Part shown: positions 1 to 64,000 of the stretch, in pieces | Layout of the letters: the number at the start of each line of letters is the position of its first letter | Numbering within the stretch: position 1 is the stretch's first letter | Virus record (IMG/VR): IMGVR_UViG_3300033121_000902 | DNA: 64,000 nucleotides | Reading direction: 5' to 3' (one strand) | Source: an uncultured virus (IMG/VR IMGVR_UViG_3300033121_000902) | Taxonomy: Duplodnaviria > Heunggongvirae > Uroviricota > Caudoviricetes | Notes under the pieces: generated by a model | Database searches by the model: none | What the model was told of the DNA's origin: nothing | Seen by the model: only the letters and a program-made list of their open reading frames with translations | Translations under genes and position numbers: made by a program

Positions 1-726
1 TACGTAACTCTTATATTTCATAGAAACATCGTCTAAATTATTAGTTAGCTGTTTCTTTGTTACATGAGAAAGGTCTGTATAGAAATTATCTACTGCTGAT
101 TTTCCAGTTGCCCGACTATTACAATAGTTTAATAAACCTGTTTGTGTTTCTACTGTAGAAACTTCTAAGCCTTGCTCTGTCAAATCCCACTCAGTAATAT
201 TTTCAGAAGAAACTCCGAAATCATTAGCAGCTTTATATCTTTTACCTGGAGGAACTTGAAAAACGAATGTCCAGTTGCCTAGATTTGTTTTTTCTCTGAC
301 CAAGTTTTTAATTCGATATTGGTCGTATTGTTTGCTTGAATTTTCTTCTCCATCTGTTAGAACAATAACTAAGAAAGCATTATTCTTTCTATTGTTTAAC
401 TTTACAGAAGATAAAGTCTCAATACCTAAGCCAACAGCGTCGTAAAGTGGTGTATGTCCGCCAGTTGGATGATAATCTAACATATTATTAATAAGAGAAG
501 CTTTTACGTTAACGATACCACTATCTACAACAGCTTGATTGCATGTTCCATAAGCATATCGAGATGTTTTATTTGGTAGACGAACAAATGAAACTTTTGT
601 TTCCTGTCCGCTATTTTTTAGTTCGCTAATAAGTCTATCAAAAACTTGTGGAACCTTATTAACTAAATGACTCATAGATTGAGATTCGTCAATAACAAAC
701 AAAACATGGTTGACTAAAGACTTCAT
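1..726 (-). CDS. von Willebrand factor A (vWA/MIDAS) domain protein, 3' end outside window
   Basis: Manual translation from ATG at 726 (RBS GGAG upstream): MKSLVNHVLFVIDESQSM...GGHTPLYDA...VIVLTDGEEN. DxSxS, T and TDG MIDAS motifs are present. Not in the ORF track because it runs off the edge. Confidence 0.85.
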   Translation of the reverse strand, partial: MKSLVNHVLFVIDESQSMSHLVNKVPQVFDRLISELKNSGQETKVSFVRLPNKTSRYAYGTCNQAVVDSGIVNVKASLINNMLDYHPTGGHTPLYDAVGLGIETLSSVKLNNRKNNAFLVIVLTDGEENSSKQYDQYRIKNLVREKTNLGNWTFVFQVPPGKRYKAANDFGVSSENITEWDLTEQGLEVSTVETQTGLLNYCNSRATGKSAVDNFYTDLSHVTKKQLTNNLDDVSMKYKSYV

Positions 727-983
727 AAAAATTCTCCTAGTTAAATTTGGGATAAATTAAGATTTCTGCTTCGCATTCATTACGGTTTTGAAAAACATCT
801 TGTTCTACTTCAAGTAGAAATTTTCCTTGCTGTGGCACAAACCGCACAAATCGTTCTGGAACTTTCTTATTATAGCATACTGTAACCGGAGTGTCAAGTT
901 TAAATACTTTTGTAACCTGAAATTCATAGAACCCGTCTTTTGAAGTTACCGGTTTTTCGAAAAGCAACATTGCTATTCTCCTG

Positions 984-1613
984 TTATGGAATTGGTGATG
1001 GAATATTTCCAGCGTAAAAGTTTTCAAGTCCTATTTTTTGAATTAAATTAACCATATTTCTTCTTCTGAATAAATCAACAGCGTTATTTCTTGTTGCTTC
1101 TAATGCGCAACCCCATAAAATTTCTCTTTTGCGAATTTCATTGATGTATTCTTTAAATTGGTTATTATTATATCCTAAAAAATTTGAAGCTATTTGTTCG
1201 CAATTATTTCTGTATTCAAAAGCTATTTTGTACATTTCTGAACATGTTTGATAACTTGGTAAAAAATAAGTTTCTTGTAGTTTTGGCATATTTTTAGCCT
1301 CTATATACAGATTTTTAATATGAGGCATTAATGTTGCATAATAAAGATGCCAGCTTGTATCGTATTTAATAAAATTAATTTCCCACACAAACAATTCTTC
1401 TTCTTTCACAAATCTTACTACAGAATTTCTAAAGTCTTCTGATTTAACAACTAAATTGCCTATATAAAATTCTATTTTTTCTAAATCGTCTCCTTTATAT
1501 TCGTATTCATTGTTGCAATAATTTAGAATTAGAATTCTATCCTGCTGATATTTATATTCAGCGTCAATTTCTTGGAATGTTAAAACAGTAGCTAGTAAAA
1601 TACTAAGGTTCAT
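984..1613 (-). CDS. hypothetical protein with hydrophobic N-terminus
   Basis: 209-aa ORF, N-terminal MNLSILLATVLTF, tightly packed with neighbours. Confidence 0.6.
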   Translation of the reverse strand: MNLSILLATVLTFQEIDAEYKYQQDRILILNYCNNEYEYKGDDLEKIEFYIGNLVVKSEDFRNSVVRFVKEEELFVWEINFIKYDTSWHLYYATLMPHIKNLYIEAKNMPKLQETYFLPSYQTCSEMYKIAFEYRNNCEQIASNFLGYNNNQFKEYINEIRKREILWGCALEATRNNAVDLFRRRNMVNLIQKIGLENFYAGNIPSPIP

Positions 1614-2067
1614 TTTCGTCCTCTGAATTTAAGAAAGAAAAAAAATTTTCTTCTGCCTGTTCCATATGATATAAATCATTATAAATTTGAATTATATTAG
1701 TACCTCTAAACATCTCTTTATAAAACCATATTTCTGTAGAAGTTCTCATATATTCATCGGTTAAGGCGAAACCTTTTAATGTATTAGGATGACTATATTG
1801 CTTATACATTGATTTTGCGAAAAAATCTCTATGAAAAGTTATTATAGGCAGTTTTTCTTTCAGTTTTTTCTTTGCAAGATAATTTTCCCAAATTATTTGA
1901 CATCTCCTATTTATTTCATAATCTTCTGTATACGAATCAAAAATGCTTCTTGAAATTAAGGCAGCCTCATCTCCCATTTTCATTAGTTGTGCTTGACTAG
2001 CCTCTCTGACTTTATAATCCTGATGATTTAAAGACATAACTAATGCTAATATTACTGCTTCTTTCAT
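1603..2067 (-). CDS. hypothetical protein with HEAT-like helix motif (likely start MKEAVIL)
   Basis: LNHQDYKVREASQAQLMKMG resembles HEAT-like L-x-x-x-D-[FY]-x-x-R-E-x-A helices. The ATG at 2067 overlaps the ligase stop (ATGA coupling), so the longer 5' part of the ORF is probably not used. Confidence 0.55.
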   Translation of the reverse strand: MKEAVILALVMSLNHQDYKVREASQAQLMKMGDEAALISRSIFDSYTEDYEINRRCQIIWENYLAKKKLKEKLPIITFHRDFFAKSMYKQYSHPNTLKGFALTDEYMRTSTEIWFYKEMFRGTNIIQIYNDLYHMEQAEENFFSFLNSEDENEP

Positions 2068-3179
2068 GAAAATAATCTTTCTATTATAGCTTTTTCTGAT
2101 TTTAACCACACTTCTCGTATATGCACATTTGTTTTTCGTGCCGTAAAGAACAAGCTTGACCATTTTGGACACTTGTTTTGTACCATTATAGCAAACTCTT
2201 TCTGAGAAAGCAAGCCCAGATTGCATATTTCACGCCATACAGACTCTATATATACATACTCTTCGTTCATTACTGCTGAAAATTTACTAACGTATTCCAA
2301 AGTTTCTGGATATACAGAAAGTAATTCTCCTAATTCGTTAGAAAGAATAAAAGGCACAAGACATTTTGGAGAAAAAATATTTTCTCCGTTACCACGCATA
2401 GCATGTAAACGTAAATATCCCTTATTTTTTACTTTTATTCTTAAATTCTCACTACGTAATACAAATCCCTCAAAGGTTGGATTTGTATTTTCAATTTCAG
2501 CAAGATAATTTAAAATTTCTTGAGCAGAAGAGAACGCCCACGAAGACGGACGAGGAACGCCAAGAATTTCCGCTACCTGTGCTGCCTTCTCTGCTGAATA
2601 TTCCTCCAACGTATTTCGGTTTATTACGGTTAATAGGAATAGCTGAGGCACGCTATAAGCCCGAACCACCTTATTATATAATGTACATAACTCGAAAGTT
2701 ATACAAAGTTCTGGTGGTAATTGCTGAACCTTGCTACTTTGGCAAAGACTCCAAAAATAATAATTCCAAGAAAGTTTTTTTGGACAATATGGTAGTTCGC
2801 CAAGTCCAAAGCTGCCGCGTGTATTAACTTTCCATGAATTATTGTAGTTATAAAGAAGAATTAAAGAACCGTCTTCTTTAGTAGTAGCTTCAAATTTGTT
2901 CCAGTTAAATGATGAAACTAATTCAGGAGCTTCGCCTAAATTAAAAAAACGATTAAAGCTTTTGCCAACTAAATTCCAAGAGTTTAATTCAAGAACTAAA
3001 CTTCGACATTCAGAAACAATTGGGTGTGTTTTAGGTGATTTAATTTGATTGTAATTTAAAATTACTAAAGGTTCAGTAGTAGAAAACGTAGTTTCAATAC
3101 CCAATTCTGCTTCGAGAGTTTGAAGGTTTTGATTTGGAGAGCGGAGATAGTTTTGAGTCTGTAACATATCAACCTTCAT
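2064..3179 (-). CDS. T4 Rnl1-like RNA ligase
   Basis: Motif I KEDGSL, ECRSLVL and FNRFFN segments, TRGS, FEL, motif IV EGFVL and motif V RIKVK. Confidence 0.9.
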   Translation of the reverse strand: MKVDMLQTQNYLRSPNQNLQTLEAELGIETTFSTTEPLVILNYNQIKSPKTHPIVSECRSLVLELNSWNLVGKSFNRFFNLGEAPELVSSFNWNKFEATTKEDGSLILLYNYNNSWKVNTRGSFGLGELPYCPKKLSWNYYFWSLCQSSKVQQLPPELCITFELCTLYNKVVRAYSVPQLFLLTVINRNTLEEYSAEKAAQVAEILGVPRPSSWAFSSAQEILNYLAEIENTNPTFEGFVLRSENLRIKVKNKGYLRLHAMRGNGENIFSPKCLVPFILSNELGELLSVYPETLEYVSKFSAVMNEEYVYIESVWREICNLGLLSQKEFAIMVQNKCPKWSSLFFTARKTNVHIREVWLKSEKAIIERLFS

Positions 3180-3711
3180 CTTTTTTGAAATATTTTTCTA
3201 AAAAATATGTTTCGTCATTACGTTTAGCGATTTCATCAAATGAGATATTTTCATTTTGATGAAAGTCATAATTAGGTCCACCACTACAAGGATAAGGATG
3301 AAACCGGTCTAAAACTTTTTTCTTAGCTTTTTTAAATAACTCACGTTTTTCTGACGGAATAAATAAATCAAGTTGACCGTGTTCAAATATCATTTCATCA
3401 TTCATATGAATCAAATCCGTATTTTTCTTTAATTAAAGCTTGTAGTTTTAATACTTCGACATCGTTTCCTGTTAATTTAACCCTAAAGTTTGACTTTAAC
3501 CAACCTCTGTCTTCATTAACTTCGCAATTGATATCTTTTAAGAAAGCTAAATTTTTGATATCACCTATAACACTATCTCTGTTTAGTATTTGAAGTTGAA
3601 ACGCTAGTTTTCGTGTCATTTGTTAGCCTCATTTTCAAATTTTTAATTTTAGTTATTTTAACCAAAATCATTTTATCTTTTAAATTAATTTTTTCCATAA
3701 TATTCTCGAAA

Positions 3712-3760
3712 ATAAAAAAACATCCTTAGTACGAGATGTGTTTTTTTTGTACTAAGGATG
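3712..3760 (-). terminator. intrinsic terminator
   Basis: Stem CATCCTTAGTAC/GTACTAAGGATG followed by a T-run on the minus strand, just downstream of ORF 3793..4074. Confidence 0.75.
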
Positions 3761-3792
3761 TTCGACGAATGGGGCGATTTTGCCTTGTGAGC

Positions 3793-4074
3793 TTATTCCG
3801 CTGTTAGCTGATGGATTCGATTGTTAAGCTCTGTTACGTTGAGCTTGCGAGGATTCTTTCGTTCCATCTTCTTTAGCTCAACACCACGCTTACGATACAG
3901 AGCACTACGAGCAAGCACGATATTCTTTGGCATGCCGAGCTTAGTGGCTACCTCATCTGCTGACTTGCTCTGAGTCCAGGTCTCGCAAAACTGTGCATCT
4001 GTTACATGATAACGACGACGTTCACGAGGGGCTGTTTGTTCTGTTGCGACTGCTTGAGTGTTTTCTTCTGACAT
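3793..4074 (-). CDS. small basic helix-turn-helix DNA-binding protein
   Basis: SADEVATKLGM...ARSALYRKRGVELKKM HTH-like pattern, strong RBS AAGGAG, own promoter and terminator. Confidence 0.6.
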   Translation of the reverse strand: MSEENTQAVATEQTAPRERRRYHVTDAQFCETWTQSKSADEVATKLGMPKNIVLARSALYRKRGVELKKMERKNPRKLNVTELNNRIHQLTAE

Positions 4075-4116
4075 GTTTGTTTCTCCTTTAAGGATAAGTT
4101 TTATTGTTTACTACAC

Positions 4117-4644
4117 CTATATCATACCACTGTCTGTTTGGTTTGTCAAGAACATTTTTCTAGTTTCTCCAGCTATCCGGTCGCAAAGTTTGCTAATATG
4201 GTTGGTGTTTCTGTTTACGTGGTTCCAAGTCAACTTGTATCCAATGGATTCTAACCAGTTAATACCGCTCCATAAAGGAAGATTACAATTCCTAGAGTAT
4301 ATTTTATTTCCGCATTTTACGGTTATTTCACTATCAGAAACTATCTGAACCTTGCGGTCCATCTTTAATACATTGCCCTGTTTATATAAATCAAACCAAA
4401 GAGCATTAAAATATGGTGCGAGTTCGGCGAAGTTATTAGTTCCAAAAGAACAGCCGCCTTTAAGAATTGTATAAAAAAATTTATTTTTGTCGAAATAAAA
4501 ACAAGACCAGCCCGAAGACTGGTCTATCGTAGTGCCGCTACCATCGCCTATTAATAATAAATCATATTCTGTTAATTTTAATTGGTCTTGAACATCTTTA
4601 ATGGTTGATGTTACCATGAGAAACAATTTACTCCAGTAGGCCAA
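4117..4644 (-). CDS. ribonuclease H (RNase HI fold)
   Basis: IGDGSG, TNNFAEL, VSDSE, WNHV and CDRIA match the D/E/D/D catalytic layout. Confidence 0.8.
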   Translation of the reverse strand: MAYWSKLFLMVTSTIKDVQDQLKLTEYDLLLIGDGSGTTIDQSSGWSCFYFDKNKFFYTILKGGCSFGTNNFAELAPYFNALWFDLYKQGNVLKMDRKVQIVSDSEITVKCGNKIYSRNCNLPLWSGINWLESIGYKLTWNHVNRNTNHISKLCDRIAGETRKMFLTNQTDSGMI

Positions 4645-4904
4645 CCGAAACCAGAAGCATTGACTTCATCTATATATGTTCTATGAGCATATTCTTTATA
4701 TTGAATACTGGTTCCGCTTGAAGTTGCTGTAACAATATCATTAGCTACACTATCTACAACAAATTTATCTGAACTGTCAATTTTGCCAAATTCTGATTGA
4801 CTTCCACCAACTAGATTATCAAATCTAACTTCCATTCCCGCTTCAGCTGTTATTTGGCCGACAGTATTTAACCCATCTCTTGAGACATAAATTCTATTAT
4901 CCAT
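4611..4904 (-). CDS. hypothetical protein
   Basis: 97-aa ORF with RBS GAGG, G/S/T-rich composition. Confidence 0.55.
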   Translation of the reverse strand: MDNRIYVSRDGLNTVGQITAEAGMEVRFDNLVGGSQSEFGKIDSSDKFVVDSVANDIVTATSSGTSIQYKEYAHRTYIDEVNASGFGWPTGVNCFSW

Positions 4905-5893
4905 GTTTGAACCTCTCTTTTGTAAAAATTAAGAATATACAAAAAGAAGTTACACGAATAATCTTTTTTCCTCATCGGTTAATTCTTTATCAAGAAACCA
5001 TTCTTTAGCGTAAGCGGTCCAATCGTATAGCATGTCTGGATATATCTTAGAATCAGCTTAGTATCCACATGCTTGTTTCCAACATTAAACTTGTCCAACT
5101 ATCAAGAACTTTTAGATATTCTTCTCGCACAAGTGCGTCTGGACATGTATCCGCACATAATTGCAGTTCTTTAGCAAACTGAGCCATAGCTTCTGGTCTA
5201 TAAGAAGCTTCTGCAACTCCTTGAACATACGCTGCTGTTTGCATCTTTAATTCTGTCAAAAAAGATTCATGAACAACAGGGTCTACATCTAAGTCTACCA
5301 ACCATGACTTGTTATCATTGTCACGAACTTCGAAAGTCATCTTCATTTGTGAGTCTCCTTTAAAAGTTACTGGTGAGTCTTGCCACTTGAACAGATTATA
5401 TCATACGATTGCTTCACTGTCAACCACAAAGCTTTGCTTTCATCTATTACTAATTCCTGGAAAACTTTCTTTTCTAAATTAAATCTAACTATTTTTAGAA
5501 GCTTCTGTTTTACGGCTAACATATCTGCTACTGTGATATTGTCAGCTACGCTTTTTATAGTGCCGTTGGCGAAAATAAATAAATACATGCTTCGCTATAC
5601 CTTCTAAGTGTTTGGTTCAAATCCATGCTTGGAAATATAACCACTTTTCCCTCTTCCGATACGGATTGGTTCGCTATTATTGCCTTTTCCTATTGAGCAT
5701 GATTTATGAGCTAATGATTTTTCTCCAGGCTCAGCAAGTTTAATTTCGTGCCAACCTACACCAGCAGCAGAATTTTTAGTTGCCTCTCTTGCTTTCTTAA
5801 GCCTTTCAGCTTGTTCAAAAGTTCCACGAAAAATTGGCTTCATCTTTGATTTCTTTTTTCCAAAAAATAGAGTATAAAGTGTTGCCATTTTTA

Positions 5894-6508
5894 TTACCAA
5901 CCTGTAACGCATGTTTGAGAAAAGAAATCTTCTTTTTTACTAGCTAAATAACTTGCGTGTTCTGCTATTGTTGGAAACATTTTAGATTTAAAACATATAG
6001 GAAAAGTTATCGGTTCTTTTCCTGTTAAATCTATTGGAAGAGTCTTTAGTTTAACATTAGTTTCATGTTGAATACTTTTTCCAGCTTTCTCGATAGCTTC
6101 GCTGTTAGTCCAAAACTTTTTAAGAATATGTTTGTTTAAAGTATTTTTAGCTCCTTCTTCAGTTATCAAATTTTGAGCATACATACTTAATTCTAAATTA
6201 GACTGTAAATATTGTCTTGATGAATTAGTAAGAGAACGTGGGATAAAAACTGTTACAATATCATCAAGATTTTTTTCAACAACAAATTGTTTTCTGTATT
6301 CGTATACCGTAATAGCTTTTTTAGCTTCGGCTTCGCTAAGAAATAAACCAGGCCAAGTTTCTTTATTTTTATAATCATTCGAAAACTTATTCTTAGCTAA
6401 GCCTTCGCGAATAGTTCCATCATACATTAAATACTCTACTTTACTGTTATCAAAAGTCACGTAGTAATACTTATCAAAACTTGGGTGTTTTACAATTTTT
6501 GGAGTCAT
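5894..6508 (-). CDS. hypothetical protein
   Basis: 204-aa ORF coupled to the upstream gene. Confidence 0.55.
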   Translation of the reverse strand: MTPKIVKHPSFDKYYYVTFDNSKVEYLMYDGTIREGLAKNKFSNDYKNKETWPGLFLSEAEAKKAITVYEYRKQFVVEKNLDDIVTVFIPRSLTNSSRQYLQSNLELSMYAQNLITEEGAKNTLNKHILKKFWTNSEAIEKAGKSIQHETNVKLKTLPIDLTGKEPITFPICFKSKMFPTIAEHASYLASKKEDFFSQTCVTGW

Positions 6509-7248
6509 TTTTTCACCTTTGCAATATTACGGAAATAGTTTTCAACAGCTTCACGGTGACGAGGAGACATAAACTGTGTCATAGCTTGCAAAACTTGTTC
6601 TCTTTCTTTCGGTGGAAGATGCCCCCAACCGTCTACTATCTTTCCAAGCTTCCTATAATCTACTTTACCACTTCCAGCTATATTTTCAATACCAGAATCT
6701 TTAAGTGGTTCGTTAGCAGGAGAGGGAGCAGACGAACTTTCTTCTTTTTCCTCTTTAGAATCTTTCTTGTCTTTTTTATTTGCTTTATCTTCCATATCTT
6801 TAATAAGTTTATCTAATTTTGCAATAATAATTTTTTGTTCTGTTTGTGTTTTTTCGCCAGCATTAGCACCTTTTAACCGTTCTTTAACTAAAGCCATATC
6901 TCTAGCAACATCCCCAATATCATCAGATTTCCATGTCTGTAAGTCTTGCAATATCAAAGAAGTTACAGTCTTATATCGTTCAGGAAAATCTCTATTTGAA
7001 AAGTTCTCTAGCCATTCAGCATAATCTTTAGTAGTTTTTTTATTATTTAGGTAGTAACTGTTTAACATCCTGTAGTAAACTATTGTTTGGCCGTCGTAAA
7101 CAATTAACTTACTAAAAGAAATCTTTTTTAGAATCTCATCTGATTTTTCAAAGTTCCCACTTCTATTTAATAATATTCCCGCTCTAACTTCAGCATCAGG
7201 AATTCCAAAAAATAAACTTACCACCAAAATAATGTCAGAAACTACCAT
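6505..7248 (-). CDS. Planctomycete-like exported coiled-coil protein
   Basis: N-terminal hydrophobic stretch, QKIIIAKLDKLIKDME coiled coil, C-terminal WGHLPPKEREQVLQ...RHREAVENYFRNIA motif that I recognise from Planctomycete proteins. Confidence 0.6.
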   Translation of the reverse strand: MVVSDIILVVSLFFGIPDAEVRAGILLNRSGNFEKSDEILKKISFSKLIVYDGQTIVYYRMLNSYYLNNKKTTKDYAEWLENFSNRDFPERYKTVTSLILQDLQTWKSDDIGDVARDMALVKERLKGANAGEKTQTEQKIIIAKLDKLIKDMEDKANKKDKKDSKEEKEESSSAPSPANEPLKDSGIENIAGSGKVDYRKLGKIVDGWGHLPPKEREQVLQAMTQFMSPRHREAVENYFRNIAKVKK

Positions 7249-7510
7249 AGATAAATTTCCTTTTCAATTACTTCCTCAAGGACCGGATAGAATTTGAATT
7301 CGCGGTAGTCCGGTACTCTGCCGTGTGCCTTCTCTGCTAATCTATTATACGCTAATTCTGGAGATATACAAGAACAACCTTGGTATTCTTGACGGTTGCA
7401 TGTATAGATTGCGAACCATGTATTAATGGTTTTATCAAAATATAGAAAAGCATAGTTTGGAGTAAGCTGCCACCATTTTTTAACAGATTTATCTAAGTAG
7501 ACTGTAGCTT

Positions 7511-8053
7511 TCATGAATAAATTTCCTTTAAGTTTTTTACCTTTGATAACAGGTATGTGCGTTCTTCATTTTTTTCTAAATCTATTCCAGATATTTCGTA
7601 AGAATTTTTTCGTTTAACTTTTACTATTCTTTTTGCTCCCCATTCGCTACCGCCAAAATAGTTAAAAGTGACTATTTTTAGAGCAGGATTTTCTTCTTTA
7701 AATAAAGCATTCCAAGTAGGAATAGCGTCAACATGACCTTCCCACACATTGGTAGACTTAGAATAGATAGAAACAGTTGTATCATTAATTAAATATATAC
7801 GTAAACTGTCGTTTGGTACTGCTGAAGCAGGGATTAAGCGAATATATTTAATCGTATGCTCACCGTTACAACAACGGTATGAAAGTGTCCCAACAATAGT
7901 TATTAATTTATCTGCTCTTTTACTAGAATAAGCAGAATTAAGGTAGGTTTTAAGCAAATCAAAAGCTTTTTCCTTATCATATTTATCAGCATTAAAATCT
8001 AATTCTGCTCCAAACTGACTCGAATTATGCATTAAGTAAATTTTTACTGACAT
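7511..8053 (-). CDS. protein with C-terminal WYL-like domain
   Basis: VTFNY...KRIVKV...ISGIDLEKNEERTYLLSKV follows the WYL pattern F-x-Y...R-x-V...D...R-x-[FY]-x-x-x-[KR]-[IV]. Confidence 0.5.
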   Translation of the reverse strand: MSVKIYLMHNSSQFGAELDFNADKYDKEKAFDLLKTYLNSAYSSKRADKLITIVGTLSYRCCNGEHTIKYIRLIPASAVPNDSLRIYLINDTTVSIYSKSTNVWEGHVDAIPTWNALFKEENPALKIVTFNYFGGSEWGAKRIVKVKRKNSYEISGIDLEKNEERTYLLSKVKNLKEIYS

Positions 8054-8104
8054 GGTGTAATTTCCTTATGTGAGATTTTTAAACAATTTTTATAGGAGAT
8101 AATC

Positions 8105-8161
8105 ATGAATATCGGTGGATATTGGAATGGTGTCACATGGGTTGCCATTTCTCGCGGTTAA
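8105..8161 (+). CDS. candidate 18-aa micro-ORF MNIGGYWNGVTWVAISRG
   Basis: AGGAG RBS directly upstream, in an intergenic gap, opposite strand to neighbours. Confidence 0.3.
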   Translation: MNIGGYWNGVTWVAISRG

Positions 8162-8184
8162 TCTAACTAAATCCAAGAGCAATA

Positions 8185-9345
8185 TTATACGGACATAGTA
8201 TTGCTCTTGTATGTTAGTGAGATATTATAAGCTTTATTAATATCTTCCAAATCCTTGATATAGCTACCGTCTAACAAACGGTCCTTGCCGTCTAGCAAAG
8301 AAATAATTTTTCTTGGGTCATTTTCTTTCAACGTATCAAAACAATAGTCTACAGCAATCTTTGCCCAACGGTCATCAGCCTTCTTTCCCATTTTACGACG
8401 CTTTTCTAGTTTTGTCAATAGGATTTCTAGCATTAGTTCCCTTGTCGGACGAGTACAAGGAAGAGTTTTTGAAAATCGAGAATATAAAGCTCCATCCTTA
8501 AATTCTTGCAATTTAGTTTCGTTGTTGCAAGTCGCCCAAACTAGAACTTTTGCACTTGCTGACTGCTTTCCAATTCTAGCGTTGGTCCTTGTAATCAAAC
8601 CTTGCTCATCCATAATGGAGAATAAGCAGAAAAGGTTGTCCATATTAAACTTTTCGATTTCGTCAAAGCAGAGGATATCGGGCAGGACTCCAGATTGAGC
8701 CTTCTCTAAAATCCATGTCTCTAAACCAGCTTTACTGATTGTTGTACTATTGACTAGTGCAACACGCTCAACATCTCCACCGTGTTCGTACCACCTTTTA
8801 AATGATTCAAACATCTTTGTTTTACATGAAGCTGGTGGGCCATATAGAAGAACGTGGTTCCTGTCTTCATGTCCTGATTCTACAAATGACTCTGTAGACG
8901 AGTGAATCAGTCTAATATGAGCATCACGCTCATAAATTCCGTTAAAATAATTGTTAATAATCTCGTCATCAATAGGGTTAACTTGAAAAGATGGCCTATC
9001 TTCAGAAATAGCTACTTTTTCTTCTTTTTCTTTCTTGTCTACAGCTTTCCATTCGCGTGCTTCAGCAGCACGAATAACAAATATCTTGGCTTTTTCGAGC
9101 ATTTTTACAGCAACAGCTTCACTACGAGCAATAGGTTTGCTCAAGATTACAGTGAAACTATAAAAATATGAACCGTCTTCTTCTTCTGGACCTTTTAGGT
9201 CAATACATTCAGCAGAAATATTTGACACGCTAGCACGATTTTTACATGCGTTCGTAATGTCGTGGACTTGATTCTTTAGTTTTGTTTCGTTTAGCTTGTT
9301 GCTTGTCGCCCGTTCAACCTTGATTTCTGTAGTTACCTTAGACAT
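8185..9345 (-). CDS. AAA+ ATPase
   Basis: Walker A GPPASCKT, Walker B LCFDEIEK, sensor ATCN, arginine finger ALYSRF. Confidence 0.85.
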   Translation of the reverse strand: MSKVTTEIKVERATSNKLNETKLKNQVHDITNACKNRASVSNISAECIDLKGPEEEDGSYFYSFTVILSKPIARSEAVAVKMLEKAKIFVIRAAEAREWKAVDKKEKEEKVAISEDRPSFQVNPIDDEIINNYFNGIYERDAHIRLIHSSTESFVESGHEDRNHVLLYGPPASCKTKMFESFKRWYEHGGDVERVALVNSTTISKAGLETWILEKAQSGVLPDILCFDEIEKFNMDNLFCLFSIMDEQGLITRTNARIGKQSASAKVLVWATCNNETKLQEFKDGALYSRFSKTLPCTRPTRELMLEILLTKLEKRRKMGKKADDRWAKIAVDYCFDTLKENDPRKIISLLDGKDRLLDGSYIKDLEDINKAYNISLTYKSNTMSV

Positions 9346-9380
9346 AGCTACCTCATTAGTTGGTTTCAGTTAACAAGTTC

Positions 9381-9408
9381 ATTATAGCACGCTTTGCATG
9401 CCTGTCAA
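9381..9408 (-). promoter_or_regulatory. sigma70-type promoter, GCATGC-spacer class
   Basis: TTGACA-GGCATGCAAAGCGTGC-TATAAT. Confidence 0.75.
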
Positions 9409-10618
9409 GGTCTACCAGTCAGTTTCTTTATTAAGCCAGCTTGCAATACATTGCGTTATTTTCCAATCGTTGGCAACCCATAAAAATACCCAAAATGTTA
9501 CAGGCCAATAATTAGATATCATAACCGTTAATATAACATCTCCTCTAGTATATTTTCTTTTATCGCATTTTCTTGCTAGCTTATATGTAATGCAAGTCAT
9601 TAATAAATGTAATATAATTATTAAAACTAGTATCATTGTACAACCTTGTGTTTTTTAATGTAATTAATGAAATTTGTTAAATCTTCTTTGGTCCAGCTAT
9701 GCGGATAGCACGCATTATTTAGAATCGAAGTATATTTCTTTTCAATAGTTGGGAAGTTTAATTTTTCAGCTTGAAAATAATTAATAGATTCCCAATCCAT
9801 TAATGTGATGTTTTCCATTAAACATTGCACAGCGTATTCGGCATGTTCTGCTTTTTGAAAATCGTCTACATATTTAGACAATAAATCTTGTTTCTTTTGG
9901 TAGTCTGGATTTTTAAAGAAAAAATAAGGAGTGTTATCTTTTTCCCAACAAAAAGAAATTCTTTCGCATTCTCCTTTAATAACAATATCACAACTACCTA
10001 CTGATGCACTTTCAATAACATGATATCCACAAAATACTTCAAGCCCATGAAGAACTCGCCCATGAGATTGACCAGTGTATTTATCATACCACCACATAGA
10101 AAGACTCCAAAAAAGTTTATCGAACTTCCCAAACTTCAAGATTAAATTCGCTGAACCCCTTCTCTGCTAAGAAATTTTCCAACTCAATCCTTTTCGCGTG
10201 TTGACATATATTAAAGACACCGCAAATTTGTCTTACTCCGCCTGGACCTTTCGCTGTTAAAATTTCTACGTCTTTCTTAGAAGCCGAGCTTCCTATTTTA
10301 TTAAGAAGCTCAATATCTTTTTTATTTTTAAGTTTTCTTTTTGCTACGCTCATTGCTTTTAGTTCCTGGGAAATAAAACTTTTTTGTGTTTACTTTAACT
10401 GCTCCGCAATTTAAAAGACAAACTTGATAGTAATTGTTAATCTTAAATGTTTGATATTTAATCAAGCCGTCTTCAGCCATTACCATAGCAGCATTCCATA
10501 CTGCCATGTATTCATCCTCTTGGAACAGGTCGAAGACTTCACGTAAGTCTATAACGACCTTTTCCTGTAACTGTTCAAGAATCTTCAGTTTGTATTTTTC
10601 TAGTAGGTTCATAGTTAC

Positions 10619-10646
10619 ATTCTAGCATGCTTTACATGCTTGTCAA
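10619..10646 (-). promoter_or_regulatory. sigma70-type promoter, GCATGC-spacer class
   Basis: TTGACA-AGCATGTAAAGCATGC-TAGAAT. Confidence 0.7.
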
Positions 10647-11835
10647 GACTGCTAAGCAGTCTTTTCGTGACAAAAAGACATTCTTTTGGGGTCAATCTTA
10701 TAGATAGTGTTAATTCCATCGTGCCAAACCATTTCAGAATCGTTTTCAGCACCGATATAGTACAAAAACTTATCCATTGATTTTTGGTCGATTTCTTTAA
10801 ACCAAAGTAATTGCTCGCCATCAGCAAAAACTTTTGGTAGGCTTACGATATTATGAATACGTTTTACATCTACTTCATAGAAGTTATCTTTGTCAAAATC
10901 AGCTTCTTGACTAATACAAATCCGCATAATATCTTCTGGGTCAGCACGCCCAATAACCTCTTCGCGAACTTCAGAAGGAATGTCTTCGTATTCGATTGTA
11001 TCCCAATCAACAGCTTCGCTATTCATGATAATTCTCCAAATTATTAATATTAAGAGACGTTAGTCTCAGTCGCCAACTCCAAGTTCTTCATATGGAACCT
11101 CTTCTAAAAGTTCCTTATGTTTTACAGATTCAAAGAAAGAATGCTCCTTATCCTCTGGATGTACAATCCAATTTTCATTGTAAAATGTGCAAATACGATT
11201 CTTTCCGTCTCTAAAATTCACAAGATAGCTCTTACCGTCTTTAGGTACTGGACTTAGCTCGTCTTTGTGTACCCCAAACTTTTCGCAACCGCTACCAGGA
11301 AAATAGATTCGAACAGTATTATTATCGTAAAGCTTAGTAATAACCCCTTGTTCATGCTGATGAATATACCGGTCGCCAATTTTCACGGTTTCTCCCTTCC
11401 GTTTTTATTAATCTTTAGTAAATTTTAATACTTCGTCTGGATACATTTCTCTAACAAATACATTATTTTCCGCTGCTTTCAATGTTGATTTAGCAAATCC
11501 ATGTTTTTCATGGAAATACAAAATTGTATCTTCAGTTCTTATTGTAGCTGCCCCATTCCATGTAGAATTGATAGATTCTACAATAATGTAGAAAACTCCA
11601 ATTTTCATATTATTCACATTCAGCTTTATAATCTTCACTTCTGCTGTTTCTATTTTCAACATATTCAACCTCTATTTCTTCTATTTTGATTTCATCATAC
11701 TCTTCGTCATCTTGATGGTATTTACAACCAATTTTCCCAATATTATCAATTACATAATTTTCTATTGTTTCGCGGTCTTTGCAAGAAAAATATTTTTCAA
11801 GAACAATATCTGAATCACGATAATAATGTTCAGTC

Positions 11836-12432
11836 TTAGTTACTTTGAATAACTTCAGTTCCGGTAACTTCAACATTAGAAACAACCTCCAGAGAAACCA
11901 AAGTTTTCTTTTCTTGTTTGTACGGGCGGAACAGGTGAAGCGGGCAACTTTGGATATTACAAACACGAACTTCTTTCTTGCTCCAGTTTGAGCAGGAAAG
12001 GCACATGAGTTTTACTGCCGCTTTCAGACTACCGCTACGAAACTTTTCGATTGTTTTTGCTAGCGTCTCTCGCGTAACGCAGCTAGAATCACTAGGTTCT
12101 GTACTACGAGTAGGAATAGCTTTCAAAACCTTTTCTACATTCTCAAAAGAAAAAACTTTTTTCTTTCGTCCACCACCTACTACAGGTCCACTACCTTTAG
12201 TTTTACCACGAAGACCTTTAGGAGTTTTAATTTCAAGATTAAACTCTTCAGCCTTCAACATAGCCACTTGTCCTTTTAGTGGACGAGGTTGACAGTTTTT
12301 TGCAAACTCAGAATTTTCAACAGCCAACCAAAGAGCGGAACGGTTAGGGAAGGTTTGAGAAGCCTCAAGCTCCGCGATTGCCTTCTGTAGCCCCTCCTTG
12401 CTTACTTCGATTGGTTTACGTCCGCGTGCCAT
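11836..12432 (-). CDS. hypothetical basic protein with C-terminal Zn-binding motif
   Basis: CLSC...EVRVC...CPLHLFRPY; own promoter at ~12476-12503. Confidence 0.6.
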   Translation of the reverse strand: MARGRKPIEVSKEGLQKAIAELEASQTFPNRSALWLAVENSEFAKNCQPRPLKGQVAMLKAEEFNLEIKTPKGLRGKTKGSGPVVGGGRKKKVFSFENVEKVLKAIPTRSTEPSDSSCVTRETLAKTIEKFRSGSLKAAVKLMCLSCSNWSKKEVRVCNIQSCPLHLFRPYKQEKKTLVSLEVVSNVEVTGTEVIQSN

Positions 12433-12965
12433 GTTTCACCTGTTTGGTTGGAACCTTTGTGTCTTGTACACTCTCATTATAGCATAGAACGTAGTTATGT
12501 CAATCGCATTTTACGCGAATATTAGATTCTTTTAGATAACGAATAAAGTCGTCAGCAGCATCAAGACGTTTTTCTTCCTTCTCCGACATTTTATCATCAA
12601 AGTTTTTAGGAAATATTATCGCACTTAAAATACTTGCTAGGTATTCTTGGATTTTTTCAGGAGAAGTAGAAAAATTAGGATTGTCGATTTCGAAAATAAT
12701 TTTAGTCATAGTTTAATACTCCCGTACCTGAAAGTCTTCAATAATTCTTTCGTGAAAACGACACGTAAAAAATATAAAGTCTCGTGACTCTTTACAGCGT
12801 CTATTTTCATAGACGTAATAAGCTTTGTAAATCGGGCAATGGTTACACCCTAGTATCTCAATGCCTTCATTATTATATACTTCTAAGCCTGTAACAGAAC
12901 AGTTTTGCTGTTCTAAGTATTGAGTTATTTTATCTTCTAGCGAAGCTTTTTGCTTCTCATTTAGC

Positions 12966-13289
12966 TTAAGCGTAGACGACATTGTAAATCCTATGATGAT
13001 TATTATTAGCTAAGTCAACTATTACGCTGTAGGCGATAATAAATCTATCCATTTTGATTTTATTATTACATTTTGCACAACATGTTCGTAGATTACTTTG
13101 TTTGTTTCCTTTAAAAATACATTTTGGAACAAAATGGTCTAATGTCGCACAATCATGTTCTCTTCCTCCATCATAAATCTTGACTTTTTTTCCGCACAAA
13201 TAGCAAATGTAATTATGGTTTTCGTAAATTTTTCTTTTAGTTGCAGTCTTAATATCAACAAAATATCTTTTTCCCATAACTTTTACCAT
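12966..13289 (-). CDS. HNH endonuclease
   Basis: CYLCG...TLDHFVPK...NLRTCCAKCN. Confidence 0.85.
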   Translation of the reverse strand: MVKVMGKRYFVDIKTATKRKIYENHNYICYLCGKKVKIYDGGREHDCATLDHFVPKCIFKGNKQSNLRTCCAKCNNKIKMDRFIIAYSVIVDLANNNHHRIYNVVYA

Positions 13290-13295
13290 TGTAAG

Positions 13296-13558
13296 AAACT
13301 TTGTTAGTGTGCTGCTACGCTAAAGGAGATTTCGGTAACGAAGTTTGATACGTTACCGGATAGCCAAGCTTATTACGGTTGTGGCCTAACTTCTGCTAAA
13401 GAAAATAAAGTTTTGCTTCAAGAATAAGTAACTTTATTTTTACTGGCTCACCACTCCACTTCCACAGGATGATTTATTACTAAATCATTCTCTATTGCTT
13501 CTCGCAATTCCACTCTTTAAATGATGGCTGCCTCTAAGCCAACATTCTAACAAAGTTT
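13296..13558 (-). ncRNA. structured RNA mimicking 23S rRNA H43-H44 (uL11-binding / GTPase-associated centre) with ~190-nt insertion
   Basis: 12-bp closing stem AAACTTTGTTAG/CTAACAAAGTTT. ATGTTGGCTTAGAGGCAGCCATCATTTAAAGAG is near-identical to bacterial 23S H43, and GCGTAGCAGCAC matches the H44 loop. Several internal hairpins; no ORF of 60 aa or more. Confidence 0.8.
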
Positions 13559-13560
13559 AT

Positions 13561-13633
13561 TACTCCCGGTAGGAATCGAACCTACGACCGGGGGATTAGA
13601 AATCCCCTGCTCTGTCCGCTGAGCTACGGGAGC
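13561..13633 (-). tRNA. tRNA-Arg(UCU)
   Basis: GCTCCCG acceptor, anticodon arm GGGGA-TTTCTAA-TCCCC, GTTCGATTC T-loop. Confidence 0.95.
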
Positions 13634-13642
13634 GTTTAAGCG

Positions 13643-13957
13643 TTAGCTCACATTAAACATTCTCTTATAAACTAGCGTTCGTTCTTCCTTACTCAAACTT
13701 GTCTTTTCGAGAGCGTGCTTTAGGGCGATTGTTGCACCCTTGCGACGACGAAATTGGTCTGTAGAAGCACACGTAGCTACTGAACTAACTACAGTACCAT
13801 TAGGGAAAGTAATATAGCATTCAGTGCTAGGGCGATTATTTCGCCGAAATTGTTCTTTGCTTGAAGCAAGCTTAATGTTATTTTCAAGGTCTGGGCGATT
13901 GTGATGAATAACAACATTCAAATCGCACTTTGGTAGAGAAACTTTCATTTGCTTCAC
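13643..13957 (-). CDS. hypothetical phage protein
   Basis: ATCASTDQFRRRKG...AL motif, RBS AAGGAG, own promoter. Confidence 0.6.
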   Translation of the reverse strand: MKQMKVSLPKCDLNVVIHHNRPDLENNIKLASSKEQFRRNNRPSTECYITFPNGTVVSSVATCASTDQFRRRKGATIALKHALEKTSLSKEERTLVYKRMFNVS

Positions 13958-14000
13958 TCCTTCAATCGTTTGCTTTGTTGGTTAGTTGGTTCACATTTAC

Positions 14001-14028
14001 ATTATAGCACGCTTCGCATGCTTGTCAA
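14001..14028 (-). promoter_or_regulatory. sigma70-type promoter, GCATGC-spacer class; likely drives ORF 13643, tRNA-Arg and the rRNA-mimic RNA
   Basis: TTGACA-AGCATGCGAAGCGTGC-TATAAT. Confidence 0.75.
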
Positions 14029-14053
14029 GTTCAAAGCAAGCTTTGCTTGCTAG

Positions 14054-14135
14054 TGGTCAAGGTGGGAGTCGAACCCACACGCTATATAGCGATACTTTTT
14101 GAGAGTATTACGTCTGCCAGTTCCGTCACTTGACC
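14054..14135 (-). tRNA. tRNA-Leu(CAA)
   Basis: GGTCAAG acceptor, anticodon arm ATACT-CTCAAAA-AGTAT, long variable arm CGCTATATAGCG, GTTCGACTC. Confidence 0.92.
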
Positions 14136-14624
14136 TTTCTTTCTTTTACTTTTTCCGGCAAATGTATCAGTTTGGCTATGACAATTTGGGCATAATAATC
14201 GTAAGTTTTCTAATAAATTATTACTTCTGTCTCCATCTTTATGGTCTAGTTGCAAACTTAATAATTTACCGTTCCATTCAGGTTTTAAACTACATTCATA
14301 ACATTCGTTTTTTAATAACTTTTCTCTAATTAATCTTTTTTTTAAAGTATGAGTGTTTTGATAATTAGAGTCTTTAACTAATATTTTTTCTAATGGAATT
14401 TTAAGATGTTTATTTATGAAATTTTTATGTTTTTCGTCTTTACACCAACCTTTTCCGGTAAAATGGGAAATATCTAAATTAAGTTTTCTAATTTTAAGTT
14501 TAATTAAAGCGTAAGCACTTCCAGATATTTTAAATTTCAGTATCTTTAATACTGAAGCGTAACTTTCTGATTGCTTAACAGCGTTAATTAATTCTTCGTC
14601 TGCAACTAATCTTATCTTTTTCAT
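14082..14624 (-). CDS. HNH homing-type endonuclease overlapping tRNA-Leu
   Basis: CYEC...LQLDHKDGDRSNN...NLRLLCPNCHSQT; the last codons run through the tRNA. Confidence 0.9.
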   Translation of the reverse strand: MKKIRLVADEELINAVKQSESYASVLKILKFKISGSAYALIKLKIRKLNLDISHFTGKGWCKDEKHKNFINKHLKIPLEKILVKDSNYQNTHTLKKRLIREKLLKNECYECSLKPEWNGKLLSLQLDHKDGDRSNNLLENLRLLCPNCHSQTDTFAGKSKRKKGQVTELADVILSKSIAI

Positions 14625-15889
14625 ATTTACTCGTCATAATATCTAGGGTCAATCAACATTAGCTCTTTAGTCGTTAAGTTATACAACGGGTCACCACTAG
14701 GATTAATCAGCTTGATAAAGCTTTCTCTTTCTTCGTTTGTTAACCGTTCTATCTCTTTATAGGAAAGTTGATTTACATTAGGCTTCGCCATTTGCTTTAT
14801 TTCTGTTTGAGATTTAGTAAAAACAACTTTCCCGTCGTCAAATGCTCCAGCTGTGCCTAGATATAAAAGTAAACTTAGTAGTGTTATATTCATGATTTCT
14901 TTTGCTCACACGGTAATTTCGATTTTTGTACCTGTAGGTAAAATTTTTACCAAAAATCTTTCTGAACTTTCATCATCAAAAGCTTTTGAATTAGTCCAAC
15001 CATTAGGTTCAGATTCTCCAAGAATTTCGAATTGACCGGCAGCTGTTCTATAAAGTAGAAGACCAATCATACTTTTATGCGGCCATTTTACAATTACGCC
15101 GTATTGTCCAGCTTTCATATTCTTAGGACAAATTTCTAAATTTGGTTCATTTAAAATTTTATAGCTCATAGGTTGCACCTTTCATTAAATAGCGTAGCTA
15201 TTACATTAGTTTGAAGGTGTCAGCTTGACACCTTTTCCGCTTCGTGCCTGTCGCATATTACGAGGTTGGGCGACTTTCTTAAGGCAACCCTTACCTGTTT
15301 GTGTACCGATTACCCATGACACTTTACCTTTTTTACCGTTAGCCATGTTCGCTTCGCTCGCTTTCTTGGGTTAGTAACTAAGTTCTAAATAGTTTAATTT
15401 TTGTCCATAATGTTTGCAAACTGCTCGGATAAAAGAATCAAAACTTTTCCAAAAACCATTTGGATAACATGATGATTCTCCGTCTTTCTTTTTCTTTAAA
15501 TAAACAGATTTATTATCTTTATCGTTGCCTAACCAACACCACCAGCCTAGATTATGACAACCTATCGTTATAGTTTTATCTAGTGAATTTAGACGAAGCT
15601 TAAAACGAACATTTTCTAAATTGTTTGGATTAATTGCTGCTAAAAGAGCTTTGTCTAAACTTTTCCAGTAAAAGTATTTGTTTACATAATCAATGTTTGA
15701 ATTATCAGATTCAAATTTATTATGTTTAGTAAACCATTCGTTAGTGTAAAATTTAGGTTTACGATTAGGTTTACAAATATAAAAATTTTTTTCGCGGTCA
15801 TTATAACCAATTGTAATAATATTATTCATGGTTCGCTTTGCTCACTATTTTAGACGATAAATTTAATTGGGGACAACCTTAATATTTAG

Positions 15890-15964
15890 TCGGGGTGATA
15901 GGATTTGAACCTATATATGTCGTAGTGTATAAGACTACCGCCTTGCCAATCGAGCCACACCCCG
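15890..15964 (-). tRNA. tRNA-Ile(UAU)
   Basis: CGGGGTG/CACCCCG acceptor, anticodon arm GTAGT-CTTATAC-ACTAC, ATAGG-TTCAAAT-CCTAT T arm. Confidence 0.85.
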
Positions 15965-16207
15965 TTGTGGCGAAGCCACTAGTTCTTCGCATTCAAAAAC
16001 TTATTCGCAATGTCGTCAGCAACACCACGACTACGAGCAGCACTACCACCGATATACGCACGCCCATTAGCTTCATACATTTCTACAACAAAGTATTCAC
16101 TATCGTTATACATTTCAACTCGGCGACTCTTGTTAGTCATAACCTTGCGTAGCGATGATGTTTCCATTGCGTTCTCCTGTAAACTTGGTTAGTTGCTTCA
16201 CACTTAC

Positions 16208-16235
16208 ATTATAGCATGCTTTGCATGCTTGTCAA
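16208..16235 (-). promoter_or_regulatory. sigma70-type promoter, GCATGC-spacer class
   Basis: TTGACA-AGCATGCAAAGCATGC-TATAAT; flanks near-identical to the 14001 promoter. Confidence 0.75.
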
Positions 16236-16245
16236 GTTCATTTTA

Positions 16246-16554
16246 TCAGCTTTGATAGCCTTCTCCGCTGTAGTGTTCAAGTTCCGCTTCATTAAAAGGA
16301 ATCATAGGAACAGTTTTTCCATTTAATTCGTGCGGATTATCTTCGTGAAATTGAATGCTTCCGCTATTAATAGTAAAATGGCAACGGGTTGCTTGACTTT
16401 CTTCTGGATATGTTACCAGTTCTCTTACTGATGGCTTGAAGTCTGGACACTCTGGAGTACCGTTACATCGCCAGCTATTAGGAATAATATGCCAACCATG
16501 TACTGGACATTTGATAACGTGACCGTATTTTATTTTTATTGCTAATATGCTCAT
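16246..16554 (-). CDS. Cys/His metal-binding protein, DUF6527-like
   Basis: CP..H...W.CNG...P.F.PSV...RCHF.I..G.IQF..D..H.L.GKTV pattern; family recognised from memory. Confidence 0.55.
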   Translation of the reverse strand: MSILAIKIKYGHVIKCPVHGWHIIPNSWRCNGTPECPDFKPSVRELVTYPEESQATRCHFTINSGSIQFHEDNPHELNGKTVPMIPFNEAELEHYSGEGYQS

Positions 16555-17845
16555 GAGTTATTTCCTTTTAGTTAGCTGAAGGCTCAAGAATCTTTAGATT
16601 CTCTTTTGATACAATTTCGATAGCTTGTTTTAAGCCTGAGATTCTACCGCTTAAATAAGTACGGTATTGTTCACAAAGCGAATCTTCAAACTCTTGTACT
16701 GTTCGCGTTAGCAGACGTTGTAATTCCGTACTAATGTTGCCTAGCATTTTAGTAATACCAACCCTTCAATAGTAACTGTAGGTATACCACTCTTTTTGTA
16801 TTCATCATTTATAAGTTCATGAATACACTCGCCTAAAGCTTCGTGTTCTGTATCAGCTTTAAATCTTTTTGTTGAATTAATAGCGTAAGCAATCCATGAT
16901 ATATCCGGTTTAAGTTTGATTCCGCCAACAGTTTTTGGTGTTGAAATTTCTTCTAAGATAATAGTAAATTTCGGTATTGTCATAGCGTAGCCTATACTTT
17001 CGCAACACTAATTTGACGATTTTCTTTTGGATATTCTGGAAGCGTATTTTCAAACATAGAATAAATTTTTTCTTTCGCGTTCTTTTCACTCATAGCTAAA
17101 ATTTTTCCCTCAATCTTAGCTACTAATTTAAATGTAGAATTTACGGCTGGTTTTTCTTGATAAATATGTAATTTATACGAATATTCTTGTTCCATAATGC
17201 CATCAGGTATTTGCATTAAGTAATACAAATCTTTTTCGTGTCGCGGCAAATTAAAAGGTTCTGATTTTTCATAAGGAAAACACCATTGTCCAAAAAAGTC
17301 TTCTCCTGTCTTAGAAGCTTCAAAACGTGCAATTCTTGGAATCGCGTAGTATTTTTGACCGGCAGGACTCCAACGATAAATAATGTAAAGCTTGGATAGA
17401 CCTTTCAGAGGGAAAAAACTTTTTGTGTCGTAAGGAAAAACAAAACGACCGGAAAATACCTCTTTGAATTAAATTTTTTCGTTGGTATTCGCGGTCGCTT
17501 GCTTGAAAACAAAAATTGTGGCGTTGGTTATGAAAGTATGATTATTATGAAAGTTAACGCCACTTGATTACTTATATAGTATATCATGAACTAGAGCGGT
17601 TGTCAATTGGGATTTTTAGAAAAAACTTTTTCCATAAGTCCTTTGATATCAGTCATTTCCACAAATTCTACAACAAGGCTTGCTAAGAACAGTACACCCA
17701 CCAACTGTAGAACCGATAGAGGCGGTTGTAAAGGGGGAGTATCCAGAGAAATTTCGCGTTTCATTTTCAACCTCCAGCACTAACAAAAAGTGACAAAAAT
17801 AAACAGAAAGTTCTTTCTTTCTATTATTTTTTGCCTATTTTCGCG

Positions 17846-18385
17846 TTATTTCTTACTAAATTCGAACTTATACAAACTCACATCTTTTACCGGAACATTC
17901 CGCAAAGTCTTGATGGCCTTGAACTTAAAACTTTTTAGCAACAGGTGTTTGTCTAGTCTATTGTCAGGTTCTAGCACGACTACTCTGTTGTAAGGTGTCT
18001 TAAGATGAGAAAAAATTTCTTTGAAAATGCAATCTGGAATGTCCGTGTCCATAAACTTTTTTGCAATTTCGAAGTGTTCAAGCAGTATTCTACCCTTATC
18101 TTTCTCCATTTTGACGATAAAAAACGCTGCAACGTGTTCGCCGACGAGTACAGCCCTTGCTACCACATGGTCTTTTTGAAGGATTTCAAAAAATTTTTCT
18201 TCATTCCAAACAAGCTCATCTACAGACTCTCTTTGGAAGTCCTCGTCAAAAAATGAATGGTTTTCCTGCTCTATCGAAACAATGTCAGATAGATGTAACC
18301 TCTTGGCGTTTACAATCTTAGGACACAAAATTAGCTTTTCCTGGTCTGCCATATCGTCCACCTTTCTCATTCCATTATACCACAA
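17846..18385 (-). CDS. GNAT-fold (RimI-like) acetyltransferase
   Basis: DIVSIEQE...WNEEKF...VAAFFI...LEHFEI...FKFK layout resembles RimI; acetyl-CoA motif A is degenerate; true start may be MADQEK. Confidence 0.5.
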   Translation of the reverse strand: MWYNGMRKVDDMADQEKLILCPKIVNAKRLHLSDIVSIEQENHSFFDEDFQRESVDELVWNEEKFFEILQKDHVVARAVLVGEHVAAFFIVKMEKDKGRILLEHFEIAKKFMDTDIPDCIFKEIFSHLKTPYNRVVVLEPDNRLDKHLLLKSFKFKAIKTLRNVPVKDVSLYKFEFSKK

Positions 18386-18548
18386 AAATTTTTTCTGTCA
18401 ACCTCACTTAAACCACTTACGTCAACTACCCCTGAACCTTACGGTTTCGTAAGCTTTCTATAAACCCTAACCCCTCAAGAAGTTCTGTCTACCAAAGTCT
18501 CTTTTTTCTCCGGGGGGAATAGAAAAATAATTTGACGTAAGTCTAAAA

Positions 18549-18621
18549 AGCTAGTCCAGGGAGTCGAACCCCGAACCTGCGGCTTACAAAACCGCTGCTC
18601 TGCCATTTGAGCTAGACTAGC
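18549..18621 (-). tRNA. tRNA-Thr(UGU)
   Basis: GCTAGTC/GACTAGC acceptor, anticodon arm GCGGT-TTTGTAA-GCCGC. Confidence 0.93.
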
Positions 18622-18986
18622 GGACGAACGATAAAAGAAATTTTCTTAATTTATGAGCCTCTCGTTTTTCAGACTTCCACAAACTTGAATCTGCGTCTAT
18701 ATAATTGTCTGCTGCTGAAATAATTATATTGATATCGTATGAACACAAATTTAGACTGTCCAAAAAGTTGTAATCGTGTACGTTTTTATTTCGGTTTTTT
18801 AAATTGCCACTGGCAATAACAGCAGGGCATTTGTTGCACTTCCCACGAATCAAACCTTTCTTTGTGACATGAAATACAGGCTTTAGCTTCCGCAATTTTT
18901 TCTTGAATAAATCTAATGACATTTTTGCTTGCATCCTTTGTATAAATCGAAAACCGGGGTATATAGGTTAAGACAAAAGCTTTGCC

Positions 18987-19718
18987 TTAATCGTTTCCGT
19001 AAAAGTAATCACAGATAGTTGTTATGCCAATAATGGGCCATAAAATTGTGAGAATCAAAAAAGTTTTTTTGCGGTGACACATTTGGAATGTTGGATTAAG
19101 CAAGTCTTGTCTTTCAAAGACAAAAACCGTAATACAAATTCCCGCCAAGAAATAAATTGCTAAGCAGAGAAGCAGCATGTTTTCATTCCAGTTCAAAAAA
19201 TTGTTTGAAGATGACTATAGGTGCTACAAGCCACCAAATTAAAAACAGACCCAAAAAATCTTTTGCCAATTCCAACCGCGATTTGCAACGCCTGCCGTCG
19301 TTCCCATCATAATAGATAGAACACATTGTTATGCTTGCGTAGCAATAAAACAGTATAAAAAATAATCCTGGTGTCATTTTGTTTACCCAAAAAGTTTTCT
19401 TAAAAATTCACCAACACACCACATTGGCCAAAAAATAAATACCATAATATTAAGGAAAAAAGCTTCTCCTCCAGAATATCTTTTACTAACAACAAATTCA
19501 TTAGATAATGAACTCATGCCAAATCCAGCCAAAAAATATGTAGTTAGCCAAAGATAAAAAAACATTTTTTTTCCTCAGTTAAATTCTTCAAATAGTTCAT
19601 GCACCAAATAAAGCGGCCAAAGTAAATAGATGATTACCTTACTACAATTTACATTTGGGGCTTTCATACAAAATCCTACTCCAGCCCAAACGTAAAGAAT
19701 AATGAGAAGCAAAAACAT
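18987..19718 (-). CDS. four tandem small two-TM membrane proteins (19575-19718, 19383-19565, 19183-19377, 18987-19196)
   Basis: Each has hydrophobic helix with Y-x-x-A, short polar loop, then hydrophobic helix with W[PW]; the 47-aa ORF 19575-19718 was translated by hand. Confidence 0.6.
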
Positions 19719-20007
19719 TTTTTCTCAATCCTTTTCCAAAAGTCCCATAGTCTTATAAGGAGACTGACGGGAAAAACGCGGAGTTTTTTCGCGAAGAGAA
19801 TTTTCCTGTTCGTCGCTTGCCCTTCCTTGCTCACTGTCTTCCAAAAAAATATTTTTTTCTGGAGTTCCGTTCAAATCGTTAGCAGTAACAAATTGAGCCT
19901 TGTGTCCTTTCTTTCGCAGACTTTTCACTAACATTTTAGCATCTCTTTTACTTTTGTCAATAGCGAAAGTCGCGTATTCGCCAGTTTTTTTATCTAACAC
20001 AAGTACA

Positions 20008-20580
20008 TCAAACAGAGGCATCGGAAGTTTCCTTAAAATAAATAGTATTTTTGTCTATATTTTCTTCACTTAATTGTTCTTTAGAATTTAATTTGGACAC
20101 ATTATTTTTTTGCATTATTTTTAGAACTTTTTCTAAAGATGTATCGGCATATTTTCTGTAACTTTTAGTTGGCGGACCACCAATCAAACGTAAAACAAGT
20201 TCAATAGTTTGAATTTCTTTTTCTGTTAGATTGATAGAATAACCTTTTTTAGTTTGCGAAGCTTTTTCTTTCGGTAAAAGATTTTTAAGCCCTTTAATAC
20301 AACTATCATAGGTTGAGTAAGAGCTAAATATTAATTTGTAATCGTCGTATTCAATACCGAAAAACTTTTTGACAGCTTCGCTACCAGAACTTTCTTGGTA
20401 ATGAACTTCTTCACGTTGGTCAATATAAAATTCTTTTTTCCATTTATTAGCTTCGCTGTTAATAAAATATCCTACATTTTCAACCCAACCACGCGAATCA
20501 TAATCCGAAGGATTAACTTTTTCCATAACAGAAAGACAAGCCTGAATTCGCGTCAAATTCTTTCGCATGATTAACCTCAT
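20008..20580 (-). CDS. hypothetical protein
   Basis: 190-aa ORF downstream of promoter TTGACA-N17-TATAAT at ~20601-20629. Confidence 0.55.
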   Translation of the reverse strand: MRLIMRKNLTRIQACLSVMEKVNPSDYDSRGWVENVGYFINSEANKWKKEFYIDQREEVHYQESSGSEAVKKFFGIEYDDYKLIFSSYSTYDSCIKGLKNLLPKEKASQTKKGYSINLTEKEIQTIELVLRLIGGPPTKSYRKYADTSLEKVLKIMQKNNVSKLNSKEQLSEENIDKNTIYFKETSDASV

Positions 20581-20705
20581 TTGAGTAGTGTTATACTAAC
20601 ATTATATCGCATGTTTTAGCTTATGTCAAGACTAATTTAGCTTGCTTTCTCGCTTGCATACAGCCTCTAGGCGGGTAATCCGAGAGGAACGGGCGATACA
20701 TAGAG

Positions 20706-20778
20706 TCTGGAACAGTGGACTTGAACCACTAACCCCCGGCTTCCAACGCCGGTACTCTACCTATTGAGCTAGTTCTAG
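20706..20778 (-). tRNA. tRNA-Pro(UGG)
   Basis: Anticodon arm CCGGC-GTTGGAA-GCCGG, T arm AGTGG-TTCAAGT-CCACT; one acceptor mismatch. Confidence 0.8.
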
Positions 20779-20785
20779 AAAAAAA

Positions 20786-20857
20786 CTCCCAGAGTAGGAA
20801 TCGAACCTACAACCATCCGGTTAACAGCCGAACGCTCTACCGTTGAGCTATCTGGGA
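20786..20857 (-). tRNA. tRNA-Asn(GUU)
   Basis: TCCCAGA/TCTGGGA acceptor, CTGTTAA anticodon loop, GTTCGATTC. Confidence 0.95.
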
Positions 20858-21466
20858 AAAAAACTTTTTTATCTTGCGTCTAAGTCAACATTTTCACATT
20901 GACTAAGCCAAAAAGAAATTCTCACAATAAATTCTACAAAGCCAATTAGCAAGAAAGGGCTAGTGTAGAAAAGTAAAATCCAAATCATTTTTCACCGCTC
21001 TGAAAATTGAATTCGTGATTTATCTTTAATTAATCCAGCCTCTCGTAAATCACTAAATAACTTGTCGAGACTAGACCAAAACCCGCTATCACCGCACGCA
21101 CGACTAAAAGTTTTATCGTGATGAAAATAACCGTTTCGAGTTTTAGACCAACAATACCATTTTCCCCAATCGCGGATATAACCGATAGTTAACATAAATT
21201 TTCCTTCTTCAAAAGAATTTTTTCTTTTTGTCGAGAAATATCTTTCTGTTTATTTTTATGCGTTCCTACACCACTTCTATGCGGACAATGCCCGCGAGAA
21301 ATTTTTGTCTGTTTAACCTCGATTTGTATGGTGAAGCTTTTCATATGACTATTATAACACCAAATCAGAGCATTGTCAACCTCTTTCTCTTTTATGTCTA
21401 AAATATCCCGCGATAATACCTACTATTAGTAGTAATATTAGTAGGGAACTAGACATAAAGTCCCCT

Positions 21467-22222
21467 TTATACTACTGTTAAAGAAATCTTTTTTGACCCG
21501 CGTCCATATGTCCCGACACCTTTCAATGCTACTTTTGCTTTTTGTGCTTTACTCCCTTTAGGCTGAATACCATGAATGAGCAGAGCAAAATCAGCCCCGA
21601 AGTTTTGGGCGTGCCAGTCGTCATGGTCAATTTCTAAATTGTGACGCTCCGCTTCCTCTGCTGAATAGACTACCTTTGCAGCCCGCAAATTATATTCACG
21701 AATTTGCGAATCGAAACGTGAGCCTAGACTAGCGGTTGGAATAAAATTCTTCACCGTTCCCGGTACATGTCCGTTTCCTACTTCGACAATGCGAGCGAGC
21801 CAAACGGGAATATTTTTCGTGTAGAAATAAAAAGTTTTTTCTGGCAACAATTGTGCTACGAGAATCCATGCGTCGAAATAATCTTGATTAAAGAAATCTC
21901 CAGATACATGAATACGAACATGAGTAAATTTTTTGGGCAGACTAGCAAGAATTAAATCTCGCATTTGTTCTACGGTTTTTGATTTTTTCAACAAATCAAA
22001 ATTGTTCCACCGTGATTCACGAACATTAGGAAATAAACTTTCCGAACTAGCGGAGAAGCAACGAAATAAAGTTTCTTTTCCGTCCGTAATTTTTCCGGTT
22101 TTTCTATTCGCTTTTGAAAGGCATTCCAATGCACCTGGACAAGTATATCCAGCCGGTAGCGAAAATGTAGCGACATGTTTGTCTAGTTTAGCATTACCTT
22201 TGCCGAAAGATAGGAGCTTCAT
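21467..22222 (-). CDS. GP88-like phage protein (Cys-containing, radical-SAM-related fold)
   Basis: GNAKL...FSLPAGYTCPGA..C...CFS...RIHVSGDFF...YFYTK. Confidence 0.75.
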   Translation of the reverse strand: MKLLSFGKGNAKLDKHVATFSLPAGYTCPGALECLSKANRKTGKITDGKETLFRCFSASSESLFPNVRESRWNNFDLLKKSKTVEQMRDLILASLPKKFTHVRIHVSGDFFNQDYFDAWILVAQLLPEKTFYFYTKNIPVWLARIVEVGNGHVPGTVKNFIPTASLGSRFDSQIREYNLRAAKVVYSAEEAERHNLEIDHDDWHAQNFGADFALLIHGIQPKGSKAQKAKVALKGVGTYGRGSKKISLTVV

Positions 22223-22276
22223 TACATTTTCCTTTGTTAGTGGTGTTAGACTATTATAGCATAAATTGCTAGTTAG

Positions 22277-22735
22277 TCAATTCCGATTTTCCGAATAGTA
22301 TAACACTCCCTTTTGTGGTCCGCAAGCCACACAATAACGTAGTCCATTATACTTAGGGCGGCGATGCATATGGAATTTTTTTTGGCAACCTTGACAAGTA
22401 GCTTTCCATCTTCCCTCAGGCATTTCTATTACTTGACTATCATAACAACGTTTCGGATTTGCTCCGATACGCATACAGACTAGTTTCCATTCCCAACCGT
22501 GCCCCGCCTTGAAACCAGCAATAGCATGGGCGATTTCATGTAAGATTGTATCCTTAATATCTTCGAATTTATCCATGTTTTTTTCAACATAGAAACTACT
22601 CAAAGAAATAACTTTTTTTCGATAATTGCATAATCCGGCACGACGTTTTGCCCTATCGTACTCGAATCGCCAGTCATTAAGACCGTGCTGTTTCATTAAT
22701 TCAATAGCTACAGTAGTAATGTCATTAGTGTTCAT
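22277..22735 (-). CDS. SprT-like zinc metalloprotease with C-terminal Zn ribbon (likely start MNTND)
   Basis: RRAGLC, TILHEIAHA, GHGWEW, CQGC...CVAC; the ORF's longer 5' extension overlaps its promoter. Confidence 0.88.
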   Translation of the reverse strand: MNTNDITTVAIELMKQHGLNDWRFEYDRAKRRAGLCNYRKKVISLSSFYVEKNMDKFEDIKDTILHEIAHAIAGFKAGHGWEWKLVCMRIGANPKRCYDSQVIEMPEGRWKATCQGCQKKFHMHRRPKYNGLRYCVACGPQKGVLYYSENRN

Positions 22736-22873
22736 GATTAAATTATAACAGGTTAACGCCAGGAAGCAAGGGGAGAATGGAAATTTGTTTTGTGCGGGAA
22801 TGGTATGGCGTTGGCCCGCCCGCTTGCGTTTCAAACATCTGTCAAACGGATTTCTTTGGGCGAGACAAATTGT

Positions 22874-23401
22874 TCAGTCTCCATCATGTAAATACGTCTG
22901 CAAAAATGAATCTACTAGCTTATATAGTTCAATTACTTTATCTACGGCTAGCTGCTTGATTAACCGTCGATGAATTACCATATCGGTATTTACGCAATGA
23001 TGCCAAGGATTGCCTAACATACTTAACTTAATAGGTTGTTCAGCGACCAACTTATCAAAATGTTCCGCTCTTTCTTTCTCAATATTATATCTAACTTGCT
23101 CAGCATTTTTCTTAGCCTTGCATTGTTCTATATATATAACTCTATCATTAATAGCTTTGATAATTTTATCGTATAGTTTAGTCTTCCAATCATAGCCTGA
23201 TAGAGCCATCCATGATACATGTTGGTCTTTTAGATTGCAAGTTATATTAACTTGTTTGCACGTATCACTATCTCGGTCGTAGTAACTTCGTCCACGCTTG
23301 TTTAAGCCTATACCATTAGGCAAAGCTTTATCAATTTGTTTAACGCAACCAATCGTTGGTTGTTCGGGCAGACTATCAATAAGTTCTTTAAGCGTAGCCA
23401 T
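22874..23401 (-). CDS. hypothetical protein
   Basis: 175-aa ORF in operon with 23403..23591. Confidence 0.55.
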   Translation of the reverse strand: MATLKELIDSLPEQPTIGCVKQIDKALPNGIGLNKRGRSYYDRDSDTCKQVNITCNLKDQHVSWMALSGYDWKTKLYDKIIKAINDRVIYIEQCKAKKNAEQVRYNIEKERAEHFDKLVAEQPIKLSMLGNPWHHCVNTDMVIHRRLIKQLAVDKVIELYKLVDSFLQTYLHDGD

Positions 23402-23683
23402 GTTAGCCCACTTTCATTGTAAGATTGAGCATGCGTGCAGTATTAACCAAGTATTCTACTTGTTTTCTGTTAATGCTATTTACTGATGAGACTACATTAC
23501 CTTGCGGGCAGATAAGGTAGTACCATTTTTCGTTCTCACCGTGAATTTTGGGTTGCACTTTGTACATTTCTTTCGATTCCACATTTTCCATAGTTGTTAC
23601 CTCCTTTCGTCACATTATAACAGAAAGCTTCGCTTTCGCAAGGCCAGAATTTAGTTTTTCTTAGCGTTCCGCCCCCCGCTACG

Positions 23684-23730
23684 AAAAAATCCCTAGCTCC
23701 ACAGTTAGGAAGCTAGGGACTTTTTACTTT
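23684..23730. terminator. probable bidirectional terminator after DUF932 gene
   Basis: TCCCTAGCT...AGCTAGGGA stem flanked by A-run and T-run. Confidence 0.7.
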
Positions 23731-23732
23731 TA

Positions 23733-24788
23733 TTATACGGCCAACATTTCCAAAGCAACCTTTAAAGCTTTGCTGTTCAAAGCTTGATTTTGACCAAACC
23801 ACAGCGAATTCATTCGGGTATCGTTATTGTGACCTTTCCGGTAATTGATGTACTCATTCACAGCATTGTAAAGGGTCCATAGAGAACCGCGAGTAGAAAG
23901 GATATTGCTTCCGAGACCACTTTCAAAATTTTTCGTGACTTCTTCAATAGTACACTTTTGATTTTCTTTTTCGTGAGTTAGTGCTAGTTGCACCATTTCG
24001 CGAGCCATACCGGTATGTGACTCATGAATATCACAAATTTCACCGATAATGTTTTTGGAACGTGTGCTAATCTTGCTGTCGTCTTCTTCAAAATCAAAGA
24101 CTAGCTTGACGTATCGCTTCAAGTCGCTGAAATTAACATTCTTATTCGCGAGAAGGCGGTATTGTTCAGCCGTCGCCTCAAATTGTTGGTCCGCAATGTT
24201 GATGATATCGCGAATCTTTTCAAGATTGAATTCGACTTCCTTAGTATGACGAACGCGAATCAATTCGCTAGCCTTATCCTTATGGGCAAGAGCAAGCGTA
24301 TTCGCACAGACTACGCGAATCGGAGTGAAGCCGACACGCACGGCAGTCGTGCCATCATGACTATTGCTGAGCAATACGAACTTGACGATTTCATCATCCT
24401 TGCCGACTACGATATTCGGACGATTGATTTTCGCCAGTACCCAAACCTTTCGTCCTTCCGCTAGACTACCAGCAGTCTCGAAAGAAGCTTCTTTCGCAGC
24501 CATGAATGGAGCGAAGAAATCGAAAGCAAACTTATTTTGCAAAGGATGTGTATTCGGTCCAACAATACCCAAGACTTTCTTATTATCCGAGCGTCGGAAA
24601 ACCTTACCGAAATCAGCAAGCGAAGCACCATCTGACGGACACTGAGGAATCTCTTCTTCCACAGTCCAATCAAGACCGGCATCGACAATCGCTTGTGCCG
24701 GACTATCAGGAGCTTCCGTAAGGACTTTGCCCAGACCATGCCAAGGAGTTTCCTTAACCGAGAACATGCTTTCAACTTGATGAGCCAT
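23733..24788 (-). CDS. DUF932 (TIGR03299-like) phage/plasmid protein
   Basis: MAHQVESMFSVKETPWHGLG, AGLDWTV, FETAGSL..GRKVW, NSHDGT, TPIRVVCANTL, W..YNAV.EY. Confidence 0.92.
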   Translation of the reverse strand: MAHQVESMFSVKETPWHGLGKVLTEAPDSPAQAIVDAGLDWTVEEEIPQCPSDGASLADFGKVFRRSDNKKVLGIVGPNTHPLQNKFAFDFFAPFMAAKEASFETAGSLAEGRKVWVLAKINRPNIVVGKDDEIVKFVLLSNSHDGTTAVRVGFTPIRVVCANTLALAHKDKASELIRVRHTKEVEFNLEKIRDIINIADQQFEATAEQYRLLANKNVNFSDLKRYVKLVFDFEEDDSKISTRSKNIIGEICDIHESHTGMAREMVQLALTHEKENQKCTIEEVTKNFESGLGSNILSTRGSLWTLYNAVNEYINYRKGHNNDTRMNSLWFGQNQALNSKALKVALEMLAV

Positions 24789-25157
24789 TGTAGTTTCCTT
24801 TTCACTAGGGTTATGTGTTGGTCACTTCTATACTCAAATTATAACACGTTTCGCATGGATTGCAATAGCTACGTAAGGAAAAAAGAAGGGAATTTTTTGG
24901 GCGGGGCGGGAATCGCTAACAAATTTTTTGCAATAATTCTTTACCGTGAATAACTTCTTGCAGTTCTGTTAAGGTATATTCTCCGCGAGGTTTACGTAGA
25001 ATTCCTGGTTTACTACGATTATATGCAGTCCCATATTGAGTAGCATATGAGCCATCATCATACATAACATATATGATATGATTAGTATATAATGCTGATG
25101 CTGGCGAAACTTCACAAAAGATAGTTTCTCTTTCGTAATGTTGTACATGAATACTAC

Positions 25158-25547
25158 TCATTTTGTCACCATAAAACCAATTTCGGAACTATACCAAAAC
25201 TTGGAACATCCAAGTTCACGCAAAATACTATGGCAGCATTTACATGGTTTACTCATGCGGCAATCACCGCTTCTCGTTAACCTTATATTGATAGCCTCAA
25301 AAGGTTTTTTGCCTAGTAAACCTTTAGCTTTTTTATAAGCTTCAATTTCCGCGTGCATCTTAGGACACGCTACGCGAGAATGATAACCAAAATGCTTTTT
25401 AGGTTCTTGACTAGTATTCGTGCCCCATTCGACTATACGATTATCTTGCACGATAAAAGTATAATGCAAATAGAACTTATATTGAGCGTGTTTCTCAATA
25501 TGGTCGATTGCGGTCTTCAGAGCGTGATGAATGAGCGATTTCTTCAT
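25158..25547 (-). CDS. zinc-dependent cytidine/nucleotide deaminase-fold protein
   Basis: HAE and SKPCKCC motifs. Confidence 0.8.
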   Translation of the reverse strand: MKKSLIHHALKTAIDHIEKHAQYKFYLHYTFIVQDNRIVEWGTNTSQEPKKHFGYHSRVACPKMHAEIEAYKKAKGLLGKKPFEAINIRLTRSGDCRMSKPCKCCHSILRELGCSKFWYSSEIGFMVTK

Positions 25548-26046
25548 GACTTACATATTATAGCATGAACTACGTTCATAAGCAATAGAGAAAAAGATTT
25601 TTTAGCGTGTGGCCTACCGGCCTACACTAAAGATAGGTCATGAAGATTGTATAAAAACACTAAGCTTTTTGCATGAAAGTCATAATTTCCAACTGGTGTT
25701 TCTACAGTTATTAATTGTTCCGAATTATATTTTCCGTCAATAACTTTCCCGTAAGAATTTTCCCAAGCTATTTCAGCTTTCTTTGCCGCTCTATTAGAAA
25801 TAGAAACAGTATCTCCATTTTTCAGTTCGTAGCCGTGACGGTCTTTCATATTGTTCTCCTTGTTGGGTTTATTATAGCAGGTGCTTGCTAGCATGTCAAC
25901 GGGCAATCGGAGAAAATTGGCAAAGACAAGGCGAGTTCCGCCCCGCTACTTCCGATGACGTTTCTTTGTCCTATGCTTATTACTTACCTTTGGAATAGGT
26001 AAAAGAATTGGTAAAACACCTAGTACAATTGCTGATGAAAAAATTT

Positions 26047-26238
26047 TCATTGTTTCCTCTTATGTTCACCGCACCACATATCTAACGATACTTTAGGCCA
26101 AGCGTGTCTAAGGTCGCCATTGTCTTTCATTACTGGAGTTGGCGGATTACGTCTGCATATACCTTCGAAAGGATTTTCAAAATCCTTATGTCTAGTAAAA
26201 TATATACAGTTTTCACATCTTTCTATTTCTTCGTCCAT
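26047..26238 (-). CDS. small Cys-rich phage protein
   Basis: CENC...CRRNPP...WP.V...WCGEH. Confidence 0.6.
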   Translation of the reverse strand: MDEEIERCENCIYFTRHKDFENPFEGICRRNPPTPVMKDNGDLRHAWPKVSLDMWCGEHKRKQ

Positions 26239-26841
26239 GTCTTATCCACCTTTACTCGTTTCTTAGTGATTTTTCGCAAAGCTTTCGCCATCATATTCAT
26301 CATGAAAAAAGCTTCTTCTCTCTTGCCAGTAGAATAGCCAAATTGGAATGATTGTACTCCAATTGTTAGCGTAGGTTTACGTTCCCTCGCTGTTTCGGCT
26401 CCTCTTTTTTCAAGATGAATTTTAATCATTTTATTCCTTGTATTGATAGAAAAACTTTTTTCCAAATTTCTCTACATAAAACCCTTTCTCATCAAAGGAA
26501 AGAACAGTTTTGCCCGCTTCACAACCAATAGGAACAAAAGCTTCACCGCCATGATTAGCAGAGAAGAACCATAGACCATTATTCGCGAAGCGGAGAAAAG
26601 TTCGGGCGTCACCGCAAAAATCAATGCGTGGCTTCTCTGCTAAGTATTTCAGGAGTTCGTCTAAATTTGTTGGTTTTTTCATACCCATTTTTCTATTTCC
26701 TTCTTTAGGTCGCGTTTAACTTCAACTATCCAAGAATCTAGTTCTACTATTTTTTGGTATAGAGAATACCATTCATCTAAATTACCAAATAAGTTTTTTT
26801 CTGATTATCCCAACGTCGTACACTGTAGTACATTTTCCTTT

Positions 26842-27516
26842 TCATGATTCAATAACCTCGATAGGGATTCCAGGAAATTTTTCTTCACAAAAAGATTTTC
26901 CTTTATCATAATCTTTAAAGTGACTTAAAACAATATCTTTAGTTGTATACAAAGATATAGTATCCATGTTTGCCGTTTTATGTTTGAAAATTTTAATCTT
27001 GTCAATTTCAACCGAACAAGTAGGAGTCGGCCCATTTTCGCGGTGAACCAAATCGTAAAGGTTAAGATGATGGAAAGTTTTCGCTAGTGGATTATACCAG
27101 AAATTTCCCATACAGAAAGAGCAATAAACTAATTTCCTTTTCTCGTCGTATTTTAATTCCCCAACGCCTTCTTCGTCTCCTATGTTTCTGCTTACTAAAT
27201 AATATTCTTGGTTCGTTAATTTATAGTGATGAATAATATCTTCTGCTTCATATACGGTTTCTCGTCCTACATAATCCCAACATCGTTTAGTAGATACTTC
27301 CCTAAAATATTTTCCTCTCTTGTCTTCTAAAAGAAACATTTTTTCATCTTTATAATAGTCGCCATGAGACTTGACTAAGTAAACATTACCAACTTTTAAC
27401 TCAGAATGATTTAAAGGCTTAGCCATGATAGACCTTTCAGAGGGAACTTTCCGTGGAAAGTAGTCGCTACGAAAATCATTGATAATTGGTTTTTGTGTCA
27501 GTGTGACTGTCCACAT
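26842..27516 (-). CDS. hypothetical protein (possible internal start MAKPL)
   Basis: 224-aa ORF. Confidence 0.5.
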   Translation of the reverse strand: MWTVTLTQKPIINDFRSDYFPRKVPSERSIMAKPLNHSELKVGNVYLVKSHGDYYKDEKMFLLEDKRGKYFREVSTKRCWDYVGRETVYEAEDIIHHYKLTNQEYYLVSRNIGDEEGVGELKYDEKRKLVYCSFCMGNFWYNPLAKTFHHLNLYDLVHRENGPTPTCSVEIDKIKIFKHKTANMDTISLYTTKDIVLSHFKDYDKGKSFCEEKFPGIPIEVIES

Positions 27517-29222
27517 TTGCTAATCCTCGATATCGTTTGTTTGCTCGTCAGAGCTATCATACCATTTTCCAGAGCAGATATCAATACCCTTTCCGGCTTT
27601 ATCTGCCATTTCAGCACGTTGACTATACAGCTTAATGCGACGTTCGCGAGCTTCCGGGGTATCTTGCTTCGCCAGCGTAGTCGCTTGACGCAGCACGTTC
27701 CCAAAATCACTAGGAATTCGACGTTCGCCCAAAGCAAAGTTTTTCTTTTTCATGTTCGTTGCTCCATTTGTTATACTAACAATATAACCGAAACGGGGAA
27801 GCGTGTCAACAGATTTTCTAGCGAAAATCGAAAATAGTTGGGCGGGCGGCTATCCGCTAATTCCTCTTCCTTTCCAGGCGATATTTGGATATTCGCCGAT
27901 TTTTTCCAAGGTTTCGGTATAGATTCGTTCGCCGTACTCGTTAATACGTCGAAGATGAATAAATAACCTTGATTCAATTCCTCCGTTGCGAATGAGATTA
28001 CGGTACGCATTATCCGCTTGAATCAACGTATCGTAAGACTCTACATCTTGCGACCATTTTTGGAAAACATATACGATAACATACTTACTGTACATTGCGA
28101 TTCTCGCTGTTAAAATGGTCAAAAATCTTTTTAGCGGTTTCTGGAGAAATACCACAAGCGAATTTGTTAGAAATAGCAATCTGAATATTATAAGGAGAAG
28201 AAAAATCTTCTTTTTTCAGACGCTCCTCAATTTCATGCCAAGTGAGATACATCATACTATTTCCATGCAAAAGTTTGTCATTTTTGTAGACAACGCAGTA
28301 CCAAACAAATCCCAAAGATAGTTGCATTCTTCGGCGATAACTTGGATTCCCCACGCAACATGTTCAGGAATGTTAAACGTCATATCGCCTTTTTCGGTCC
28401 ATTTTTCTAATTCTTCTGTGCATTCAGCAAGTAGACTAGCTAATTCGTGACCGTGCGAATAGCGATGACCAACAAAGTCGATAGCTTGACGTTCGGAATA
28501 AGTGAGGGTGAGTTGATACATGATTCGCTCCGTGTCGTGTGTTGTTCTATGCTAGTATTCTACTATATTTCACTACGCGAATCAAGAGGAAAAAAGAATT
28601 TTTCTTGGCGGGTCGCTCTCCGCTATTCAAACCTGAAAGAAATATTATGGATTTTCATATAACCAGCGATAAACATACGCTGTTGAAAATCGGTAGCATT
28701 TGGGCAACAACGCCGAAAATCTTCCAAATGACCTTTGATATCATTAAGTTTGCAAATCATTTGCGAGATAGGCATATCTCCGCTCTTAACAAAAGATTGG
28801 CAATGTCCTTGTTTGATGTTAGAACCGCCGTAAACGCCATCATCTTTTTCGTTCATGATTCACCTTTGGTTGAACTAGATTGGGAGTGATGTTGATAATA
28901 GAATTATAGCACGCTTTGCGTGTGAAATCAATAGGAAAAGTACGCTTTTTAGCGGTTCGCCGCCCGCTTGCTATCCTAGTCGGACGCAAGCAGAGCGGTT
29001 AGGGAGTGACATTACATATAAGGCATATCATCATCGCCGTTTACGCTTTGGTCACTTTCCCAATCATCTTGGTCATTATTGTTAGCTAACGGAACATCGT
29101 CCATAGGTAAAATCAATCCCGCTTGTTCACCCGTTAGCCCTTCGCCGCAACAATCGCAGCAATCATCATCATCAAGAACACGTAGTTCGCCGCACTCTTT
29201 GCATTTACCACGATTACCCATG

Positions 29223-29573
29223 TTAGATTTCCTTGTTACAGATTTTACGGATATATTTTTCAACCAATTCTTTTGCTACTCGCAAGTCAATAATACCTAA
29301 GCGTTGACGAACGTCTTTGACTACGCGAACCTTAGTATCAGACAAAGCATACCCCTGCCCATCAACTTTAGGATTACCGCTTTTAAGCGTTTGAATTTCC
29401 GCGTAGGTTAGTTCGCCCACCATTTGGTTATTTTGTTCAACGAACTTGTTAAGTATTTTTAAAGAAATTTTTTCGAAAGCTTCCACCGTCTCAGGCAAAT
29501 CGTATTGAACGTAAGCATCACCCATAGCAACAATAGTTTTGCAAACGTCGATAATCTTTTGTGCGACCAGCAT
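29223..29573 (-). CDS. protein with C-terminal ribosomal bL12 (L7/L12) CTD-like domain
   Basis: KVRVVKDVRQRLGIIDLRVAKELVE parallels the bL12 CTD consensus K(I/V)xVIKxVRxxTGLGLKEAKDLVE; directly downstream of tRNA-Glu. Confidence 0.65.
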   Translation of the reverse strand: MLVAQKIIDVCKTIVAMGDAYVQYDLPETVEAFEKISLKILNKFVEQNNQMVGELTYAEIQTLKSGNPKVDGQGYALSDTKVRVVKDVRQRLGIIDLRVAKELVEKYIRKICNKEI

Positions 29574-29609
29574 AGTAGAAATCCTTAGCAAAGAGGGTTG
29601 TGACTAAAT

Positions 29610-29682
29610 TACCACGGACGAGAATCGAACTCGTATCTTCGGATTGAGAATCCGATGTTCTGAACCGTTGAACCACCGTGGC
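29610..29682 (-). tRNA. tRNA-Glu(CUC)
   Basis: GCCACGG/CCGTGGT acceptor, anticodon arm TCGGA-TTCTCAA-TCCGA, own promoter at ~29695-29722. Confidence 0.92.
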
Positions 29683-31227
29683 GTTCATGTATGTATTATA
29701 TCATGGTCTATTAGTGAAATCAATAGCAAAAAAACTTTTTTAAGGCGTCGGCCCGCTCGCTACTGAAATACCATTACTTTTGAATTACATTCATACTTCT
29801 CATAGAAAAGCTTTTCAGCTTCCTCTTTAGTCTCACAATTGAATCTATCCTGAATATGATAGAAAATTCCAATTGCTCCGACCTTGCGAGCATTCGCACA
29901 TGATACGATGAATTCCATAGCTGGTTTATCCAATGAGTTCGATGTGATAGCTACGCAAATTGTTGGGCCATCCTGAAACATTACAGTATTCTATCCCTTC
30001 TACAAATTCAGATTGTCCGATGAATGTTACAATACCTTCAGCTGTTTGTACATTTTTACATGTGACATAGTTAAAAGAAACTTTGTCTCCGAGTTTCACA
30101 GGTGAACCGTTGCGGTCTTTCATGATTTAACTCCTTGTTAATCTATATTAGATTGTAGCATTGATAAGCAAGGAAGTCAATGGGAAAATTTATTTTTAAG
30201 CGGTTACCCGCTCGCTATACCACTTCTTTCCAAAAATTCACAATAATGAATTGTACTTTGATTGGTTTATTCTTGTATATAATAAAATGCTCTCCATTCA
30301 TTCTATATACTGTACCTTCATATTTTTCATGCTCTCTGTTGATAAGGAAGACACATTCATCAACATGTTGAACATCGTATTTTTCCAATAGTTCGCGTGC
30401 TGATTCAGGCATGTTTTTTATCCTTATCAAAAAAACTTTTTACATCATTAAATTCTTGCGAGTCCTTAATAGTAAACACAGCATGCAAATCATTGGCTTC
30501 ATCAATTCTTTTCAATAAAGCCTCAACAGCAGCAGGAAGTTCAGCCTCAGTAATAACCTTCCTATAAGCCCCGCAAGCCCAACATTTGTATTTGTTGGAA
30601 ATGTTGTAGCCTTGAACGTCGAACTTCAGGCCGCAATTTTTGCAAATCATTTTCCATACCCTTCCTTGCTAAGCGTTTGTTTTTTCAAACGTCGAAGTCT
30701 ACGCCTAGCTTTTGATTTCATTTTTCTGGGTGAGCAGTTATATGGGTTACAGCATTGGCAATGCCAACCACCACAACCTCCATCAAGTTTTGGGATACAA
30801 AAATAATCTTTTTTCAGTGACATATTAGCCCCTTCCGCCGATTCGAACGGCATTTCCCGGAGAATATTACTTCCGGTCGGGTTCCCACTCCCATGAGTCG
30901 GGTTATGTACTAACATTATAGCCTAACGGACTAACGAAAGCAATAGTAAAAAAAGATTTTTTAGCGTTTGCCGCCTCGCTAAGTTTTTAAACAAGCAGTA
31001 AGGCAAATCATAAACAGGAAAAGTAAAACTCCGCATACAGCGTCAGGATTAAATCCGTTCACTATAATTTTGCAGGTGAGTACTAATCCAACAAAAACAG
31101 TGCATAGGAAAAAGAAAATGCGGAATAACCAAATCATATTATATCTCCTTGTTAGGTACATTATAAACGGTTTGCGTTGTGAAGTCAATAGGAAAATCTT
31201 TTTTTGTGGCGTTTAGCCACTCGCTAT

Positions 31228-31515
31228 AAAAACGAAGCGACGACCAAAAAGGCCCGAAGGCATCATTCTTGGTCGTCTTCGTCTAGTTCAGCTTGCAGAG
31301 AAGCGTCAACACTAGTATACATAGTGGGCATATATTAGTGTATACTACTTGCCCAAGGCAGTATACAGATAATGGATAGTTTGTCAATACCCTCGCGGCG
31401 TTGTTTGCCCTACTTCTGGTCGTACCCTGGTACGCACAGAGCATAGTTCAACTCGTTTCGCTTTAGGAGCGACCTTTGGGTAACTAGTTCGCTGTCATTA
31501 TCATCAGCGTTGACT
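31228..31515 (-). ncRNA. candidate ~290-nt structured non-coding RNA
   Basis: Own promoter TTGCAT-N16-TATAAT (31548-31521), 10-bp closing stem, internal hairpins, terminal hairpin with TTCG loop plus T5; no RBS-led ORF seen. Confidence 0.55.
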
Positions 31516-31916
31516 TATGTATTATAGCAGACTTACGCTTAAATGCAATAGAAAAAAGCTTTTTTTCTTAGCGTGCCGCTCCACTCTCACCTATATAACT
31601 TTTCCTCATAGAATATAGGGACGCCTGAACCGGACTCTTCCATGTTGGATTTTTGGCGTTGAGCAACGATGGCCTTCCTTGCTAATTCTGTTGCTCTCTT
31701 TGGTGACCGATGCAAAACTTTTGCTCGGAAAGAAAAGTATTTTCCGTTTGGATTGCAAAATGGGCCATAAGCGTCAAGAATTTCGCAAGTGAAGTATGTT
31801 TTCATATTAATATGATAGACGATTAGCTCTGACTTGTCAATAGTAGCTTGCTAGAATTATTGATATTGGCGTTTGCCCGCCCGCCACGCGGCAGCGGATT
31901 GGATAGGGAAATACTT

Positions 31917-32132
31917 TTACCAATCGCAATCATCATGGAACATACCATAATCTTCATCAGTTCCCCAACCAGCCGACGCAAGCGTGTCAGCATCAGCCTC
32001 AACATCAGACATATGGTCTTCAAATTCCAAATCCTCATAGATAGGGAATTCATCTTGTTCGTCAAGCTCAAGCTCAAGACGAACGTCATTACCTTCAGTG
32101 TACGCATCTTCAGGACCGTAGAAATCTTCCAT
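31917..32132 (-). CDS. highly acidic small protein (possible DNA mimic)
   Basis: 27 of 71 residues D/E, one R, no K; LASAGWGTDEDYG motif; RBS AAGGAG and own promoter. Confidence 0.7.
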   Translation of the reverse strand: MEDFYGPEDAYTEGNDVRLELELDEQDEFPIYEDLEFEDHMSDVEADADTLASAGWGTDEDYGMFHDDCDW

Positions 32133-32261
32133 AGCAATCTCCTTGTTATACTATCATTATAGACTTGTAGTCTACTATAGTCAAGAGATTTAATTGAATT
32201 TTTATTGGTAAGGCGTTTGCCCGCCCGCTACTGCACGATTGTACAGTAGCAGCGTAGCCGC

Positions 32262-32528
32262 TTAGTTAGCGTGGCAGCTTAGGCTGATAGGTTCAAATGC
32301 GTACTTCTCGCCGAGTTGCCAAGAAAGAATTTCCAGCATATCATCAATCTCACCTTGATTGTGAAGCTGGATAACTTGGCGATGATGAGGATTCTTGAAT
32401 AGGGAAGCAACGTCAGTATGTTCCTCGTTAGTGTTTCCACCTACGAACATCGACATGTGAGTAGCCCGATGCGTAGCTTCAATGACGACGGGGAAGATGT
32501 AGCTACCGATTTCCTTTTGCATGACCAA
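32262..32528 (-). CDS. hypothetical early protein
   Basis: RBS GGAG, own promoter, ends at an extended repeat. Confidence 0.6.
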   Translation of the reverse strand: MVMQKEIGSYIFPVVIEATHRATHMSMFVGGNTNEEHTDVASLFKNPHHRQVIQLHNQGEIDDMLEILSWQLGEKYAFEPISLSCHAN

Positions 32529-32699
32529 TCTCCATACGTTGTTGTGTGTTATCTACTACTATTGTAGGCTAATCTCTCTCACATGTCAATCCCTTTTATG
32601 CAAGAATCTCGCAATTTCTTTTGGCATAGCGTTTGCCCGCTCGCTAGTGTACAGGTGTGTAGTAGCACACCCATACACGTAGCGTAGCCACACAACACA

Positions 32700-32915
32700 C
32701 TACACACTACCCCAACCCATAGGGATAACGCTCGGAGGACCAGCGATATACGCAGTATTGAATTGTCGATGCTCGTTATCACGATACGCATCGCGTCCAA
32801 TCAGCATCGTCTTACCATTCTTCGCTTTCGTCACCTTCTCAACAGCAACGCGGCGAACCTCACCCTTGTAGCCGAACTCGATAACCTGATTAATGAATTG
32901 CTCGTACATGTTCAT
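32700..32915 (-). CDS. stand-alone WYL-like small protein
   Basis: IEFGYKGEVRRV...LIGRD..RDNEHRQF....I. Confidence 0.55.
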   Translation of the reverse strand: MNMYEQFINQVIEFGYKGEVRRVAVEKVTKAKNGKTMLIGRDAYRDNEHRQFNTAYIAGPPSVIPMGWGSV

Positions 32916-33364
32916 TCTCCTTAGTGTTGTGTGTTGCTCTTGCTTACACTATCATTATAGCATGGAGTACCACGCATGTCAACTAGTCTAGTAGATTTTC
33001 TTCGAAAATCTTTTGGTATGGCGTTTGCCGCCCCGCTAGGCGTTAAAGTCAATGATTTTCTGAAGAATATCGCGAATTTCTCCTAGTTTTTTATTAGCTT
33101 CTTTTTCTCTCATCGAATCGCTTACAGCGACCACGCAACAGTACGATGTATCGTTTGCTACGCCATTATCATGATATACATTGATATTTTGGCAAGCTTC
33201 ACGCAGGGCACGAATTTCTTCTTTGTTCAACAACATAGCAAGCTCCTTTTGTTATACTCTCATTATAGACTTGTAGTCTAGTAGAGTCAAGAGGAAAATG
33301 CGAATTTTTATTGGCATGGCGTTTGCCCGCTCGCTATACAGTTGTACAGGAGCGGCGTAGCCGC

Positions 33365-33517
33365 TTAGTTAACACCCCAAACCGGACCCTGAATCTTCGA
33401 TTTCGTGAAGGATTTGTGTTGCCCGTTTTCGATGCACAACAGATACGAACCACGGTCCTGAACCAGTTCGACAATGCGGGTTTTGCCGTTGTAGGTGAAA
33501 GTGATGTTCTTGTTCAT
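33365..33517 (-). CDS. stand-alone WYL/Sm-like microprotein (start MNKNIT)
   Basis: ITFTYNGKTRIVE...YLLC...HKSFTKSKI, RBS AAGGAG. Confidence 0.5.
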   Translation of the reverse strand: MNKNITFTYNGKTRIVELVQDRGSYLLCIENGQHKSFTKSKIQGPVWGVN

Positions 33518-33641
33518 GTTCGACTCCTTAGTGTGTGTGATGTTCTGTACTCTTATATAATAGCATCTGGAATTCATAAGTCAAGGACTTTACCAAAAAA
33601 ATGTGAGATTTTTATTGGCACGGCGTTTGCCCGCCCGCTGT

Positions 33642-33716
33642 TCAAGCGTTCAGTAGTTCATTGTACTTATCAATAGCGATGTTGATTACGATGAAACCGA
33701 TGATGAAGTAAGCCAT
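33642..33716 (-). CDS. 24-aa hydrophobic micro-ORF
   Basis: GGAG RBS, MAYFIIGFIVINIAIDKYNELLNA, own promoter, ends beside the repeat. Confidence 0.45.
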   Translation of the reverse strand: MAYFIIGFIVINIAIDKYNELLNA

Positions 33717-33818
33717 ACGAACTCCGTTGTGATGTTGACATATACATTGTAGGTTAACTCGTTAGTGAAGTCAATAGAGAATATTTATTTTTTATTGGCA
33801 CGGCGTTTGCCCCGCCGC

Positions 33819-33989
33819 TTAGGTATTTACACATACGTCATAAGCTGTGTAGCCAGTGATGCTTAGCATCGGAACGAGGTATTGGAAGAAAGAGAAATCG
33901 AGTCCATGCACGCAGATGACGCAACCGCAAAGGAATACGACGAACAGGAAGAGGATGACCAGCCAAGCACGCATGAGGAAGAGAACCAT
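33819..33989 (-). CDS. 56-aa membrane microprotein
   Basis: AAGGAG RBS then MVLFLMRAWLVILFLFVVFLCGCV...; TAA abuts the repeat. Preferred over the ORF-track frame 33838..34050. Confidence 0.6.
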   Translation of the reverse strand: MVLFLMRAWLVILFLFVVFLCGCVICVHGLDFSFFQYLVPMLSITGYTAYDVCVNT

Positions 33990-35263
33990 TAGCTAACTCC
34001 TTTGTGATGTTGTATATATACAGTATAGAGTGCAAGCTAGCTAATGTCAAGCTGAATTGGTAAAAAAAGAAAAGAATTTTTTGGCACAGCGTTTGCCCAC
34101 ACGCTAATATAGACAGGGGTGGGGTTTTTTTGTTTGCTTGGTGAATGTGCGGCGGCAGTCTAGAAAATGCAGGGGGTTCAAAAACAACAAGCGGCGATTA
34201 CGCCGTAGTATCACTCAATGCAATAAGGTAAAAACAACAAGGAGGCTTTGCCTCCAAGTATTACCTAATCTACTCCGGGAAAGTAAATGGCGAAGCCTTA
34301 GTTGTTTAATCTCCCAAGCAGTTCTGCTAGAGACGTAGTATACAAATAGACATAACTCATTCTAGTTTTCATCGCTACAATAACACACGGTTTATTATCT
34401 TTTATGCCGTTCATGGCATAACTTACATACTTTCTATTAATCATAACGTCTTCGACTTTAATATATAAAGGCTTCGCCATTTTAATAACTCCTGAAAAGA
34501 ATTCTTTTATATTCAATTTCTACTTTGTTACATACAGGAAATTTAACTAAATCTTTCGGTAATTCATCGTGACATACCGCTCCCCATGCCACTTTACCAT
34601 CTTTATAAAACACATTTCCAGTTATTCTAATTTTACTCATATTTAAAACTCCTAAAAAATTTCTTCGTCATGACGATTATCAAAAAATCCCGGTCCAGTT
34701 TTCCACGCTAATCTACACAAATAAAACCACACTAACAAGTACACCCACCAATATTGTTCAAAAATCCGCAACAATACACAAGATAACATTTCAACCTCTT
34801 GATAAAAAAAATTTTTTGGAGTATTATTATAGTGTATCGTCCCAAAACGGATGGTCAAGCGGAGAAGTAAAATCATCGGAAAGGTCTTGAGCAAATTCAC
34901 TCACAGCTTTATTGTGTTCCTTAAAATCTTTCTTTTTTCTAGAAGGCTTTTTTTTCTTTTTCATTTTCCCGAAGATTTCCTTTCTCAATTCATAAATTGT
35001 CAACTGATTATTGGGTAGGCGAAGGGAGTTTAGCCCTTCAAGAATTTTGAGCAGAGAAGTGCCCCTTCCTTGCTCATCTATTATAAATTTTTTTTCTTTG
35101 AGAGAAATTATCATGGCTGATTGTAATAAGAAAAATGAAACTGACACTCTGTACAAATTATACACGACAGAAGGTGAGCAGTCAAGAGCAAGAACCGAAA
35201 AAGATTTAAAAAAAGAAGACGTATCAAAAGAAGAAGGTTTAAAACTAATTAGGGAAGCGTTAA

Positions 35264-35884
35264 ATGAACATACCTGTGGGAAAAACGGAAGCGGAAGTTG
35301 TAGAGACAATACAGAGAATAACGAAGAAGATAGCAAAGAAATTTAAGTTTGGATATCATACAAACGCGGATATGGAACAACAAGCTTTTATATACGGAAT
35401 GAAAGCTCTTGATAAATATGACACATCTAGACCTTTGCCTAATTTCTTATATCGTCACATTCTTAATAGATTGATTAACTTTAAAAGAGATAACTTTAAA
35501 AGAACAGATTGTCCATGTATATTATGCCATAATAAAGAGAGTGGTTCTACTGGACATGAAGATAAACAGTATTGCAAAAGTTTTATTAAGTGGCGAGACA
35601 GAAACTATAATAAGATGAGCGTTATTGTTCCTTTTAATATAACTAATATAAATGATGAAAAAGAGAAAAGAACTAGAATCAATTCGTCTGCTCTTATTGA
35701 TATTCAAATTGAAGAACTATTAGAGAAGATAGACCGCGATTTACCAGTCGAGCTACGTTCCTTTTATCTACAGATGAGACAAAAGATAAGCGGAATTCCT
35801 AAAGCTAGACGAGACGAAGTAATAGAAGAATTAAAAAAAATACTAGGCGAGGATTTATGTCAGAAAGTAAAAGAGGAAGATTAA
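35264..35884 (+). CDS. phage sigma-factor-like protein (region 2-like) with Cys-rich insert
   Basis: DMEQQAFIYGMKALDKYDTSRPLPNFLYRHILNRLINFKR resembles sigma70 region 2; CPCILC insert; first clear gene of the plus-strand arm. Confidence 0.7.
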   Translation: MNIPVGKTEAEVVETIQRITKKIAKKFKFGYHTNADMEQQAFIYGMKALDKYDTSRPLPNFLYRHILNRLINFKRDNFKRTDCPCILCHNKESGSTGHEDKQYCKSFIKWRDRNYNKMSVIVPFNITNINDEKEKRTRINSSALIDIQIEELLEKIDRDLPVELRSFYLQMRQKISGIPKARRDEVIEELKKILGEDLCQKVKEED

Positions 35885-36687
35885 GTCATGACGAAATGAC
35901 TTTTATCAAAAACAATATAAAAGAGCTAGGTGCTGAGCAAACAGCGAAACATATCAATAGAACTGTAGAGTGTGTTTGTGAATATGCTATGAAAAAAGGT
36001 ATAGCATATGATAATTATGTGCCCGAACTTACAATTGTACAGAATCAAATCTCTGAAGAGTTCAAGAATACTCCTGAATGGGAGATATTGAAGCAAGAAT
36101 TTATTGAGGCGGAACTACAATACTTCGCACACAGATACTCTAAGCTAATGTCTCAATTTAAACAAGACGTTTTGCCTACCGAAGAGACACAAATTTTTCA
36201 ATTAATTAAGTTTGAAATTCTCATGAACCGCAACTTGAAGAGTTCAAAGCGGCAGCTACGCGATATTCATAGACTAGAAAAAGAATTAACTTCATTATAT
36301 ACGAAGTATGCGGATACGGATATGCCGGATAATGAGAAATCTTTTGCTCAATCATTAGAAAATCAGTTGATTTCTGAAAGAGCCGGTATCCAAGCACGCT
36401 CTACTGAGTTTATTAAGTTGCAAGAAAAGCATTCTTCACTTATGAAAGAGCTTAAAGGCACACGCGACCAGAGAATTAAGAACATTGAGAACTCTAAACA
36501 GGACTTTTTATCATTACTAAAAATGTTACAAGAGGCTGATTTTAGAGAAACTGAAGGAAAACAGATGGAATTAGTAAAATTGGCAGCTACAAAAGAAGTT
36601 AAAAAACTTGGTGAATATCATACTTATGCGGACGGAACATTGGATAGACCTATTTTATCGGCAGATACAATAAACGAAGGGGATTAA
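35857..36687 (+). CDS. helical phage protein, possible terminase small subunit
   Basis: N-terminal HTH-like segment and coiled coil; position upstream of packaging genes. Confidence 0.4.
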   Translation: MSESKRGRLSHDEMTFIKNNIKELGAEQTAKHINRTVECVCEYAMKKGIAYDNYVPELTIVQNQISEEFKNTPEWEILKQEFIEAELQYFAHRYSKLMSQFKQDVLPTEETQIFQLIKFEILMNRNLKSSKRQLRDIHRLEKELTSLYTKYADTDMPDNEKSFAQSLENQLISERAGIQARSTEFIKLQEKHSSLMKELKGTRDQRIKNIENSKQDFLSLLKMLQEADFRETEGKQMELVKLAATKEVKKLGEYHTYADGTLDRPILSADTINEGD

Positions 36688-36690
36688 TTT

Positions 36691-37707
36691 ATGAATACAG
36701 CACTTATTTTCGGTATTACTGGACAAGACGGTTCATACTTAGCCGACTTGTTATTAGAAAAAGGTTATAAAGTATATGGTGTAAGTCGTCGAGTCAGTGT
36801 ACCTACTGACTTAAGAATTAAACATCTAGAAAAAAATACTTTTTTTGATATTATCCAGGGAGATATCACAGACCAGTCTAGTGTAGCAAGAATAATTAAA
36901 TTAACAGAACCTCAAGAAATATATAATTTAGCAGCACAATCACACGTTGGTATATCATTTAATGAACCTTGTCACACATGGGACGTAACAGGGAAGGGGT
37001 GTCTGAATATTTTGGAGGGAATAAGAAATTCGTCGAATCCCTTTCTTGCTAAGTTTTACCAAGCAAGTTCTTCAGAAATGTTTGGCTCATCTTTTACCGA
37101 CACGAACGGTAGAAGATTTCAATTCGAAAATACTTTATTCATGCCTCAAAGTCCATATGCTGTAGCAAAATTAGCAGCACATCATTTAACAAGACTTTAT
37201 CGTTATAGCTACAAACTTTTTGCTTGTTCTGGAATTCTCTTTAATCACGAATCTCCTAGACGCGGCGAAAATTTCGTTACACGAAAAATAACCAAATACA
37301 TCGGTTCTTTAATAGCTCATGGTGACAAAATTGGAAAATTAAAACTTGGTAATATTAATTCGTATCGAGATTGGGGACATGCTAAAGATTATGTATATGC
37401 AATGTGGTTAATGCTTCAGCATGATAAACCAGACGATTATGTTGTATCAACAGGCGAGACTCATTCAGTTAAAGACTTCTTGGAGAAAGCGTTTAATTGT
37501 GTAAAATTATCATGGACAGATTTCGTTGAAATTGATGAAAATCTCTATAGACCAGCAGAAGTAGATTATTTACGCGGTGATTCTTCCAAAGCAAGAAATA
37601 TTCTTAATTGGTCACCAAAATATTCTTTTGACGATTTAGTAAAAGAAATGGTGATGAATGATGTTGAGCAAGAAAGGTTGTCAAATGGAGGAAAGAGATT
37701 GGAATAG
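36691..37707 (+). CDS. gmd: GDP-mannose 4,6-dehydratase
   Basis: GITGQDGSYLA, NLAAQSHV, YQASSSEMFG, SPYAVAK, ILFNHESPRRGENFVTRKI, RDWGHAKDYV. Confidence 0.97.
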   Translation: MNTALIFGITGQDGSYLADLLLEKGYKVYGVSRRVSVPTDLRIKHLEKNTFFDIIQGDITDQSSVARIIKLTEPQEIYNLAAQSHVGISFNEPCHTWDVTGKGCLNILEGIRNSSNPFLAKFYQASSSEMFGSSFTDTNGRRFQFENTLFMPQSPYAVAKLAAHHLTRLYRYSYKLFACSGILFNHESPRRGENFVTRKITKYIGSLIAHGDKIGKLKLGNINSYRDWGHAKDYVYAMWLMLQHDKPDDYVVSTGETHSVKDFLEKAFNCVKLSWTDFVEIDENLYRPAEVDYLRGDSSKARNILNWSPKYSFDDLVKEMVMNDVEQERLSNGGKRLE

Positions 37708-37987
37708 CAAAGAATACAAACAATGGCGTTTAGCTATTTATAAGAGAGATAATTTCTGTTGCAAGATGCCTGGATGCAAAAAAAGAGGAATGAAATGCAT
37801 TCAGGCTCATCATATTAGACGATGGGCTAATTTTCCAGAACTAAGATTTGAATTAAGTAATGGTATAACTCTTTGCAAATATCATCATAGACTTGTTTCT
37901 GGAAACGAAGAAAGTTATGAACAGGTTTTTAATAACTTACTAACAGATTTTAATCTTAGAATAAAGAGAATCAAGTATGGCAAGTAA
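37658..37987 (+). CDS. HNH endonuclease
   Basis: WRLAIYKRDNFCC...C...AHHI..W..FPELRF..SNGITLC..HH. Confidence 0.88.
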   Translation: MMLSKKGCQMEERDWNSKEYKQWRLAIYKRDNFCCKMPGCKKRGMKCIQAHHIRRWANFPELRFELSNGITLCKYHHRLVSGNEESYEQVFNNLLTDFNLRIKRIKYGK

Positions 37988-40880
37988 GGTAATAAAAGAT
38001 TTAACTAGTGGCGTGCCTCATGCTACTGGAGCTTGGTTTGTGTTTCATAATCAATCTGATGTAGCAGCAAGAAAAATTACTGCACCAGATTTGATTTCGT
38101 TTTTAAATGCTGGTTTTACAATAACAGTTTCCGGGGAAAATTATTTAAGCGTTTCTGGTAGCGAAATAACAGTTGAGCCTGTTGACCTTTCTAATTCTAA
38201 TGTAACTGGTATACTAGCAGCTTCTCATTTTCCATCTTTAACTGGAGATGTTACTACATCTTCGGGTAGCGTTGCTACAACAATTGCTAACGATGCTGTC
38301 ACTTTAGCTAAGATTCAAAATATAGCTACTGCTTCATTTTTAGGACGTAATACTGCTGGCACTGGCGACCCAGAAGTATTAAGTATATCTACCGTACAGA
38401 GTATGTTAAGTCTATCTGGTACTAACACTGGTGACCAGATAATCACACTAACAGGCGATGTAACAGGAAGCGGTAGTGGTTCTTTTGCAACAACTATAGC
38501 TAATAATGTAGTTACGTTTGCTAAAATGCAGGATATCTCAACTGCTACATTTGTTGGCAGAAATACTGCAAGTACAGGCGACCCTGAAGAGTTAAGTATA
38601 GCTACTGCTAAAACTATGTTAGGGTTGTCAGGTACAAACAATGGCGACCAATTTATAACTTTAACTGGTGATGTAACTGGTTCAGGTTCGGGTTCTTTTT
38701 CTACTACGGTTGCTAATGATGCTATTACTTTTGCTAAAATGCAAAATATAGCTGCAACTGGAGTTATCGGTAGAAAGACTGCTGGTACAGGCGACCCTGA
38801 ATTATTATCTATTGCAGATTTACAAACTATATTAAGTTTAAGCGGAAGTAATACAGGCGACCAGATAATCACATTAACAGGAGATGTTACTGGTAGTGGT
38901 AGTGGTTCGTTTGCTACTACAATAGCAAATAATGCTGTAACATTAGCTAAATTTCAAGATATTGCAACAGCTTCATTTTTAGGTAGAAATACTGCTGGCA
39001 CTGGCGACCCAGAAGTTCTTAGTATTACTACATCTAAAACAATGTTAGGTTTATCCGGTACTAACAACGGTGACCAAACTATTACTTTAACTGGAGATGT
39101 TACAGGAAGTGGTACGGGTTCATTCGCAACTACAATAGCTAATGACGCTGTAACTTTTGCAAAGATGCAGAACATAGCGGCTACAGGAGTTATTGGTAGA
39201 AAAACTGCTGGTACTGGCGACCCAGAGTTGTTAACTGTTTCTGATTTACAGTCAATTTTAAGTCTTTCTGGTACAAACAATGGCGACCAAACTATAGTTC
39301 TTACTGGTGATGTTACTGGTTCTGGTAGTGGGTCATTTGCAACTACAATTGCTAACGATGCTGTTACTTTAGCTAAGATTCAAAATATAGCTACTGCTTC
39401 ATTCATAGGAAGAAATACAGCAGGAACGGGTGACCCTGAAGTATTGGATATTGCTACAGCACAGAGTATGTTAGGGGTTTCTGGTAGTAATACTGGTGAC
39501 CAGACAATAGTTTTAACTGGAGATGTTACAGGTAGCGGTACAGGTTCTTTTGCTGCGACAATTGCTAATGATGCTGTTACGTTTGCTAAAATGCAGAATA
39601 TAACTGCTACAGGTTTTATTGGTAGAAATACAGCAGGTACAGGAGACCCTGAATTACTTTCAATAGCTACAACAAAATCTATTTTAGGATTGTCAGGCAC
39701 AAATAATGGAGACCAGACAATCACATTAACTGGAGATGTGAGTGGAACTGGTAGCGGTTCTTTTGCTGCAACTATAGCTAATGACGCTGTAACTTTTGCA
39801 AAAATGCAAAATATTTCTACATCTACATTTATTGGTAGAAGTACAGCAAGTACGGGCGACCCTGAAGAACTAAGCGTAACTACAGCTAAATCATTATTGA
39901 ATTTATCAGGAACAAATACAGGCGACCAAACTTTAAATAGTTTATTACCTAGCCAAACTGGTAATTCTGGAAATTTCTTAAAAACCGATGGAACTAATAC
40001 GAGTTGGGCGGCTACTGGTGGAACTTCTACAGCACCATATACTGTTTGTGATGGTAGATTAACTTTAGCTTCTGGTACAGGAGTACCAACTTCAGATGTT
40101 AGTGGTAGCACTATATATTTTACTCCATATAATGGAAATTATATTGGTTTATACAGCGGTTCTTCATGGTCTGTATTAACATTTAGTCAAACAGGAATTA
40201 CTTTAACCGGTTTATCAACGAGCGGTGTTTATGATGTGTTTGGTTATAATAACGCAGGTTCTTTATCTTTAGAATTATCAAGCGGTTGGACTTTAGGAAG
40301 CGGAACTGGTCAATCAAGAGCCGAACCTTTAACATTACAAGATGCAATTTTAGTTAAAAGTGGTTCTCCTTCTCGTAGATATTTAGGAACATTTTTAGCT
40401 TTAAATTCTACAACTACTATTGATTCTGCAAGACAAAGATTATTATGGAATAATTATAATCGTGTGCATAGAACGATGAATGTTATAGAAACAACAGATA
40501 GTTGGACATATAGCACAAACTCTTATCGTAGAGCAAACGCTAGTGCTAATAATCAATTAGAAGTTATTTGCGGAGTTGTTGTTGGCACAATGAGCGTATC
40601 GGTATTTGGACAATCTTTATGTACAGGTAATAACTATAGGTCTTTAGGTATAGGCGTTGACAGTATAACTACGTCTGCTACTAACGCTATTAGAGGTAAA
40701 GATTATGGAGTTAGTGCTTCCAGCATTCCAACTACTCATACAGCATTTTTAACGGAACAAACAGCTTTGGGTTATCATATATATGTATGGTTGGAATTAG
40801 GAAATACTACCACTACTTGGTATGGCGATAACGGTGTAGTTTTTGACCAAAGCGGTATGACAGGAGTATGGGAATGTTAA
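37977..40880 (+). CDS. repeat-rich virion fibre protein
   Basis: 967 aa, T/G/S-rich, eight ~71-aa repeats and a C-terminal beta-rich domain. Confidence 0.75.
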   Translation: MASKVIKDLTSGVPHATGAWFVFHNQSDVAARKITAPDLISFLNAGFTITVSGENYLSVSGSEITVEPVDLSNSNVTGILAASHFPSLTGDVTTSSGSVATTIANDAVTLAKIQNIATASFLGRNTAGTGDPEVLSISTVQSMLSLSGTNTGDQIITLTGDVTGSGSGSFATTIANNVVTFAKMQDISTATFVGRNTASTGDPEELSIATAKTMLGLSGTNNGDQFITLTGDVTGSGSGSFSTTVANDAITFAKMQNIAATGVIGRKTAGTGDPELLSIADLQTILSLSGSNTGDQIITLTGDVTGSGSGSFATTIANNAVTLAKFQDIATASFLGRNTAGTGDPEVLSITTSKTMLGLSGTNNGDQTITLTGDVTGSGTGSFATTIANDAVTFAKMQNIAATGVIGRKTAGTGDPELLTVSDLQSILSLSGTNNGDQTIVLTGDVTGSGSGSFATTIANDAVTLAKIQNIATASFIGRNTAGTGDPEVLDIATAQSMLGVSGSNTGDQTIVLTGDVTGSGTGSFAATIANDAVTFAKMQNITATGFIGRNTAGTGDPELLSIATTKSILGLSGTNNGDQTITLTGDVSGTGSGSFAATIANDAVTFAKMQNISTSTFIGRSTASTGDPEELSVTTAKSLLNLSGTNTGDQTLNSLLPSQTGNSGNFLKTDGTNTSWAATGGTSTAPYTVCDGRLTLASGTGVPTSDVSGSTIYFTPYNGNYIGLYSGSSWSVLTFSQTGITLTGLSTSGVYDVFGYNNAGSLSLELSSGWTLGSGTGQSRAEPLTLQDAILVKSGSPSRRYLGTFLALNSTTTIDSARQRLLWNNYNRVHRTMNVIETTDSWTYSTNSYRRANASANNQLEVICGVVVGTMSVSVFGQSLCTGNNYRSLGIGVDSITTSATNAIRGKDYGVSASSIPTTHTAFLTEQTALGYHIYVWLELGNTTTTWYGDNGVVFDQSGMTGVWEC
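38238..39930 (+). repeat. 8 tandem ~213-nt (71-aa) coding repeats
   Basis: LTGDV units start at 38238, 38448, 38661, 38874, 39087, 39300, 39513, 39726. Confidence 0.95.
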
Positions 40881-41395
40881 GTTTATATTTATATAGCGAA
40901 ATAAGCAAATTGTGTCCTATAGATGGAATCTCTATAGGTAGAAAAAATGATAAAAATACATGGAGAATAGATTTTTCTTCTACAGCTACTTCTGAACAAA
41001 TTTTAGCAGCAAATAATTTCGTAAACAATTTTAATGTTTCTGACTATTTGTTGCTGCAAGCTAAAAAAGATAAAAATTTAAAAATAGACGAAAAAACTCA
41101 AGAAATTATATCTTTAGGTTTTCCTTACGATTCAAAAATATTTAGTTTAAGTTCAAACGCCCAAATGAACTGGACGAACATGTATATTAATAAATCTGTT
41201 TTGGCTAAACCTTTAATTATAACAACAAACGATGATGAAGCTTATCAATTAGATACAGAATTAGATATACAAAATTTTTATATGACAGGATTAATATATG
41301 TTCAAACAATAATAAATTCTGGCCGAACTTTAAAAATTAACGTTAATAATTGTTCTACTTTAGAAGAAATAGAAAATATTATAGACGAAAGGTAA
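40868..41395 (+). CDS. fibre-associated protein, DUF4376-like
   Basis: K..KI.....II..GF.Y....F......Q.N pattern, directly after the fibre gene. Confidence 0.55.
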   Translation: MGMLSLYLYSEISKLCPIDGISIGRKNDKNTWRIDFSSTATSEQILAANNFVNNFNVSDYLLLQAKKDKNLKIDEKTQEIISLGFPYDSKIFSLSSNAQMNWTNMYINKSVLAKPLIITTNDDEAYQLDTELDIQNFYMTGLIYVQTIINSGRTLKINVNNCSTLEEIENIIDER

Positions 41396-41399
41396 TATA

Positions 41400-42170
41400 A
41401 TGGCTAATAGTACAATAAAAGATTTGATTGAAGGTACTCCAGATGAAACAACTGGTTGGATTCCTTTTCATAATACTGCTGATACAGACCCTAAGAAAAT
41501 AAATCCTAGTAATTTAGCTTCATTAATAGCTTCTATTCCTTTTAATTTGCTTAGTGCTTGGAATAGCGGCACAACCTACAATTTAATGGATGTTGTTTCA
41601 CTAAATGGTTCTTCTTATATAAGTAAGACTACAAATACTAATAGTAGTCCAGACTCTAATCCTAATGATTGGTTATTATTGGCAGAAAAAGGAACCGCTG
41701 GAGCTAATGGAGAAGCTCTTGAAATTCGTAGAAATGGAATAGCTCAAACAGGAACAGGGTATCTTGAGAGTAGATTAGGTTCAGGCTCATGGGGTAATTT
41801 ATATTTACCTCTTGTTTCTGCTGGAGCATGGTCTAATACACCCGATTATACACCTGGAGATGTTGTTACGTATTTAGAAAGTTCTTATGTTTGTATTGAT
41901 TATACAAACGGTAATCATGGTGACCCGGCAAGCACTACAGGAAAATGGAGTTTGTTTGTTGCTAAAGGAAATACAGGTAATGATGGTCCTAATAATGTTA
42001 CTACATCTACAACAACTAATTTAACTGGTCCAATAGTAGGAAATGGTTCTACTCTTAATGCTGTTACTCCATTTACAGATGGGACATATACAGTTGGATT
42101 AGGAGGTTCTACCAACGGAACAATTACAATTGTAAATGGAATTATAACAAATATAACACAAGCATCTTAA
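41400..42170 (+). CDS. virion protein with two CBM5/12-like carbohydrate-binding repeats
   Basis: AWNSGTTYNLMDVVSLNGSSY and AWSNTPDYTPGDVVTYLESSY, each followed by W..[LF]..KG.xG; N-terminus similar to that of 37977..40880. Confidence 0.7.
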   Translation: MANSTIKDLIEGTPDETTGWIPFHNTADTDPKKINPSNLASLIASIPFNLLSAWNSGTTYNLMDVVSLNGSSYISKTTNTNSSPDSNPNDWLLLAEKGTAGANGEALEIRRNGIAQTGTGYLESRLGSGSWGNLYLPLVSAGAWSNTPDYTPGDVVTYLESSYVCIDYTNGNHGDPASTTGKWSLFVAKGNTGNDGPNNVTTSTTTNLTGPIVGNGSTLNAVTPFTDGTYTVGLGGSTNGTITIVNGIITNITQAS

Positions 42171-42171
42171 A

Positions 42172-42636
42172 ATGAAAATTATAAAAGATACGAGAGAACA
42201 ATTAGGTTGGAATTTTCCAGGTATGGAAGTTAAAACTTTGCATACCGGAGATTATACCATTGAAGGTTATGAAAATCTATTTGTTATAGAACGCAAAGGT
42301 AAATTGACAGAATTTGTTAATAACCTTTGCACTCAAAGATTCGAAGAAGAACTTAAAAGATTAGAAGAATTTAAATATTCCTTTATTATTTGCGAGTTTG
42401 AATATTCTGATATTTTTAAATGGCCTTTGTCTTCAGGCTTATCTCAAAATAAAGTAAAATACATTAAAACAAGTAAATATTTTGTATTAAAACGTGTTAA
42501 CGAAATATTAGTCAAGTATAAAACAAAGATAATTTTTGCAGGGAAGAATGGTGCTGACACGGCATCATCAATATTTAAAAGAGTGGTAGAAAATGAAAAC
42601 AATGTTGATGACAACGGAACAAAAAAGGATTCATGA
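42172..42636 (+). CDS. ERCC4/XPF-like nuclease
   Basis: DTREQ, GDY and IERK motifs. Confidence 0.85.
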   Translation: MKIIKDTREQLGWNFPGMEVKTLHTGDYTIEGYENLFVIERKGKLTEFVNNLCTQRFEEELKRLEEFKYSFIICEFEYSDIFKWPLSSGLSQNKVKYIKTSKYFVLKRVNEILVKYKTKIIFAGKNGADTASSIFKRVVENENNVDDNGTKKDS

Positions 42637-45600
42637 TTCAGTAGAGAATGCGTGGTTGGGTTTAACAGCCGAAGAAACACAACGTATAATAAATCCGTTT
42701 GATACTAAAAATACTGACGATATAGACAATCCTCATATTCAAGTTTTAAAGCTCTTAAGAAATCCAGATTATTTTTACTTTACCTGCAAACATATTTTTA
42801 ATATTCAAATACTTCCATTTCAATTAGCAATTCTTAAAGAATTATGGAATAGAAAATATCCAATGTTAATCGCTTCTCGTGGAGCGGGAAAATGTATAAC
42901 TGGTGATTCTATAGTAATGACCGATTCAGGATTTAATGAAATAGGAACATTAGTTGGATATAATACAGAAGAATTTGCAAAAAAATCTATTCCAGATAAA
43001 ATCTTAAACGAAAATGGGACTTTTAATAATATTGAATATGGTTGGAATAATGGATTTTCTGAAACTATCAAATTAACTACATCTCAAGGATATTCTATAG
43101 AAGGAACATTAAATCATCCTATAAGAGTTTATAGAGATAATTGTATTGTTTGGTCTGAATTAAAAGATATAAAAAATAGCGATTATATTCTAATAGATAG
43201 AAAAGACGGCTGGTTTGAAAAAACTAATGATTTAAATCCAGAATTAGCTTACCTTTTTGGATTATTAGTCGGTGATGGAGGGTATACAGTTAGAGGCACA
43301 ATAAGTTTCACCTCTAATGATAATCAATTACATAAAGCTGTAGATAATCTTTCTCTAAAATATTTTGGTAAAAATTTTAGTGATGTGCCAAGTAGTTCTT
43401 ATGCTAGAAATTTATATTCAACAGAGATTTGGGATTCGTTATTTAACAAATATGGTTTTGGTTCTTTTAAATGTAGCGAAAAACAGTTTCCTAAAGTAGT
43501 ATTATCTTCTTCAAAAGAAAGCATGGCAGCGTTTATACGGGGTTTATTTGATACTGACGGAACAGTAACAAAAAGAAGAAAAGAATTAGAATATTGTGCT
43601 AAATCTACTAAATTAATTAGGACTCTTCAAGTTGTTTTAACTAAATTTGGTATAATTTCAAAGGTAAAAAGAAGATATAATAAACTTTATGACAGATATT
43701 ATAATTATTTATATATAAGCGGAAATAATGTTAATATTTTCCAAGAAAAAATTGGATTTGGATTAATTAGAAAAAAAGAATTACTTAAAGAAGTTTGTTT
43801 AACTACTTCTAATACAAATATAGATATATTTCCGTTTACTAATCATGGATTCAGTAATAGAAAATTTACATCTATTGATAAAGCTATAGAATTAGGATTT
43901 GCTCAAAATAAAGACTTTTTCTTTGATAAGATAAAAAAGATAGAAAATGGACACGCTCAAACATTTGATATCCATTGTTTAGAACAAGACCACTCATTTA
44001 TTTCCAATGGTATAGTTTCTCATAATTCGTTTATACTTGCTTTATATGCAATGCTAAGAGCATTTTTACATCAAGGATGTAAAATTATTATAGTAGGTGC
44101 AGCTTTTAGACAATCCAAAGTTATTTTCGAATATTGTGAAAATATTTGGAATAACGCACCAATATTACGTAGTATGGCAGATAATGGAGTTAGAAGCGGT
44201 CCTAAGAGAGATATCGACAGATGTACATGTATTATAGGCGAAAGCCAAATTATAGCATTACCAATTGGTGATGGCAGTAAAATTAGAGGTCAAAGAGCTA
44301 ACTATATTATCGCCGACGAATTTGCTTCAATGAGCGAATCAATTTATGAAAACGTAATTTCAGGTTTCGCTGCTGTTAGAGCTAATGTTGTAGATACTGT
44401 TAAAAACTTTGCTAGAACTAAAGTTCTTAAAGAAATGAATTTATGGACACCGGAACATGAAATAGAAAACAATATCAAATATATGGGCAACCAAGCTATT
44501 CTTTCTGGAACAGCTTATTACGACTTTAATCACTTTGCAAAATATTGGAAAAGATATAAACAAATCATACTAAGCAAAGGAGACCATAATAAATTAGCTG
44601 AAATATTTGGTGGAGAAGTACCAGAAAGCTTTAATTATAGAGATTATTGCGTTATTAGAATACCTGTAGAGCTATTGCCTGATGGTTTTATGGACGAAAA
44701 ACACGTAGCTAGGTCAAAAGCTACAGTTCATAGCGGTATATATGCTATGGAATTTTCGGCTTGTTTCAGCGTAGACAGCAACGGTTTCTTTAAGAGAACA
44801 CTTATTGAATCATGCGTAGTTGGCGAAAATGGTCTAATCATGAATTCTGGAGAGAAGGTTGCCTTCTCTGCTAAAGTTAAGGGCGACCCAAACATTAAAT
44901 ATGTGTATGGTGTTGACCCTGCTTCCGAAAGAGATAATTTTTCTATTACTATATTAGAAATGCGTGGAAGTCATAGAAGAATAGTATATTGTTGGACTAC
45001 TACAAAAAATTCTCATAAAGAAAAACTTAAAGCTGGAGTAGTACAAGAACACGATTTCTATCATTATTGTGGAAGAAAAATTAGAGATTTAATGAAAGTT
45101 TTTCCAACAGATAATATAATTATTGACTCTCAAGGTGGTGGTGTTGCTGTAGAAGAAGTTTTACAAGACCCTAAAAATCTATTAGAAAATGAGAAACCTT
45201 TATGGAGAGTAATAGATGAAGAAGACCCTAAAGATTCAGATAGATACGAAGGTTTACACATTTTACATTTTGCTAATTTTGCTAGTGCTGATTGGGTTAA
45301 AGAAGCTAATCACGGTTTAAGAAAAGATTTTGAAGATAAAACTTTATTATTCCCATTTTTTGATTCAATAAGTCTTATGGAGGCTGCATCTTTAGATAAA
45401 GAAAATAATAGACTGTATGATACACTAGAAGATTGCGTTATGGAAATAGAAGAACTTAAAGATGAACTAGCTACTATAGTACATAGTCAAACTGGAATTG
45501 CAAATAGAGATAGATGGGATACTCCAGAAATAAAATTACCTGGAGGTAAAAAAGGAAGATTAAGAAAAGATAGATATTCAGCTTTATTAATGGCAAATAT

Positions 45601-45763
45601 GATTGCAAGAAAAATAGAAAAAGCTGTTCCTAAAGAAACAACATATGTACATGTAGGAGGTTTTACTAACAGCTTTAAGAAGAGTAATACAAAGAATGAT
45701 TTATATATATCTCCATCATGGTTCAAGCATGATTTTAAGGGTGTAGCCGTAAAACGTGGGTAA
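42593..45763 (+). CDS. terL: terminase large subunit (intein-containing)
   Basis: Walker A ASRGAGK|S split by the intein, KIRGQRA.YIIADEF Walker B, YGVDPA nuclease motif, RKDRYSA. Confidence 0.92.
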   Translation: MKTMLMTTEQKRIHDSVENAWLGLTAEETQRIINPFDTKNTDDIDNPHIQVLKLLRNPDYFYFTCKHIFNIQILPFQLAILKELWNRKYPMLIASRGAGKCITGDSIVMTDSGFNEIGTLVGYNTEEFAKKSIPDKILNENGTFNNIEYGWNNGFSETIKLTTSQGYSIEGTLNHPIRVYRDNCIVWSELKDIKNSDYILIDRKDGWFEKTNDLNPELAYLFGLLVGDGGYTVRGTISFTSNDNQLHKAVDNLSLKYFGKNFSDVPSSSYARNLYSTEIWDSLFNKYGFGSFKCSEKQFPKVVLSSSKESMAAFIRGLFDTDGTVTKRRKELEYCAKSTKLIRTLQVVLTKFGIISKVKRRYNKLYDRYYNYLYISGNNVNIFQEKIGFGLIRKKELLKEVCLTTSNTNIDIFPFTNHGFSNRKFTSIDKAIELGFAQNKDFFFDKIKKIENGHAQTFDIHCLEQDHSFISNGIVSHNSFILALYAMLRAFLHQGCKIIIVGAAFRQSKVIFEYCENIWNNAPILRSMADNGVRSGPKRDIDRCTCIIGESQIIALPIGDGSKIRGQRANYIIADEFASMSESIYENVISGFAAVRANVVDTVKNFARTKVLKEMNLWTPEHEIENNIKYMGNQAILSGTAYYDFNHFAKYWKRYKQIILSKGDHNKLAEIFGGEVPESFNYRDYCVIRIPVELLPDGFMDEKHVARSKATVHSGIYAMEFSACFSVDSNGFFKRTLIESCVVGENGLIMNSGEKVAFSAKVKGDPNIKYVYGVDPASERDNFSITILEMRGSHRRIVYCWTTTKNSHKEKLKAGVVQEHDFYHYCGRKIRDLMKVFPTDNIIIDSQGGGVAVEEVLQDPKNLLENEKPLWRVIDEEDPKDSDRYEGLHILHFANFASADWVKEANHGLRKDFEDKTLLFPFFDSISLMEAASLDKENNRLYDTLEDCVMEIEELKDELATIVHSQTGIANRDRWDTPEIKLPGGKKGRLRKDRYSALLMANMIARKIEKAVPKETTYVHVGGFTNSFKKSNTKNDLYISPSWFKHDFKGVAVKRG
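42893..44026 (+). mobile_element. 378-aa intein with LAGLIDADG homing endonuclease
   Basis: N-terminal CITGDS, block B GTLNHPI, LFGLLVGDG and FIRGLFDTDG motifs, C-terminal IVSHN followed by Ser+1. Confidence 0.95.
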
Positions 45764-45809
45764 ATCTTAATTAGATTGCAATCAGATTACCTTTTCGGCG
45801 GTTAAAAAC

Positions 45810-47963
45810 ATGAAAAAAGAAAAAGAAAAAGAAACTAAGCCACTTTTTGTTACTTGGGGAAAAGATAACGAAAAAGAAAAGATGGAAGCTTTTGAAAAAG
45901 CTGCTAAAGCTTTTAACGATGTAGAACCGTTAAAACAGTCTGTTGCTACTAATATTTTTCAAAACATAGAACGTAATACATCTGTAAGAGATGGTTACAG
46001 CAGAAAAGATTATGAATATTTTCGACCTGAAGAAGGTTGTAATGATGAAGCTATAAAGATTAAAAAAGCGTGTATGAGAGCTTATCGCAAAATAGGCTTA
46101 GTACATAATATTATAGATTTAATGACAGATTTTACATGTCAAGGCATTCATCTTACTCACGCTAGTAGACCTGTACAAAAATTTTATGAAGCTTGGTGGT
46201 CTAAGGTAAATGGTGCTGAACGGTCAGAAAGATTTGTTAATAAATTATTAAGAACGGGCACTACAGCAGTTCAAAGAACTACAGCTAAACTAAAGCAAAA
46301 AGATATAGATAATCTTAATAAAGGTTTCGTTATCGGTGCAGATGTTAATGCTGATACTACATTAACGATACCAAAAAATGAAATACCTTGGAAATATACA
46401 TTTTTAAATCCTCTTGCTTTAAAAATACTAGGAGATGACTTAGCTGTATTTTCTGGCGAACCAATATATGGTTTACAAGTTCCAGCACAATTAGTAGCTA
46501 GAATTAAAGCTCCTAAGAATAATGTTGATATACAAATTGTAAATTCAATGCCTGGAAATATCGTCAATGATATTCGAAAAGGTAAAACGGTTTTACAATT
46601 AGACCCTAACAAGGTTAGCATTTTTCATTACAAAAAAGACGATTGGGAAGCATGGGGCGACCCATTGGTTTATCCAGTTTTAGATGACTTAATTCAATTA
46701 GAGAAAACTAAACTAGCTGATATCACAGCTTTAGATGGTGCTGTTTCTCACATAAGATTATGGAAATTAGGAAGTCTTGAACATAGAATATTACCAACTC
46801 CTGAAGGTGCTGCTAGATTAGCTGAAGTATTATTGAATAATGTTGGTGGCGGTTCAATGGACTTAATTTGGGGTCCAGAACTAACACTAGAAGAAACTGG
46901 TACAGATATACATCAGTTTTTAGGCAAAGCAAAATACGAACCTGTACTAGAAGCTATTTATGCTGGTTTAGGAATTCCTCCAACATTAACTGGAAGTGCT
47001 AACGCTTCTGGCTTTACAAACAACTACATCTCTTTAAAAACCTTACTAGAGCGTTTGAATTACGTAAGAATGATTCTTATTGAATTCTGGGACAAAGAAG
47101 TAAAGCTTGTACAAAGAGCTATGGGATTCTCACAGCCAGCACAAATACAATTTGATAGAATGACTTTATCTGATGAAGCGTCTGAGAAAAAACTTTTATT
47201 AGACCTAGCAGATAGAAATATTATTTCAATAGAGACAGTTCAAGAAAGATTCGGAGAAATACCAGAACTAGAAAGAATTCGTCTTAAGAGAGAACATAAA
47301 GAAACCAAGAAAAAGAAAATGCCAAGAAAAGTTGGTCCTTATGCTGAGCAAGAAGACTCATTGCAGAAAATTGCTTTGCAAAACGGAATAGCAACACCTT
47401 CAGAAGTTGGCCTTGAACTGGATGAACGCAAGAAGGGCGAAGTTCCGATGATTGACCAACAGGCGAAACATGAGGCAGCGATAACCTCTCTTGCTAAGCC
47501 TAAAGGAATTCCTGGACAAGGTAGACCAAAAAATAAAGGTGACGCAACAAAACGTAAAAAGAAAAAAGTTATTCCTAGAACTTCTGCTTCTTTATTTATG
47601 CAGAATTTATCTTGGGCAAGAAAAACTCAAAAGAAAATTTCTGATATAGCTGACCCTGTTTGGTTAGAGATTTGTGGTAAAAAAGATTTAAGAAGTCTTT
47701 CCGATGAAGATTTTACTAGTATTGAGAAATTAAAGTTTGCTATTTTGTGTAATCTTAAAGTATCAGATATTGTTGATGACAAAGTAATTAAGGATATGAT
47801 TTTAGCTAAAGATTTACAGATTTCACCTTATATAGAAAATTTGTGTAAACAAACTATATCGAAATATAAAGAGAAATTTGAAAAAGAACCAACTTTAGAA
47901 GAAATCAGACAAATACAAGCTTCGGCGTACAGTTTATACGAGGGAGAATACGAAAATGTCTAA
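45810..47963 (+). CDS. portal protein
   Basis: Follows terL; GLVHNIIDLMTDF and AGLGIPPTL segments typical of portals. Confidence 0.8.
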   Translation: MKKEKEKETKPLFVTWGKDNEKEKMEAFEKAAKAFNDVEPLKQSVATNIFQNIERNTSVRDGYSRKDYEYFRPEEGCNDEAIKIKKACMRAYRKIGLVHNIIDLMTDFTCQGIHLTHASRPVQKFYEAWWSKVNGAERSERFVNKLLRTGTTAVQRTTAKLKQKDIDNLNKGFVIGADVNADTTLTIPKNEIPWKYTFLNPLALKILGDDLAVFSGEPIYGLQVPAQLVARIKAPKNNVDIQIVNSMPGNIVNDIRKGKTVLQLDPNKVSIFHYKKDDWEAWGDPLVYPVLDDLIQLEKTKLADITALDGAVSHIRLWKLGSLEHRILPTPEGAARLAEVLLNNVGGGSMDLIWGPELTLEETGTDIHQFLGKAKYEPVLEAIYAGLGIPPTLTGSANASGFTNNYISLKTLLERLNYVRMILIEFWDKEVKLVQRAMGFSQPAQIQFDRMTLSDEASEKKLLLDLADRNIISIETVQERFGEIPELERIRLKREHKETKKKKMPRKVGPYAEQEDSLQKIALQNGIATPSEVGLELDERKKGEVPMIDQQAKHEAAITSLAKPKGIPGQGRPKNKGDATKRKKKKVIPRTSASLFMQNLSWARKTQKKISDIADPVWLEICGKKDLRSLSDEDFTSIEKLKFAILCNLKVSDIVDDKVIKDMILAKDLQISPYIENLCKQTISKYKEKFEKEPTLEEIRQIQASAYSLYEGEYENV

Positions 47964-48297
47964 GGTTTTAATAGAGATAGACACAGAAAGTTCAGAAATG
48001 TCTGTAGAAGTTAACGGTAAAAAGATAAATAATGTTGTTTCATTATCAGCTGGATTATACAGATATCCTGAAGAAGATGGTTCAATGAAGATGAAATGTG
48101 GTGTTGATATTTGTACAGAAACAGAAGATGAAAACGATGTAAAAACACGTACATATATTTGTGCTAACAAAAAGGATTTTAAAGGCAAACCAGTAAATAT
48201 AGAAGGGTTTGTTTTAGATGAAATTAAAGCTAATGAATCTTCTAAGGAAGAGATAGTTAAGAAACAAATCGCAAATATCTTTAATAAAAGAAGCTAA
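47956..48297 (+). CDS. hypothetical head-module protein
   Basis: 113-aa ORF coupled between portal and protease. Confidence 0.55.
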   Translation: MSKVLIEIDTESSEMSVEVNGKKINNVVSLSAGLYRYPEEDGSMKMKCGVDICTETEDENDVKTRTYICANKKDFKGKPVNIEGFVLDEIKANESSKEEIVKKQIANIFNKRS

Positions 48298-48299
48298 AA

Positions 48300-49715
48300 A
48301 TGAGACAAATTCCTATATATAAAGCTGAAAGAGAAGCTGGTTTAGCAGATAAAATTCTGACTGCTAATTCTATAGCTTATCTTACAAAAATAGAAATTGA
48401 TAAAACACCAAACAAGAATAAGATTCTTACTTGTGCCGCTATCAAAAATCATAATTGGAATGATAATCAAATTGATTTGCATTATCTTAAAGATATTTTA
48501 GTTTCTACTGGTATGAATGGTAATGATGAAATCTTTTTAAAAGAAGAGATTTGGGCAGCGAAGTCAACTCCAGAAGATAAACCTTTTAATCTTGGACATA
48601 ATTGCAAAGATATTATTGGTCACATCACATCTCAATATTTAATTGATAATAATGGTAATCTATTAGACGAGAATCTATCTATAGACGAATTACCAGATTA
48701 TCACGTTGTAAGCACATCTGTAATATATAAATATTGGGCAGATAAAGAAAGAATGGAGCAAATAAATAAAATTATAGCCGAGATTGAGACGGAAAAGAAA
48801 TGGTTCGTTTCAATGGAAGCTTTATTTGCTAATTATGATTACGGTGTTTTTAATGAAAAAGGGGAAATGGGAATTATTCCTCGAAATGAAACTACAGCCT
48901 TCTTAACAAAGCATTTAAGAGCTTATGGTGGAGAAGGCAAATACGAAAACTATAGACTAGGAAGAGTTATAAGAAATATAACCTTTTCCGGTAAAGGTCT
49001 TGTTGAATGTCCAGCTAATCCGAACAGTATCATTTTTAATGACGTTACTCCATTCAAAATACAAGCCTCTGAAAAAATAGAAGGGGTTGTAGCTTCTTTG
49101 GGGTATTCTAATAGTGAAGAAACAAAAGATAAGGAGAATTCAATGTCAGTAGAACTTGAAAATCTAAAGAAAACAAATACAGAACTCGAAAATTCTTTAA
49201 AAGAAGTACAGACAGCTAAGGCTAATCTTGAAAAACAAGTTAAAGAAATGGAAGTTAAATTAACAGAAGGTACTGAAAAAGAAAAAGTATTAACTGCTAA
49301 ATTGACTGACACTGAAGCACAGCTTAAAGCTTCAAAAGATGAGTTTAAAGCTTCTACAGATAAGCTTAAGACAGTAGAAACTGAACTTAATACTATCAAA
49401 GCAGAAAAAACTAAGAATGAAAGAATTTCTGCACTTAAAGGTATTGGAGTTGAAGAAGCTAAAGTTACTGAATTATATGAAATTTTATCTGAACTTTCAG
49501 ATGCTAAATTCAATGATTATGTTACAAAAGCAAAAGTTGCTCCTAAAGTAGAAGAAAAACCTAAAGTTGATGTTAAAGTTTTGGAAAATGTTGAAGCTGG
49601 TAAAGATGTTGGTTCTGGTAAAGTAGATGCCGAAGGCAGCACACTCCAAGCCACTCAAGCTAAGATTGCGGAATTTTATAAAGCAAGTAAAAACAAAGAA
49701 ACTGCAAAGAATTAA
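48300..49715 (+). CDS. prohead protease with C-terminal scaffold
   Basis: N.ND.F, KPFN.GH, VSME, FSGKGLV..PANP motifs, then a long K/E-rich coiled coil. Confidence 0.75.
   Translation: MRQIPIYKAEREAGLADKILTANSIAYLTKIEIDKTPNKNKILTCAAIKNHNWNDNQIDLHYLKDILVSTGMNGNDEIFLKEEIWAAKSTPEDKPFNLGHNCKDIIGHITSQYLIDNNGNLLDENLSIDELPDYHVVSTSVIYKYWADKERMEQINKIIAEIETEKKWFVSMEALFANYDYGVFNEKGEMGIIPRNETTAFLTKHLRAYGGEGKYENYRLGRVIRNITFSGKGLVECPANPNSIIFNDVTPFKIQASEKIEGVVASLGYSNSEETKDKENSMSVELENLKKTNTELENSLKEVQTAKANLEKQVKEMEVKLTEGTEKEKVLTAKLTDTEAQLKASKDEFKASTDKLKTVETELNTIKAEKTKNERISALKGIGVEEAKVTELYEILSELSDAKFNDYVTKAKVAPKVEEKPKVDVKVLENVEAGKDVGSGKVDAEGSTLQATQAKIAEFYKASKNKETAKN
49143..49715 (+). CDS. nested in-frame scaffolding protein
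   Basis: Internal AAGGAG-N6-ATG in frame at the start of the coiled-coil half. Confidence 0.6.
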   Translation: MSVELENLKKTNTELENSLKEVQTAKANLEKQVKEMEVKLTEGTEKEKVLTAKLTDTEAQLKASKDEFKASTDKLKTVETELNTIKAEKTKNERISALKGIGVEEAKVTELYEILSELSDAKFNDYVTKAKVAPKVEEKPKVDVKVLENVEAGKDVGSGKVDAEGSTLQATQAKIAEFYKASKNKETAKN

Positions 49716-49732
49716 TTAATAGGAGATAAAAA

Positions 49733-50194
49733 ATGCTTAAGGGCGACCGTCATTTATTTTACGACGATATTCGTTATTTCTGCAATGATGTAACAGAACG
49801 AGGAGTTATTCTTGTTCACTCTGGTAGCGGTGCAAGCGGTGTTTCTCTTGAAGATACATTGAATATTGCATATTTACCTGGAACAGGTAGCGTATCTGGT
49901 TTGAAACCAGTAGGTCTATTACTCAACGATTTCGTTAACGTAGACTTATCACGATATAAATTGAACGAACACAAAGATGAAATGCAAATTGGTCAAAAAG
50001 CACATTTGCTGAAAAAGGGTTGGGTACATACTGATAAACTAAAATCAGGTGATACTCCAAGTGCTGGTGTTGCAGCTTATCTAGCTCCTAGTGGAGAAAT
50101 ATCTACTACTTCGACTAATGCTGCTAGAGTTGGTACATTTAAGGGTAGAAAAGATTCAGATGGTTTCGTTTTACTCGAAGTAGATATAGCATAA
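49733..50194 (+). CDS. capsid decoration/cement protein
   Basis: Between scaffold and MCP, strong RBS, beta-rich. Confidence 0.6.
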   Translation: MLKGDRHLFYDDIRYFCNDVTERGVILVHSGSGASGVSLEDTLNIAYLPGTGSVSGLKPVGLLLNDFVNVDLSRYKLNEHKDEMQIGQKAHLLKKGWVHTDKLKSGDTPSAGVAAYLAPSGEISTTSTNAARVGTFKGRKDSDGFVLLEVDIA

Positions 50195-50221
50195 TAATTT
50201 AAAGATAATAGGAGTTTAAAT

Positions 50222-51244
50222 ATGCGTAAGCGAAAAGTTGATTATACAGTAACTCCTGAAATGAGAGAGTTACTTTTAGCTAGCGGCGATAATGATGCTA
50301 ATAAAGCAATTTTAGCACAACGCCAATTAGCAATGGCATTGATGCTGCCTCTAAGACAGGGTATATTAGATGGCGATATCGTTGGTCCTATGGGTATTTT
50401 TACCTCTTTGGACTTTAGTAACAACAATAAAGTAGAGTTTCCTCTAGACTTTATTTCTCCAGGTTCAGAAGATGAATATAGTGCATTCACTATACCTAAC
50501 TATGGACGTATCCCAGAGAAACATGTTGAAGGTGATTATGTCACTGTACCAACCTACGATGTAGGTGCTGCAATTGACTTCCATCTTAAATATGCAAGAG
50601 ATGCACGTTGGGATATTCTTTCAAGAGCTATGCAGGTCATGGAAGCTATGTTCCGTAGAAAGATGAATTTGGACGCATGGCGTTGTATTTTAGCAACTGG
50701 CGTTGACAGAAACTTACTTGTGAACGATTCAACTGCACCAGCAGGTTTCTTCACTAAGAGATTAGTAAGTTTGATGAAAACACAGATGCGTAGAAGCGGT
50801 GGTGGAAACTTAGCTAGCTTGAACCCAATCGAGCTAACAGATATCTTTACAAGTCCAGAAAACATGGAAGATATTAGAACTTGGGACTTAACACAGATTG
50901 ACGACGTTACTCGTAGACAGGTTTTCCTTGCTAGCGGTAACGGTGGATTGTCTAACATCTTTGGTGTTGACCTTCACGAATTAACTGAGTTAGGTGTTAA
51001 TCAGACATTCCAAACCTACTTTACTAACCTTGGTGGTTCTCTAGCTGCTAGTGACACTGAATTAGTAATTGGTCTTGACTTGACTGATAATGCAGGTTCC
51101 TCATTCGTAATGCCTATTAAGGCTCCATTAGAAATCTTTGAAGACCCAACTCTTCATCGTCAACGCAGACAAGGTTACTATGGTTGGCAAGAACACGGAT
51201 TTGCTATCCTAGACAACAGAAAAGTCATGTTCGGTAGCAACTAA
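50222..51244 (+). CDS. major capsid protein (HK97 fold)
   Basis: 340 aa, strong RBS, position in head module, followed by terminator. Confidence 0.85.
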   Translation: MRKRKVDYTVTPEMRELLLASGDNDANKAILAQRQLAMALMLPLRQGILDGDIVGPMGIFTSLDFSNNNKVEFPLDFISPGSEDEYSAFTIPNYGRIPEKHVEGDYVTVPTYDVGAAIDFHLKYARDARWDILSRAMQVMEAMFRRKMNLDAWRCILATGVDRNLLVNDSTAPAGFFTKRLVSLMKTQMRRSGGGNLASLNPIELTDIFTSPENMEDIRTWDLTQIDDVTRRQVFLASGNGGLSNIFGVDLHELTELGVNQTFQTYFTNLGGSLAASDTELVIGLDLTDNAGSSFVMPIKAPLEIFEDPTLHRQRRQGYYGWQEHGFAILDNRKVMFGSN

Positions 51245-51263
51245 TTAAAAACTGGTCATTTAT

Positions 51264-51298
51264 TAAAAGAAGCTTGCTTTTTGCAAGCTTTTTTTATT
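51264..51298 (+). terminator. intrinsic terminator after MCP
   Basis: AAGCTTGC-TTTTT-GCAAGCTT then T-run. Confidence 0.85.
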
Positions 51299-51337
51299 GG
51301 TGTATAAATAAGTTATACTTGTAATAAGGGTTTTTAT

Positions 51338-51853
51338 ATGTCATGGCAAACTGAAGCTACTGGATTGCTAAGAGTATACATAAATGATATGGATACTCCT
51401 TATCGTTATTCTGACGCGAGATTAGAACAAGTTCTAGTTTCGTCAGCTAAAGTAGTTTTATTTGATACTGGTGGTAAAGGTTTTGCTAATGAGTTTCAAG
51501 CAGATATCACTTCTGGAACCATAACACCAGACCCAACTGATGACGCGAGTAAAGATGATAATTTCATTAACTTGATAGTTCTCAAAGCTGGTTGTTTTAT
51601 AGATAACTGTGAAGCAAGAACAGCTGCTAGAAAAGCTGGTATGGTTGTTAAAGAATTTTCAAGTAGTTTTGATAATCGTGGACTTGCTGATGCTAGATTG
51701 AAAATATTGGATAAGGGTTGGTGTAAAACTTATGATGATTCATTATTTGATTTCTTAGCTGGCAGTTCATTCGTATGTACAGCTATACTTAGTCCTTTCA
51801 GGACATATTATACAGCTGGTTATTTTAATAGAGATACATGTAACGGGAGATAA
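51338..51853 (+). CDS. head-tail adaptor (neck) protein
   Basis: LRVYIND....YSD..L pattern, position after MCP. Confidence 0.6.
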   Translation: MSWQTEATGLLRVYINDMDTPYRYSDARLEQVLVSSAKVVLFDTGGKGFANEFQADITSGTITPDPTDDASKDDNFINLIVLKAGCFIDNCEARTAARKAGMVVKEFSSSFDNRGLADARLKILDKGWCKTYDDSLFDFLAGSSFVCTAILSPFRTYYTAGYFNRDTCNGR

Positions 51854-51855
51854 AA

Positions 51856-52380
51856 ATGCCTAGCGATATAGGAAAGTGCATTTCTGCGAATAATTATCAT
51901 GAAGGATGTGCTGTAACAATACTTCCTGTTGGAGTAGATTTAGCAAACAAAATCCTTGATGTTACAAGAAATAAAGCAAACAAAGACTGGTCTGCATTTG
52001 CTAATGTTGTTGCAAATAAATGGAAAACTATTGGTTATTATTACAATGATTATCCAGATAGTCAATTGACAAGCGATGTTGACGCTCCAAATGCTAATAC
52101 TAACGCTGTTATAAATTACAGTGCTGATGCATACGGTAAACATGTTTTAGCTGGCCTTGCTTGGAGCTATAATGCTTCACCTACAAGCGGTAATTTAAAG
52201 GTTGAAGACGGTTCAGGAAATACAATTTTTTCTGTCGATATAACATCTGCTGGACCTGGACAGTTTACATTCCCAGATAATTTGCAAGGAACAGCAAATA
52301 CGGCAATGATTATTACTTTGAACGCTGCCGGTTCTGGAGTCAGTGGCAAACTCACAACGCTCGGACACAAGGTTGAATAA
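51856..52380 (+). CDS. virion-associated hypothetical protein
   Basis: 174 aa, beta-rich, in neck module. Confidence 0.5.
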   Translation: MPSDIGKCISANNYHEGCAVTILPVGVDLANKILDVTRNKANKDWSAFANVVANKWKTIGYYYNDYPDSQLTSDVDAPNANTNAVINYSADAYGKHVLAGLAWSYNASPTSGNLKVEDGSGNTIFSVDITSAGPGQFTFPDNLQGTANTAMIITLNAAGSGVSGKLTTLGHKVE

Positions 52381-52547
52381 TGAAAAATAATTCTTCGCCC
52401 ACCCTTCCTGCTAACACAGGTTTAAGCGGAATGTCTGTTACTGGTGGCGTTGTTGCACCAGTCGGAGAAACTTTTTTCTTGATGAAAAACGGTACAGATT
52501 ATTTGTTAAAAAACAACTCTAATGATAAATTGTTAATCAGAGGTTAA
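52380..52547 (+). CDS. 55-aa hypothetical protein
   Basis: ATG overlaps the upstream TAA; fills the gap before 52550. Confidence 0.5.
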   Translation: MKNNSSPTLPANTGLSGMSVTGGVVAPVGETFFLMKNGTDYLLKNNSNDKLLIRG

Positions 52548-52549
52548 TA

Positions 52550-53074
52550 ATGGCAGATTTACTCGACTCTGATGATAGAAGTTCAATATTAGAAACTTTT
52601 GATGACATTTTTGATACTTACAAGAAAGAATGTCGTGTTTATTATCCTTCTAGGATGGAAACATGCTCTAATTGTATATATGACAGTATTGGGGAAAAAT
52701 CCGGTAATAGATATAAAACTGGAGGTCCAGCACCTTTTAATGTTGGTTATTGTCCAATGTGTAAAGGTAGTGGAAAAAGAGAAACTGAGAACTATGATAC
52801 AGTTTATATGACTATTGATTGGAACCCAGGAAATTACTCGCTAAAGAAGTTTTTAAGAATAACTGATATAGCTAAGATTCCAGACAATGTAATCATGACA
52901 AGATTTAAAGGTAGTGATTATACTAAAATAAGACCATGCGAACATATGATAGTTGTAGGAGCTATGGAACCTTATTTTCATTTTAAGTATAAAATGTTTT
53001 CTGAACCTATTGACGCTTTTCAAGTAAATACAGCAGGGAGTTATTTCTTAACAGTATGGCAGAGATTAGGTTAA
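52550..53074 (+). CDS. neck / head-closure protein with Zn-finger insert
   Basis: CSNC...CPMCKG.G; position in neck module. Confidence 0.55.
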   Translation: MADLLDSDDRSSILETFDDIFDTYKKECRVYYPSRMETCSNCIYDSIGEKSGNRYKTGGPAPFNVGYCPMCKGSGKRETENYDTVYMTIDWNPGNYSLKKFLRITDIAKIPDNVIMTRFKGSDYTKIRPCEHMIVVGAMEPYFHFKYKMFSEPIDAFQVNTAGSYFLTVWQRLG

Positions 53075-53691
53075 TAGTAGTAGATTCTACTTCTGATTTA
53101 GCTAATAAAATTGGGCAATCCATTGCTTCTGATATTAATGCTTCTATTTCTACTATTTTATCAACTAATGTAATAGAACAAGGTTTAGAGAAAATAATAA
53201 CGAATGCTATAGAGGTTTCTCCAGAATATGAATCTTTACTCAACGGTCAATTACAAAAGGAATTTGGTTTAAAAGAAGCTAAGACAAGTTTGGACTCTAT
53301 TATAAATGGAATCATTAGAGAAATGGATATTGAGTTTAGACCATTTACTTTTATAGGAAATTCATTTATAGGTTCGTTAACTATTAGCATATCCAAATCA
53401 GATTTTTCAGATGTGCTAAATGTTGATGGAGCTTCATACATATCTAAAAACGGTATAATTGTACCTTGGTTAAATTGGTTATTATTATATGGAGATAATA
53501 TTGTAATTGGTGATTATAAAATACAATATAAAGATAATGATGAAGTATTTATGGTAAAAAGCAATGAAGGTTGGAGAGTTCCTCCAGAATTTTCTGGTAC
53601 TGAATCTGATAACTGGATAACTAGAAGTTTAAGCGTAGTTCCAGAAGAGTTAGAAAAATTTATATATTCAGAAATACTTAGAAGGTTATAA
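53056..53691 (+). CDS. neck / tail-completion protein
   Basis: PWLNWLL..G and W.VPPEFSGT..DNWITR motifs; position. Confidence 0.5.
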   Translation: MAEIRLIVVDSTSDLANKIGQSIASDINASISTILSTNVIEQGLEKIITNAIEVSPEYESLLNGQLQKEFGLKEAKTSLDSIINGIIREMDIEFRPFTFIGNSFIGSLTISISKSDFSDVLNVDGASYISKNGIIVPWLNWLLLYGDNIVIGDYKIQYKDNDEVFMVKSNEGWRVPPEFSGTESDNWITRSLSVVPEELEKFIYSEILRRL

Positions 53692-53693
53692 TA

Positions 53694-54647
53694 ATGTCTT
53701 ACACGCAGTTAAAAGGCGTTACACAAATAGGAGAAGCTACATTATCAGAGCAGTTATATGCTAATATAAGTACGTTTTTTAATTGGGGTTTGCTAGGAGT
53801 TGGTAGTTTTTTTAATATTACTCGCCCTTCTTCTGGTACATATGGCGGTGATTATTCAACATTAAGTTTAAGACATGATAGAAATTATACTTTAGGACGA
53901 GTATGGGAATCTGCTATACATGATTGGGTATGGGAAAGTGGAATAGAGTATAATACTCAACCAATAAGTATATCTGGAGTATATGTAAATAATGTGTTTT
54001 ATCCGTCTTCTGGTACTGGCACTTATGCTCATATTATAAATTATCCTTTAGGACAAGTTATATTTAATAATCCTATAGCTACCGGAAGCGTAGTTTCATT
54101 AGAATATAGTCATAGATATTTTCATTTCTACACAGCTGATACTCCAGGAGCTAAAGAAATAATGTTCAACTCATTTAGAGTTGATGATTCTCACTTTAGT
54201 CAACCCGAATCTGGTGTATGGAATATAATGTCTCAAAATAGAATAGAATTACCGGCAGTTATTTTAGAAGTTGTGCCAAAACAAAAAATGGTTGGGTTGC
54301 AGCTTGGTGGTGGTCAATGGGTAAGTAGGGATATCTTGTTTCATGTGTTAGCAGAGTCAGTTAGTGATAGAGATAAAATATTTGATATTATAACTTATCA
54401 GAAAGATAAAACTATCTTATCATTTGATAAGAATGCACTTATAACTGATAATAAGTTTCCATTAGATTCTGATGGTTCGCTAGTTTCTGGTGCTATTAAT
54501 TATCCAGAGATGGTAAATCCGACAGGGCAATACTTTTGGAAAAAGCTACTTTTTGAAAATTTCGTGTCTCAGGATGTTCCCTCTACGCCTCCACTATTTA
54601 GAGCAACCATAAGAGGCACTATTAAGACAGATTTAACAGAAATTTAA
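53694..54647 (+). CDS. tail terminator-like protein
   Basis: LPAVILE...GLQLGG...RD motif immediately before the tail tube gene. Confidence 0.55.
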   Translation: MSYTQLKGVTQIGEATLSEQLYANISTFFNWGLLGVGSFFNITRPSSGTYGGDYSTLSLRHDRNYTLGRVWESAIHDWVWESGIEYNTQPISISGVYVNNVFYPSSGTGTYAHIINYPLGQVIFNNPIATGSVVSLEYSHRYFHFYTADTPGAKEIMFNSFRVDDSHFSQPESGVWNIMSQNRIELPAVILEVVPKQKMVGLQLGGGQWVSRDILFHVLAESVSDRDKIFDIITYQKDKTILSFDKNALITDNKFPLDSDGSLVSGAINYPEMVNPTGQYFWKKLLFENFVSQDVPSTPPLFRATIRGTIKTDLTEI

Positions 54648-54660
54648 TAAGAGGTATAAA

Positions 54661-55692
54661 ATGGCTAATAAAAGAGTTTATTATGCAATTCAGCAAGTTA
54701 GAATAGCTCCTGACGGTACAGCTTCAGGTTCATATACAGACGCATATACTATTCATGGATTGCAGCAAGTTGGTATCAATACAAAATTTAATCTAGAACA
54801 GGTTTTCGAGATAGGTCAGCTTGCTATTTATGAAAATATTGAAAACTTGCCTGATGTTGAAATAACCTTAGAAAAAGTTCTAGATGGTAACAAGTTAATG
54901 TACCATTTAGCTACTCCAACAGCTACAAGTGCTACTTTAGCTGGACGTTCAACAATTAAATCACAGGTTCTATTAAGTATCTTCTCAGATACTAAAGATT
55001 CTGCTAGTGGTGCAGCTATAACAGAAACAGAATGTTCTGGTATGTTCCCATCTCAGTTGACTTATACTTTCCCTGTACAAGGAAACGCAACTGAATCTAT
55101 TACTATGGTTGGTAATAACAAAACATGGAGAACTCCATCAGTAGCTAGCGGTAGCTTCCCTGGCAACAATGATACTCCTCCTGGTTCAGGTGGTGTTCAA
55201 AGACGAGAAGATATTCTTTTCGGTTCTGGAGCTTCATACTGCGTATTGCCTCCTTCAGTAGAAGGTATTACAGATATTGGTGGTGGTAGCGGTTATAACA
55301 TTCTGGTTTCAGGTGCTTATGGTGCTGCTATTCAGTCAATCAAAGTAAGTGCAAGCTTAGGAAGAGATAATCTTGAGGAATTAGGTCACAAAGCTCCTTA
55401 TTTCCGATATGTTAACTTCCCTGTTCAGGTTAAAACTGATATAGAAGCTTATTGCAAAAACGGAGACCAAGTAACAGCTTTAGAAGATGCTGAAAACCTT
55501 ACTGACGAAACTATTATCATCAAAATGCGTGAAGGTTTAGTTATCAACTGTGGTAACAAAAATAAACTAGATAGCGTATCATTTGGTGGTGGTAATGCTG
55601 GTGGTCGTGGTGGTAACGCTACATGTACATATAGCTATACTACTTTTAATGATATGACTGTAACACATCCTCAAGACCCTGCTGGTCTATAA
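54661..55692 (+). CDS. major tail tube protein
   Basis: MANKRVYYA start, strong RBS, followed by terminator. Confidence 0.7.
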   Translation: MANKRVYYAIQQVRIAPDGTASGSYTDAYTIHGLQQVGINTKFNLEQVFEIGQLAIYENIENLPDVEITLEKVLDGNKLMYHLATPTATSATLAGRSTIKSQVLLSIFSDTKDSASGAAITETECSGMFPSQLTYTFPVQGNATESITMVGNNKTWRTPSVASGSFPGNNDTPPGSGGVQRREDILFGSGASYCVLPPSVEGITDIGGGSGYNILVSGAYGAAIQSIKVSASLGRDNLEELGHKAPYFRYVNFPVQVKTDIEAYCKNGDQVTALEDAENLTDETIIIKMREGLVINCGNKNKLDSVSFGGGNAGGRGGNATCTYSYTTFNDMTVTHPQDPAGL

Positions 55693-55721
55693 TATTTGTT
55701 TTTTAATCTGTTAGGTTTTAT

Positions 55722-55756
55722 AATCCTGTAGAGAAATTTTCTTTACAGGATTTTTT
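55722..55756 (+). terminator. intrinsic terminator after tail tube gene
   Basis: AATCCTGTAGAG...CTTTACAGGATT then T-run. Confidence 0.8.
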
Positions 55757-56836
55757 ATGTTTACAAACAATGAAGCTATATTAAAAGTTTCGAGAGTTTG
55801 TTCTGGACTTCTTTTCGTGAGCGTTAAAGACGTTGGAAGAAATAAGTTTGAACTCATACTCAGAAATCCATCTCTGTATTATATAAATTTATCAAACGAA
55901 TTATTTTTTGATTTCATCCAAGAAGGCTTGGAGTACGGCTTATATTCTGAATCGGAATATGAAGATTTTCTATTAGATAATGAATTATGGTTACCAGAAG
56001 GCGAAGAAAAAATAAAGTCGCTTAGAAAAGATATGGACGAACTTAAAGTAAAAATGTTTCAAACAGGATTTAATTCAAGAGAGTTAAACGAATGTAGAAA
56101 AATTTTGAAATATGTTAAAGATGATATCAATAAATTATTTAGCCAAAAACATAGATACGATTATTTGTCAGCAAAAGGGTTCGCCGACTCAGAGAAAATG
56201 AAGTTTTTAATAGGCAACAGCTTATATGATATAAACAAAAGAAAACTTATTAAAAACGGATATTGGGAATTTCCTACATTTGTATTAGAACAAGTAGCAG
56301 TTGTATATAAGAATTCAAGATTAACAGAAGAACAAATTAGATGGCTTGTTAGGAACGAACCGTGGAGAACAATTTGGACATCTAAAAAAGGCAACCTATC
56401 TTTGTTTACCGTTTCGTCAAGCGAATTAAGCGACGAGCAAAAAGCTTTTATAGCTTGGTCTTCTATTTACGATGCTATTACAGAAAATCCAGATAGCCCA
56501 CCACAAGATGTTATAGACGACGATGATTTAATTGATGGTTGGATGATTTTGCAAAGAAAAAATAGAGATAAAGATTTATTGCAAAAAAGAGCAGAAAATC
56601 TTATCACGAATGATAAAATTAAAAATTCTAGCGATATATTTTTGCCTGTTTCTACAAAAGAGGACTTCGAAAAAGTTTCTTCATTGAACGATGCTCAAGG
56701 AAATCTAATTAAGAAACAACGATTTTCATATGTAGAGAAACATGGAGTAGTTAAAGAATCAGAAATGCCTGATGTGAAGAAAGATATTAAGATTGAAAGA
56801 AATAGAATGTACGCGGAAAAAGTTAAAGGAGGATAG
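55757..56836 (+). CDS. tail-module protein, possible assembly chaperone
   Basis: 359 aa between tail tube and tape measure genes. Confidence 0.5.
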   Translation: MFTNNEAILKVSRVCSGLLFVSVKDVGRNKFELILRNPSLYYINLSNELFFDFIQEGLEYGLYSESEYEDFLLDNELWLPEGEEKIKSLRKDMDELKVKMFQTGFNSRELNECRKILKYVKDDINKLFSQKHRYDYLSAKGFADSEKMKFLIGNSLYDINKRKLIKNGYWEFPTFVLEQVAVVYKNSRLTEEQIRWLVRNEPWRTIWTSKKGNLSLFTVSSSELSDEQKAFIAWSSIYDAITENPDSPPQDVIDDDDLIDGWMILQRKNRDKDLLQKRAENLITNDKIKNSSDIFLPVSTKEDFEKVSSLNDAQGNLIKKQRFSYVEKHGVVKESEMPDVKKDIKIERNRMYAEKVKGG

Positions 56837-56838
56837 AA

Positions 56839-57240
56839 ATGTCGGACAATAATGAAATGTGGCTTAAGATGAGGGAGGTAACGGAAAAAAGAAATTCATC
56901 TGAGCCTTCCTTGCTCAAACTTCAAAGGGAACAAGAGTCAAAGAAAAGATTATTAGCAATAGCAGAAAAAAAACTAAAAACTTCTTTCATTCATCCTTTA
57001 AGTTGTTTTGAACAAATTTTTGGACATCTTTGGGGTTTTGGAAAGAAAGAATCTGAGTTGACAGAAGAACAGAAAAAAAATAGATTTTTGTGGAATTCTT
57101 TAAGGTCTAGCGTGTTAAATAATGGTAACGGACAGATTAGAGCAATCCACAATGAGTTAAATCAATATACGGTTAACTGGAACATGTATAAATATACACT
57201 GAAGACTATGGAGAACAATGATGGCAACAATAAAGAATAA
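56839..57240 (+). CDS. hypothetical tail-module protein
   Basis: 133 aa, RBS GGAGG. Confidence 0.55.
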   Translation: MSDNNEMWLKMREVTEKRNSSEPSLLKLQREQESKKRLLAIAEKKLKTSFIHPLSCFEQIFGHLWGFGKKESELTEEQKKNRFLWNSLRSSVLNNGNGQIRAIHNELNQYTVNWNMYKYTLKTMENNDGNNKE

Positions 57241-58036
57241 ATTAGTTTTTAACACAAAAGACAAAGATGATAACGATTTAGAATTATGTGTTAAAAAGCC
57301 TAATACTCAACAGAGCAAGGAACTTCAAAAAGTATATAACAAAAACTTTAAAGAAGCGTTAGACTCTGGTGCTATTTTGAGAGTTAAAGTAGAACAAGTA
57401 GCAAGAGAACAAAATATATGGAATGATGCTATACAAAAAGAGTTTGAAAAGTTGCAGACTCAAATATCAGATTTAGAACTAAAACTTGCTAAAGGTGGAA
57501 ACGCTGGTTTAACTCTGAAAAAAGCTAAAGAAGTTGCTGTAGATTTGGCAGGAAAGCGTGGTCAGTTAAGAATGCTTCTAGCTCCGAGAAATGAAATTGA
57601 TGTTAATACAGCAGAAGCACAAGCTGAGAATGCTAGATTCAATTATATGGTTGCTTTATGTACTTATTTTAATTCTGGAAAGAATGAAGGTAAGAACTAT
57701 TTTACAGATTACGAAGATTTAGTAGAGAGATTATCCGAAAAAGCTTCTATGGATGCAGCTAAATATCTTGGATTCCTGATTTACAATCTTGAACCAGATT
57801 ATGAAATGAGCCTACCAGAAAATAAATTTTTAGTTGATTACGGTTTTGCTAACAAAGATGGTAGACTGATTAATAAAGATGGCAAGTTTGTTAACTTAGA
57901 TGGTCACTTGGTTGATGAAAAAGGAAGATTGATAAACGAGAAAAACGAACTTGTTGATAAAGACGGTAATCTTCTTGACGATAAGGGTAACTATAAGGTA
58001 GACTTCAAACCATTTTTACCTGAAGACGACGAATAA
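57218..58036 (+). CDS. probable tail assembly chaperone with C-terminal 7-aa repeats
   Basis: Coiled coil, then GRLINKD-GKFVNLD-GHLVDEK-GRLINEK-NELVDKD-GNLLDDK; directly upstream of the TMP gene. Confidence 0.55.
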   Translation: MMATIKNKLVFNTKDKDDNDLELCVKKPNTQQSKELQKVYNKNFKEALDSGAILRVKVEQVAREQNIWNDAIQKEFEKLQTQISDLELKLAKGGNAGLTLKKAKEVAVDLAGKRGQLRMLLAPRNEIDVNTAEAQAENARFNYMVALCTYFNSGKNEGKNYFTDYEDLVERLSEKASMDAAKYLGFLIYNLEPDYEMSLPENKFLVDYGFANKDGRLINKDGKFVNLDGHLVDEKGRLINEKNELVDKDGNLLDDKGNYKVDFKPFLPEDDE

Positions 58037-58056
58037 AACGGATAGAAAATATTTTT

Positions 58057-58103
58057 GGATAGAGTTTATTGCAATAATTTTGTAATAGCTCTATCCTTTT
58101 TTT
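58057..58103 (+). terminator. intrinsic terminator just upstream of the tape measure gene
   Basis: GGATAGAG...CTCTATCC stem with T7 tail. Confidence 0.7.
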
Positions 58104-58119
58104 GTTATATGAGGATTAC

Positions 58120-61100
58120 ATGGCTGGTTTTAACATAGTCGCACAAATACAGCTTCAAGCTCCAACAAATCTAAGTAGAATTGCTTCGCAAATCCGCAGC
58201 AGTTTACAAGGAATTAATGCGAATATTAACCTAAACTTGTCTTCAGGGGCACTTAATTCCATAAATAACCTGACAAGTTCTATCAATAATCTTAATGCTA
58301 GTATAAGAGGTTTGAATACTAGTACAGCTACACTCAATACAACTTTCGCAAATTTTGCATCAAACGCAAACAGATTTAATTCTGCTGTCAGTAATACAAC
58401 AAGTAATCTTCAAGCACAAGCTGTTGCTGCTGTTGCTAATGCTAAAGCTATAAAAAGTGCTTCCGAAGCTGCTGAAGAATTCGGTAAAGCTGCTGGTTTA
58501 GCTGGTAGAAGATTCTTAGGTTTTACATTAATTGCTGGTAGCGTTGCTGGTACAATTGTTGCTCTTAAAAATGCTGTCACTGAAGCTGTTGCTTTCGAGA
58601 GAGAATTCATTAAAATCTCTCAAATAAACAATATTACAGCTGGAGAACTTGCTGCATTAAATAATGAAATCACAAGATTAGCCACATCTTTCGGTGTTTC
58701 TAATAAAGAATTAGTTAATACCGCTGTTACTTTAAAACAAGCTGGTTTAAGTGCTAAAGAAATCACTTCAGCTATGGAAGTTTTAGCAAAAACAACTCTT
58801 GCTCCTAGCTTTGAAAACATAAGAGATACTACTGAAGGCGTAATTGCTATTATGTCTCAGTTTAAAATAGAAGCTAAAGATGTAGAAATAGCTTTAGGTT
58901 CTATTAACTCTGTTGCTAACTCTTTCGCTGTAGAATCAAAAGACTTAATTTCTGCTGTTCGCCGTTCTGGTGGAGCTTTCAAAGCTGTTGGTGGTGATTT
59001 AAATGAGTTTATTTCACTATTCACATCAGTTAGAGCTACAACTAGAGAAAGTGCAGAAAGTATCGCTACTGGTTTAAGAACTATTTTCACAAGATTACAG
59101 CGTTCCGACACTGTAAGTTCATTGGAACAATTAGGAATTAACCTTCGTTACACAAGAGAAGAAGCAGAAGCTTTAGGACAAACTAATTTAGAGAAACAAT
59201 TCGTTGGTGCTTATGAAGCGGTTCGTAGATTAAGTCAAGGTTTAGCAGGTTTACGCTCAACAGACCCAAGATATTCATCTGTTATAGAGGAACTTGGTGG
59301 CTATCGACAAATTTCTAAAGCTATTCCTTTAATTCAAGAGTTTACTTTAGCTCAAAGAGCATTAGCTGTTGCTCAAGCTGGCGGAACATCTATCACTCAA
59401 GCTGCTGATAAAGCTCAAGAGACATTCTTAGTAAAGCTTTCAAAAGTTAAAGAAGAGTTCTTAGCTTTCGGTAGAGTAGTAGTAAGTAGCCAAGGATTTC
59501 AGTCATTTCTTGATACTGCCCTTAAACTAGGAAATGCTTTCGTAAGAATAGCAGATGCTCTCTCTCCTTTGATTCCTTTATTAACAACATTAACCGCAAT
59601 TAAGCTTACTACAAATTTTGCTTCATTCTTCACAGGTTTAAGCGAAGGTTTCTCTGGACGCGGACCTAAAAGATTCGCTACAGGTGGTGTTGTTCCTGGA
59701 CATGGTAACTCAGATACAGTTCCAGCATTACTAACTCCAGGTGAATTCGTAATCAATAAAACAGCTGCTCAATCAATAGGTTATAGCAATCTAAATAATA
59801 TCAGTAAGTTTGCAGCTGGTGGGAATGTTAATTTTAAAGTTGGAAAGAAAAATCTTTCTTCTGATGATGTTTACTTCTTATACAAATTAGCGGCAGAGAA
59901 ACAAAACGCTTCAAAATATTTATCTCCAGAAATTAATGGAGTTCCAAACAAGACTGGAATAAACAATCAAGCGTATTTAAAAAAACTTTTTGGAGATGGC
60001 GATTACTCAACTCCAGCTAAAGTATTTTCAGCATTTGGTTTTCCAGGTAAAGGAAAAAACGTACAAAGCCTCAGACAGTTGAGAGACGACTTGGAAAGAA
60101 GTTCTGGATTTTTACAAGAGCGAAACACCCTTCTTGCTAAAGGTTCATCTTTAGTTCGCGGAAAAACTTTGTATGCTCCTTTTGGTGGAGACGGAATTGG
60201 TTATGTAACAATGCCTCTTGGCGGTGGAGAAAAAGGTAAGGTCGGTAGAGACACATTAAATGCAGGTATAAGAGTTAGAGAATTAAGTATTGATAATTTA
60301 GGTAAAAAGGTTAATCAGAATGCTAAAGGTTTACTAGAAAAAGCTGGTATAGAAAAGATTGTTGGAGCGGTTAATGTTTATGTAATGGGTAGTCAGCCTA
60401 CAGCAGAATTTTATAACGAAATATTAGGAGAAGTTAGTTCTAACATTCAAGGTATTTACACTAAGAAATTTGGAGCTTCACGTACTTCTGCTTTTAATAA
60501 AAACCAGTTATCAACAATTAGTGGTTATTTATTTGAAAAATACATAGAAGGTATAACAGGTAAACCTACAGCTGGAGAAACATCAGATTTCGAATATACT
60601 AGAAGTAACTTAAATTCTGTACTTGGTCCTAAGTTTGACCAATTTGTATTTCCTTCACCAATCAAATCTAACTATATTGATTTAAAATCAAGTTATAGTC
60701 GTGGTAATGATTCTGATATTATTAAGAAATATATCAATTCAACATCAAGAACTGGTAAGCTATTAGAAGCTTTAGGACAAGCACCAGCTAAGTTTGCTAC
60801 AGGTGGAATAGTTCCAGGTAGCGGACACGGCGATACTGTGCCAGCAATGTTAACTCCTGGTGAATTTGTTATTAAAAAAGCTTCAGCACAAGCTATTGGT
60901 TACGATAATTTAGCTAATATTAATAGATATGCTAGTGGTGGTACTGTACAGATTAGACCTCCCGGAGGAGAAATTGGAGTTTTAACAACTGAAAGCAATG
61001 CTGTAAAAAATTCTTATGATATAGTAATGCCTAAATCTGGTTTTTCTCAACAAAATATATCAAAATTTAACTTTAAGACTGGAAATTATAAAGTACCAAA

Positions 61101-64000
61101 TGATAATGTTGCTGTAAGAGCTAGAAATTATATTCCGTTTAACCAACCTCAAGCTGTTGAGTTTAGAAGTAAACTAGAACGTAGAATTATAGGAGATTTA
61201 TCTAAATTATCTAAAGAATTTTTTCCTCAACAATCTATTAATGAGAGTTATTCATCAGAAATTTTAGATAAAACATTAGGAACTCAAGGTTTAGGAAGAA
61301 TGTTTGAAGCTGTTTTGCAATTTGCTTTCGCAAAGCAAGCTCCTAGCAAAACTGGTGATATTTTTGATTTCGTTCCCCCTCATAGTGAAGGTTTATCTAG
61401 ATTTATTGGTAAAAATATTTATGCTGACGCTAAATACGCAGATACTTATTTCAGCAGAGCTTCTATATTGGGCAAAGCTGTCAATGCTATTAATGCTGGA
61501 CTTCCAGGCTTTGATTTTACATACCCTCTTTTAACACAAAAAGAAAAAACTAATGTTAGTAAGGTAGCATCATCTAGTTTAACCTTATCAAGAGGGGATG
61601 AGCAAAGTTCATTAGCTTCTGACGATTTTAATAAAAAAATAATTCCAACTCCAAAGAAATATGCTGGTGGTGGAGTAGCTTCATTATTAACTCCTGGAGA
61701 GTTCGTAGTGAATAAAGAAACTGCTAGTAGAGTTGGACCTACAGCTTTAAACTACATGAATAATAATGGTAGATTGCCACAGAAATTTGCTACTGGTGGA
61801 TTTGTAGTAAATAAAGCGTCTGTTTTTTCAGCATTTAAAAAAATACAAGATATTTCTGGAATAAATTTTAGAGATATAGGGGCTTTAAATGATATTAAAT
61901 TAAGTAGCAGTCCAGCAGTTTCAAATGCTCTTGGAGGGCAATTATCTTCTGAGTATAGAGGTATTTTTTATCCAGTCACAAAAAGAGTTGTTATAAATCC
62001 TAATACTGTTAATAGCGAAGAATCATTATTAGAGACATTAAGTCATGAATTAGGACACTCTATTGATGCTCAAAGAGCTTCTGTTTTAGGTACTAAATCT
62101 TATTACGCATCAAATATTAATGGTAATACTTATCGACGATACGCTGATAGATATCAAGAAAGATTGGAGAAACAATATCCTCAGTTATACGCTAAAATAA
62201 TTGCTCAACCTGAAAATTTAAGAAAATATACTTTCCTTCCAGAGGAAAATTTTGCTAATTTATTTGCTAGTTATATAGATGTAAATACCAGAGACAGAAC
62301 TGCTCCTATATTTGAAGATTTTGATAAAGATATTTTGTCAAAATTAAGAACTAAAAAATTTGCAGATGGCGGTTATGTAGAAAATGCCGTAAAATTACTT
62401 AATTCTAGACTTCGTATTAATAACAGCAGAAAAATTTTCAATGAAGTTAAAGTTCAAGATTTTTATCCTGATGATAGTCCATTAGATGGGGTTGCTTACG
62501 CTAATAGAAATATATATCTAAATAATAGGTTAAATCCAACTCAATTACATGAAACATTATTGCATGAAATAGGACATACAGCAGATTCATATTTTGCTGC
62601 AAATACTTATGGTATACCAGTTAATGAACTTAAACCTTCATATGCTACATCAATTAAAGGCAACTTATTTTCCGGGATAGTTAACAGAGAATATATAAAA
62701 CAAAGAAATTCTTTATTAGGTAATACTAATGAAAAGGCTAAAGAAACTTTAGGTAATCTATCTCAAAGTAGATATGAATATATGAAGTATCTTTTTAGAA
62801 AAGAAGAACTTTTCGCTGAAGCTTTCAAGAATTTTGCTTTAGGAGATGATACACATAAGAAAGCGTTTTTAAAAGCTTTTAAAGGTTTTAATAAAGGTGG
62901 TAAGTCTGAAGATACAGTTCCAGCTTTGCTAACTCCTGGCGAATTTGTTATTAACAAAGATTCAGCTAATCGTTTAGGTTCAAATAGTTTAAACTATATG
63001 AACGCTACTGGTAAAATTCCTGGCTATAATCGCGGTGGAGAAGTAAGAAGATATACTAGTGCCGGAAGAGTTAATATTGGTAGTAGTAGAACTGCTGATG
63101 ACTTTATTACTTCTGGGTACAATAGAAACTTATCAGTTTTGGATAATAGTGTTGCGTCTGCTATCAAATTGGACTCATTAACTAATTCTTTAATAGAAAT
63201 AACAAAAAAACATGTACTTTCTCTTAATGCTGGATTAACTGAACAACAAGCTTATAATGTTGGCGTCGAAAGAGTTAATGCTTTATTAAAGACTAATTTT
63301 CAATTAATAGCAAATAATAAAGGTGAGCTAGTTGGTTATACAAACAGAGGATTTGCAAATCAGCCAGTTTCTAAATATTCTAACGATTTAAGACAATCTC
63401 AACAGACAAATTTAAACCAACTTTTAGAAAAATTATCTAACGAAGCAGCTTTGAAACAAAATAAACCATCTTTTAGAGAAAGATTATCTGGTATTGCAGG
63501 TTTATTAGCTAGCACTGGTGTAACTTATGCAGCTTCAGGTTTAGAGAGTTTAGCTGGTACTGCTGAACAAGCTGCTTTATCTGGTTCTGGTACTGCTTAT
63601 AGTTTAGCTAAAGCTGGAAGTTCTGCTTTATCATCTGGAGCAACTATTGGTTTTGCTGGAGGTAACGTTTTTGGTCCTATTGGTGCTGCAATTGGTGGAA
63701 CTATTGGAGCTTTATCTGGATTTATTACGGCGTTAACCGATGCTAATAGAGAAATATTAAATGCTAAAATTGGTTTAAATATCAAAAAGTTGGGAGAACA
63801 ATTTGAAATATTAAATAAAGTTTCTTTAAGAGATATTTCTGTATCTAATATTAGCGTAGCATCAAGCGTAATTGGAGATTTATTAAAAGATTCTAGAAAA
63901 AGAAGTATAAGCGAAGCTACGACTTTAGGAGTTACAAATATACCTTCATTTATAAATGCCTCACAAAAAAATGATAGAGAAGTATTCCAAAATAGTTTGC
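58120..64000 (+). CDS. tape measure protein (TP901-like core) with embedded nuclease-like and metallopeptidase cargo domains; 3' end outside window
   Basis: ATG at 58120 after GAGG; frame open to the window end (>1950 aa); LKQAG, INSVANSFAVES.DL and TTRESAESIATGLRTIFTRL TMP-core motifs; glycine zipper near 63650. Confidence 0.9.
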   Translation, partial: MAGFNIVAQIQLQAPTNLSRIASQIRSSLQGINANINLNLSSGALNSINNLTSSINNLNASIRGLNTSTATLNTTFANFASNANRFNSAVSNTTSNLQAQAVAAVANAKAIKSASEAAEEFGKAAGLAGRRFLGFTLIAGSVAGTIVALKNAVTEAVAFEREFIKISQINNITAGELAALNNEITRLATSFGVSNKELVNTAVTLKQAGLSAKEITSAMEVLAKTTLAPSFENIRDTTEGVIAIMSQFKIEAKDVEIALGSINSVANSFAVESKDLISAVRRSGGAFKAVGGDLNEFISLFTSVRATTRESAESIATGLRTIFTRLQRSDTVSSLEQLGINLRYTREEAEALGQTNLEKQFVGAYEAVRRLSQGLAGLRSTDPRYSSVIEELGGYRQISKAIPLIQEFTLAQRALAVAQAGGTSITQAADKAQETFLVKLSKVKEEFLAFGRVVVSSQGFQSFLDTALKLGNAFVRIADALSPLIPLLTTLTAIKLTTNFASFFTGLSEGFSGRGPKRFATGGVVPGHGNSDTVPALLTPGEFVINKTAAQSIGYSNLNNISKFAAGGNVNFKVGKKNLSSDDVYFLYKLAAEKQNASKYLSPEINGVPNKTGINNQAYLKKLFGDGDYSTPAKVFSAFGFPGKGKNVQSLRQLRDDLERSSGFLQERNTLLAKGSSLVRGKTLYAPFGGDGIGYVTMPLGGGEKGKVGRDTLNAGIRVRELSIDNLGKKVNQNAKGLLEKAGIEKIVGAVNVYVMGSQPTAEFYNEILGEVSSNIQGIYTKKFGASRTSAFNKNQLSTISGYLFEKYIEGITGKPTAGETSDFEYTRSNLNSVLGPKFDQFVFPSPIKSNYIDLKSSYSRGNDSDIIKKYINSTSRTGKLLEALGQAPAKFATGGIVPGSGHGDTVPAMLTPGEFVIKKASAQAIGYDNLANINRYASGGTVQIRPPGGEIGVLTTESNAVKNSYDIVMPKSGFSQQNISKFNFKTGNYKVPNDNVAVRARNYIPFNQPQAVEFRSKLERRIIGDLSKLSKEFFPQQSINESYSSEILDKTLGTQGLGRMFEAVLQFAFAKQAPSKTGDIFDFVPPHSEGLSRFIGKNIYADAKYADTYFSRASILGKAVNAINAGLPGFDFTYPLLTQKEKTNVSKVASSSLTLSRGDEQSSLASDDFNKKIIPTPKKYAGGGVASLLTPGEFVVNKETASRVGPTALNYMNNNGRLPQKFATGGFVVNKASVFSAFKKIQDISGINFRDIGALNDIKLSSSPAVSNALGGQLSSEYRGIFYPVTKRVVINPNTVNSEESLLETLSHELGHSIDAQRASVLGTKSYYASNINGNTYRRYADRYQERLEKQYPQLYAKIIAQPENLRKYTFLPEENFANLFASYIDVNTRDRTAPIFEDFDKDILSKLRTKKFADGGYVENAVKLLNSRLRINNSRKIFNEVKVQDFYPDDSPLDGVAYANRNIYLNNRLNPTQLHETLLHEIGHTADSYFAANTYGIPVNELKPSYATSIKGNLFSGIVNREYIKQRNSLLGNTNEKAKETLGNLSQSRYEYMKYLFRKEELFAEAFKNFALGDDTHKKAFLKAFKGFNKGGKSEDTVPALLTPGEFVINKDSANRLGSNSLNYMNATGKIPGYNRGGEVRRYTSAGRVNIGSSRTADDFITSGYNRNLSVLDNSVASAIKLDSLTNSLIEITKKHVLSLNAGLTEQQAYNVGVERVNALLKTNFQLIANNKGELVGYTNRGFANQPVSKYSNDLRQSQQTNLNQLLEKLSNEAALKQNKPSFRERLSGIAGLLASTGVTYAASGLESLAGTAEQAALSGSGTAYSLAKAGSSALSSGATIGFAGGNVFGPIGAAIGGTIGALSGFITALTDANREILNAKIGLNIKKLGEQFEILNKVSLRDISVSNISVASSVIGDLLKDSRKRSISEATTLGVTNIPSFINASQKNDREVFQNSL

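Follow-up and report, generated by a model that had tools for sequence, protein, structure and literature searches.

In integrons, the attC site is an imperfect palindrome of 57-141 nt. T4-type phages have promoter/stem-loop cassettes known as PeSLs, and one report (PMC2839356) describes PeSL stem-loops as terminating in a reporter. The locus considered here is an array at 22.8-34.1 kb on the minus strand of a 64-kb window, the whole stretch of uncultured viral DNA that was analysed. It is probably an early, hyperplastic accessory-gene region of an uncultured large siphovirus-like, non-T4 phage, and it would be built of PeSL-like composite regulatory cassettes, not of integron-type ones.

Architecture of the array

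Twenty-one units were counted (Table 1), where a preliminary description of this DNA had claimed about 20 repeats of a promoter cassette. Their order is GC-rich box, A/T tract, TTGACx-16/17-TATAAT, RBS and then a small gene, tRNA-Glu or candidate ncRNA. The core of the box, GCGGGCAAACGC, has 12 matches with at most 2 mismatches in the window against 1.12 expected, a count reached in none of 100 shuffles, and all 12 are on the minus strand from 22808 to 34100 (a span of 11.3 kb). Thirty minus-strand sigma-70-like promoters plus one at 33584 were checked. At 14 of them the 16-nt core GCG-R-GCGGGCAAACGC, with at most 3 mismatches, is present upstream of the -35 at a fixed distance of 28 nt, 38-39 nt or 19-21 nt, a further 3 have a core with 4-5 mismatches, and 4 (31548, 28585, 27809 and 24865) have merely a degenerate GC-rich stretch upstream, called by eye; the sum is 21 and 'about 20' was therefore correct. 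The core is absent at all 10 same-strand promoters below 22.3 kb, where there is one spurious match with 6 mismatches.

The ten stop positions named in the preliminary description are all ORF ends and each touches or overlaps a box or its degenerate form, keeping in mind that the ORF ending at 27850 is a doubtful TTG ORF and that the box is degenerate at the ends 31587 and 24916. An additional ORF end at a box is 25946. TA precedes the core, making TAG, in 11 of 17 cores; at six units (34106, 33336, 32646, 32230, 31225 and 23685) the upstream gene has its stop elsewhere, so that the TAG is part of the repeat itself. In unit 8 the ATG of the downstream gene is only 6 nt past the -10, and so its mRNA may be leaderless.

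Two aspects of the layout had been missed. The units fall into two subtypes, of which the long type A units align with an invariant box, A-tract and TTGAC, and the stretch 25946-27809, approximately 1.9 kb, is an ordinary operon of five genes with no unit inside it.

Table 1. Units of the array, associated features and indels in near relatives; promoter assignments are predictions.
Feature	Position	Strand	Anatomy or remarks	Predicted to drive
Two tandem canonical intrinsic terminators	34192..34255	-	GC stem + T-run; close upstream operon 34298..34964, before array start	
Unit 1, type A (long)	34022..34106	-	core 34089-34104; TTGACA-17-TATACT; after the two tandem terminators	56-aa membrane-like gene 33819..33989
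Unit 2, type A	33746..33820	-	core 33803-33818; TAA of 33819..33989 adjoins; TTGACT-17-TACAAT	24-aa ORF 33642..33716
Unit 3, type A	33557..33640	-	core 33623-33638, 0 mismatches; TTGACT-16-TATTAT	50-aa gene 33365..33517
Unit 4, type A	33262..33371	-	core 33319-33334	66-aa gene 33036..33236
Unit 5, type A	32954..33038	-	core 33021-33036; TAG = stop of 33036..33236; TTGACA-17-TATAAT	71-aa gene 32700..32915
Unit 6, type A	32561..32646	-	core 32629-32644, 0 mismatches; TTGACA-17-TACAAT	86-aa gene 32262..32522
Unit 7, type A	32156..32268	-	core 32213-32228, 0 mismatches; long repeat common with unit 4	acidic 71-aa gene 31917..32132
Unit 8, type A	31812..31890	-	core 31869-31884; -24 part of opposite-strand box degraded; TTGACA-17-TATCAT	72-aa gene 31587..31805
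Unit 9	31521..31587	-	degenerate GC box + A/T palindrome; TTGCAT-16-TATAAT	candidate ncRNA
Unit 10, type B (short)	31160..31225	-	core 31209-31224, 20 nt to -35	52-aa membrane-like gene 30979..31137
Unit 11, type B	30915..30981	-	core 30964-30979; TAG = stop of 30979..31137; then 92-nt leader, genes 30647..30823, 30405..30650, 30215..30412	
Unit 12, type B	30152..30217	-	core 30200-30215; TAG = stop of 30215..30412	29926..30123 and 29760..29981
Unit 13, type B	29695..29762	-	core 29745-29760; TAG = stop of 29760..29981	tRNA-Glu
Unit 14, type B	28903..28969	-	core 28952-28967	
Unit 15	28557..28625	-	degenerate GC hairpin box; TAG = stop of 28623..28856; TTGATT-17-TAGAAT	
Unit 16	27781..27852	-	degenerate GC box; TTGACA-17-TATATT	five-gene operon down to 25946
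Unit 17	25871..25948	-	divergent box, 5 mismatches; TAG = stop of 25946..26050; sole box flagged in terminator scan	
Unit 18	25557..25624	-	divergent hairpin box; TAG stop of 25622..25849 adjoins; TTGCTT-17-TATAAT	
Unit 19	24838..24918	-	degenerate C-rich box following TAG of 24916..25161	
Unit 20	23614..23681	-	box with 4 mismatches; right after canonical hairpin + T-run terminator 3' of DUF932 gene	
Unit 21, type A	22742..22825	-	core 22808-22823, 1 mismatch; TTGCTT-16-TATAAT	SprT-like gene
tRNA-Glu (anticodon CUC)	29610..29682	-	cassette cargo of unit 13	
Candidate ncRNA cargo	31228..31518	-	ends in hairpin + U-tract	
Sigma-54-type boxes, seven	32206..34096	+	strand opposite to cassette genes	
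Boxes, exact TGGCAC-N5-TTGC	34082-34096, 33796-33810, 33616-33630	+		
Boxes, TGGCAT	33312-33326, 32622-32636	+		
Boxes, TGGTA	33014-33028, 32206-32220	+		
Phage sigma-factor-like gene (Sigma70_r2)	35264..35884	+	first conserved rightward gene	
Indel 33354>33816	33355-33815		two units + two ORFs	
Indel 32137>32916	32138-32915		two ORFs + two units	
Indel 30678>30827	58-aa ORF 30647..30823		left end within ORF, distant from any repeat	
Indel 29592>29779	about 29605-29778		unit + tRNA-Glu gone; run X4 relative	
Indel 24917>25160	81-aa ORF 24916..25161		exactly that ORF gone; run X7 relative; unit 19 touched at one end only	

Cargo and flanking genes

The cargo consists, as had been described, of unrelated small genes, a tRNA and an ncRNA, and its proteins are nearly without mutual likeness: an all-against-all blastp of 37 proteins gave a single pair below E 1e-3. 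With E up to 0.01, a Pfam match is absent in 24, and a PHROG match in 21, of the 26 small cargo proteins (33819-24916). The candidate ncRNA folds better than 200 of 200 shuffles (z -3.59), and neither an RBS-bearing ORF nor an Rfam family was found for it. GC content is 0.38-0.49 in the distal cargo (at least 0.44 in 5 of 7 genes) against 0.335 in other genes. The cargo may serve host takeover or anti-defence.

Judged by sequence similarity, the cargo is not conserved in distant relatives. A tblastn of the 37 window proteins against the clade loci yielded 1 marginal match (36 proteins without the DUF932 query, which matches only its own fetched 7 loci). Conservation is seen in the flanking genes for the sigma factor, p276, ERCC4 nuclease and portal, which have 32-41% identity among the matches listed.

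The GC-rich box

On the opposite strand the long form of the box (9 copies) is a sigma-54-type -24/-12 box; this had been missed earlier, as had the fact that the GC-rich repeat is more than recombination homology. The window box agrees with the published sigma-54 -24/-12 consensus, TTGGCACGGTTTTTGCT, at 15 of 17 positions (PMC2725144), and TGGCAC-N5-TTGC with at most 1 mismatch has 8 matches against 1.99 expected, five of them in 32622-34096 and all five on the plus strand. Because the window copies descend from one another, their likeness to sigma-54 sites counts only once. Further, 8-12 short or degenerate copies are without the -24 GG, and so sigma-54 binding is not what unites them with the long copies.

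The box could instead be merely a transcript-boundary element, as proposed for the T4-type PeSL stem-loop, acting as a weak attenuator or as a 3' hairpin shielding the message upstream once the A/U-tract has been cleaved, with the sigma-54 likeness being without function in this phage. Directly after the stop codon 20 of 21 copies, among them short and divergent ones with no -24 GG, fold into some hairpin, the stem sequences vary among copies in what looks like compensation, and unit 14 has a sub-threshold Rfam match at 28941-28992 (27.7 bits against a gathering score of 36.2) to GP20-b, a hairpin-plus-A-tract motif. The reporter termination described for PeSLs is in line with this. The box is not, however, a canonical terminator. 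Its hairpin has no following U-tract, the terminator scan flagged 1 of 21 boxes and returned 9 sites where 11.1 were expected from shuffles, and the hairpins are weak (z at most -2 in 9 of 21) with a register that varies between copies. At three places a canonical terminator is immediately upstream of the box, where a second would be redundant. Nor does a 3-6-bp hairpin explain the sequence that the long form has kept beyond pairing, or relatives in which the flanks of TGGCAC-N5-TTGC are kept, the spacer is variable and there is no inverted repeat. A transcript boundary as the only role is therefore unlikely. The GC-rich box may well have a function of its own, all copies probably being able to form a short GC hairpin.

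Gene gain and loss in near relatives

The expectation that relatives gain or lose genes at or near the repeat was borne out by five clean indels in contigs from two public runs, X4 and X7, 80-99% alike; the evidence is that of short metagenome-run contigs, blind to circles, with approximately five clean events. Each indel takes out whole genes or whole units. Five of the 10 endpoints are inside units, which make up 20% of the region, 7 are within 20 nt of units, and two of the five junctions are in short repeats of units. The 32137>32916 junction has a 7-nt overlap, read as the AAGGAGA of both RBSs, and that of 33354>33816 is the stop-codon-plus-hairpin edge TAAGCG, common to both ends.

Such events could also befall an array that is static, a series of small early transcription units like those of other large virulent phages, through illegitimate indels and selection with the repeats uninvolved. 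Two of the five indels follow gene edges and not repeats (30678>30827 and the right end of 24917>25160), the left end of 29592>29779 is by the tRNA 3' end, 90 nt off the unit, and paralogy among the cargo is almost nil. Tight gene packing leaves just intergenic breakpoints viable, and selection alone would favour these. A static set is nevertheless decidedly unlikely given the two indels with both junctions in sequence common to two units, the share of endpoints within units, and the duplicate in units 4 and 7. There approximately 126 nt (33249-33371 in unit 4) are 85-93% identical, from precisely the final codon and stop of the preceding gene onwards, and the two preceding genes are unrelated.

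If the array is one of composite regulatory cassettes, the anatomy seen in each unit would supply the downstream gene with a predicted strong host sigma-70-type promoter, an A/T-rich UP-like tract and an RBS, and would end the upstream gene with a GC-rich box bearing a ready-made TAG. Along the array the units recur with 60-125 nt in common, which would allow ordinary homologous or microhomology recombination, whether from unit to unit or at unit borders, to delete, duplicate or swap whole genes, each of which would keep a working start and stop. Cassette shuffling of this kind would require no dedicated recombinase.

The sigma-54-type box in distant relatives

Distant relatives share the sigma-54-type box though their cassettes otherwise differ in sequence. 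In 80 of their loci, 951,785 bp in all, there are 22 exact boxes on the portal strand and 5 on the other, the corresponding controls being 0 and 0 (reversed), 0 and 1 (N4 spacing) and 0 and 0 (N6 spacing), with counts over homologous loci not independent. Five whole relatives (120-231 kb) have 13 matches against 0 for the control, 12 of them in portal orientation by our own reading of locus orientation. Among relaxed matches, 36 of 41 are within approximately 5 kb upstream of a sigma-factor homologue, 28 of these 36 facing it; in the window, too, the boxes face the sigma-factor-like gene. In relatives the boxes are back-to-back with divergent sigma-70 promoters, 30-67 nt away. In two loci, L097 and L110, the last box is directly 5' of a rightward ORF run, which in L097 leads to sigma-factor and p276 homologues.

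There is little chance that the long box is an operator for a phage-encoded or other non-sigma-54 protein recognizing TGGCA-type half-sites. The head-to-head, overlapping and palindromic box pairs of two relatives (L111 and L113) would suit a dimeric protein as well as two promoters, and relatives' boxes also adjoin TGCCA-N3-TGGCA palindromes; but no such palindrome is at the window boxes (1 match against 0.88 expected, located elsewhere), and single boxes keep the exact -24/-12 spacing, N4 and N6 being absent but for the one N4 match above.

Host sigma-54 polymerase quite possibly binds the long box, a putative site by its sequence. No sigma-54 gene was found in the five relatives, nor was a convincing enhancer-binding ATPase: the two PF00158 matches are weak (approximately 15 bits), and the search behind them also gave matches in 14 of 14 control genomes, archaeal ones included. 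Nor was an upstream activator site identified for the box. The nine long copies set a sigma-54-type box back-to-back with a predicted sigma-70 promoter and facing the phage's sigma-factor gene. Sigma-54 polymerase might sit there in a silent closed complex, insulating adjacent cassettes. Alternatively, the box might be an activator-dependent rightward promoter whose transcription, antisense to the early genes, would run to the sigma-factor operon and so help to switch from early to later expression.

Comparison with known systems

An integron-like platform, with the GC-rich repeat as an attC-like site cut by a site-specific recombinase whose gene is elsewhere in the genome, is extremely improbable: same-strand cassettes of unrelated small genes with a conserved repeat at the stop codon do resemble one, and the recombinase scan covered ORFs of the window alone, but every cassette here has its own promoter, neither attI nor a common promoter is present, the box is approximately 20 nt with a 3-6-bp stem, unlike attC, and the junctions have no single crossover point in common, one being in the RBS, another at the stop codon plus hairpin and others at exact gene edges. 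None of the ORFs scanned matched an integrase or resolvase family, in agreement with the preliminary description, and the lone 'integrase' label, on an 81-aa zinc-ribbon protein, comes from weak similarity (E 9e-4) to a portion of a PHROG profile. What stands from that description is thus the architecture, the resemblance to PeSLs and gene gain and loss near the repeat, and not the integron-like capture platform. The phage itself is non-T4, and its array units match PeSLs, the promoter/stem-loop cassettes known from T4-type phages.

The repeated unit

The repeat is real and strongly non-random: with up to two mismatches allowed, GCGGGCAAACGC occurs 12 times against an expectation of 1.12, and all 12 occurrences are on the minus strand, at 22808-34100. 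Anchored on minus-strand sigma-70-like promoters, 21 units (numbered from 34106 downwards) can be delimited, all confined to 22.8-34.1 kb, and none of the 10 promoters on the same strand below 22.3 kb has the GC-rich box. The 16-nt core of the box is present with at most three mismatches in 14 of the 21 units and with four or five in another three; the remaining four have a degenerate GC-rich stretch alone, as judged by eye. There is a long form of the box (type A), 28 or 38-39 nt from the -35 hexamer, with nine copies of which eight are at 31.9-34.1 kb and one at 22.8 kb, and a short form (type B), 19-21 nt from the -35, with five clear copies at 28.9-31.2 kb. A- and T-runs occur in the interval between box and -35. 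Judged on sequence, the predicted promoters of all 21 units read TTGxxx-16/17-TAxxxT, and 13 of them agree with the consensus at 11-12 of 12 positions.

The upstream edge of the unit is closely tied to the end of the preceding gene. The preliminary description had listed ten ORFs whose stop codons form or abut the repeat, and all ten are indeed ORF ends that contact the box or its degenerate form; the end at 25946 can be added to them. TA stands directly 5′ of the core in 11 of 17 cases, so creating TAG, and because at six units this TAG is not the stop codon used, it belongs to the repeat itself. Each unit is then laid out to give the gene downstream a predicted host-type early promoter, an UP-like tract and an RBS, and the gene upstream a GC box with TAG. 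Units 4 and 7 have about 126 nt in common at 85-93% identity, a stretch that begins with the final codon of the gene upstream, the two genes being unrelated. Between 31.8 and 34.3 kb inverted repeats amount to only four short pairs.

Elsewhere on the minus strand there is a second promoter class, TTGACA-16-TATAAT (one has TAGAAT), with a conserved, GTAAGTGTGAA-like start region after the -10 and no GC box, which may form a class of its own in timing or in strength. Three copies of a GC box, GCGGGCGGGC, are present at 793, 1966 and 2875 on the minus, early-gene strand of one distantly related locus (L111), each with a related stretch ending in AG just 5′ of it, and one copy adjoins a sigma-54-type box of the kind described below. 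From these three copies the GC box alone may be older than the present phage.

Coordinates of predicted genes and elements in the window and of clean indels in near relatives (X4 and X7 are public sequencing runs)
Feature	Position	Strand	Remark
VWA-domain protein	1-726	-	
AAA_5 (MoxR-like) ATPase	8185-9345	-	
Second promoter class	9408-18401	-	
116-aa cargo protein	29223-29573	-	
92-nt leader	30824-30915		
Candidate ncRNA	31228-31518	-	
72-aa gene	31587..31805	-	
Acidic 71-aa cargo protein	31917-32132	-	
Small ORF	35114-35263	+	directly 5′ of the sigma-factor gene
Sigma-factor gene	35264..35884	+	Sigma70_r2
GDP-mannose 4,6-dehydratase	36691-37707	+	
Terminase large subunit	42593-45763	+	
Putative capsid ORF	48300..49715		
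Terminator, tandem pair	34255 + 34205	-	predicted by sequence scan
Terminator	~31250		after candidate ncRNA
Terminator	~23700		after DUF932 gene
Indel 1, X7	24916..25161		81-aa ORF absent exactly; ends at the TAG edge of a box and at an ATGA overlap with the upstream gene
Indel 2, X7	30647..30823		58-aa ORF absent; junctions just 5′ of the start codon and within the 3′ end of the ORF
Indel 3, X4	33355-33815		two units and two ORFs absent; junction in TAAGCG
Indel 4, X4	32138-32915		two ORFs and two units absent; 7-nt overlap at the junction
Indel 5, X4	~29605-29778		box, promoter and tRNA-Glu absent

The hairpin and transcript ends

A short GC hairpin can be folded in 20 of the 21 box copies, down to -13.6 kcal/mol. 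Measured against shuffled sequences 9 of the 21 reach a z of -2 or lower, and the register varies among copies. A canonical intrinsic terminator is rejected as the identity of the box, since what follows the hairpin is an A-run and not a U-run; a terminator scan flagged 1 of 21 boxes and found 9 terminators in the region against 11.1 in shuffles, so no excess, while the window's own tandem pair passes the same scan. Canonical terminators do stand just 5′ of a box at three places. Among the short and divergent copies the stem sequences differ and yet a hairpin is retained, which argues that a small hairpin right after the stop codon is under selection. The hairpin shared by all copies may serve to mark the 3′ ends of transcripts or to protect them.

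The cargo

As first described, the cargo consists of unrelated small genes, a tRNA and an ncRNA, and closer inspection upholds this, the tRNA being a tRNA-Glu and the ncRNA a candidate. The cargo proteins are nearly unrelated to one another; 24 of the 26 small ones are without a Pfam match and 21 of the 26 without a PHROG match. The candidate ncRNA (291 nt, -91.6 kcal/mol, z -3.59) ends in a long hairpin and U-run, has its own promoter at 31548 and an internal sigma-70-like site at 31387, and contains no RBS-preceded ORF and no match to an Rfam family. The 92-nt leader folds no better than its shuffles (z -0.49), and an Rfam scan returned tRNAs and one sub-threshold GP20-b match, nothing else. 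At 31803-31840 the 72-aa gene has its ATG 6 nt after the -10 (TATCAT) and no RBS, and its mRNA may be leaderless. The 116-aa protein weakly resembles the C-terminal domain of ribosomal protein L7/L12, with an E of 0.0087 and a sub-threshold score of 16.8 bits where the cut-off is 25.9.

The acidic 71-aa protein matches phrog_36991 (E 1.2e-5), and its C-terminal 17 residues are 82% identical to a copy in another distant relative (L090). It could conceivably be an early protein of the DNA-mimic type. ORFan cargo, this very acidic protein included, is a natural place to seek host-takeover and anti-defence functions. The distal cargo behind long boxes, 31917-34106, has a GC content of 0.38-0.49 and a GC3 of up to 0.65 where the other phage genes average 0.335, which suggests import of this sub-block and would fit a recent one.

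The phage and its relatives

The window is a section of the genome of an uncultured, large tailed phage. Apart from the array, it carries seven tRNA genes, a portal, a tape-measure protein exceeding 1,900 aa (PhageMin_Tail), a T4-type RNA ligase and a terminase large subunit whose sequence is broken by an intein bearing a LAGLIDADG homing-endonuclease domain. In tblastn this terminase matches helicases from phages of Staphylococcus, Enterococcus and enterobacteria, the matches probably being to the inteins of those helicases. The genes point leftward between position 1 and about 35.0 kb and rightward from about 35.1 kb on; the small ORF in front of the sigma-factor gene lies just beyond this switch. 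The gene for GDP-mannose 4,6-dehydratase (E 9e-115), between the sigma-factor block and tail-fibre-like genes, probably has an auxiliary role in sugar modification. The sigma-factor and portal genes are about 5 kb closer together in relatives than here. The VWA-domain protein and the AAA_5 ATPase are encoded about 7.5 kb apart on the same strand.

A nucleotide search of 50,697 phage records, in both near and distant modes, gave no match to the window. The ORF that we read as encoding the capsid protein has no protein match in the phage records and no significant PHROG match, and the portal likewise has no significant match in either. Portal searches were productive in IMG/VR, with 563 relatives confirmed at 40-57% identity, of which 80 were kept, and in GTDB genomes, with four distant relatives. 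The bins of these four fall in as many lineages (Chitinophagia, Rickettsiales, Flavobacteriales and Silvanigrellaceae) and so identify no host. One public run contains the stretch in full and river, sludge and wastewater runs contain parts of it; in a wastewater metatranscriptome run (X20) the share was 0.07. Among JGI metagenome contigs the conserved flanking protein p276 had no relatives and a 24-nt box pattern no matches. A search of IMG/VR with the 16-nt core found 37 single matches and no arrays, taken as chance, and loci retrieved with the DUF932 protein were from unrelated phages, again with no arrays.

Gain and loss of cassettes

The preliminary description had proposed that genes are captured and shuffled through the repeat. 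Near relatives do differ by whole genes or units, sometimes with junctions in the unit repeats. Contigs of four runs (X2, X3, X4 and X7), assembled sequence from which rare forms such as mini-circles are lost, were aligned to 21500-35500 at 80% likeness or more. In X2 and X3 the phage itself is present, at 99% likeness or more, as short pieces uninformative on structure; stretches without cover in these two runs were left out of interpretation. The relatives in X4 and X7, 80-99% alike, account for five clean indels among the joints listed (see table). Eight further joints were not counted, being diverged or replaced stretches or having a 21-nt side (22201>22331, 22867>23057, 23106>23199, 23260>23346, 23696>23785, 23822>24243, 28372>28459 and 31242>31331).

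The junctions differ in kind. In the third indel the TAAGCG common to both ends is the stop codon plus the hairpin edge, and in the fourth the overlap, which belongs to the repeated promoter-RBS segment, reads as AAGGAGA, which both RBSs contain. The second has no repeat near its junction inside the 3′ end of the ORF. In the fifth the upstream gene ends differently in the X4 relative, and it looks as if the cassette brought its own gene end and TAG. Of the ten endpoints five are within units and seven within 20 nt of one, the units making up 20% of the region, in a small sample of five events from metagenome contigs only. The binomial probability of at least five endpoints of ten at p 0.2 is about 0.03 by hand arithmetic, a result inflated by selection against breaks within genes. 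The stretch shared by units 4 and 7 and the GC-rich distal cargo also fit exchange between units. Further afield, only 1 of 37 proteins tested had even a marginal match in the loci of the clade, whereas the flanking genes for the sigma factor, p276 and ERCC4 nuclease are conserved in relatives, their order included.

General or microhomology recombination between units most likely shuffles the genes, with no need of a dedicated recombinase, much as has been proposed for the promoter/stem-loop (PeSL) cassettes of T4-type phages (PMC2839356, PMC4122927).

A sigma-54-type box on the opposite strand

Seen from the plus strand, the box in its long form is a T-rich stretch followed by TGGCAC/T, five bases and TTTGC. 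The -24/-12 consensus for sigma-54 is quoted as mrNrYTGGCACG-N4-TTGCWNNw (PMC2725144), and the GG and GC dinucleotides are present in the boxes of the window at the sigma-54 spacing (10 nt). As a predicted element the long box conforms to the sequence definition of a sigma-54 promoter; the short form has T's in place of the GG. With one mismatch allowed, TGGCAC-N5-TTGC occurs eight times in the window where 1.99 are expected. Five of the eight are at 32622-34096, all on the plus strand (three exact and two with one mismatch), and two TGGTA variants accompany them. Because these copies descend from one another they amount to one observation, and independent evidence was taken from distant relatives.

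The 80 portal-anchored loci total 951,785 bp and have 22 exact boxes on the portal strand and five on the other, counts that are not fully independent since the loci are homologous, as repeats of one coding site among spacing variants make plain: 4 of 6 matches with N3 and 19 of 19 with N7 are a single conserved coding site, which belongs to a structural gene and is not regulatory. Control patterns in the same 80 loci gave 0/0 (reversed), 0/1 (N4 spacing) and 0/0 (N6 spacing) on the two strands. Five whole relatives of 120-231 kb have 13 exact boxes, clustered, against none for the control, and 12 of these share the orientation of the portal, by our own reading of how the loci are oriented. 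Where a homologue of the sigma-factor gene is present (36 loci), 36 of 41 relaxed matches are within about 5 kb upstream of it, the density of boxes upstream being about 28 times that downstream, and 28 of the 36 upstream boxes point at the gene. As in the window, the relatives have the boxes back-to-back with leftward sigma-70 promoters, 30-67 nt apart. In two loci, L097 and L110, a rightward run of ORFs starts directly after the last box, and that of L097 reaches the homologues of the sigma factor and p276.

What else might hold such a sequence? A hairpin fails to explain the box of the relatives, in which the spacer is variable, the flanks are kept and there is no inverted repeat. Another reading, an unlikely one, is that the box is the site of a dimeric regulator rather than of sigma-54. 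In L111 (1913-1947) and L113 (4043-4076) head-to-head, overlapping sigma-54-type boxes form a palindrome of about 35 bp, and on the plus strand of L091 (1565-1700), L097 (1087-1230) and L110 (676-800) TGCCA-N3-TGGCA palindromes, often in tandem, come after pairs of boxes and may be an operator or a set of RNA hairpins. Such overlapping pairs and adjoining palindromes tell against the sigma-54 reading, as they would also suit a dimeric regulator, but the window is without TGCCA-N3-TGGCA palindromes by its boxes.

Gene content, too, speaks against sigma-54: no sigma-54 gene was found in the five whole relatives. A search of the five with PF00158 for an activator gave two matches of about 15 bits, none of them convincing, and as a test this family is uninformative, being positive in all 14 control genomes. 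Sigma-54 activators are marked by a GAFTGA loop; this is absent from the AAA_5 protein of the window, which is not recognisable as one. Neither an enhancer-binding protein nor a site for an enhancer or for IHF was recognised. An activator for the predicted sites might come from the host.

What the array may do

Sigma-54 promoters are silent until an ATPase acts. We regard it as quite possible, though a little short of probable, that the long box is bound by host sigma-54 polymerase, and this could work in either of two ways. Silent polymerase would be a roadblock or insulator, or the box would be an activator-gated rightward promoter with transcription antisense through the early genes towards the sigma-factor operon. 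By orientation the two terminators at 34.2 kb act on the minus strand only, and transcription on the plus strand would pass them.

A more ambitious scheme, speculative and on present evidence unlikely, extends this to the whole clade. Host sigma-54 sites at the cassette boundaries, back-to-back with the sigma-70 early promoters and directed at the sigma-factor gene of the phage, would insulate at first through silent polymerase complexes and then, once a phage or host ATPase activates them, fire antisense into the sigma-factor operon, giving a timing switch with three sigma factors in the order host sigma-70, host sigma-54 and phage sigma factor. As part of the repeat that allows shuffling, the sites would travel with the cassettes. 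If the boxes are used, the phage would have a gated switch or insulator, and rpoN would be a host factor for the clade. A literature search at the level of titles and the first part of abstracts found no paper on arrays of sigma-54-type boxes in phage early regions.

Comparison with known systems

The likeness to PeSLs seen in the preliminary description holds at the level of sequence, with the promoter and A/T tract, a variable ORFan region and indels by units all found. As described by Arbiol et al. 2010 (PMC2839356) and Comeau et al. 2014 (PMC4122927), PeSLs are repeats of about 100 nt made up of the upstream stop codon, an A/T tract, a near-consensus sigma-70 promoter, a stem-loop, an RBS and a start codon; they stand in front of ORFans in a hyperplastic region, indels of close relatives are at or beside them, and the exchange is by general homology with no dedicated recombinase known. 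In all of this the array is similar, with exchange by general homology as its likely route. It differs in that the present phage is not T4-like, with a siphovirus-type tape measure (PhageMin_Tail) and its own sigma factor, and in its GC element. Unlike that of PeSLs this is conserved in sequence and fixed in place 5′ of the A/T tract; it includes a TAG, has no U-tract and, in the long copies, reads as a sigma-54-type box from the opposite strand. For PeSLs both termination and the formation of mini-circles have been demonstrated. Membership of the T4-superfamily PeSL set is rejected, and the array is better classed as working like it. The descriptions of PeSL-type cassettes found, in the parts of the literature drawn on, are from T4-type myoviruses only. 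A similar design in an unrelated lineage suggests a general way to keep swapped accessory genes expressible.

The host-takeover module of the Bacillus phage SPO1 has many strong early promoters, and to our knowledge no repeated boundary box and no sigma-54-type motif. It resembles the array in being about 11 kb of small early genes, mostly of unknown function, with many strong host-type promoters; the two phages are unrelated. The module is the subject of a paper whose abstract opens 'A cluster of 26 genes...' (PMC6873191). Rfam GP20-b (RF03003), a hairpin with an A-run after it that was described from sites upstream of phage GP20 genes (PMC10690425), aligns with the short unit at 28941-28992 through its hairpin and UAAAAA-AGCGUA. 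The score, however, is 27.7 bits against a gathering score of 36.2, 1 of 21 units matches, and a GP20 gene is absent downstream.

The other analogy first drawn, to integrons, fails. Integron cassettes are promoterless and served by one common promoter, attC is an imperfect palindrome with one crossover point, and the integrase is adjacent. With integrons the array shares unrelated small genes on one strand and a repeat at each 3′ end. Its genes each have their own promoter (21 units), with no attI and no common promoter; the box, about 20 nt with a 3-6-bp stem, is much shorter than attC and not an imperfect palindrome, and junctions are at varied positions in the units with no single crossover point. 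That no integrase is visible, as already remarked, stands: no integrase or resolvase family was found in window ORFs of at least 120 aa or in the cargo.

With sigma-54 promoters the boxes have in common GG and GC 10 nt apart within TGGCAC/T and TTTGC, an upstream T-rich stretch and, among the copies of the relatives, a spacer that varies. In contrast to those promoters they are in many copies in a phage early region, antisense and back-to-back with sigma-70 promoters, and their -11 to -2 segment is GC-rich and conserved. It is this sigma-54-type element, rather than the likeness to PeSLs, that is the more interesting part of the array.

Follow-up and report, generated by a model that had tools for sequence, protein, structure and literature searches.

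Sigma-54-type boxes set back-to-back with early promoters in shuffling cassettes of an uncultured tailed phage

The stretch of DNA analyzed here (64,000 nt, hereafter the window; IMG/VR record IMGVR_UViG_3300033121_000902, Caudoviricetes) carries an array of small early genes on the (-) strand and, on the opposite strand, a structural/late block whose first large gene encodes a phage sigma factor (Sigma70_r2; 35264 to 35884, +) that served as the synteny anchor to relatives. The small cargo ORFs of the array (31917 to 33989, -) have 71, 88, 71, 66, 70, 24, and 56 codons, each with a Shine-Dalgarno sequence, and two canonical intrinsic terminators, hairpins with a T run (34192 to 34255, -), lie at the upstream end of the array and are the sole (-) strand ones between 30500 and 35500. 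Each gene is preceded by a (-) strand sigma-70-type early promoter, matching TTGACA-N16/17-TATAAT at 10 to 12 of 12 positions, and each promoter is paired with one of seven (+) strand sites. Specifically, from left to right, the promoters lie at 32156 to 32184 (TTGACT-17-TATAAT; ORF 31917 to 32132), 32561 to 32589 (TTGACA-17-TACAAT; ORF 32262 to 32528), 32954 to 32982 (TTGACA-17-TATAAT, a TG-extended 12/12 match; ORF 32700 to 32915), 33262 to 33290 (TTGACT-17-TATAAT; ORF 33036 to 33236), 33557 to 33584 (TTGACT-16-TATTAT; ORF 33365 to 33577, with a likely start at ATG 33519), 33746 to 33774 (TTGACT-17-TACAAT; the 24-codon ORF 33642 to 33716), and 34022 to 34050 (TTGACA-17-TATACT; ORF 33819 to 33989). 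The distances from box to -35 hexamer, for sites 1 to 7, are 21, 32, 31, 21, 31, 21, and 31 bp, in keeping with the back-to-back arrangement described in the initial annotation; the spacer thus holds to 21 or 31-32 bp while its sequence varies, and 31-33 bp recurs in relatives. Read along the (-) strand, a cassette of about 100 bp runs from a GC box through a reversed -24/-12 box, an A/T-rich spacer, and the -35/-10 promoter to the Shine-Dalgarno sequence and the small ORFan.

The seven (+) strand sites, which the initial annotation had read as sigma-54-consensus sites beginning TTGG, are copies of TGG(C/T)A(C/T/A)(G/A)GCGTTTGC within 32206 to 34096; a T precedes every copy, and the GG-N10-GC spacing is exact in 7/7. 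Copy 1 (32189 to 32230; repeat family D1) comprises a T-rich run, the weakest box of the seven (TGGTAAGGCGTTTGC, 32206 to 32220), and the GC box CCGCCCGCTA. The others likewise join a box to a GC box: copy 2 (32605 to 32646; TGGCATAGCGTTTGC at 32622 to 32636), copy 3 (32997 to 33038; TGGTATGGCGTTTGC at 33014 to 33028), copy 4 (33295 to 33336; TGGCATGGCGTTTGC at 33312 to 33326), copies 5 and 6 (33599 to 33640 and 33779 to 33820), which hold the exact consensus box TGGCACGGCGTTTGC at 33616 to 33630 and 33796 to 33810, respectively, and the rightmost, copy 7 (34065 to 34106; TGGCACAGCGTTTGC at 34082 to 34096). Some copies abut other features: copy 5 is followed, 2 nt further on, by the stop codon of the 24-codon ORF, the GC box of copy 6 overlaps the stop codon of ORF 33819 to 33989, and a G-rich stretch with a T7 run lies 3' of copy 7 (about 34118 to 34135).

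The classical sigma-54 consensus is TGGCAC-N5-TTGC, and variation among the window sites is confined to positions that are degenerate in it. As had been proposed, the match decays leftwards: from right to left, the -24 half reads TGGCAC in three copies, then TGGCAT, TGGTAT, TGGCAT, and TGGTAA, and beyond copy 1 it is lost altogether. There, three degenerate copies (31868 to 31886, 31208 to 31226, and 30963 to 30981, all +; GC boxes GGCGTTTGCCCGCCCGCCA, GGCGTTTAGCCACTCGCTA, and AGCGTTTGCCGCCTCGCTA, the first two in family D3) retain the GC box GCGTTT(A)GCC...CGC(T/C)A alone, upstream of promoters at 31812 to 31840 and 31160 to 31188 and of a weaker promoter (TTGCTT..TATAAT), respectively. The persistence of the GC box in copies without a -24 half, which was absent from the initial annotation, as was the cassette shuffling described below, implies another cause for part of the conservation of the repeat.

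By count, the pattern TGGYAYRGCGTTTGC with at most two mismatches matches the window 8 times where 0.27 matches would be expected, a number reached by 0 of 100 shuffles; the eighth, with one mismatch, is at 22801 inside a long ORF. By arithmetic, one full match would be expected in about 1 in 10 shuffled 64-kb sequences. When a position weight matrix was built from relatives only, 6/7 window copies ranked first (copies 2 to 7 score 18.4, 13.6, 17.7, 19.8, 19.8, and 20.4), and a score of 20.6 was reached by 1 of 30 shuffles. The seven copies are paralogues of one repeat and thus not independent of each other, so the statistical weight comes from the relatives rather than from the count of seven.

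No Pfam family was found in 18/18 cargo ORFs, and PHROGs gave weak matches for 3 of 19 ORFs, two of them to families of unknown function and the third (ORF 30405 to 30650, outside the seven-site array) to unknown-function and integrase families, both at E ~9e-4. In a tblastn search against the loci of relatives, 17/18 cargo ORFs had no match and the remaining one matched over 17 residues (E 8e-4); for the seven array ORFs, no homologue was found in the relatives examined. No near-identical phage was found in INPHARED. The putative capsid protein had no match in INPHARED or IMG/VR, the portal had a single weak INPHARED match, and the tape-measure protein exceeds 1966 aa, features that set this phage apart from T4-like ones. 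A T4-type late promoter, TATAAATA, was checked after a copy was seen past the capsid-gene terminator, and was not enriched (7 against 10.1 expected). An attempt to assign the host from a phage-encoded GDP-mannose 4,6-dehydratase failed, with at most 56% identity to Acidobacteriota, Bacillota, Bacteroidota, and others.

Distant relatives, with portals 42-57% identical to that of the window, offered the more searching comparison. Five such genomes (865,976 bp in all) contain TGGCAY-N5-TTGC 24 times, whereas the reversed pattern does not occur; the sites are concentrated in the syntenic early array, upstream of the portal gene, and 8/9 of those in one genome (G001) fall within 3.7 kb. Among 85 relative loci (1.005 Mb), 37 distinct sites have the N5 spacing and other spacings have 0-7, save N7 with 22; this apparent N7 enrichment was traced to one conserved coding stretch of a structural-region gene, and outside coding sequence only N5 is enriched. 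At the positions that the search pattern left free, 48 distinct relative sites follow the sigma-54 consensus, with R after TGGCAY in 46, a further R in 42, T just ahead of TTGC in 39, and W just behind it in 46. Further, 29/36 sites in portal-oriented relative loci share the orientation seen in the window, and one locus (L059) has the same layout of (-) strand small genes, promoters, and sites and adjoins a sigma-factor homologue. In two other loci, with a sigma factor 39% identical, sites are absent from the 3 kb upstream of the sigma factor gene. Together, these comparisons show that distant relatives retain the -24/-12 box itself, its spacing unchanged, in early arrays syntenic with that of the window.

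The pattern also recurs across IMG/VR. At least 125 IMG/VR stretches carry head-to-head double sites, while a reversed control and an N6 spacing gave 1 each; loss of the GG-N10-GC spacing in homologous repeats had been named as grounds for abandoning the sigma-54 proposal, and the spacing is conserved both here and in the relatives. The N5 arms of the doubles are non-complementary, with 0-2 of 5 positions shared in 112/127, which argues for protein recognition of two boxes rather than for a fold. The partners sit 4-5 bp apart, so that two holoenzymes cannot both fit. Close head-to-head pairs are also what another kind of multimeric DNA-binding protein would be expected to leave. The layout of a sigma-54-type site back-to-back with an early promoter is common to many uncultured phages. 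An exact 18-mer of the repeat, by comparison, had 0 matches in IMG/VR, and in JGI metagenomes it identified 110 loci (median G+C 0.56) that are single-match, form no arrays, and are thus unrelated, mostly bacterial contigs; the genes downstream of 47 such matches are a mixture of solute-binding proteins, penicillin amidases, and partial internal ORFs.

Alone among the known bacterial sigma factors, sigma-54 forms a holoenzyme that binds its promoters stably and remains silent until an ATPase activator acts, and the sites of its AAA+ enhancer-binding activators typically lie about 80-150 bp upstream. With bacterial sigma-54 (RpoN) promoters, the phage sites share the same two boxes, the GG-N10-GC spacing, the T before TGGCA, the R after TGGCAY, and the W after TTGC; they differ in being a phage-borne array of candidate binding sites, in fixed register with divergent sigma-70 promoters, in occurring as head-to-head doubles in relatives, and in having no enhancer or activator gene that we could find. 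We put at roughly one in two the probability that the boxes have been selected as sites at which host sigma-54 RNA polymerase binds, acting either by occupancy or by activator-gated antisense transcription. That sigma-54 holoenzyme binds the boxes is itself probable, and, given binding, occupancy alone and activator-gated antisense transcription seem roughly equally likely. On this proposal, each box would be occupied by host holoenzyme in a poised closed complex that lies back-to-back and in helical register with the early promoter. The box would act mainly by being occupied, with the poised polymerase sharing, or competing for, the A/T-rich upstream DNA used by the sigma-70 polymerase and marking the cassette boundary. 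Should a host enhancer-binding activator fire the complex, antisense transcription would start about 12 nt past the GC and run into the preceding early gene from its 3' end, so that early genes would be held back according to the state of the host.

Several observations bear on how such complexes might act. As the initial annotation stated, the sites point antisense into early genes; downstream of the window sites there is no sense-strand gene, only early-gene antisense. The 11 nt that would need to melt contain 6-9 G+C, in a genome of 35% G+C. In three relatives, a (+) strand terminator hairpin begins 10-15 nt past the rightmost site, leaving nothing for that copy to transcribe. With regard to the suggestion that the sites yield activator-dependent antisense RNA, neither an activator gene nor a shared enhancer was found, though the host may supply an activator: PF00158 enhancer-binding proteins were not found among the window's 30 largest ORFs (at least 120 aa) or its smaller ORFs at 28-35 kb, nor in four of the five relative genomes, the fifth has a weak AAA+ hit (E 8e-4) whose family is matched by all 14 control genomes too, and no enhancer-like sequence common to the cassettes was found beyond the cassette itself. 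At glmY, for example, a sigma-54 site overlaps a sigma-70 promoter, and in such systems, as in the one proposed here, two holoenzymes would contend for neighboring DNA; the window differs in that its core elements are divergent and 21-32 bp apart, the A/T-rich upstream region alone being shared. Competition or repression at such overlapping sites is mentioned in a study of E. coli (Bonocora et al. 2015, PMC4591121). That study also describes a holoenzyme bound in a transcriptionally inactive state as the norm, with many sites inactive, intragenic, or antisense, and most, like those in the window, lacking an obvious gene to transcribe. It further reports that roadblock action by bound sigma-54 holoenzyme was not seen in E. 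coli, which speaks against the roadblock function proposed earlier. For the binding motif, the E. coli holoenzyme-only SELEX gave TGGCACnnTTnTTGC (PMC8743547). The sigma-54-type identity claimed in the initial annotation is thus supported by the relatives, the spacing, and the consensus logo, while the functions it suggested, sequestration, a roadblock or insulator, and antisense RNA, stay candidates.

An alternative, which we regard as unlikely, is that the element is the operator of some other DNA-binding protein, of phage or host, with TGGCA and TTGC half-sites one helical turn apart and a likeness to sigma-54 that is coincidence or mimicry. The TGGCA and TTGCw halves are indeed direct repeats 11 bp apart, and TGGCA-containing palindromes, e.g., CTGCCATTTTGGCAG, adjoin the sites in relatives, at times three in a row. 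Doubles spaced by 4-5 bp suit binding by a multimer more readily than by two polymerases, the fixed 21/31-bp register to the -35 box is that of a classical upstream activator or repressor site, and no sigma-54 activator gene was found. However, the recognition site of such a protein would have to match the sigma-54 consensus at some 13 positions, R at -20/-19 and W at -11 among them, and keep the strict N5, and this in numerous viral contigs that look unrelated and span a wide range of G+C. Nor was a candidate protein found, with a Sigma54_DBD-like domain encoded in 0/5 relatives.

In contigs of a related strain from one metagenome (run X4), the cassette order is permuted relative to the window. 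The junctions, which lie within the regulatory module or next to it, connect 32137 with 32916 (7 letters shared) and 33353 with 32269, and a converted element copy lies at 33776/33816. The sites are thus parts of shuffling promoter cassettes, units whose order differs between related strains. Integron-like site-specific recombination was set aside, as the joints lie within the 5' leader or next to the element and share no fixed position. This behavior recalls the promoter-early stem-loop (PeSL) cassettes of T4-type phages, whose stem-loop is described as an effective terminator (Arbiol et al. 2010, PMC2839356; Comeau et al. 2014, PMC4122927). Both kinds of cassette are short repeated modules whose sigma-70-like early promoter is strong and whose neighbors are small genes, mostly ORFans, in a variable region, and the window copies, on the evidence of the contigs of that one metagenome, likewise serve as exchange points between related phages. 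Since the cassettes are units that differ in order between strains, they behave like PeSL shuffling cassettes. They differ in what fills the terminator slot, namely a GC box with a sigma-54-type box in place of a consistent stem-loop and T run.

A second alternative is that the repeat counts solely as a promoter-plus-homology module, supplying UP-like context to a strong early promoter and sequence identity for exchange, with the sigma-54-like box as a passenger. All copies are paralogous (copies 1 and 4, repeat family D4, share 85% identity across 88 nt), permutation and copy conversion at the modules were seen in the related strain, PeSLs offer a precedent for such a module, and the three cassettes without a -24 half, to judge from their intact promoters and genes, work without it. 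A passenger, however, would not be expected to keep TGGCAY-N5-TTGC amid changed surroundings at 42-57% portal identity, to be specific for the N5 spacing, or to turn up as head-to-head pairs in 125 or more viral stretches, and we consider this account quite improbable. Least likely is a role for the element at the RNA level, as a structure that bounds the upstream (-) strand mRNA on its 3' side (a non-canonical terminator, processing site, or stabilizing hairpin), for although it fills the PeSL terminator slot just past the stop codon of the upstream gene, canonical terminators are absent between cassettes, and certain copies fold at -12 to -14 kcal/mol, the folds vary among copies, a U run follows none, canonical hairpin-plus-T terminators are used elsewhere (34192 to 34255), the variable arms of 127 double sites do not co-vary, and no Rfam match was found. 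An intrinsic terminator in particular was rejected, there being no consistent hairpin and an A run following the element on the (-) strand; the -24/-12 box is no RNA hairpin.

Returning to host sigma-54 polymerase as the binder, we found no published description of such sites in uncultured phages, and to our knowledge, phage use of sigma-54 has not been reported save for isolated cases such as YuA. The genome of YuA carries a single sigma-54-type promoter, presumed to drive genes (a 2008 study, as cited in PMC10914365), which differs from the window, where the sites form an array, point antisense, and are coupled to sigma-70 promoters. If arrays at early-gene boundaries are what they seem, either early expression would be wired to the signaling state of the host or the parked polymerase would be a structural or titrating device; either outcome would represent a novel principle in the control of transcription between phage and host, and would offer a testable function for the many silent sigma-54 sites that have puzzled bacterial genomics. 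Were the polymerase parked without an activator, phages would have a regulatory element of a new class, and the sigma factor able to bind DNA without firing would have gained a new use. More speculatively, many tailed phages well outside this clade may use parked, activator-free host sigma-54 polymerase in their early-gene architecture, with single sites back-to-back with promoters and doubles at cassette boundaries, together serving as boundary or tuning elements defined by orientation, while the sites, multiplied by replication, would drain the small sigma-54 pool of the cell and so silence sigma-54-dependent stress and defense responses; we hold this broader idea only tentatively. Being short, sharply delimited, and common in viral metagenomes, the element could mark the early regions of uncultured phages; as it implies an rpoN-positive host, it could also help host prediction.

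In a wastewater metatranscriptome (X20), 151-nt contigs match the window at 33964 to 34114 and 34379 to 34529, their strand and ends not being readable and DNA carry-over being possible. Near-identical DNA is present in river, wastewater, and sludge runs.

As judged by comparative analysis, the TGGCAY-N5-TTGC box has kept its -24/-12 form, with the spacing strictly maintained, throughout a clade and beyond. In the window, seven copies (numbered 1-7 from left to right) occupy the plus strand at 32206-34096, exactly where the initial annotation had placed seven sigma-54-consensus sites back-to-back with sigma-70 promoters, antisense into early genes. The GG-N10-GC spacing that it described is present in all seven, two of which read TGGCACGGCGTTTGC, and the match does decay leftwards, from TGGCAC through TGGCAT/TGGTAT to TGGTAA. 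The pattern matches the window 8 times versus 0.27 expected, the eighth match (22801) having one mismatch and lying within a long ORF. Because the copies are paralogues, they do not represent seven independent events; by our own arithmetic, a full match would arise by chance in approximately 1 in 10 shuffles of 64 kb, and a full-match score was reached in 1 of 30 shuffles.

The 42-nt repeat unit consists of a T-rich stretch, the box itself, and a GC box reading CCGC(C/T)CGCTA. The small minus-strand genes at 30.9-34.1 kb (24-89 codons) each have their own Shine-Dalgarno sequence and their own near-consensus sigma-70-type promoter; 10 minus-strand promoters score 10-12 of 12 within 31160-34050, and the promoter scan overall returned 23 promoter-like sites versus 11.5 expected. 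The box sits in register with the divergent promoter. Specifically, box and -35 hexamer are separated in copies 1-7 by 21, 32, 31, 21, 31, 21, and 31 bp, which form two length classes one helical turn apart, with spacers that differ in sequence.

Relatives were recovered from IMG/VR by searches with the portal protein (hundreds of contigs, 42-57% identity) and the sigma factor (five contigs, 39-40% identity), and several of the fetched loci contain clusters of sites. Five long relative records (120-231 kb, 865,976 bp in total) hold 24 sites versus 0 for the backwards pattern, and these cluster a few kb upstream of the portal gene, as in the window: 8 of 9 sites within 39026-42754 in G001, 6 of 7 within 161365-166478 in G002, and every site in G003-G005. 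One fetched locus (L059) reproduces the anatomy of the window, with small minus-strand genes, promoters, and plus-strand sites adjoining a homologue of the phage sigma gene. Conservation of the spacing in homologous repeats, which the initial annotation had named as a check, was borne out: N5 is specific in the relatives, and across 85 loci (1.005 Mb) it yielded 37 distinct sites, while the other spacers from N0 to N12 yielded 0-7, except N7, with 22. The N7 enrichment was ruled out as a real spacing class, as it stems from a single conserved coding stretch, a trap in motif counting; this TGGCAY-N7-TTGC occurs in 22 loci (L001, L004, L005, L011, and 18 more), in a structural-region gene coding for ..KKMNDDGWHT..LAAGVDRN... 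At least one site was present in 14 of the 85 loci and at least two in 10, the early region lying outside most of them. In two loci whose sigma factor is more distant, the 3 kb upstream of the sigma gene hold no sites; hence, the feature is not universal across the wider group.

Further, the bases that the search pattern left free agree with the sigma-54 consensus among 48 distinct relative sites: T stands before TGGCA in 35; after TGGCAY there is a purine in 46, and the next position is also a purine in 42; TTGC has T before it in 39 and A/T directly after it in 46. The longer sigma-54 consensus has R and W at these same positions, and an older form of it reads TGGYAYR-N4-TTGCA. The motif reported as selected in vitro by the E. 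coli holoenzyme alone is TGGCACnnTTnTTGC (PMC8743547). A weight matrix built only from the relatives gave its highest scores in the window to six of the seven copies (13.6-20.4; next best 9.8), with the TGGTAA copy falling below the top 16. With the portal gene as the reference for orientation, 29 of 36 relative sites ran in the same direction as those of the window, and the seven of opposite direction were mostly members of paired sites.

Such pairs, in which TGGCAC-N5-TTGC faces GCAA-N5-GTGCCA across 4-5 bp, occur in some relatives (L079, L081, and L083), and the double pattern is found in at least 125 IMG/VR stretches, versus 1 for the reversed control and 1 for the same double with N6. Among the matches listed, the variable arms are complementary at 0-2 of 5 positions in 112 of 127 distinct doubles, which is only chance level, so the double element is not a hairpin. 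The 254 pooled half-sites, again among the matches listed, have a purine after TGGCAY in 247 and A/T after TTGC in 211, and sigma-70-like promoters point away from the doubles in 28 of 246 listed flanks versus towards them in 8, with neither in most. The doubles, together with extra TGGCA palindromes in the relatives, would also fit recognition of TGGCA/TTGC half-sites by some other DNA-binding protein; this rival, for which there is no candidate protein, requires a remarkable copy of the sigma-54 consensus. In relatives, the palindrome CTGCCATTTTGGCAG occurs in one to three copies after tandem sigma-54-type boxes (L059 at 521-590, 1565-1670, and 2464-2590; also L063, L065, and L078), set apart by G+C-rich spacers such as CCGCGGCCCGCC, where the window has the GC box alone. 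Separately, approximately 38 bp from the sigma-54-type box, the divergent early promoter has an inverted repeat, TTGTCAAGAGATTTTGACAA, that overlaps its -35 box (L080 ~1350, L081 ~1375 and ~4000, L083 ~640, and L079 ~630) and resembles the operator of a dimeric regulator.

We infer that host sigma-54 holoenzyme binds the box. Given textbook polymerase footprints, a 31-bp gap would set both polymerases back to back over an A/T-rich spacer, and at 21 bp the sigma-54 complex would extend into DNA contacted by the alpha subunits of the sigma-70 enzyme. On promoter DNA, sigma-54 holoenzyme is described as bound in an inactive state (PMC4591121). If fired, it would start approximately 12 nt past the GC. 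For copies 5 and 6 this point coincides with or adjoins the stop codon of the gene before, so the RNA produced there would run antisense to it. Several observations count against productive firing. First, no activator gene was found among the window's large ORFs or in the five relatives, and no enhancer-like sequence is common to the cassettes. Second, the 11-nt stretch that would have to melt is G+C-rich in the window copies, with 6-9 G+C of 11 versus an average of 4.4 in relatives. Third, a plus-strand terminator in three relatives starts 10-15 nt past the rightmost site, although it could equally be read as a stop for existing plus-strand transcripts from other sites. Against a simple roadblock, the E. 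coli work in PMC4591121 describes genes with holoenzyme bound inside them whose expression was not lowered, and, for intergenic sites, its data fit competition with other sigma factors. Given these points against productive firing and a simple roadblock, we favor regulatory occupancy through predicted binding beside the early promoter, with activator-gated antisense transcription a near-equal alternative; titration is possible in addition to either. We found no published account of sigma-54 sites arranged as arrays or pairs in the early region of a phage, the nearest case being phage YuA, which is described with one sigma-54-like promoter region (PMC10914365) rather than an array of seven sites.

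Directly past the rightmost box, relatives carry a clear plus-strand hairpin, CCCCA..TGGGG, with a T run (L059 3440-3470, L065 ~2085, and L078 ~1465), and the window has a G-rich stretch with T7 (~34118-34135, plus strand); these may be where plus-strand (antisense) transcription traversing the array stops. Two 151-nt wastewater metatranscriptome contigs, for which DNA carry-over is possible, match 33964-34114, covering the promoter at 34022-34050 and box 7, and 34379-34529.

The cassette, a module of approximately 100 bp that joins GC box, sigma-54-type box, spacer, and promoter beside a small early gene, is a unit of exchange. Among contigs from four public sequencing runs compared over 30800-35300, run X4 represents a related strain, 90-99% alike, in which the gene at 31917-32132 is joined straight to the leader and promoter that serve 32700-32915 in the window (joint 32137 to 32916, seven shared letters), block 32269-33049 comes after the element at 33312 (joint 33353 to 32269), and the element at 33796 is exchanged for a copy resembling that at 33312. 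The cargo genes look like orphans: none of 18 had a Pfam family, three of 19 had weak PHROG matches (two to families of unknown function), and tblastn against the relatives' loci gave no match for 17 of 18, the sole match covering 17 residues. The third PHROG case, ORF 30405-30650, has weak similarity to an unknown-function family and also to an integrase family. Asp and Glu are extremely abundant in the 71-aa early protein of 31917-32132 (minus strand), a composition that suggests a DNA mimic or anti-restriction protein; its single weak match is to an unknown-function PHROG family. Three additional cassettes further to the left keep the GC box and promoter and have lost the TGGCAY half, which fits a box that is a mere passenger in a promoter-and-homology module, a reading at odds with its conservation across relatives. 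As exchangeable units beside orphan genes, the cassettes behave like the promoter-early stem-loop cassettes (PeSLs) of T4-type phages, described as strong early promoters with terminator stem-loops, which lie on either side of ORFan genes and through which modules are shuffled (PMC2839356, PMC4122927). However, the window copies lack a common fold and a U run, and the GC box and sigma-54-type box fill the stem-loop slot; the only canonical minus-strand terminators within 30500-35500, two at 34192-34255, lie upstream of the entire array. An RNA element is the weakest rival, as the folds of the window copies differ, the arms of the doubles are complementary only at chance level, and there is no Rfam match; the box is not an RNA fold.

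The window belongs to a large tailed phage (G+C ~35%) for which no close relative was found among deposited phages. Small minus-strand genes run leftwards as far as ~34.6 kb, and the plus-strand block from 35264 opens with the phage sigma factor (Sigma70_r2; 35264-35884, 206 aa), the first large gene of the structural block, followed by a sugar dehydratase, tail fibers, large terminase, portal, and tape-measure protein (>1966 residues). The dehydratase gene yielded no clue to the host. Target promoters of the sigma factor were not found, TATAAATA being without enrichment; its homologue in L059 (4055-4672) has its own sigma-70-type promoter, divergent from the early array. The large terminase (42593-45763, plus strand, 1056 aa) matches terminase, helicase, and endonuclease PHROG families and, by tblastn, intein-containing helicases, and probably has an inserted intein or homing endonuclease. 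The leftward gene block includes a MoxR/CobS-CobT-like pair, made up of an AAA_5 ATPase (8185-9345, minus strand) and a VWA-domain protein (1-726, minus strand). Seven tRNA genes (Arg, Leu, Ile, Thr, Pro, Asn, and Glu) are dispersed among the leftward genes (13561-29682, minus strand), and an HNH endonuclease ORF (14082-14624) overlaps the gene for tRNA-Leu (14053-14135).

Follow-up and report, generated by a model that had tools for sequence, protein, structure and literature searches.

A lambda-type junction module fences exchangeable inserts in a giant phage tape measure protein

The tape measure protein (TMP) of an uncultured tailed phage carries predicted domains between repeated copies of a ~55-residue module, and alignment of related TMPs shows that related phages gain, lose or replace inserts at this module. 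We consider a cassette architecture with exchange at the modules highly probable. Single embedded TMP domains were already known, and one TMP enzyme, gp96 of phage P23-45, has been shown to work in the host, according to the accessible text on that phage. What is new is a building rule, in which a lambda-type junction module fences independent inserts, occurs in ~13,000 protein clusters and marks the exact point of insert replacement between related phages. The module offers a simple finder for the borders of virion-carried proteins in metagenomes, and the rule suggests that the proteins brought into cells by tails form a varied, exchangeable set.

The tape measure gene and its repeated module

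The window analyzed is a stretch of 64,000 nucleotides from an uncultured member of the Caudoviricetes (IMG/VR record IMGVR_UViG_3300033121_000902), and it ends inside the gene of interest (Table 1). Translation of the plus strand gives an uninterrupted open frame of 1,966 residues (58102-63999) that continues past the window end. A database protein of 3,569 residues, P0242, is 100% identical to residues 7-1966 of this frame, that is, over 1,960 residues, and the start was therefore placed at the ATG at 58120, which is preceded by GAGGA. The window ORF is the first 55% of a TP901-type TMP of 3,569 residues. Its original assignment as a TMP was borne out by matches to PF10145 (residues 188-400, E 2.1e-26, 93.5 bits against a cut-off of 33.2) and TIGR01760 (residues 149-453, 99.8 bits against a cut-off of 28.8). 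Terminase- and portal-like ORFs precede the gene; none of the 13 ORFs that separate portal from TMP had a PHROG match, and the genes 3' of the TMP lie beyond the window. P0242 gives the full layout: an N-terminal core (516 residues), M1, an insert (319), M2, an insert (231), M3, two inserts (358), M4, a long ruler (1,155), M5, an insert (529), M6 and a C-terminal tail (118), with the six modules fencing five insert slots. No near DNA match to the window was found among cultured phages, and tblastn matched the TMP core alone, at ~25% identity. Neither the whole ORF nor the last 184 residues of P0242 retrieved a close relative from viral_contigs, and an exact 48-nt string from the window end was found neither there nor in metagenome_contigs.

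Table 1. Features of the tape measure gene in the window (M1-M4, modules; aa, residues of the protein)
Feature	Position (nt)	Strand	Residues (aa)	Basis or remark
TMP gene, 5' part	58120..64000	+	1-1960 of 3,569	window stops inside gene
TMP core domain (PhageMin_Tail / TP901 tape measure)	58663..59301	+		PF10145, TIGR01760
Module M1	59665..59829	+	522-576	KRFATGG…DTVPALLTPGEFV…KFAAGGNV
Insert 1a, helical subdomain	59830..60201	+	577-700	AF2 helices at model residues 66-158
Insert 1b, domain X copy 1	60202..60783	+	701-894	paralogue of insert 2
Insert 1b motifs	GYLFE 60523-60537; DFEY 60586-60597; IDLK 60676-60687	+		
Module M2	60784..60948	+	895-949	motif and module profile
Insert 2, domain X copy 2	60949..61650	+	950-1183	flanks predicted disordered
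Insert 2 motifs	GRMFE 61294-61308; FDFV 61363-61374; ADAK 61423-61434	+		
Module M3, shortened, without DTVP	61651..61806	+	1184-1235	motif and module profile
Insert 3, zincin-like metallopeptidase domain (predicted)	61807..62358	+	1236-1419	weak Pfam DUF6782, SprT-like
Insert 3 motifs	HELGHSID 62044-62067; EENFA 62242-62256	+		
Lone half-module KFADGGYV between the two peptidase-like inserts	62359..62373	+		motif search
Insert 4, second zincin-like metallopeptidase domain (predicted)	62374..62877	+	1425-1592	paralogue of insert 3
Insert 4 motifs	HEIGHTAD 62563-62586; EELFA 62803-62817	+		
Module M4	62878..63045	+	1593-1648	motif and module profile
Start of ~1,155-residue long ruler segment	63046..64000	+		layout of P0242
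Glycine-zipper hydrophobic stretch in long ruler segment	63610-63729	+	1837-1876	weak Pfam C19orf12, DUF1269

The original prediction described four TPGEFV and nine [FY]xxGG motifs, and a script found both sets at exactly the positions given, namely nt 59734, 60853, 61690 and 62932 for the former and nt 59674, 59809, 60793, 60928, 61660, 61786, 62359, 62887 and 63025 for the latter. All nine [FY]xxGG motifs are directly preceded by K, R or G, and DTVP..LTPGEFV occurs three times, DTVP being missing from the third copy, as its bracketing in the original prediction already suggested. Across 2,000 shuffles of the protein, [FY]xxGG occurred 1.2 times on average (maximum 6; 9 observed), [KRG][FY]xxGG 0.26 times (maximum 3; 9 observed) and GEFV 0.03 times (maximum 1; 4 observed). 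The glycine richness of TMPs, and nothing more, would favor reading the repeats as chance, as low complexity of a long protein or as an assembly or frame artefact; this reading is refuted by the shuffles, by the identical 3,569-residue public protein and by the spread of the module, with thousands of homologous copies, and we put its probability at practically nil.

Eight of the nine diglycine motifs pair up as the borders of four ~55-residue modules with the pattern [KRG][FY]AxGGxV…DTVPAxLTPGEFV…N…[FY]AxGGxV, and are not separate linkers; the ninth, FADGG at nt 62359, is a half-module standing by itself, with paralogous HExxH inserts on its two sides. The gaps between modules (residues 577-895, 950-1183, 1236-1419 and 1425-1593) agree with the four insert intervals proposed earlier. 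AlphaFold2 (AF2) models M1 as a β-hairpin and two short helices (pLDDT 75-83), the pLDDT of the C-terminal FAAGG being below 50, and the module is thus predicted to be a small β-hairpin plus two helices with a flexible [KRG][FY]AxGGxV peptide on both sides. Residue frequencies in 482 modules are D 98%, P 95%, A 96%, L 98%, G 99%, E 99%, V 98% and N 96%, and the flanking GG is present in 92-97%. The four window copies share only 66-75% DNA identity, without long exact repeats, and the module is under protein-level selection. A resemblance of the module to LysM was considered and is rejected for now; a Pfam search at E<=10 gave just PMBR, in one of the four copies (E 0.11).

Spread of the module and exchange of inserts at its edges

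The module is present in thousands of TMP clusters: 12,976 protein-cluster representatives match it at E<=1e-3 and 834 at E<=1e-30, and the best 150 of these matches have 3-10 matched stretches each, in proteins of 1,619-7,872 residues. All 121 proteins examined contain 2-7 modules, with four in 69 of them. There are 153 cultured-phage records with the module, and the TMP of Gordonia phage Kita has 3 strong copies. A search of shorter proteins gave 3,039 matches, most of them from 1-7 kb contigs, and these are therefore gene fragments that are uninformative on split genes.

A profile of the four window copies, searched against PDB sequences, gave a weak match to lambda gpH (8iyk_H, residues 732-784, E 0.0025) that aligns end to end (profile positions 3-56, FATGG…GEFV…YATGGYV). 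The usual placing of the lambda gpH module, with one copy ~70-180 residues before the TMP C-terminus, is shared by M6 of P0242, and it is in its five additional copies that this protein departs from the family. In full-length TMPs the last module lies ~90-180 residues from the C-terminus (M6 ends 118 before it). The original expectation that one module is usual near TMP C-termini agrees with gpH, where it occupies residues 732-784 of 853, and with several PHROG TMP families that match the module near their C-terminal ends. Lambda gpH, which matures to gpH* and gpHC, has a single module and no inserts, whereas the full-length window TMP has six. Searches of openly accessible articles found no description of the module or of TMP inserts fenced by it, and a search there by motif letters gave nothing on phage tails among the matches listed; the 11-residue 'units' of PMC3271669, as far as its accessible text describes them, differ from this module.

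Relatives lose similarity to the window protein at the module. Of 119 N-terminal colinear alignments, 91 stop at residues 567-593, M1 ending at 576. Among 64 TMP pairs with N-terminal cores at least 80% identical (counted without phylogenetic correction for non-independence), 30 have first inserts with no similarity along 60% or more of their length, 21 of the 30 without any BLAST match, and in pairs 92-97% identical up to M1 similarity is wholly gone until M2. P0017 and P0020, for instance, are 96.5% identical over residues 1-511 and unrelated over 512-834, homology resuming at the first residue of M2 and running to the C-terminus; P0098 and P0120 repeat this pattern, and P0009 has one additional insert-plus-module unit relative to P0349. 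These breaks at module edges support recombination at the motif and the original description of the inserts as swappable. The companion idea of a recombination anchor is supported by the breaks among relatives; the low DNA identity of the four copies speaks against such an anchor working within the gene. The window protein's own inserts are inherited rather than recently swapped, since the closest relatives, P0002 and P0003 (43% identity), are colinear with it through residue 1398.

Predicted domains in the inserts

AF2 models of inserts 1 and 2 have pLDDT values of 82-96 across most of insert 1 and 80-93 in the core of insert 2, in line with the earlier view that the inserts are globular, folded units. 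Within the 121-protein set, jackhmmer found insert 1a in close relatives only (4 proteins), and the domain of insert 1b (pLDDT 84-96) in 58 TMPs. This domain, which we call domain X and which recurs as insert 2, conserves E…D…(D/E)xK, a residue set like that of PD-(D/E)xK nucleases: K162 is invariant and E120, D140 and K176 are present in at least 90% of the 38 rows of one alignment (A3), and E291 is invariant and K341 present in at least 90% in another (A2). Domain X had no Pfam, NCBIfam or PHROG match, and Foldseek with both models returned nothing at E<=0.001. VIA-align aligned the insert 1 model to PspGI (Z 3.6, rmsd 3.9, 108 residues aligned), Cfr10I (Z 3.4, 4.7, 107), Bse634I (Z 3.3, 5.8, 115) and SgrAI (Z 2.9, 6.1, 119), which stand among unrelated rows of equal Z; the insert 2 model gave helical-hairpin rows only (best Z 5.3), and nothing scored above Z 5.3 for either. 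ESM Atlas gave no usable match for insert 2, and BFVD returned other TMPs alone, with TM-scores near 0.2. We therefore make no nuclease assignment for domain X.

Inserts 3 and 4 are predicted from their sequences to be zincin-like metallopeptidase domains, of a type that many phage polyvalent proteins contain. An alignment of 17 such domains, taken from 13 TMPs, shows conservation of HExxH, of an Asp three residues on and of a downstream Glu, the third zinc ligand of zincins. Insert 4 matched PHROG 87 metallo-protease (E 1.7e-10) and Peptidase_M78 at 22.8 bits against a cut-off of 22 (22.8 bits on P0001 versus 21.2 on P0242) and ATLF at E 8.7e-4, the DUF6782, ATLF and SprT-like matches all being under cut-off. 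The peptidase-like region has no sequence relative in the PDB, and only 13 of the 121 TMPs carry such a domain. The term enzyme cargo, applied at first to all inserts, is supported for two of the four, inserts 3 and 4, with HExxH, the downstream Glu and weak peptidase family matches; inserts 1 and 2 share domain X, which has no fold match.

The inserts might instead be envelope-penetration tools of the tail and not intracellular effectors. In that case the HExxH domains would cut peptidoglycan or proteins of the envelope, in the manner of T5 pb2's metallopeptidase region or TM4's Mt3, and domain X would bind or disturb wall or membrane. Most of the embedded TMP domains known so far are wall hydrolases (TM4 Mt3, PMC1796659; T5 pb2C, PMC10038345), SPβ YomI is annotated as a transglycosylase, the TMP has to cross the envelope, and a glycine-zipper hydrophobic stretch lies 3' of M4. 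However, HExxH..D plus Glu is the pattern of the polyvalent-protein MPTase and not of the M23 or lysozyme families, Pfam and PHROG matched no muralytic family in the TMP, and relatives carry ADP-ribosyltransferase domains of exotoxin type (PF03496), which target the cytoplasm. We regard this alternative as improbable.

Polyvalent proteins of phages and conjugative elements (Iyer et al. 2017, PMC5512222) are, like the window TMP, giant polypeptides that string together unrelated effector domains; the TMP has domain X twice, the MPTase-like domain twice and a 529-residue insert in one such chain. In the accessible text of that paper, MPTase is the commonest polyvalent-protein domain and is predicted to release the others, and its HExxH..D variant matches inserts 3 and 4. 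Unlike the tail TMP, the carriers described there are head-packaged or delivered by conjugation, and the same text neither mentions tape measure proteins nor describes a conserved fence module.

The relatives with PF03496 domains are P0010, P0011, P0039 and P0063, and the 529-residue insert of P0242 has no family assignment.

Proposed delivery and cutting of the inserts

We favor, as the probable explanation, a TMP made of ruler segments and cassettes whose inserts are carried and delivered, with probable limited proteolysis at the modules. The TMP would take the inserts along inside the tail and then out at infection, bringing them to the cell envelope or into the cytoplasm before the DNA or together with it. 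The glycine-flanked module may maintain each insert as an independent unit, and limited proteolysis probably occurs at it, either while the tail matures or once the TMP has been ejected; the built-in peptidases, or else another protease, would do the cutting. Because inserts are exchanged exactly at the module, ready-made proteins probably enter the host by way of the tail; by analogy with lambda gpH, T5 pb2, TP901-1 Tal and Thermus phage P23-45 gp96, delivery as functional cargo appears somewhat likelier than not, and cutting at or beside the [FY]AxGG peptide is a tentative proposal on the unlikely side.

An enzymatic precedent is P23-45 gp96 (PMC10770324), a virion RNA polymerase fused to a TMP and detected on phage DNA 5 min into infection. 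As that paper's accessible text describes it, gp96 (5,002 residues) is, like the window TMP, a giant TMP with a built-in enzyme and metallopeptidase and membrane regions, present in virions; unlike it, gp96 has one N-terminal enzyme that acts as a fusion, and the text reports no cleavage, junction module or insert exchange. For lambda, the accessible text of PMC12617516 places gpH residues 732-784 in the N-terminal part of the cleaved fragment gpHC, a module region unresolved in tail structures, and gives the cut site as not yet mapped.

These two cases bear on the view that the modules are uncut structural or assembly elements and that the inserts remain tethered and act, if at all, within the intact TMP, which we treat as a substantial, lesser possibility. 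The hairpin-helix unit would then bind a constant partner, such as neighboring TMP chains, the lumen of the tube, the chaperone of tail assembly or the hub, and would bring the TMP bundle back into register behind every bulky insert. The activity of gp96 as a fusion fits this view, as do the prediction of a small folded unit (pLDDT 75-83) and the position of the last module just before the terminal stretch in full-length TMPs, the lambda terminal helix sitting in the tail tip. The module core, with D, P, A, L, G, E, V and N all at or above 95% in 482 copies, is conserved far beyond the need of a linker or cut site, which points to a binding or structural role. On the other side, the homologous lambda stretch falls in the cut-off fragment, and part of it may be lost; and lone half-motifs without the folded core mark insert borders, with 60 outside modules in relatives against ~7 in one shuffle. 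In P0001, P0002/3, P0021 and P0035 such half-motifs directly precede peptidase domains.

The boldest form of the cutting proposal takes [KRG][FY]AxGGxV as a protease site common to thousands of phages and the same as the lambda gpH cut, and giant TMPs as injected polyproteins. The tail lumen would store a string of unfolded or compact effectors that would be freed at the modules, by zincin domains where present, and each phage would have an exchangeable kit of pre-made effectors acting before phage gene expression. We think this rather improbable. With a peptidase-like domain in only 13 of 121 TMPs, general cutting would need another protease. A candidate was a downstream JAB/NlpC peptidase like lambda gpK, cutting after GG; it was rejected, as 79 ORFs downstream of related TMPs (29 loci) contained no match at E<=1e-4 to peptidase, JAB or NlpC families. 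Only six of the 79 matched any family; 12 other candidates, among them every ORF of loci L058 and L076, fell outside the scan. The 40-year-old question of the site and mode of lambda gpH cutting becomes testable in cultivable multi-module phages such as Gordonia phage Kita.

Other tail proteins offer looser parallels. The T5 pb2 cut after R1127 (PMC10038345) is directly followed by AEGG in the sequence; pb2 scores -3.9 against the module HMM, and with no module there its cut site is just a loose likeness and not a homologue. [quoted passage not shown] TM4 gp17 with Mt3, T5 pb2/pb2C and Tal resemble the window TMP in having a functional domain inside a tail-lumen protein, and differ in having a single domain, no lambda-type module and muralytic activities. 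Sle1-type effectors of actinobacterial contractile injection systems share a TMP-related carrier and diverse, exchangeable functional domains; they belong to a phage-tail-like particle and have one C-terminal functional domain, and the accessible text on them (PMC13277306) mentions no fence module. The tail of TM4 shrank from 200 to 180 nm on deletion of the motif embedded in its TMP (PMC1796659), and embedded domains therefore count as ruler too.

The tape measure gene and its repeated module

A single frame stays open from position 58102 (+) as far as the window end and, judged by profile matches, its product carries a TP901-type tape measure core (PF10145, residues 188 to 400, 93.5 bits with a cut-off of 33.2; TIGR01760, 99.8 bits with a cut-off of 28.8). 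The database protein P0242 (3,569 aa) is 100% identical to ORF residues 7 to 1966. This places the start of the tape measure protein (TMP) at the 58120 ATG, with GAGGA in front of it; the first 55% of the gene lies inside the window. Residue numbers count from the ORF translation at 58102. Terminase- and portal-like ORFs lie upstream. The 13 consecutive ORFs from the portal-like gene to the TMP (47956-58036, +) gave no PHROG match at E ≤ 0.001; they presumably encode head and tail proteins, and the structural module is thus far removed from phages described so far. The TMP is immediately preceded by a pair of ORFs that overlap in different frames (56839-57240 and 57218-58036, +). Neither has a PHROG match, but their position fits tail assembly chaperones expressed as a pair through a frameshift.

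The original prediction listed nine [FY]xxGG and four TPGEFV motifs in this protein, and a script check of the translated ORF found every coordinate exact. Both motifs exceed chance, as [FY]xxGG occurs 9 times (shuffles: mean 1.2, maximum 6) and GEFV 4 times (mean 0.03, maximum 1). They are not independent: alignment of the regions gives four copies (M1 to M4) of one module of ∼55 residues, composed of [KRG][FY]AxGGxV, 0 to 10 residues, DTVPAxLTPGEFVxNKxxAxxIGxxxLxxxN, 0 to 8 residues, and a second [KRG][FY]AxGGxV. Searches of Pfam and NCBIfam gave no model that covers the module. AF2 predicts that a β-hairpin (VPALL / EFV) leads into two short helices (pLDDT 75-83), with pLDDT <50 at the C-terminal FAAGG; the run on M1-insert 1-M2 (alignment of 31 rows) gave a pLDDT of 77.6 and a pTM of 0.62.

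Module copies and other located features
Feature	Location	Strand	Remark
M1	aa 522-576		module copy in window TMP
M2	aa 895-949		module copy in window TMP
M3	aa 1184-1235		module copy in window TMP
M4	aa 1593-1648		module copy in window TMP
Ninth motif, KFADGGYV	aa 1419-1426		lone half-module between inserts 3 and 4
Kita TMP modules	residues 949-1006, 1628-1682, 1970-2025		strong copies
Kita TMP module	residues 1235-1297		weak copy
Sigma-factor-like protein	35264-35884	+	ORF match
Nucleotide-sugar epimerase	36691-37707	+	ORF match, E 2.4e-72
HNH endonuclease	37658-37987	+	ORF match
ERCC4-type nuclease	42172-42636	+	ORF match

We compared the window TMP with its best 120 relatives, picked by similarity over the module region. 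All 121 proteins carry 2 to 7 modules, and 69 carry four, a share that is not an unbiased frequency given this selection. In the 482 modules of the set the core is near invariant (D 98%, P 95%, A 96%, L 98%, G 99%, E 99%, V 98%, N 96%; flanking GG 92-97%), with GE[FY]V present in 472. The consensus [GKR][FY]AxGGxV is common to the two ends, and an aromatic-xxGG stands on the N-side in 267 modules, on the C-side in 393 and on both sides in 235. Another 60 half-motifs lie alone outside full modules, in 38 of the 121 proteins (∼7 in one shuffle); in P0001, P0002/3, P0021, and P0035 they immediately precede peptidase-like domains. At the DNA level the four window copies share only 66-75% identity, and comparison found no long exact repeats among them: what is conserved is the peptide. 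Nor did the comparison give any sign of recent gene conversion inside the window gene.

Exchange of inserts at the modules

The module is a conserved junction between independent folded inserts, which are exchanged at the junction. As predicted, relatives vary at the motif borders: 91 of 119 core-started alignments end at residues 567-593 (M1 end 576), 10 at 904-952 (M2 end 949) and 2 at 1235-1240 (M3 end 1235). Among the nearest relatives, colinearity with the window TMP stops at 942 in P0004, 949 in P0007, 961 in P0243 and P0246, 1235 in P0005, 1240 in P0041, and 1398 in P0002/P0003. A comparison of long TMPs covered 225 of the 233 proteins of ≥1,500 aa, the 8 without two modules or a core being left out. 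It yielded 64 pairs, not independent of each other, with cores ≥80% identical; in 30 of the 64 no similarity is seen across ≥60% of the length of the first inserts, and for 21 of these 30 BLAST produced no match whatsoever. P0017 and P0020 are 96.5% identical over residues 1-511 (M1 end 511), without similarity over 512-834, and 76.7% identical from residue 835 (M2 start 834) through the C-terminus. P0098 and P0120 likewise lose similarity from M1 to M2 and then regain it. P0009 has one additional insert-plus-module unit relative to P0349. The C-proximal inserts are the most varied, and 74 of 224 insert segments are singletons, mostly C-proximal.

Kinship among the inserts was examined by jackhmmer searches restricted to the 121 proteins. 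Insert 2 (aa 950-1183) proved to be a paralogue of insert 1b (aa 701-895); both are here termed domain X, which occupies the core-proximal slot in 58 of the 121 TMPs. A second paralogous pair is formed by inserts 3 and 4 (13 TMPs, in both core-proximal and C-proximal slots), and the helical insert 1a, which precedes 1b, is found in 4. From this paralogy and slot occurrence, the array therefore looks like duplications of insert-plus-joint units.

The expectation of folded inserts was borne out for domain X, which AF2 models confidently (pLDDT 84-96 in model 1; 80-93 over residues 60-190 of model 2). Its conserved pattern, GxxFE ... FDF ... (D/E)xK ... K, recalls PD-(D/E)xK nucleases. We did not adopt a nuclease assignment: Foldseek with the models returned nothing at E ≤ 0.001, and VIA-align with model 1 listed four type II restriction enzymes (Z 2.9-3.6) amid unrelated entries, and with model 2 helical hairpins only. 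Inserts 3 and 4 contain HELGHSID...EENFA and HEIGHTAD...EELFA, and HExxH, an Asp three residues on and a downstream Glu are conserved across 17 domains in 13 TMPs. Family matches are weak (M78 at cut-off; DUF6782, ATLF, and SprT below it; PHROG 87, a metallo-protease, at E 1.7e-10). This HExxH..D variant is the one reported from phage-type MPTases of polyvalent proteins, where the MPTase is the commonest domain and is predicted to release the others (PMC5512222). Tape measures go unmentioned in that paper. Separately, the giant TMP relatives P0010, P0011, P0039, and P0063 have a precomputed PF03496 (ADP-ribosyltransferase exoenzyme) domain, so the inserts of this family do include enzyme domains of toxin type.

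Single embedded domains, TMP cleavage, a TMP-fused polymerase, and polyvalent proteins are already in print, and TMP-related injection-system effectors with exchangeable domains are described in PMC13277306. We found no description of a repeated lambda-type module fencing exchanged inserts in open-access papers or bioRxiv.

Distribution and possible roles of the module

A word-indexed search with residues 520-1660 retrieved 833 proteins of 1,081-3,441 aa. TMPs of this kind are typically arranged as core (450-525 aa), module, insert (140-900), module, long segment (∼1,000-1,300), module, insert (100-1,000), module, and tail (∼90-180). An index-free HMMER search with a four-copy profile against 1.84 billion cluster representatives gave 12,976 matches at E ≤ 1e-3, 3,843 at 1e-10, and 834 at 1e-30; the best 150 of the 12,976 have 3-10 matched stretches and lengths of 1,619-7,872 aa. 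At least 663 IMG/VR pattern matches were confirmed, of 664 among the matches listed. Among cultured phages the module occurs in 153 records, including Gordonia (99), Synechococcus (14), Mycobacterium (7), Burkholderia (6), and Pelagibacter (3). The TMP-like P0248 (7,794 aa) and P0251 (7,872 aa) have 11 and 10 copies with a 482-module profile (10 and 9 stretches with the four-copy profile) and several long segments of ∼1,000-1,150 residues, so the whole core-plus-cassette unit seems repeated.

The four-copy profile also matches lambda gpH (PDB 8iyk chain H) end to end at residues 732-784 of 853 (E 0.0025). That a single copy near the C-terminus is the common state, as originally proposed, holds because several PHROG TMP families match the module near their own C-terminal ends.

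By analogy, the inserts would travel in the tail lumen within the TMP and exit with it at infection. An embedded TMP motif of TM4 counts towards tail length (200 nm versus 180 nm once deleted; PMC1796659), the T5 TMP is kept in a metastable state (PMC10038345), and P23-45 gp96, a TMP-fused RNA polymerase, is reported on phage DNA 5 min post infection (PMC10770324). Cutting at the Gly-flanked peptide is plausible because of precedents in lambda, T5, and TP901-1 Tal. The T5 TMP is cut between FVPR and AEGGMMYPG (PMC10038345), and Tal at NGGGNSGGGD, ahead of its first catalytic domain (PMC11409707). For gpH, PMC12617516 describes neither cut site nor protease as identified so far, and PMC10721106 describes only residues 818-849 as visible in the tail tip. 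General self-cutting is disfavored by the presence of a peptidase-like domain in only 13 of 121 TMPs and by the lack of any peptidase family among 79 ORFs downstream of related TMPs. The module may instead be a binding element, a role favored by a core that is much more conserved than a cut site would require. A tractable system in which to look for cutting of the module is the cultured actinobacteriophage Gordonia phage Kita, whose TMP (gene 17, L077:2114-8551; 2,145 residues) has three strong copies and one weak.

Other features of the window

Coding strand and GC skew change sign together at ∼34000, with minus-strand ORFs and negative skew before ∼34 kb and plus-strand ORFs and positive skew after it, which marks a divergent transcription point. 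The four tabulated ORFs with matches (35264-42636, +) lie just upstream of the packaging genes. The terminase large-subunit ORF (42593-45763, +; 1,056 aa) matches a terminase PHROG over residues 51-1007 and contains separate endonuclease- and helicase-like matches, which suggests an inserted element (intein or homing endonuclease) or a fused domain.
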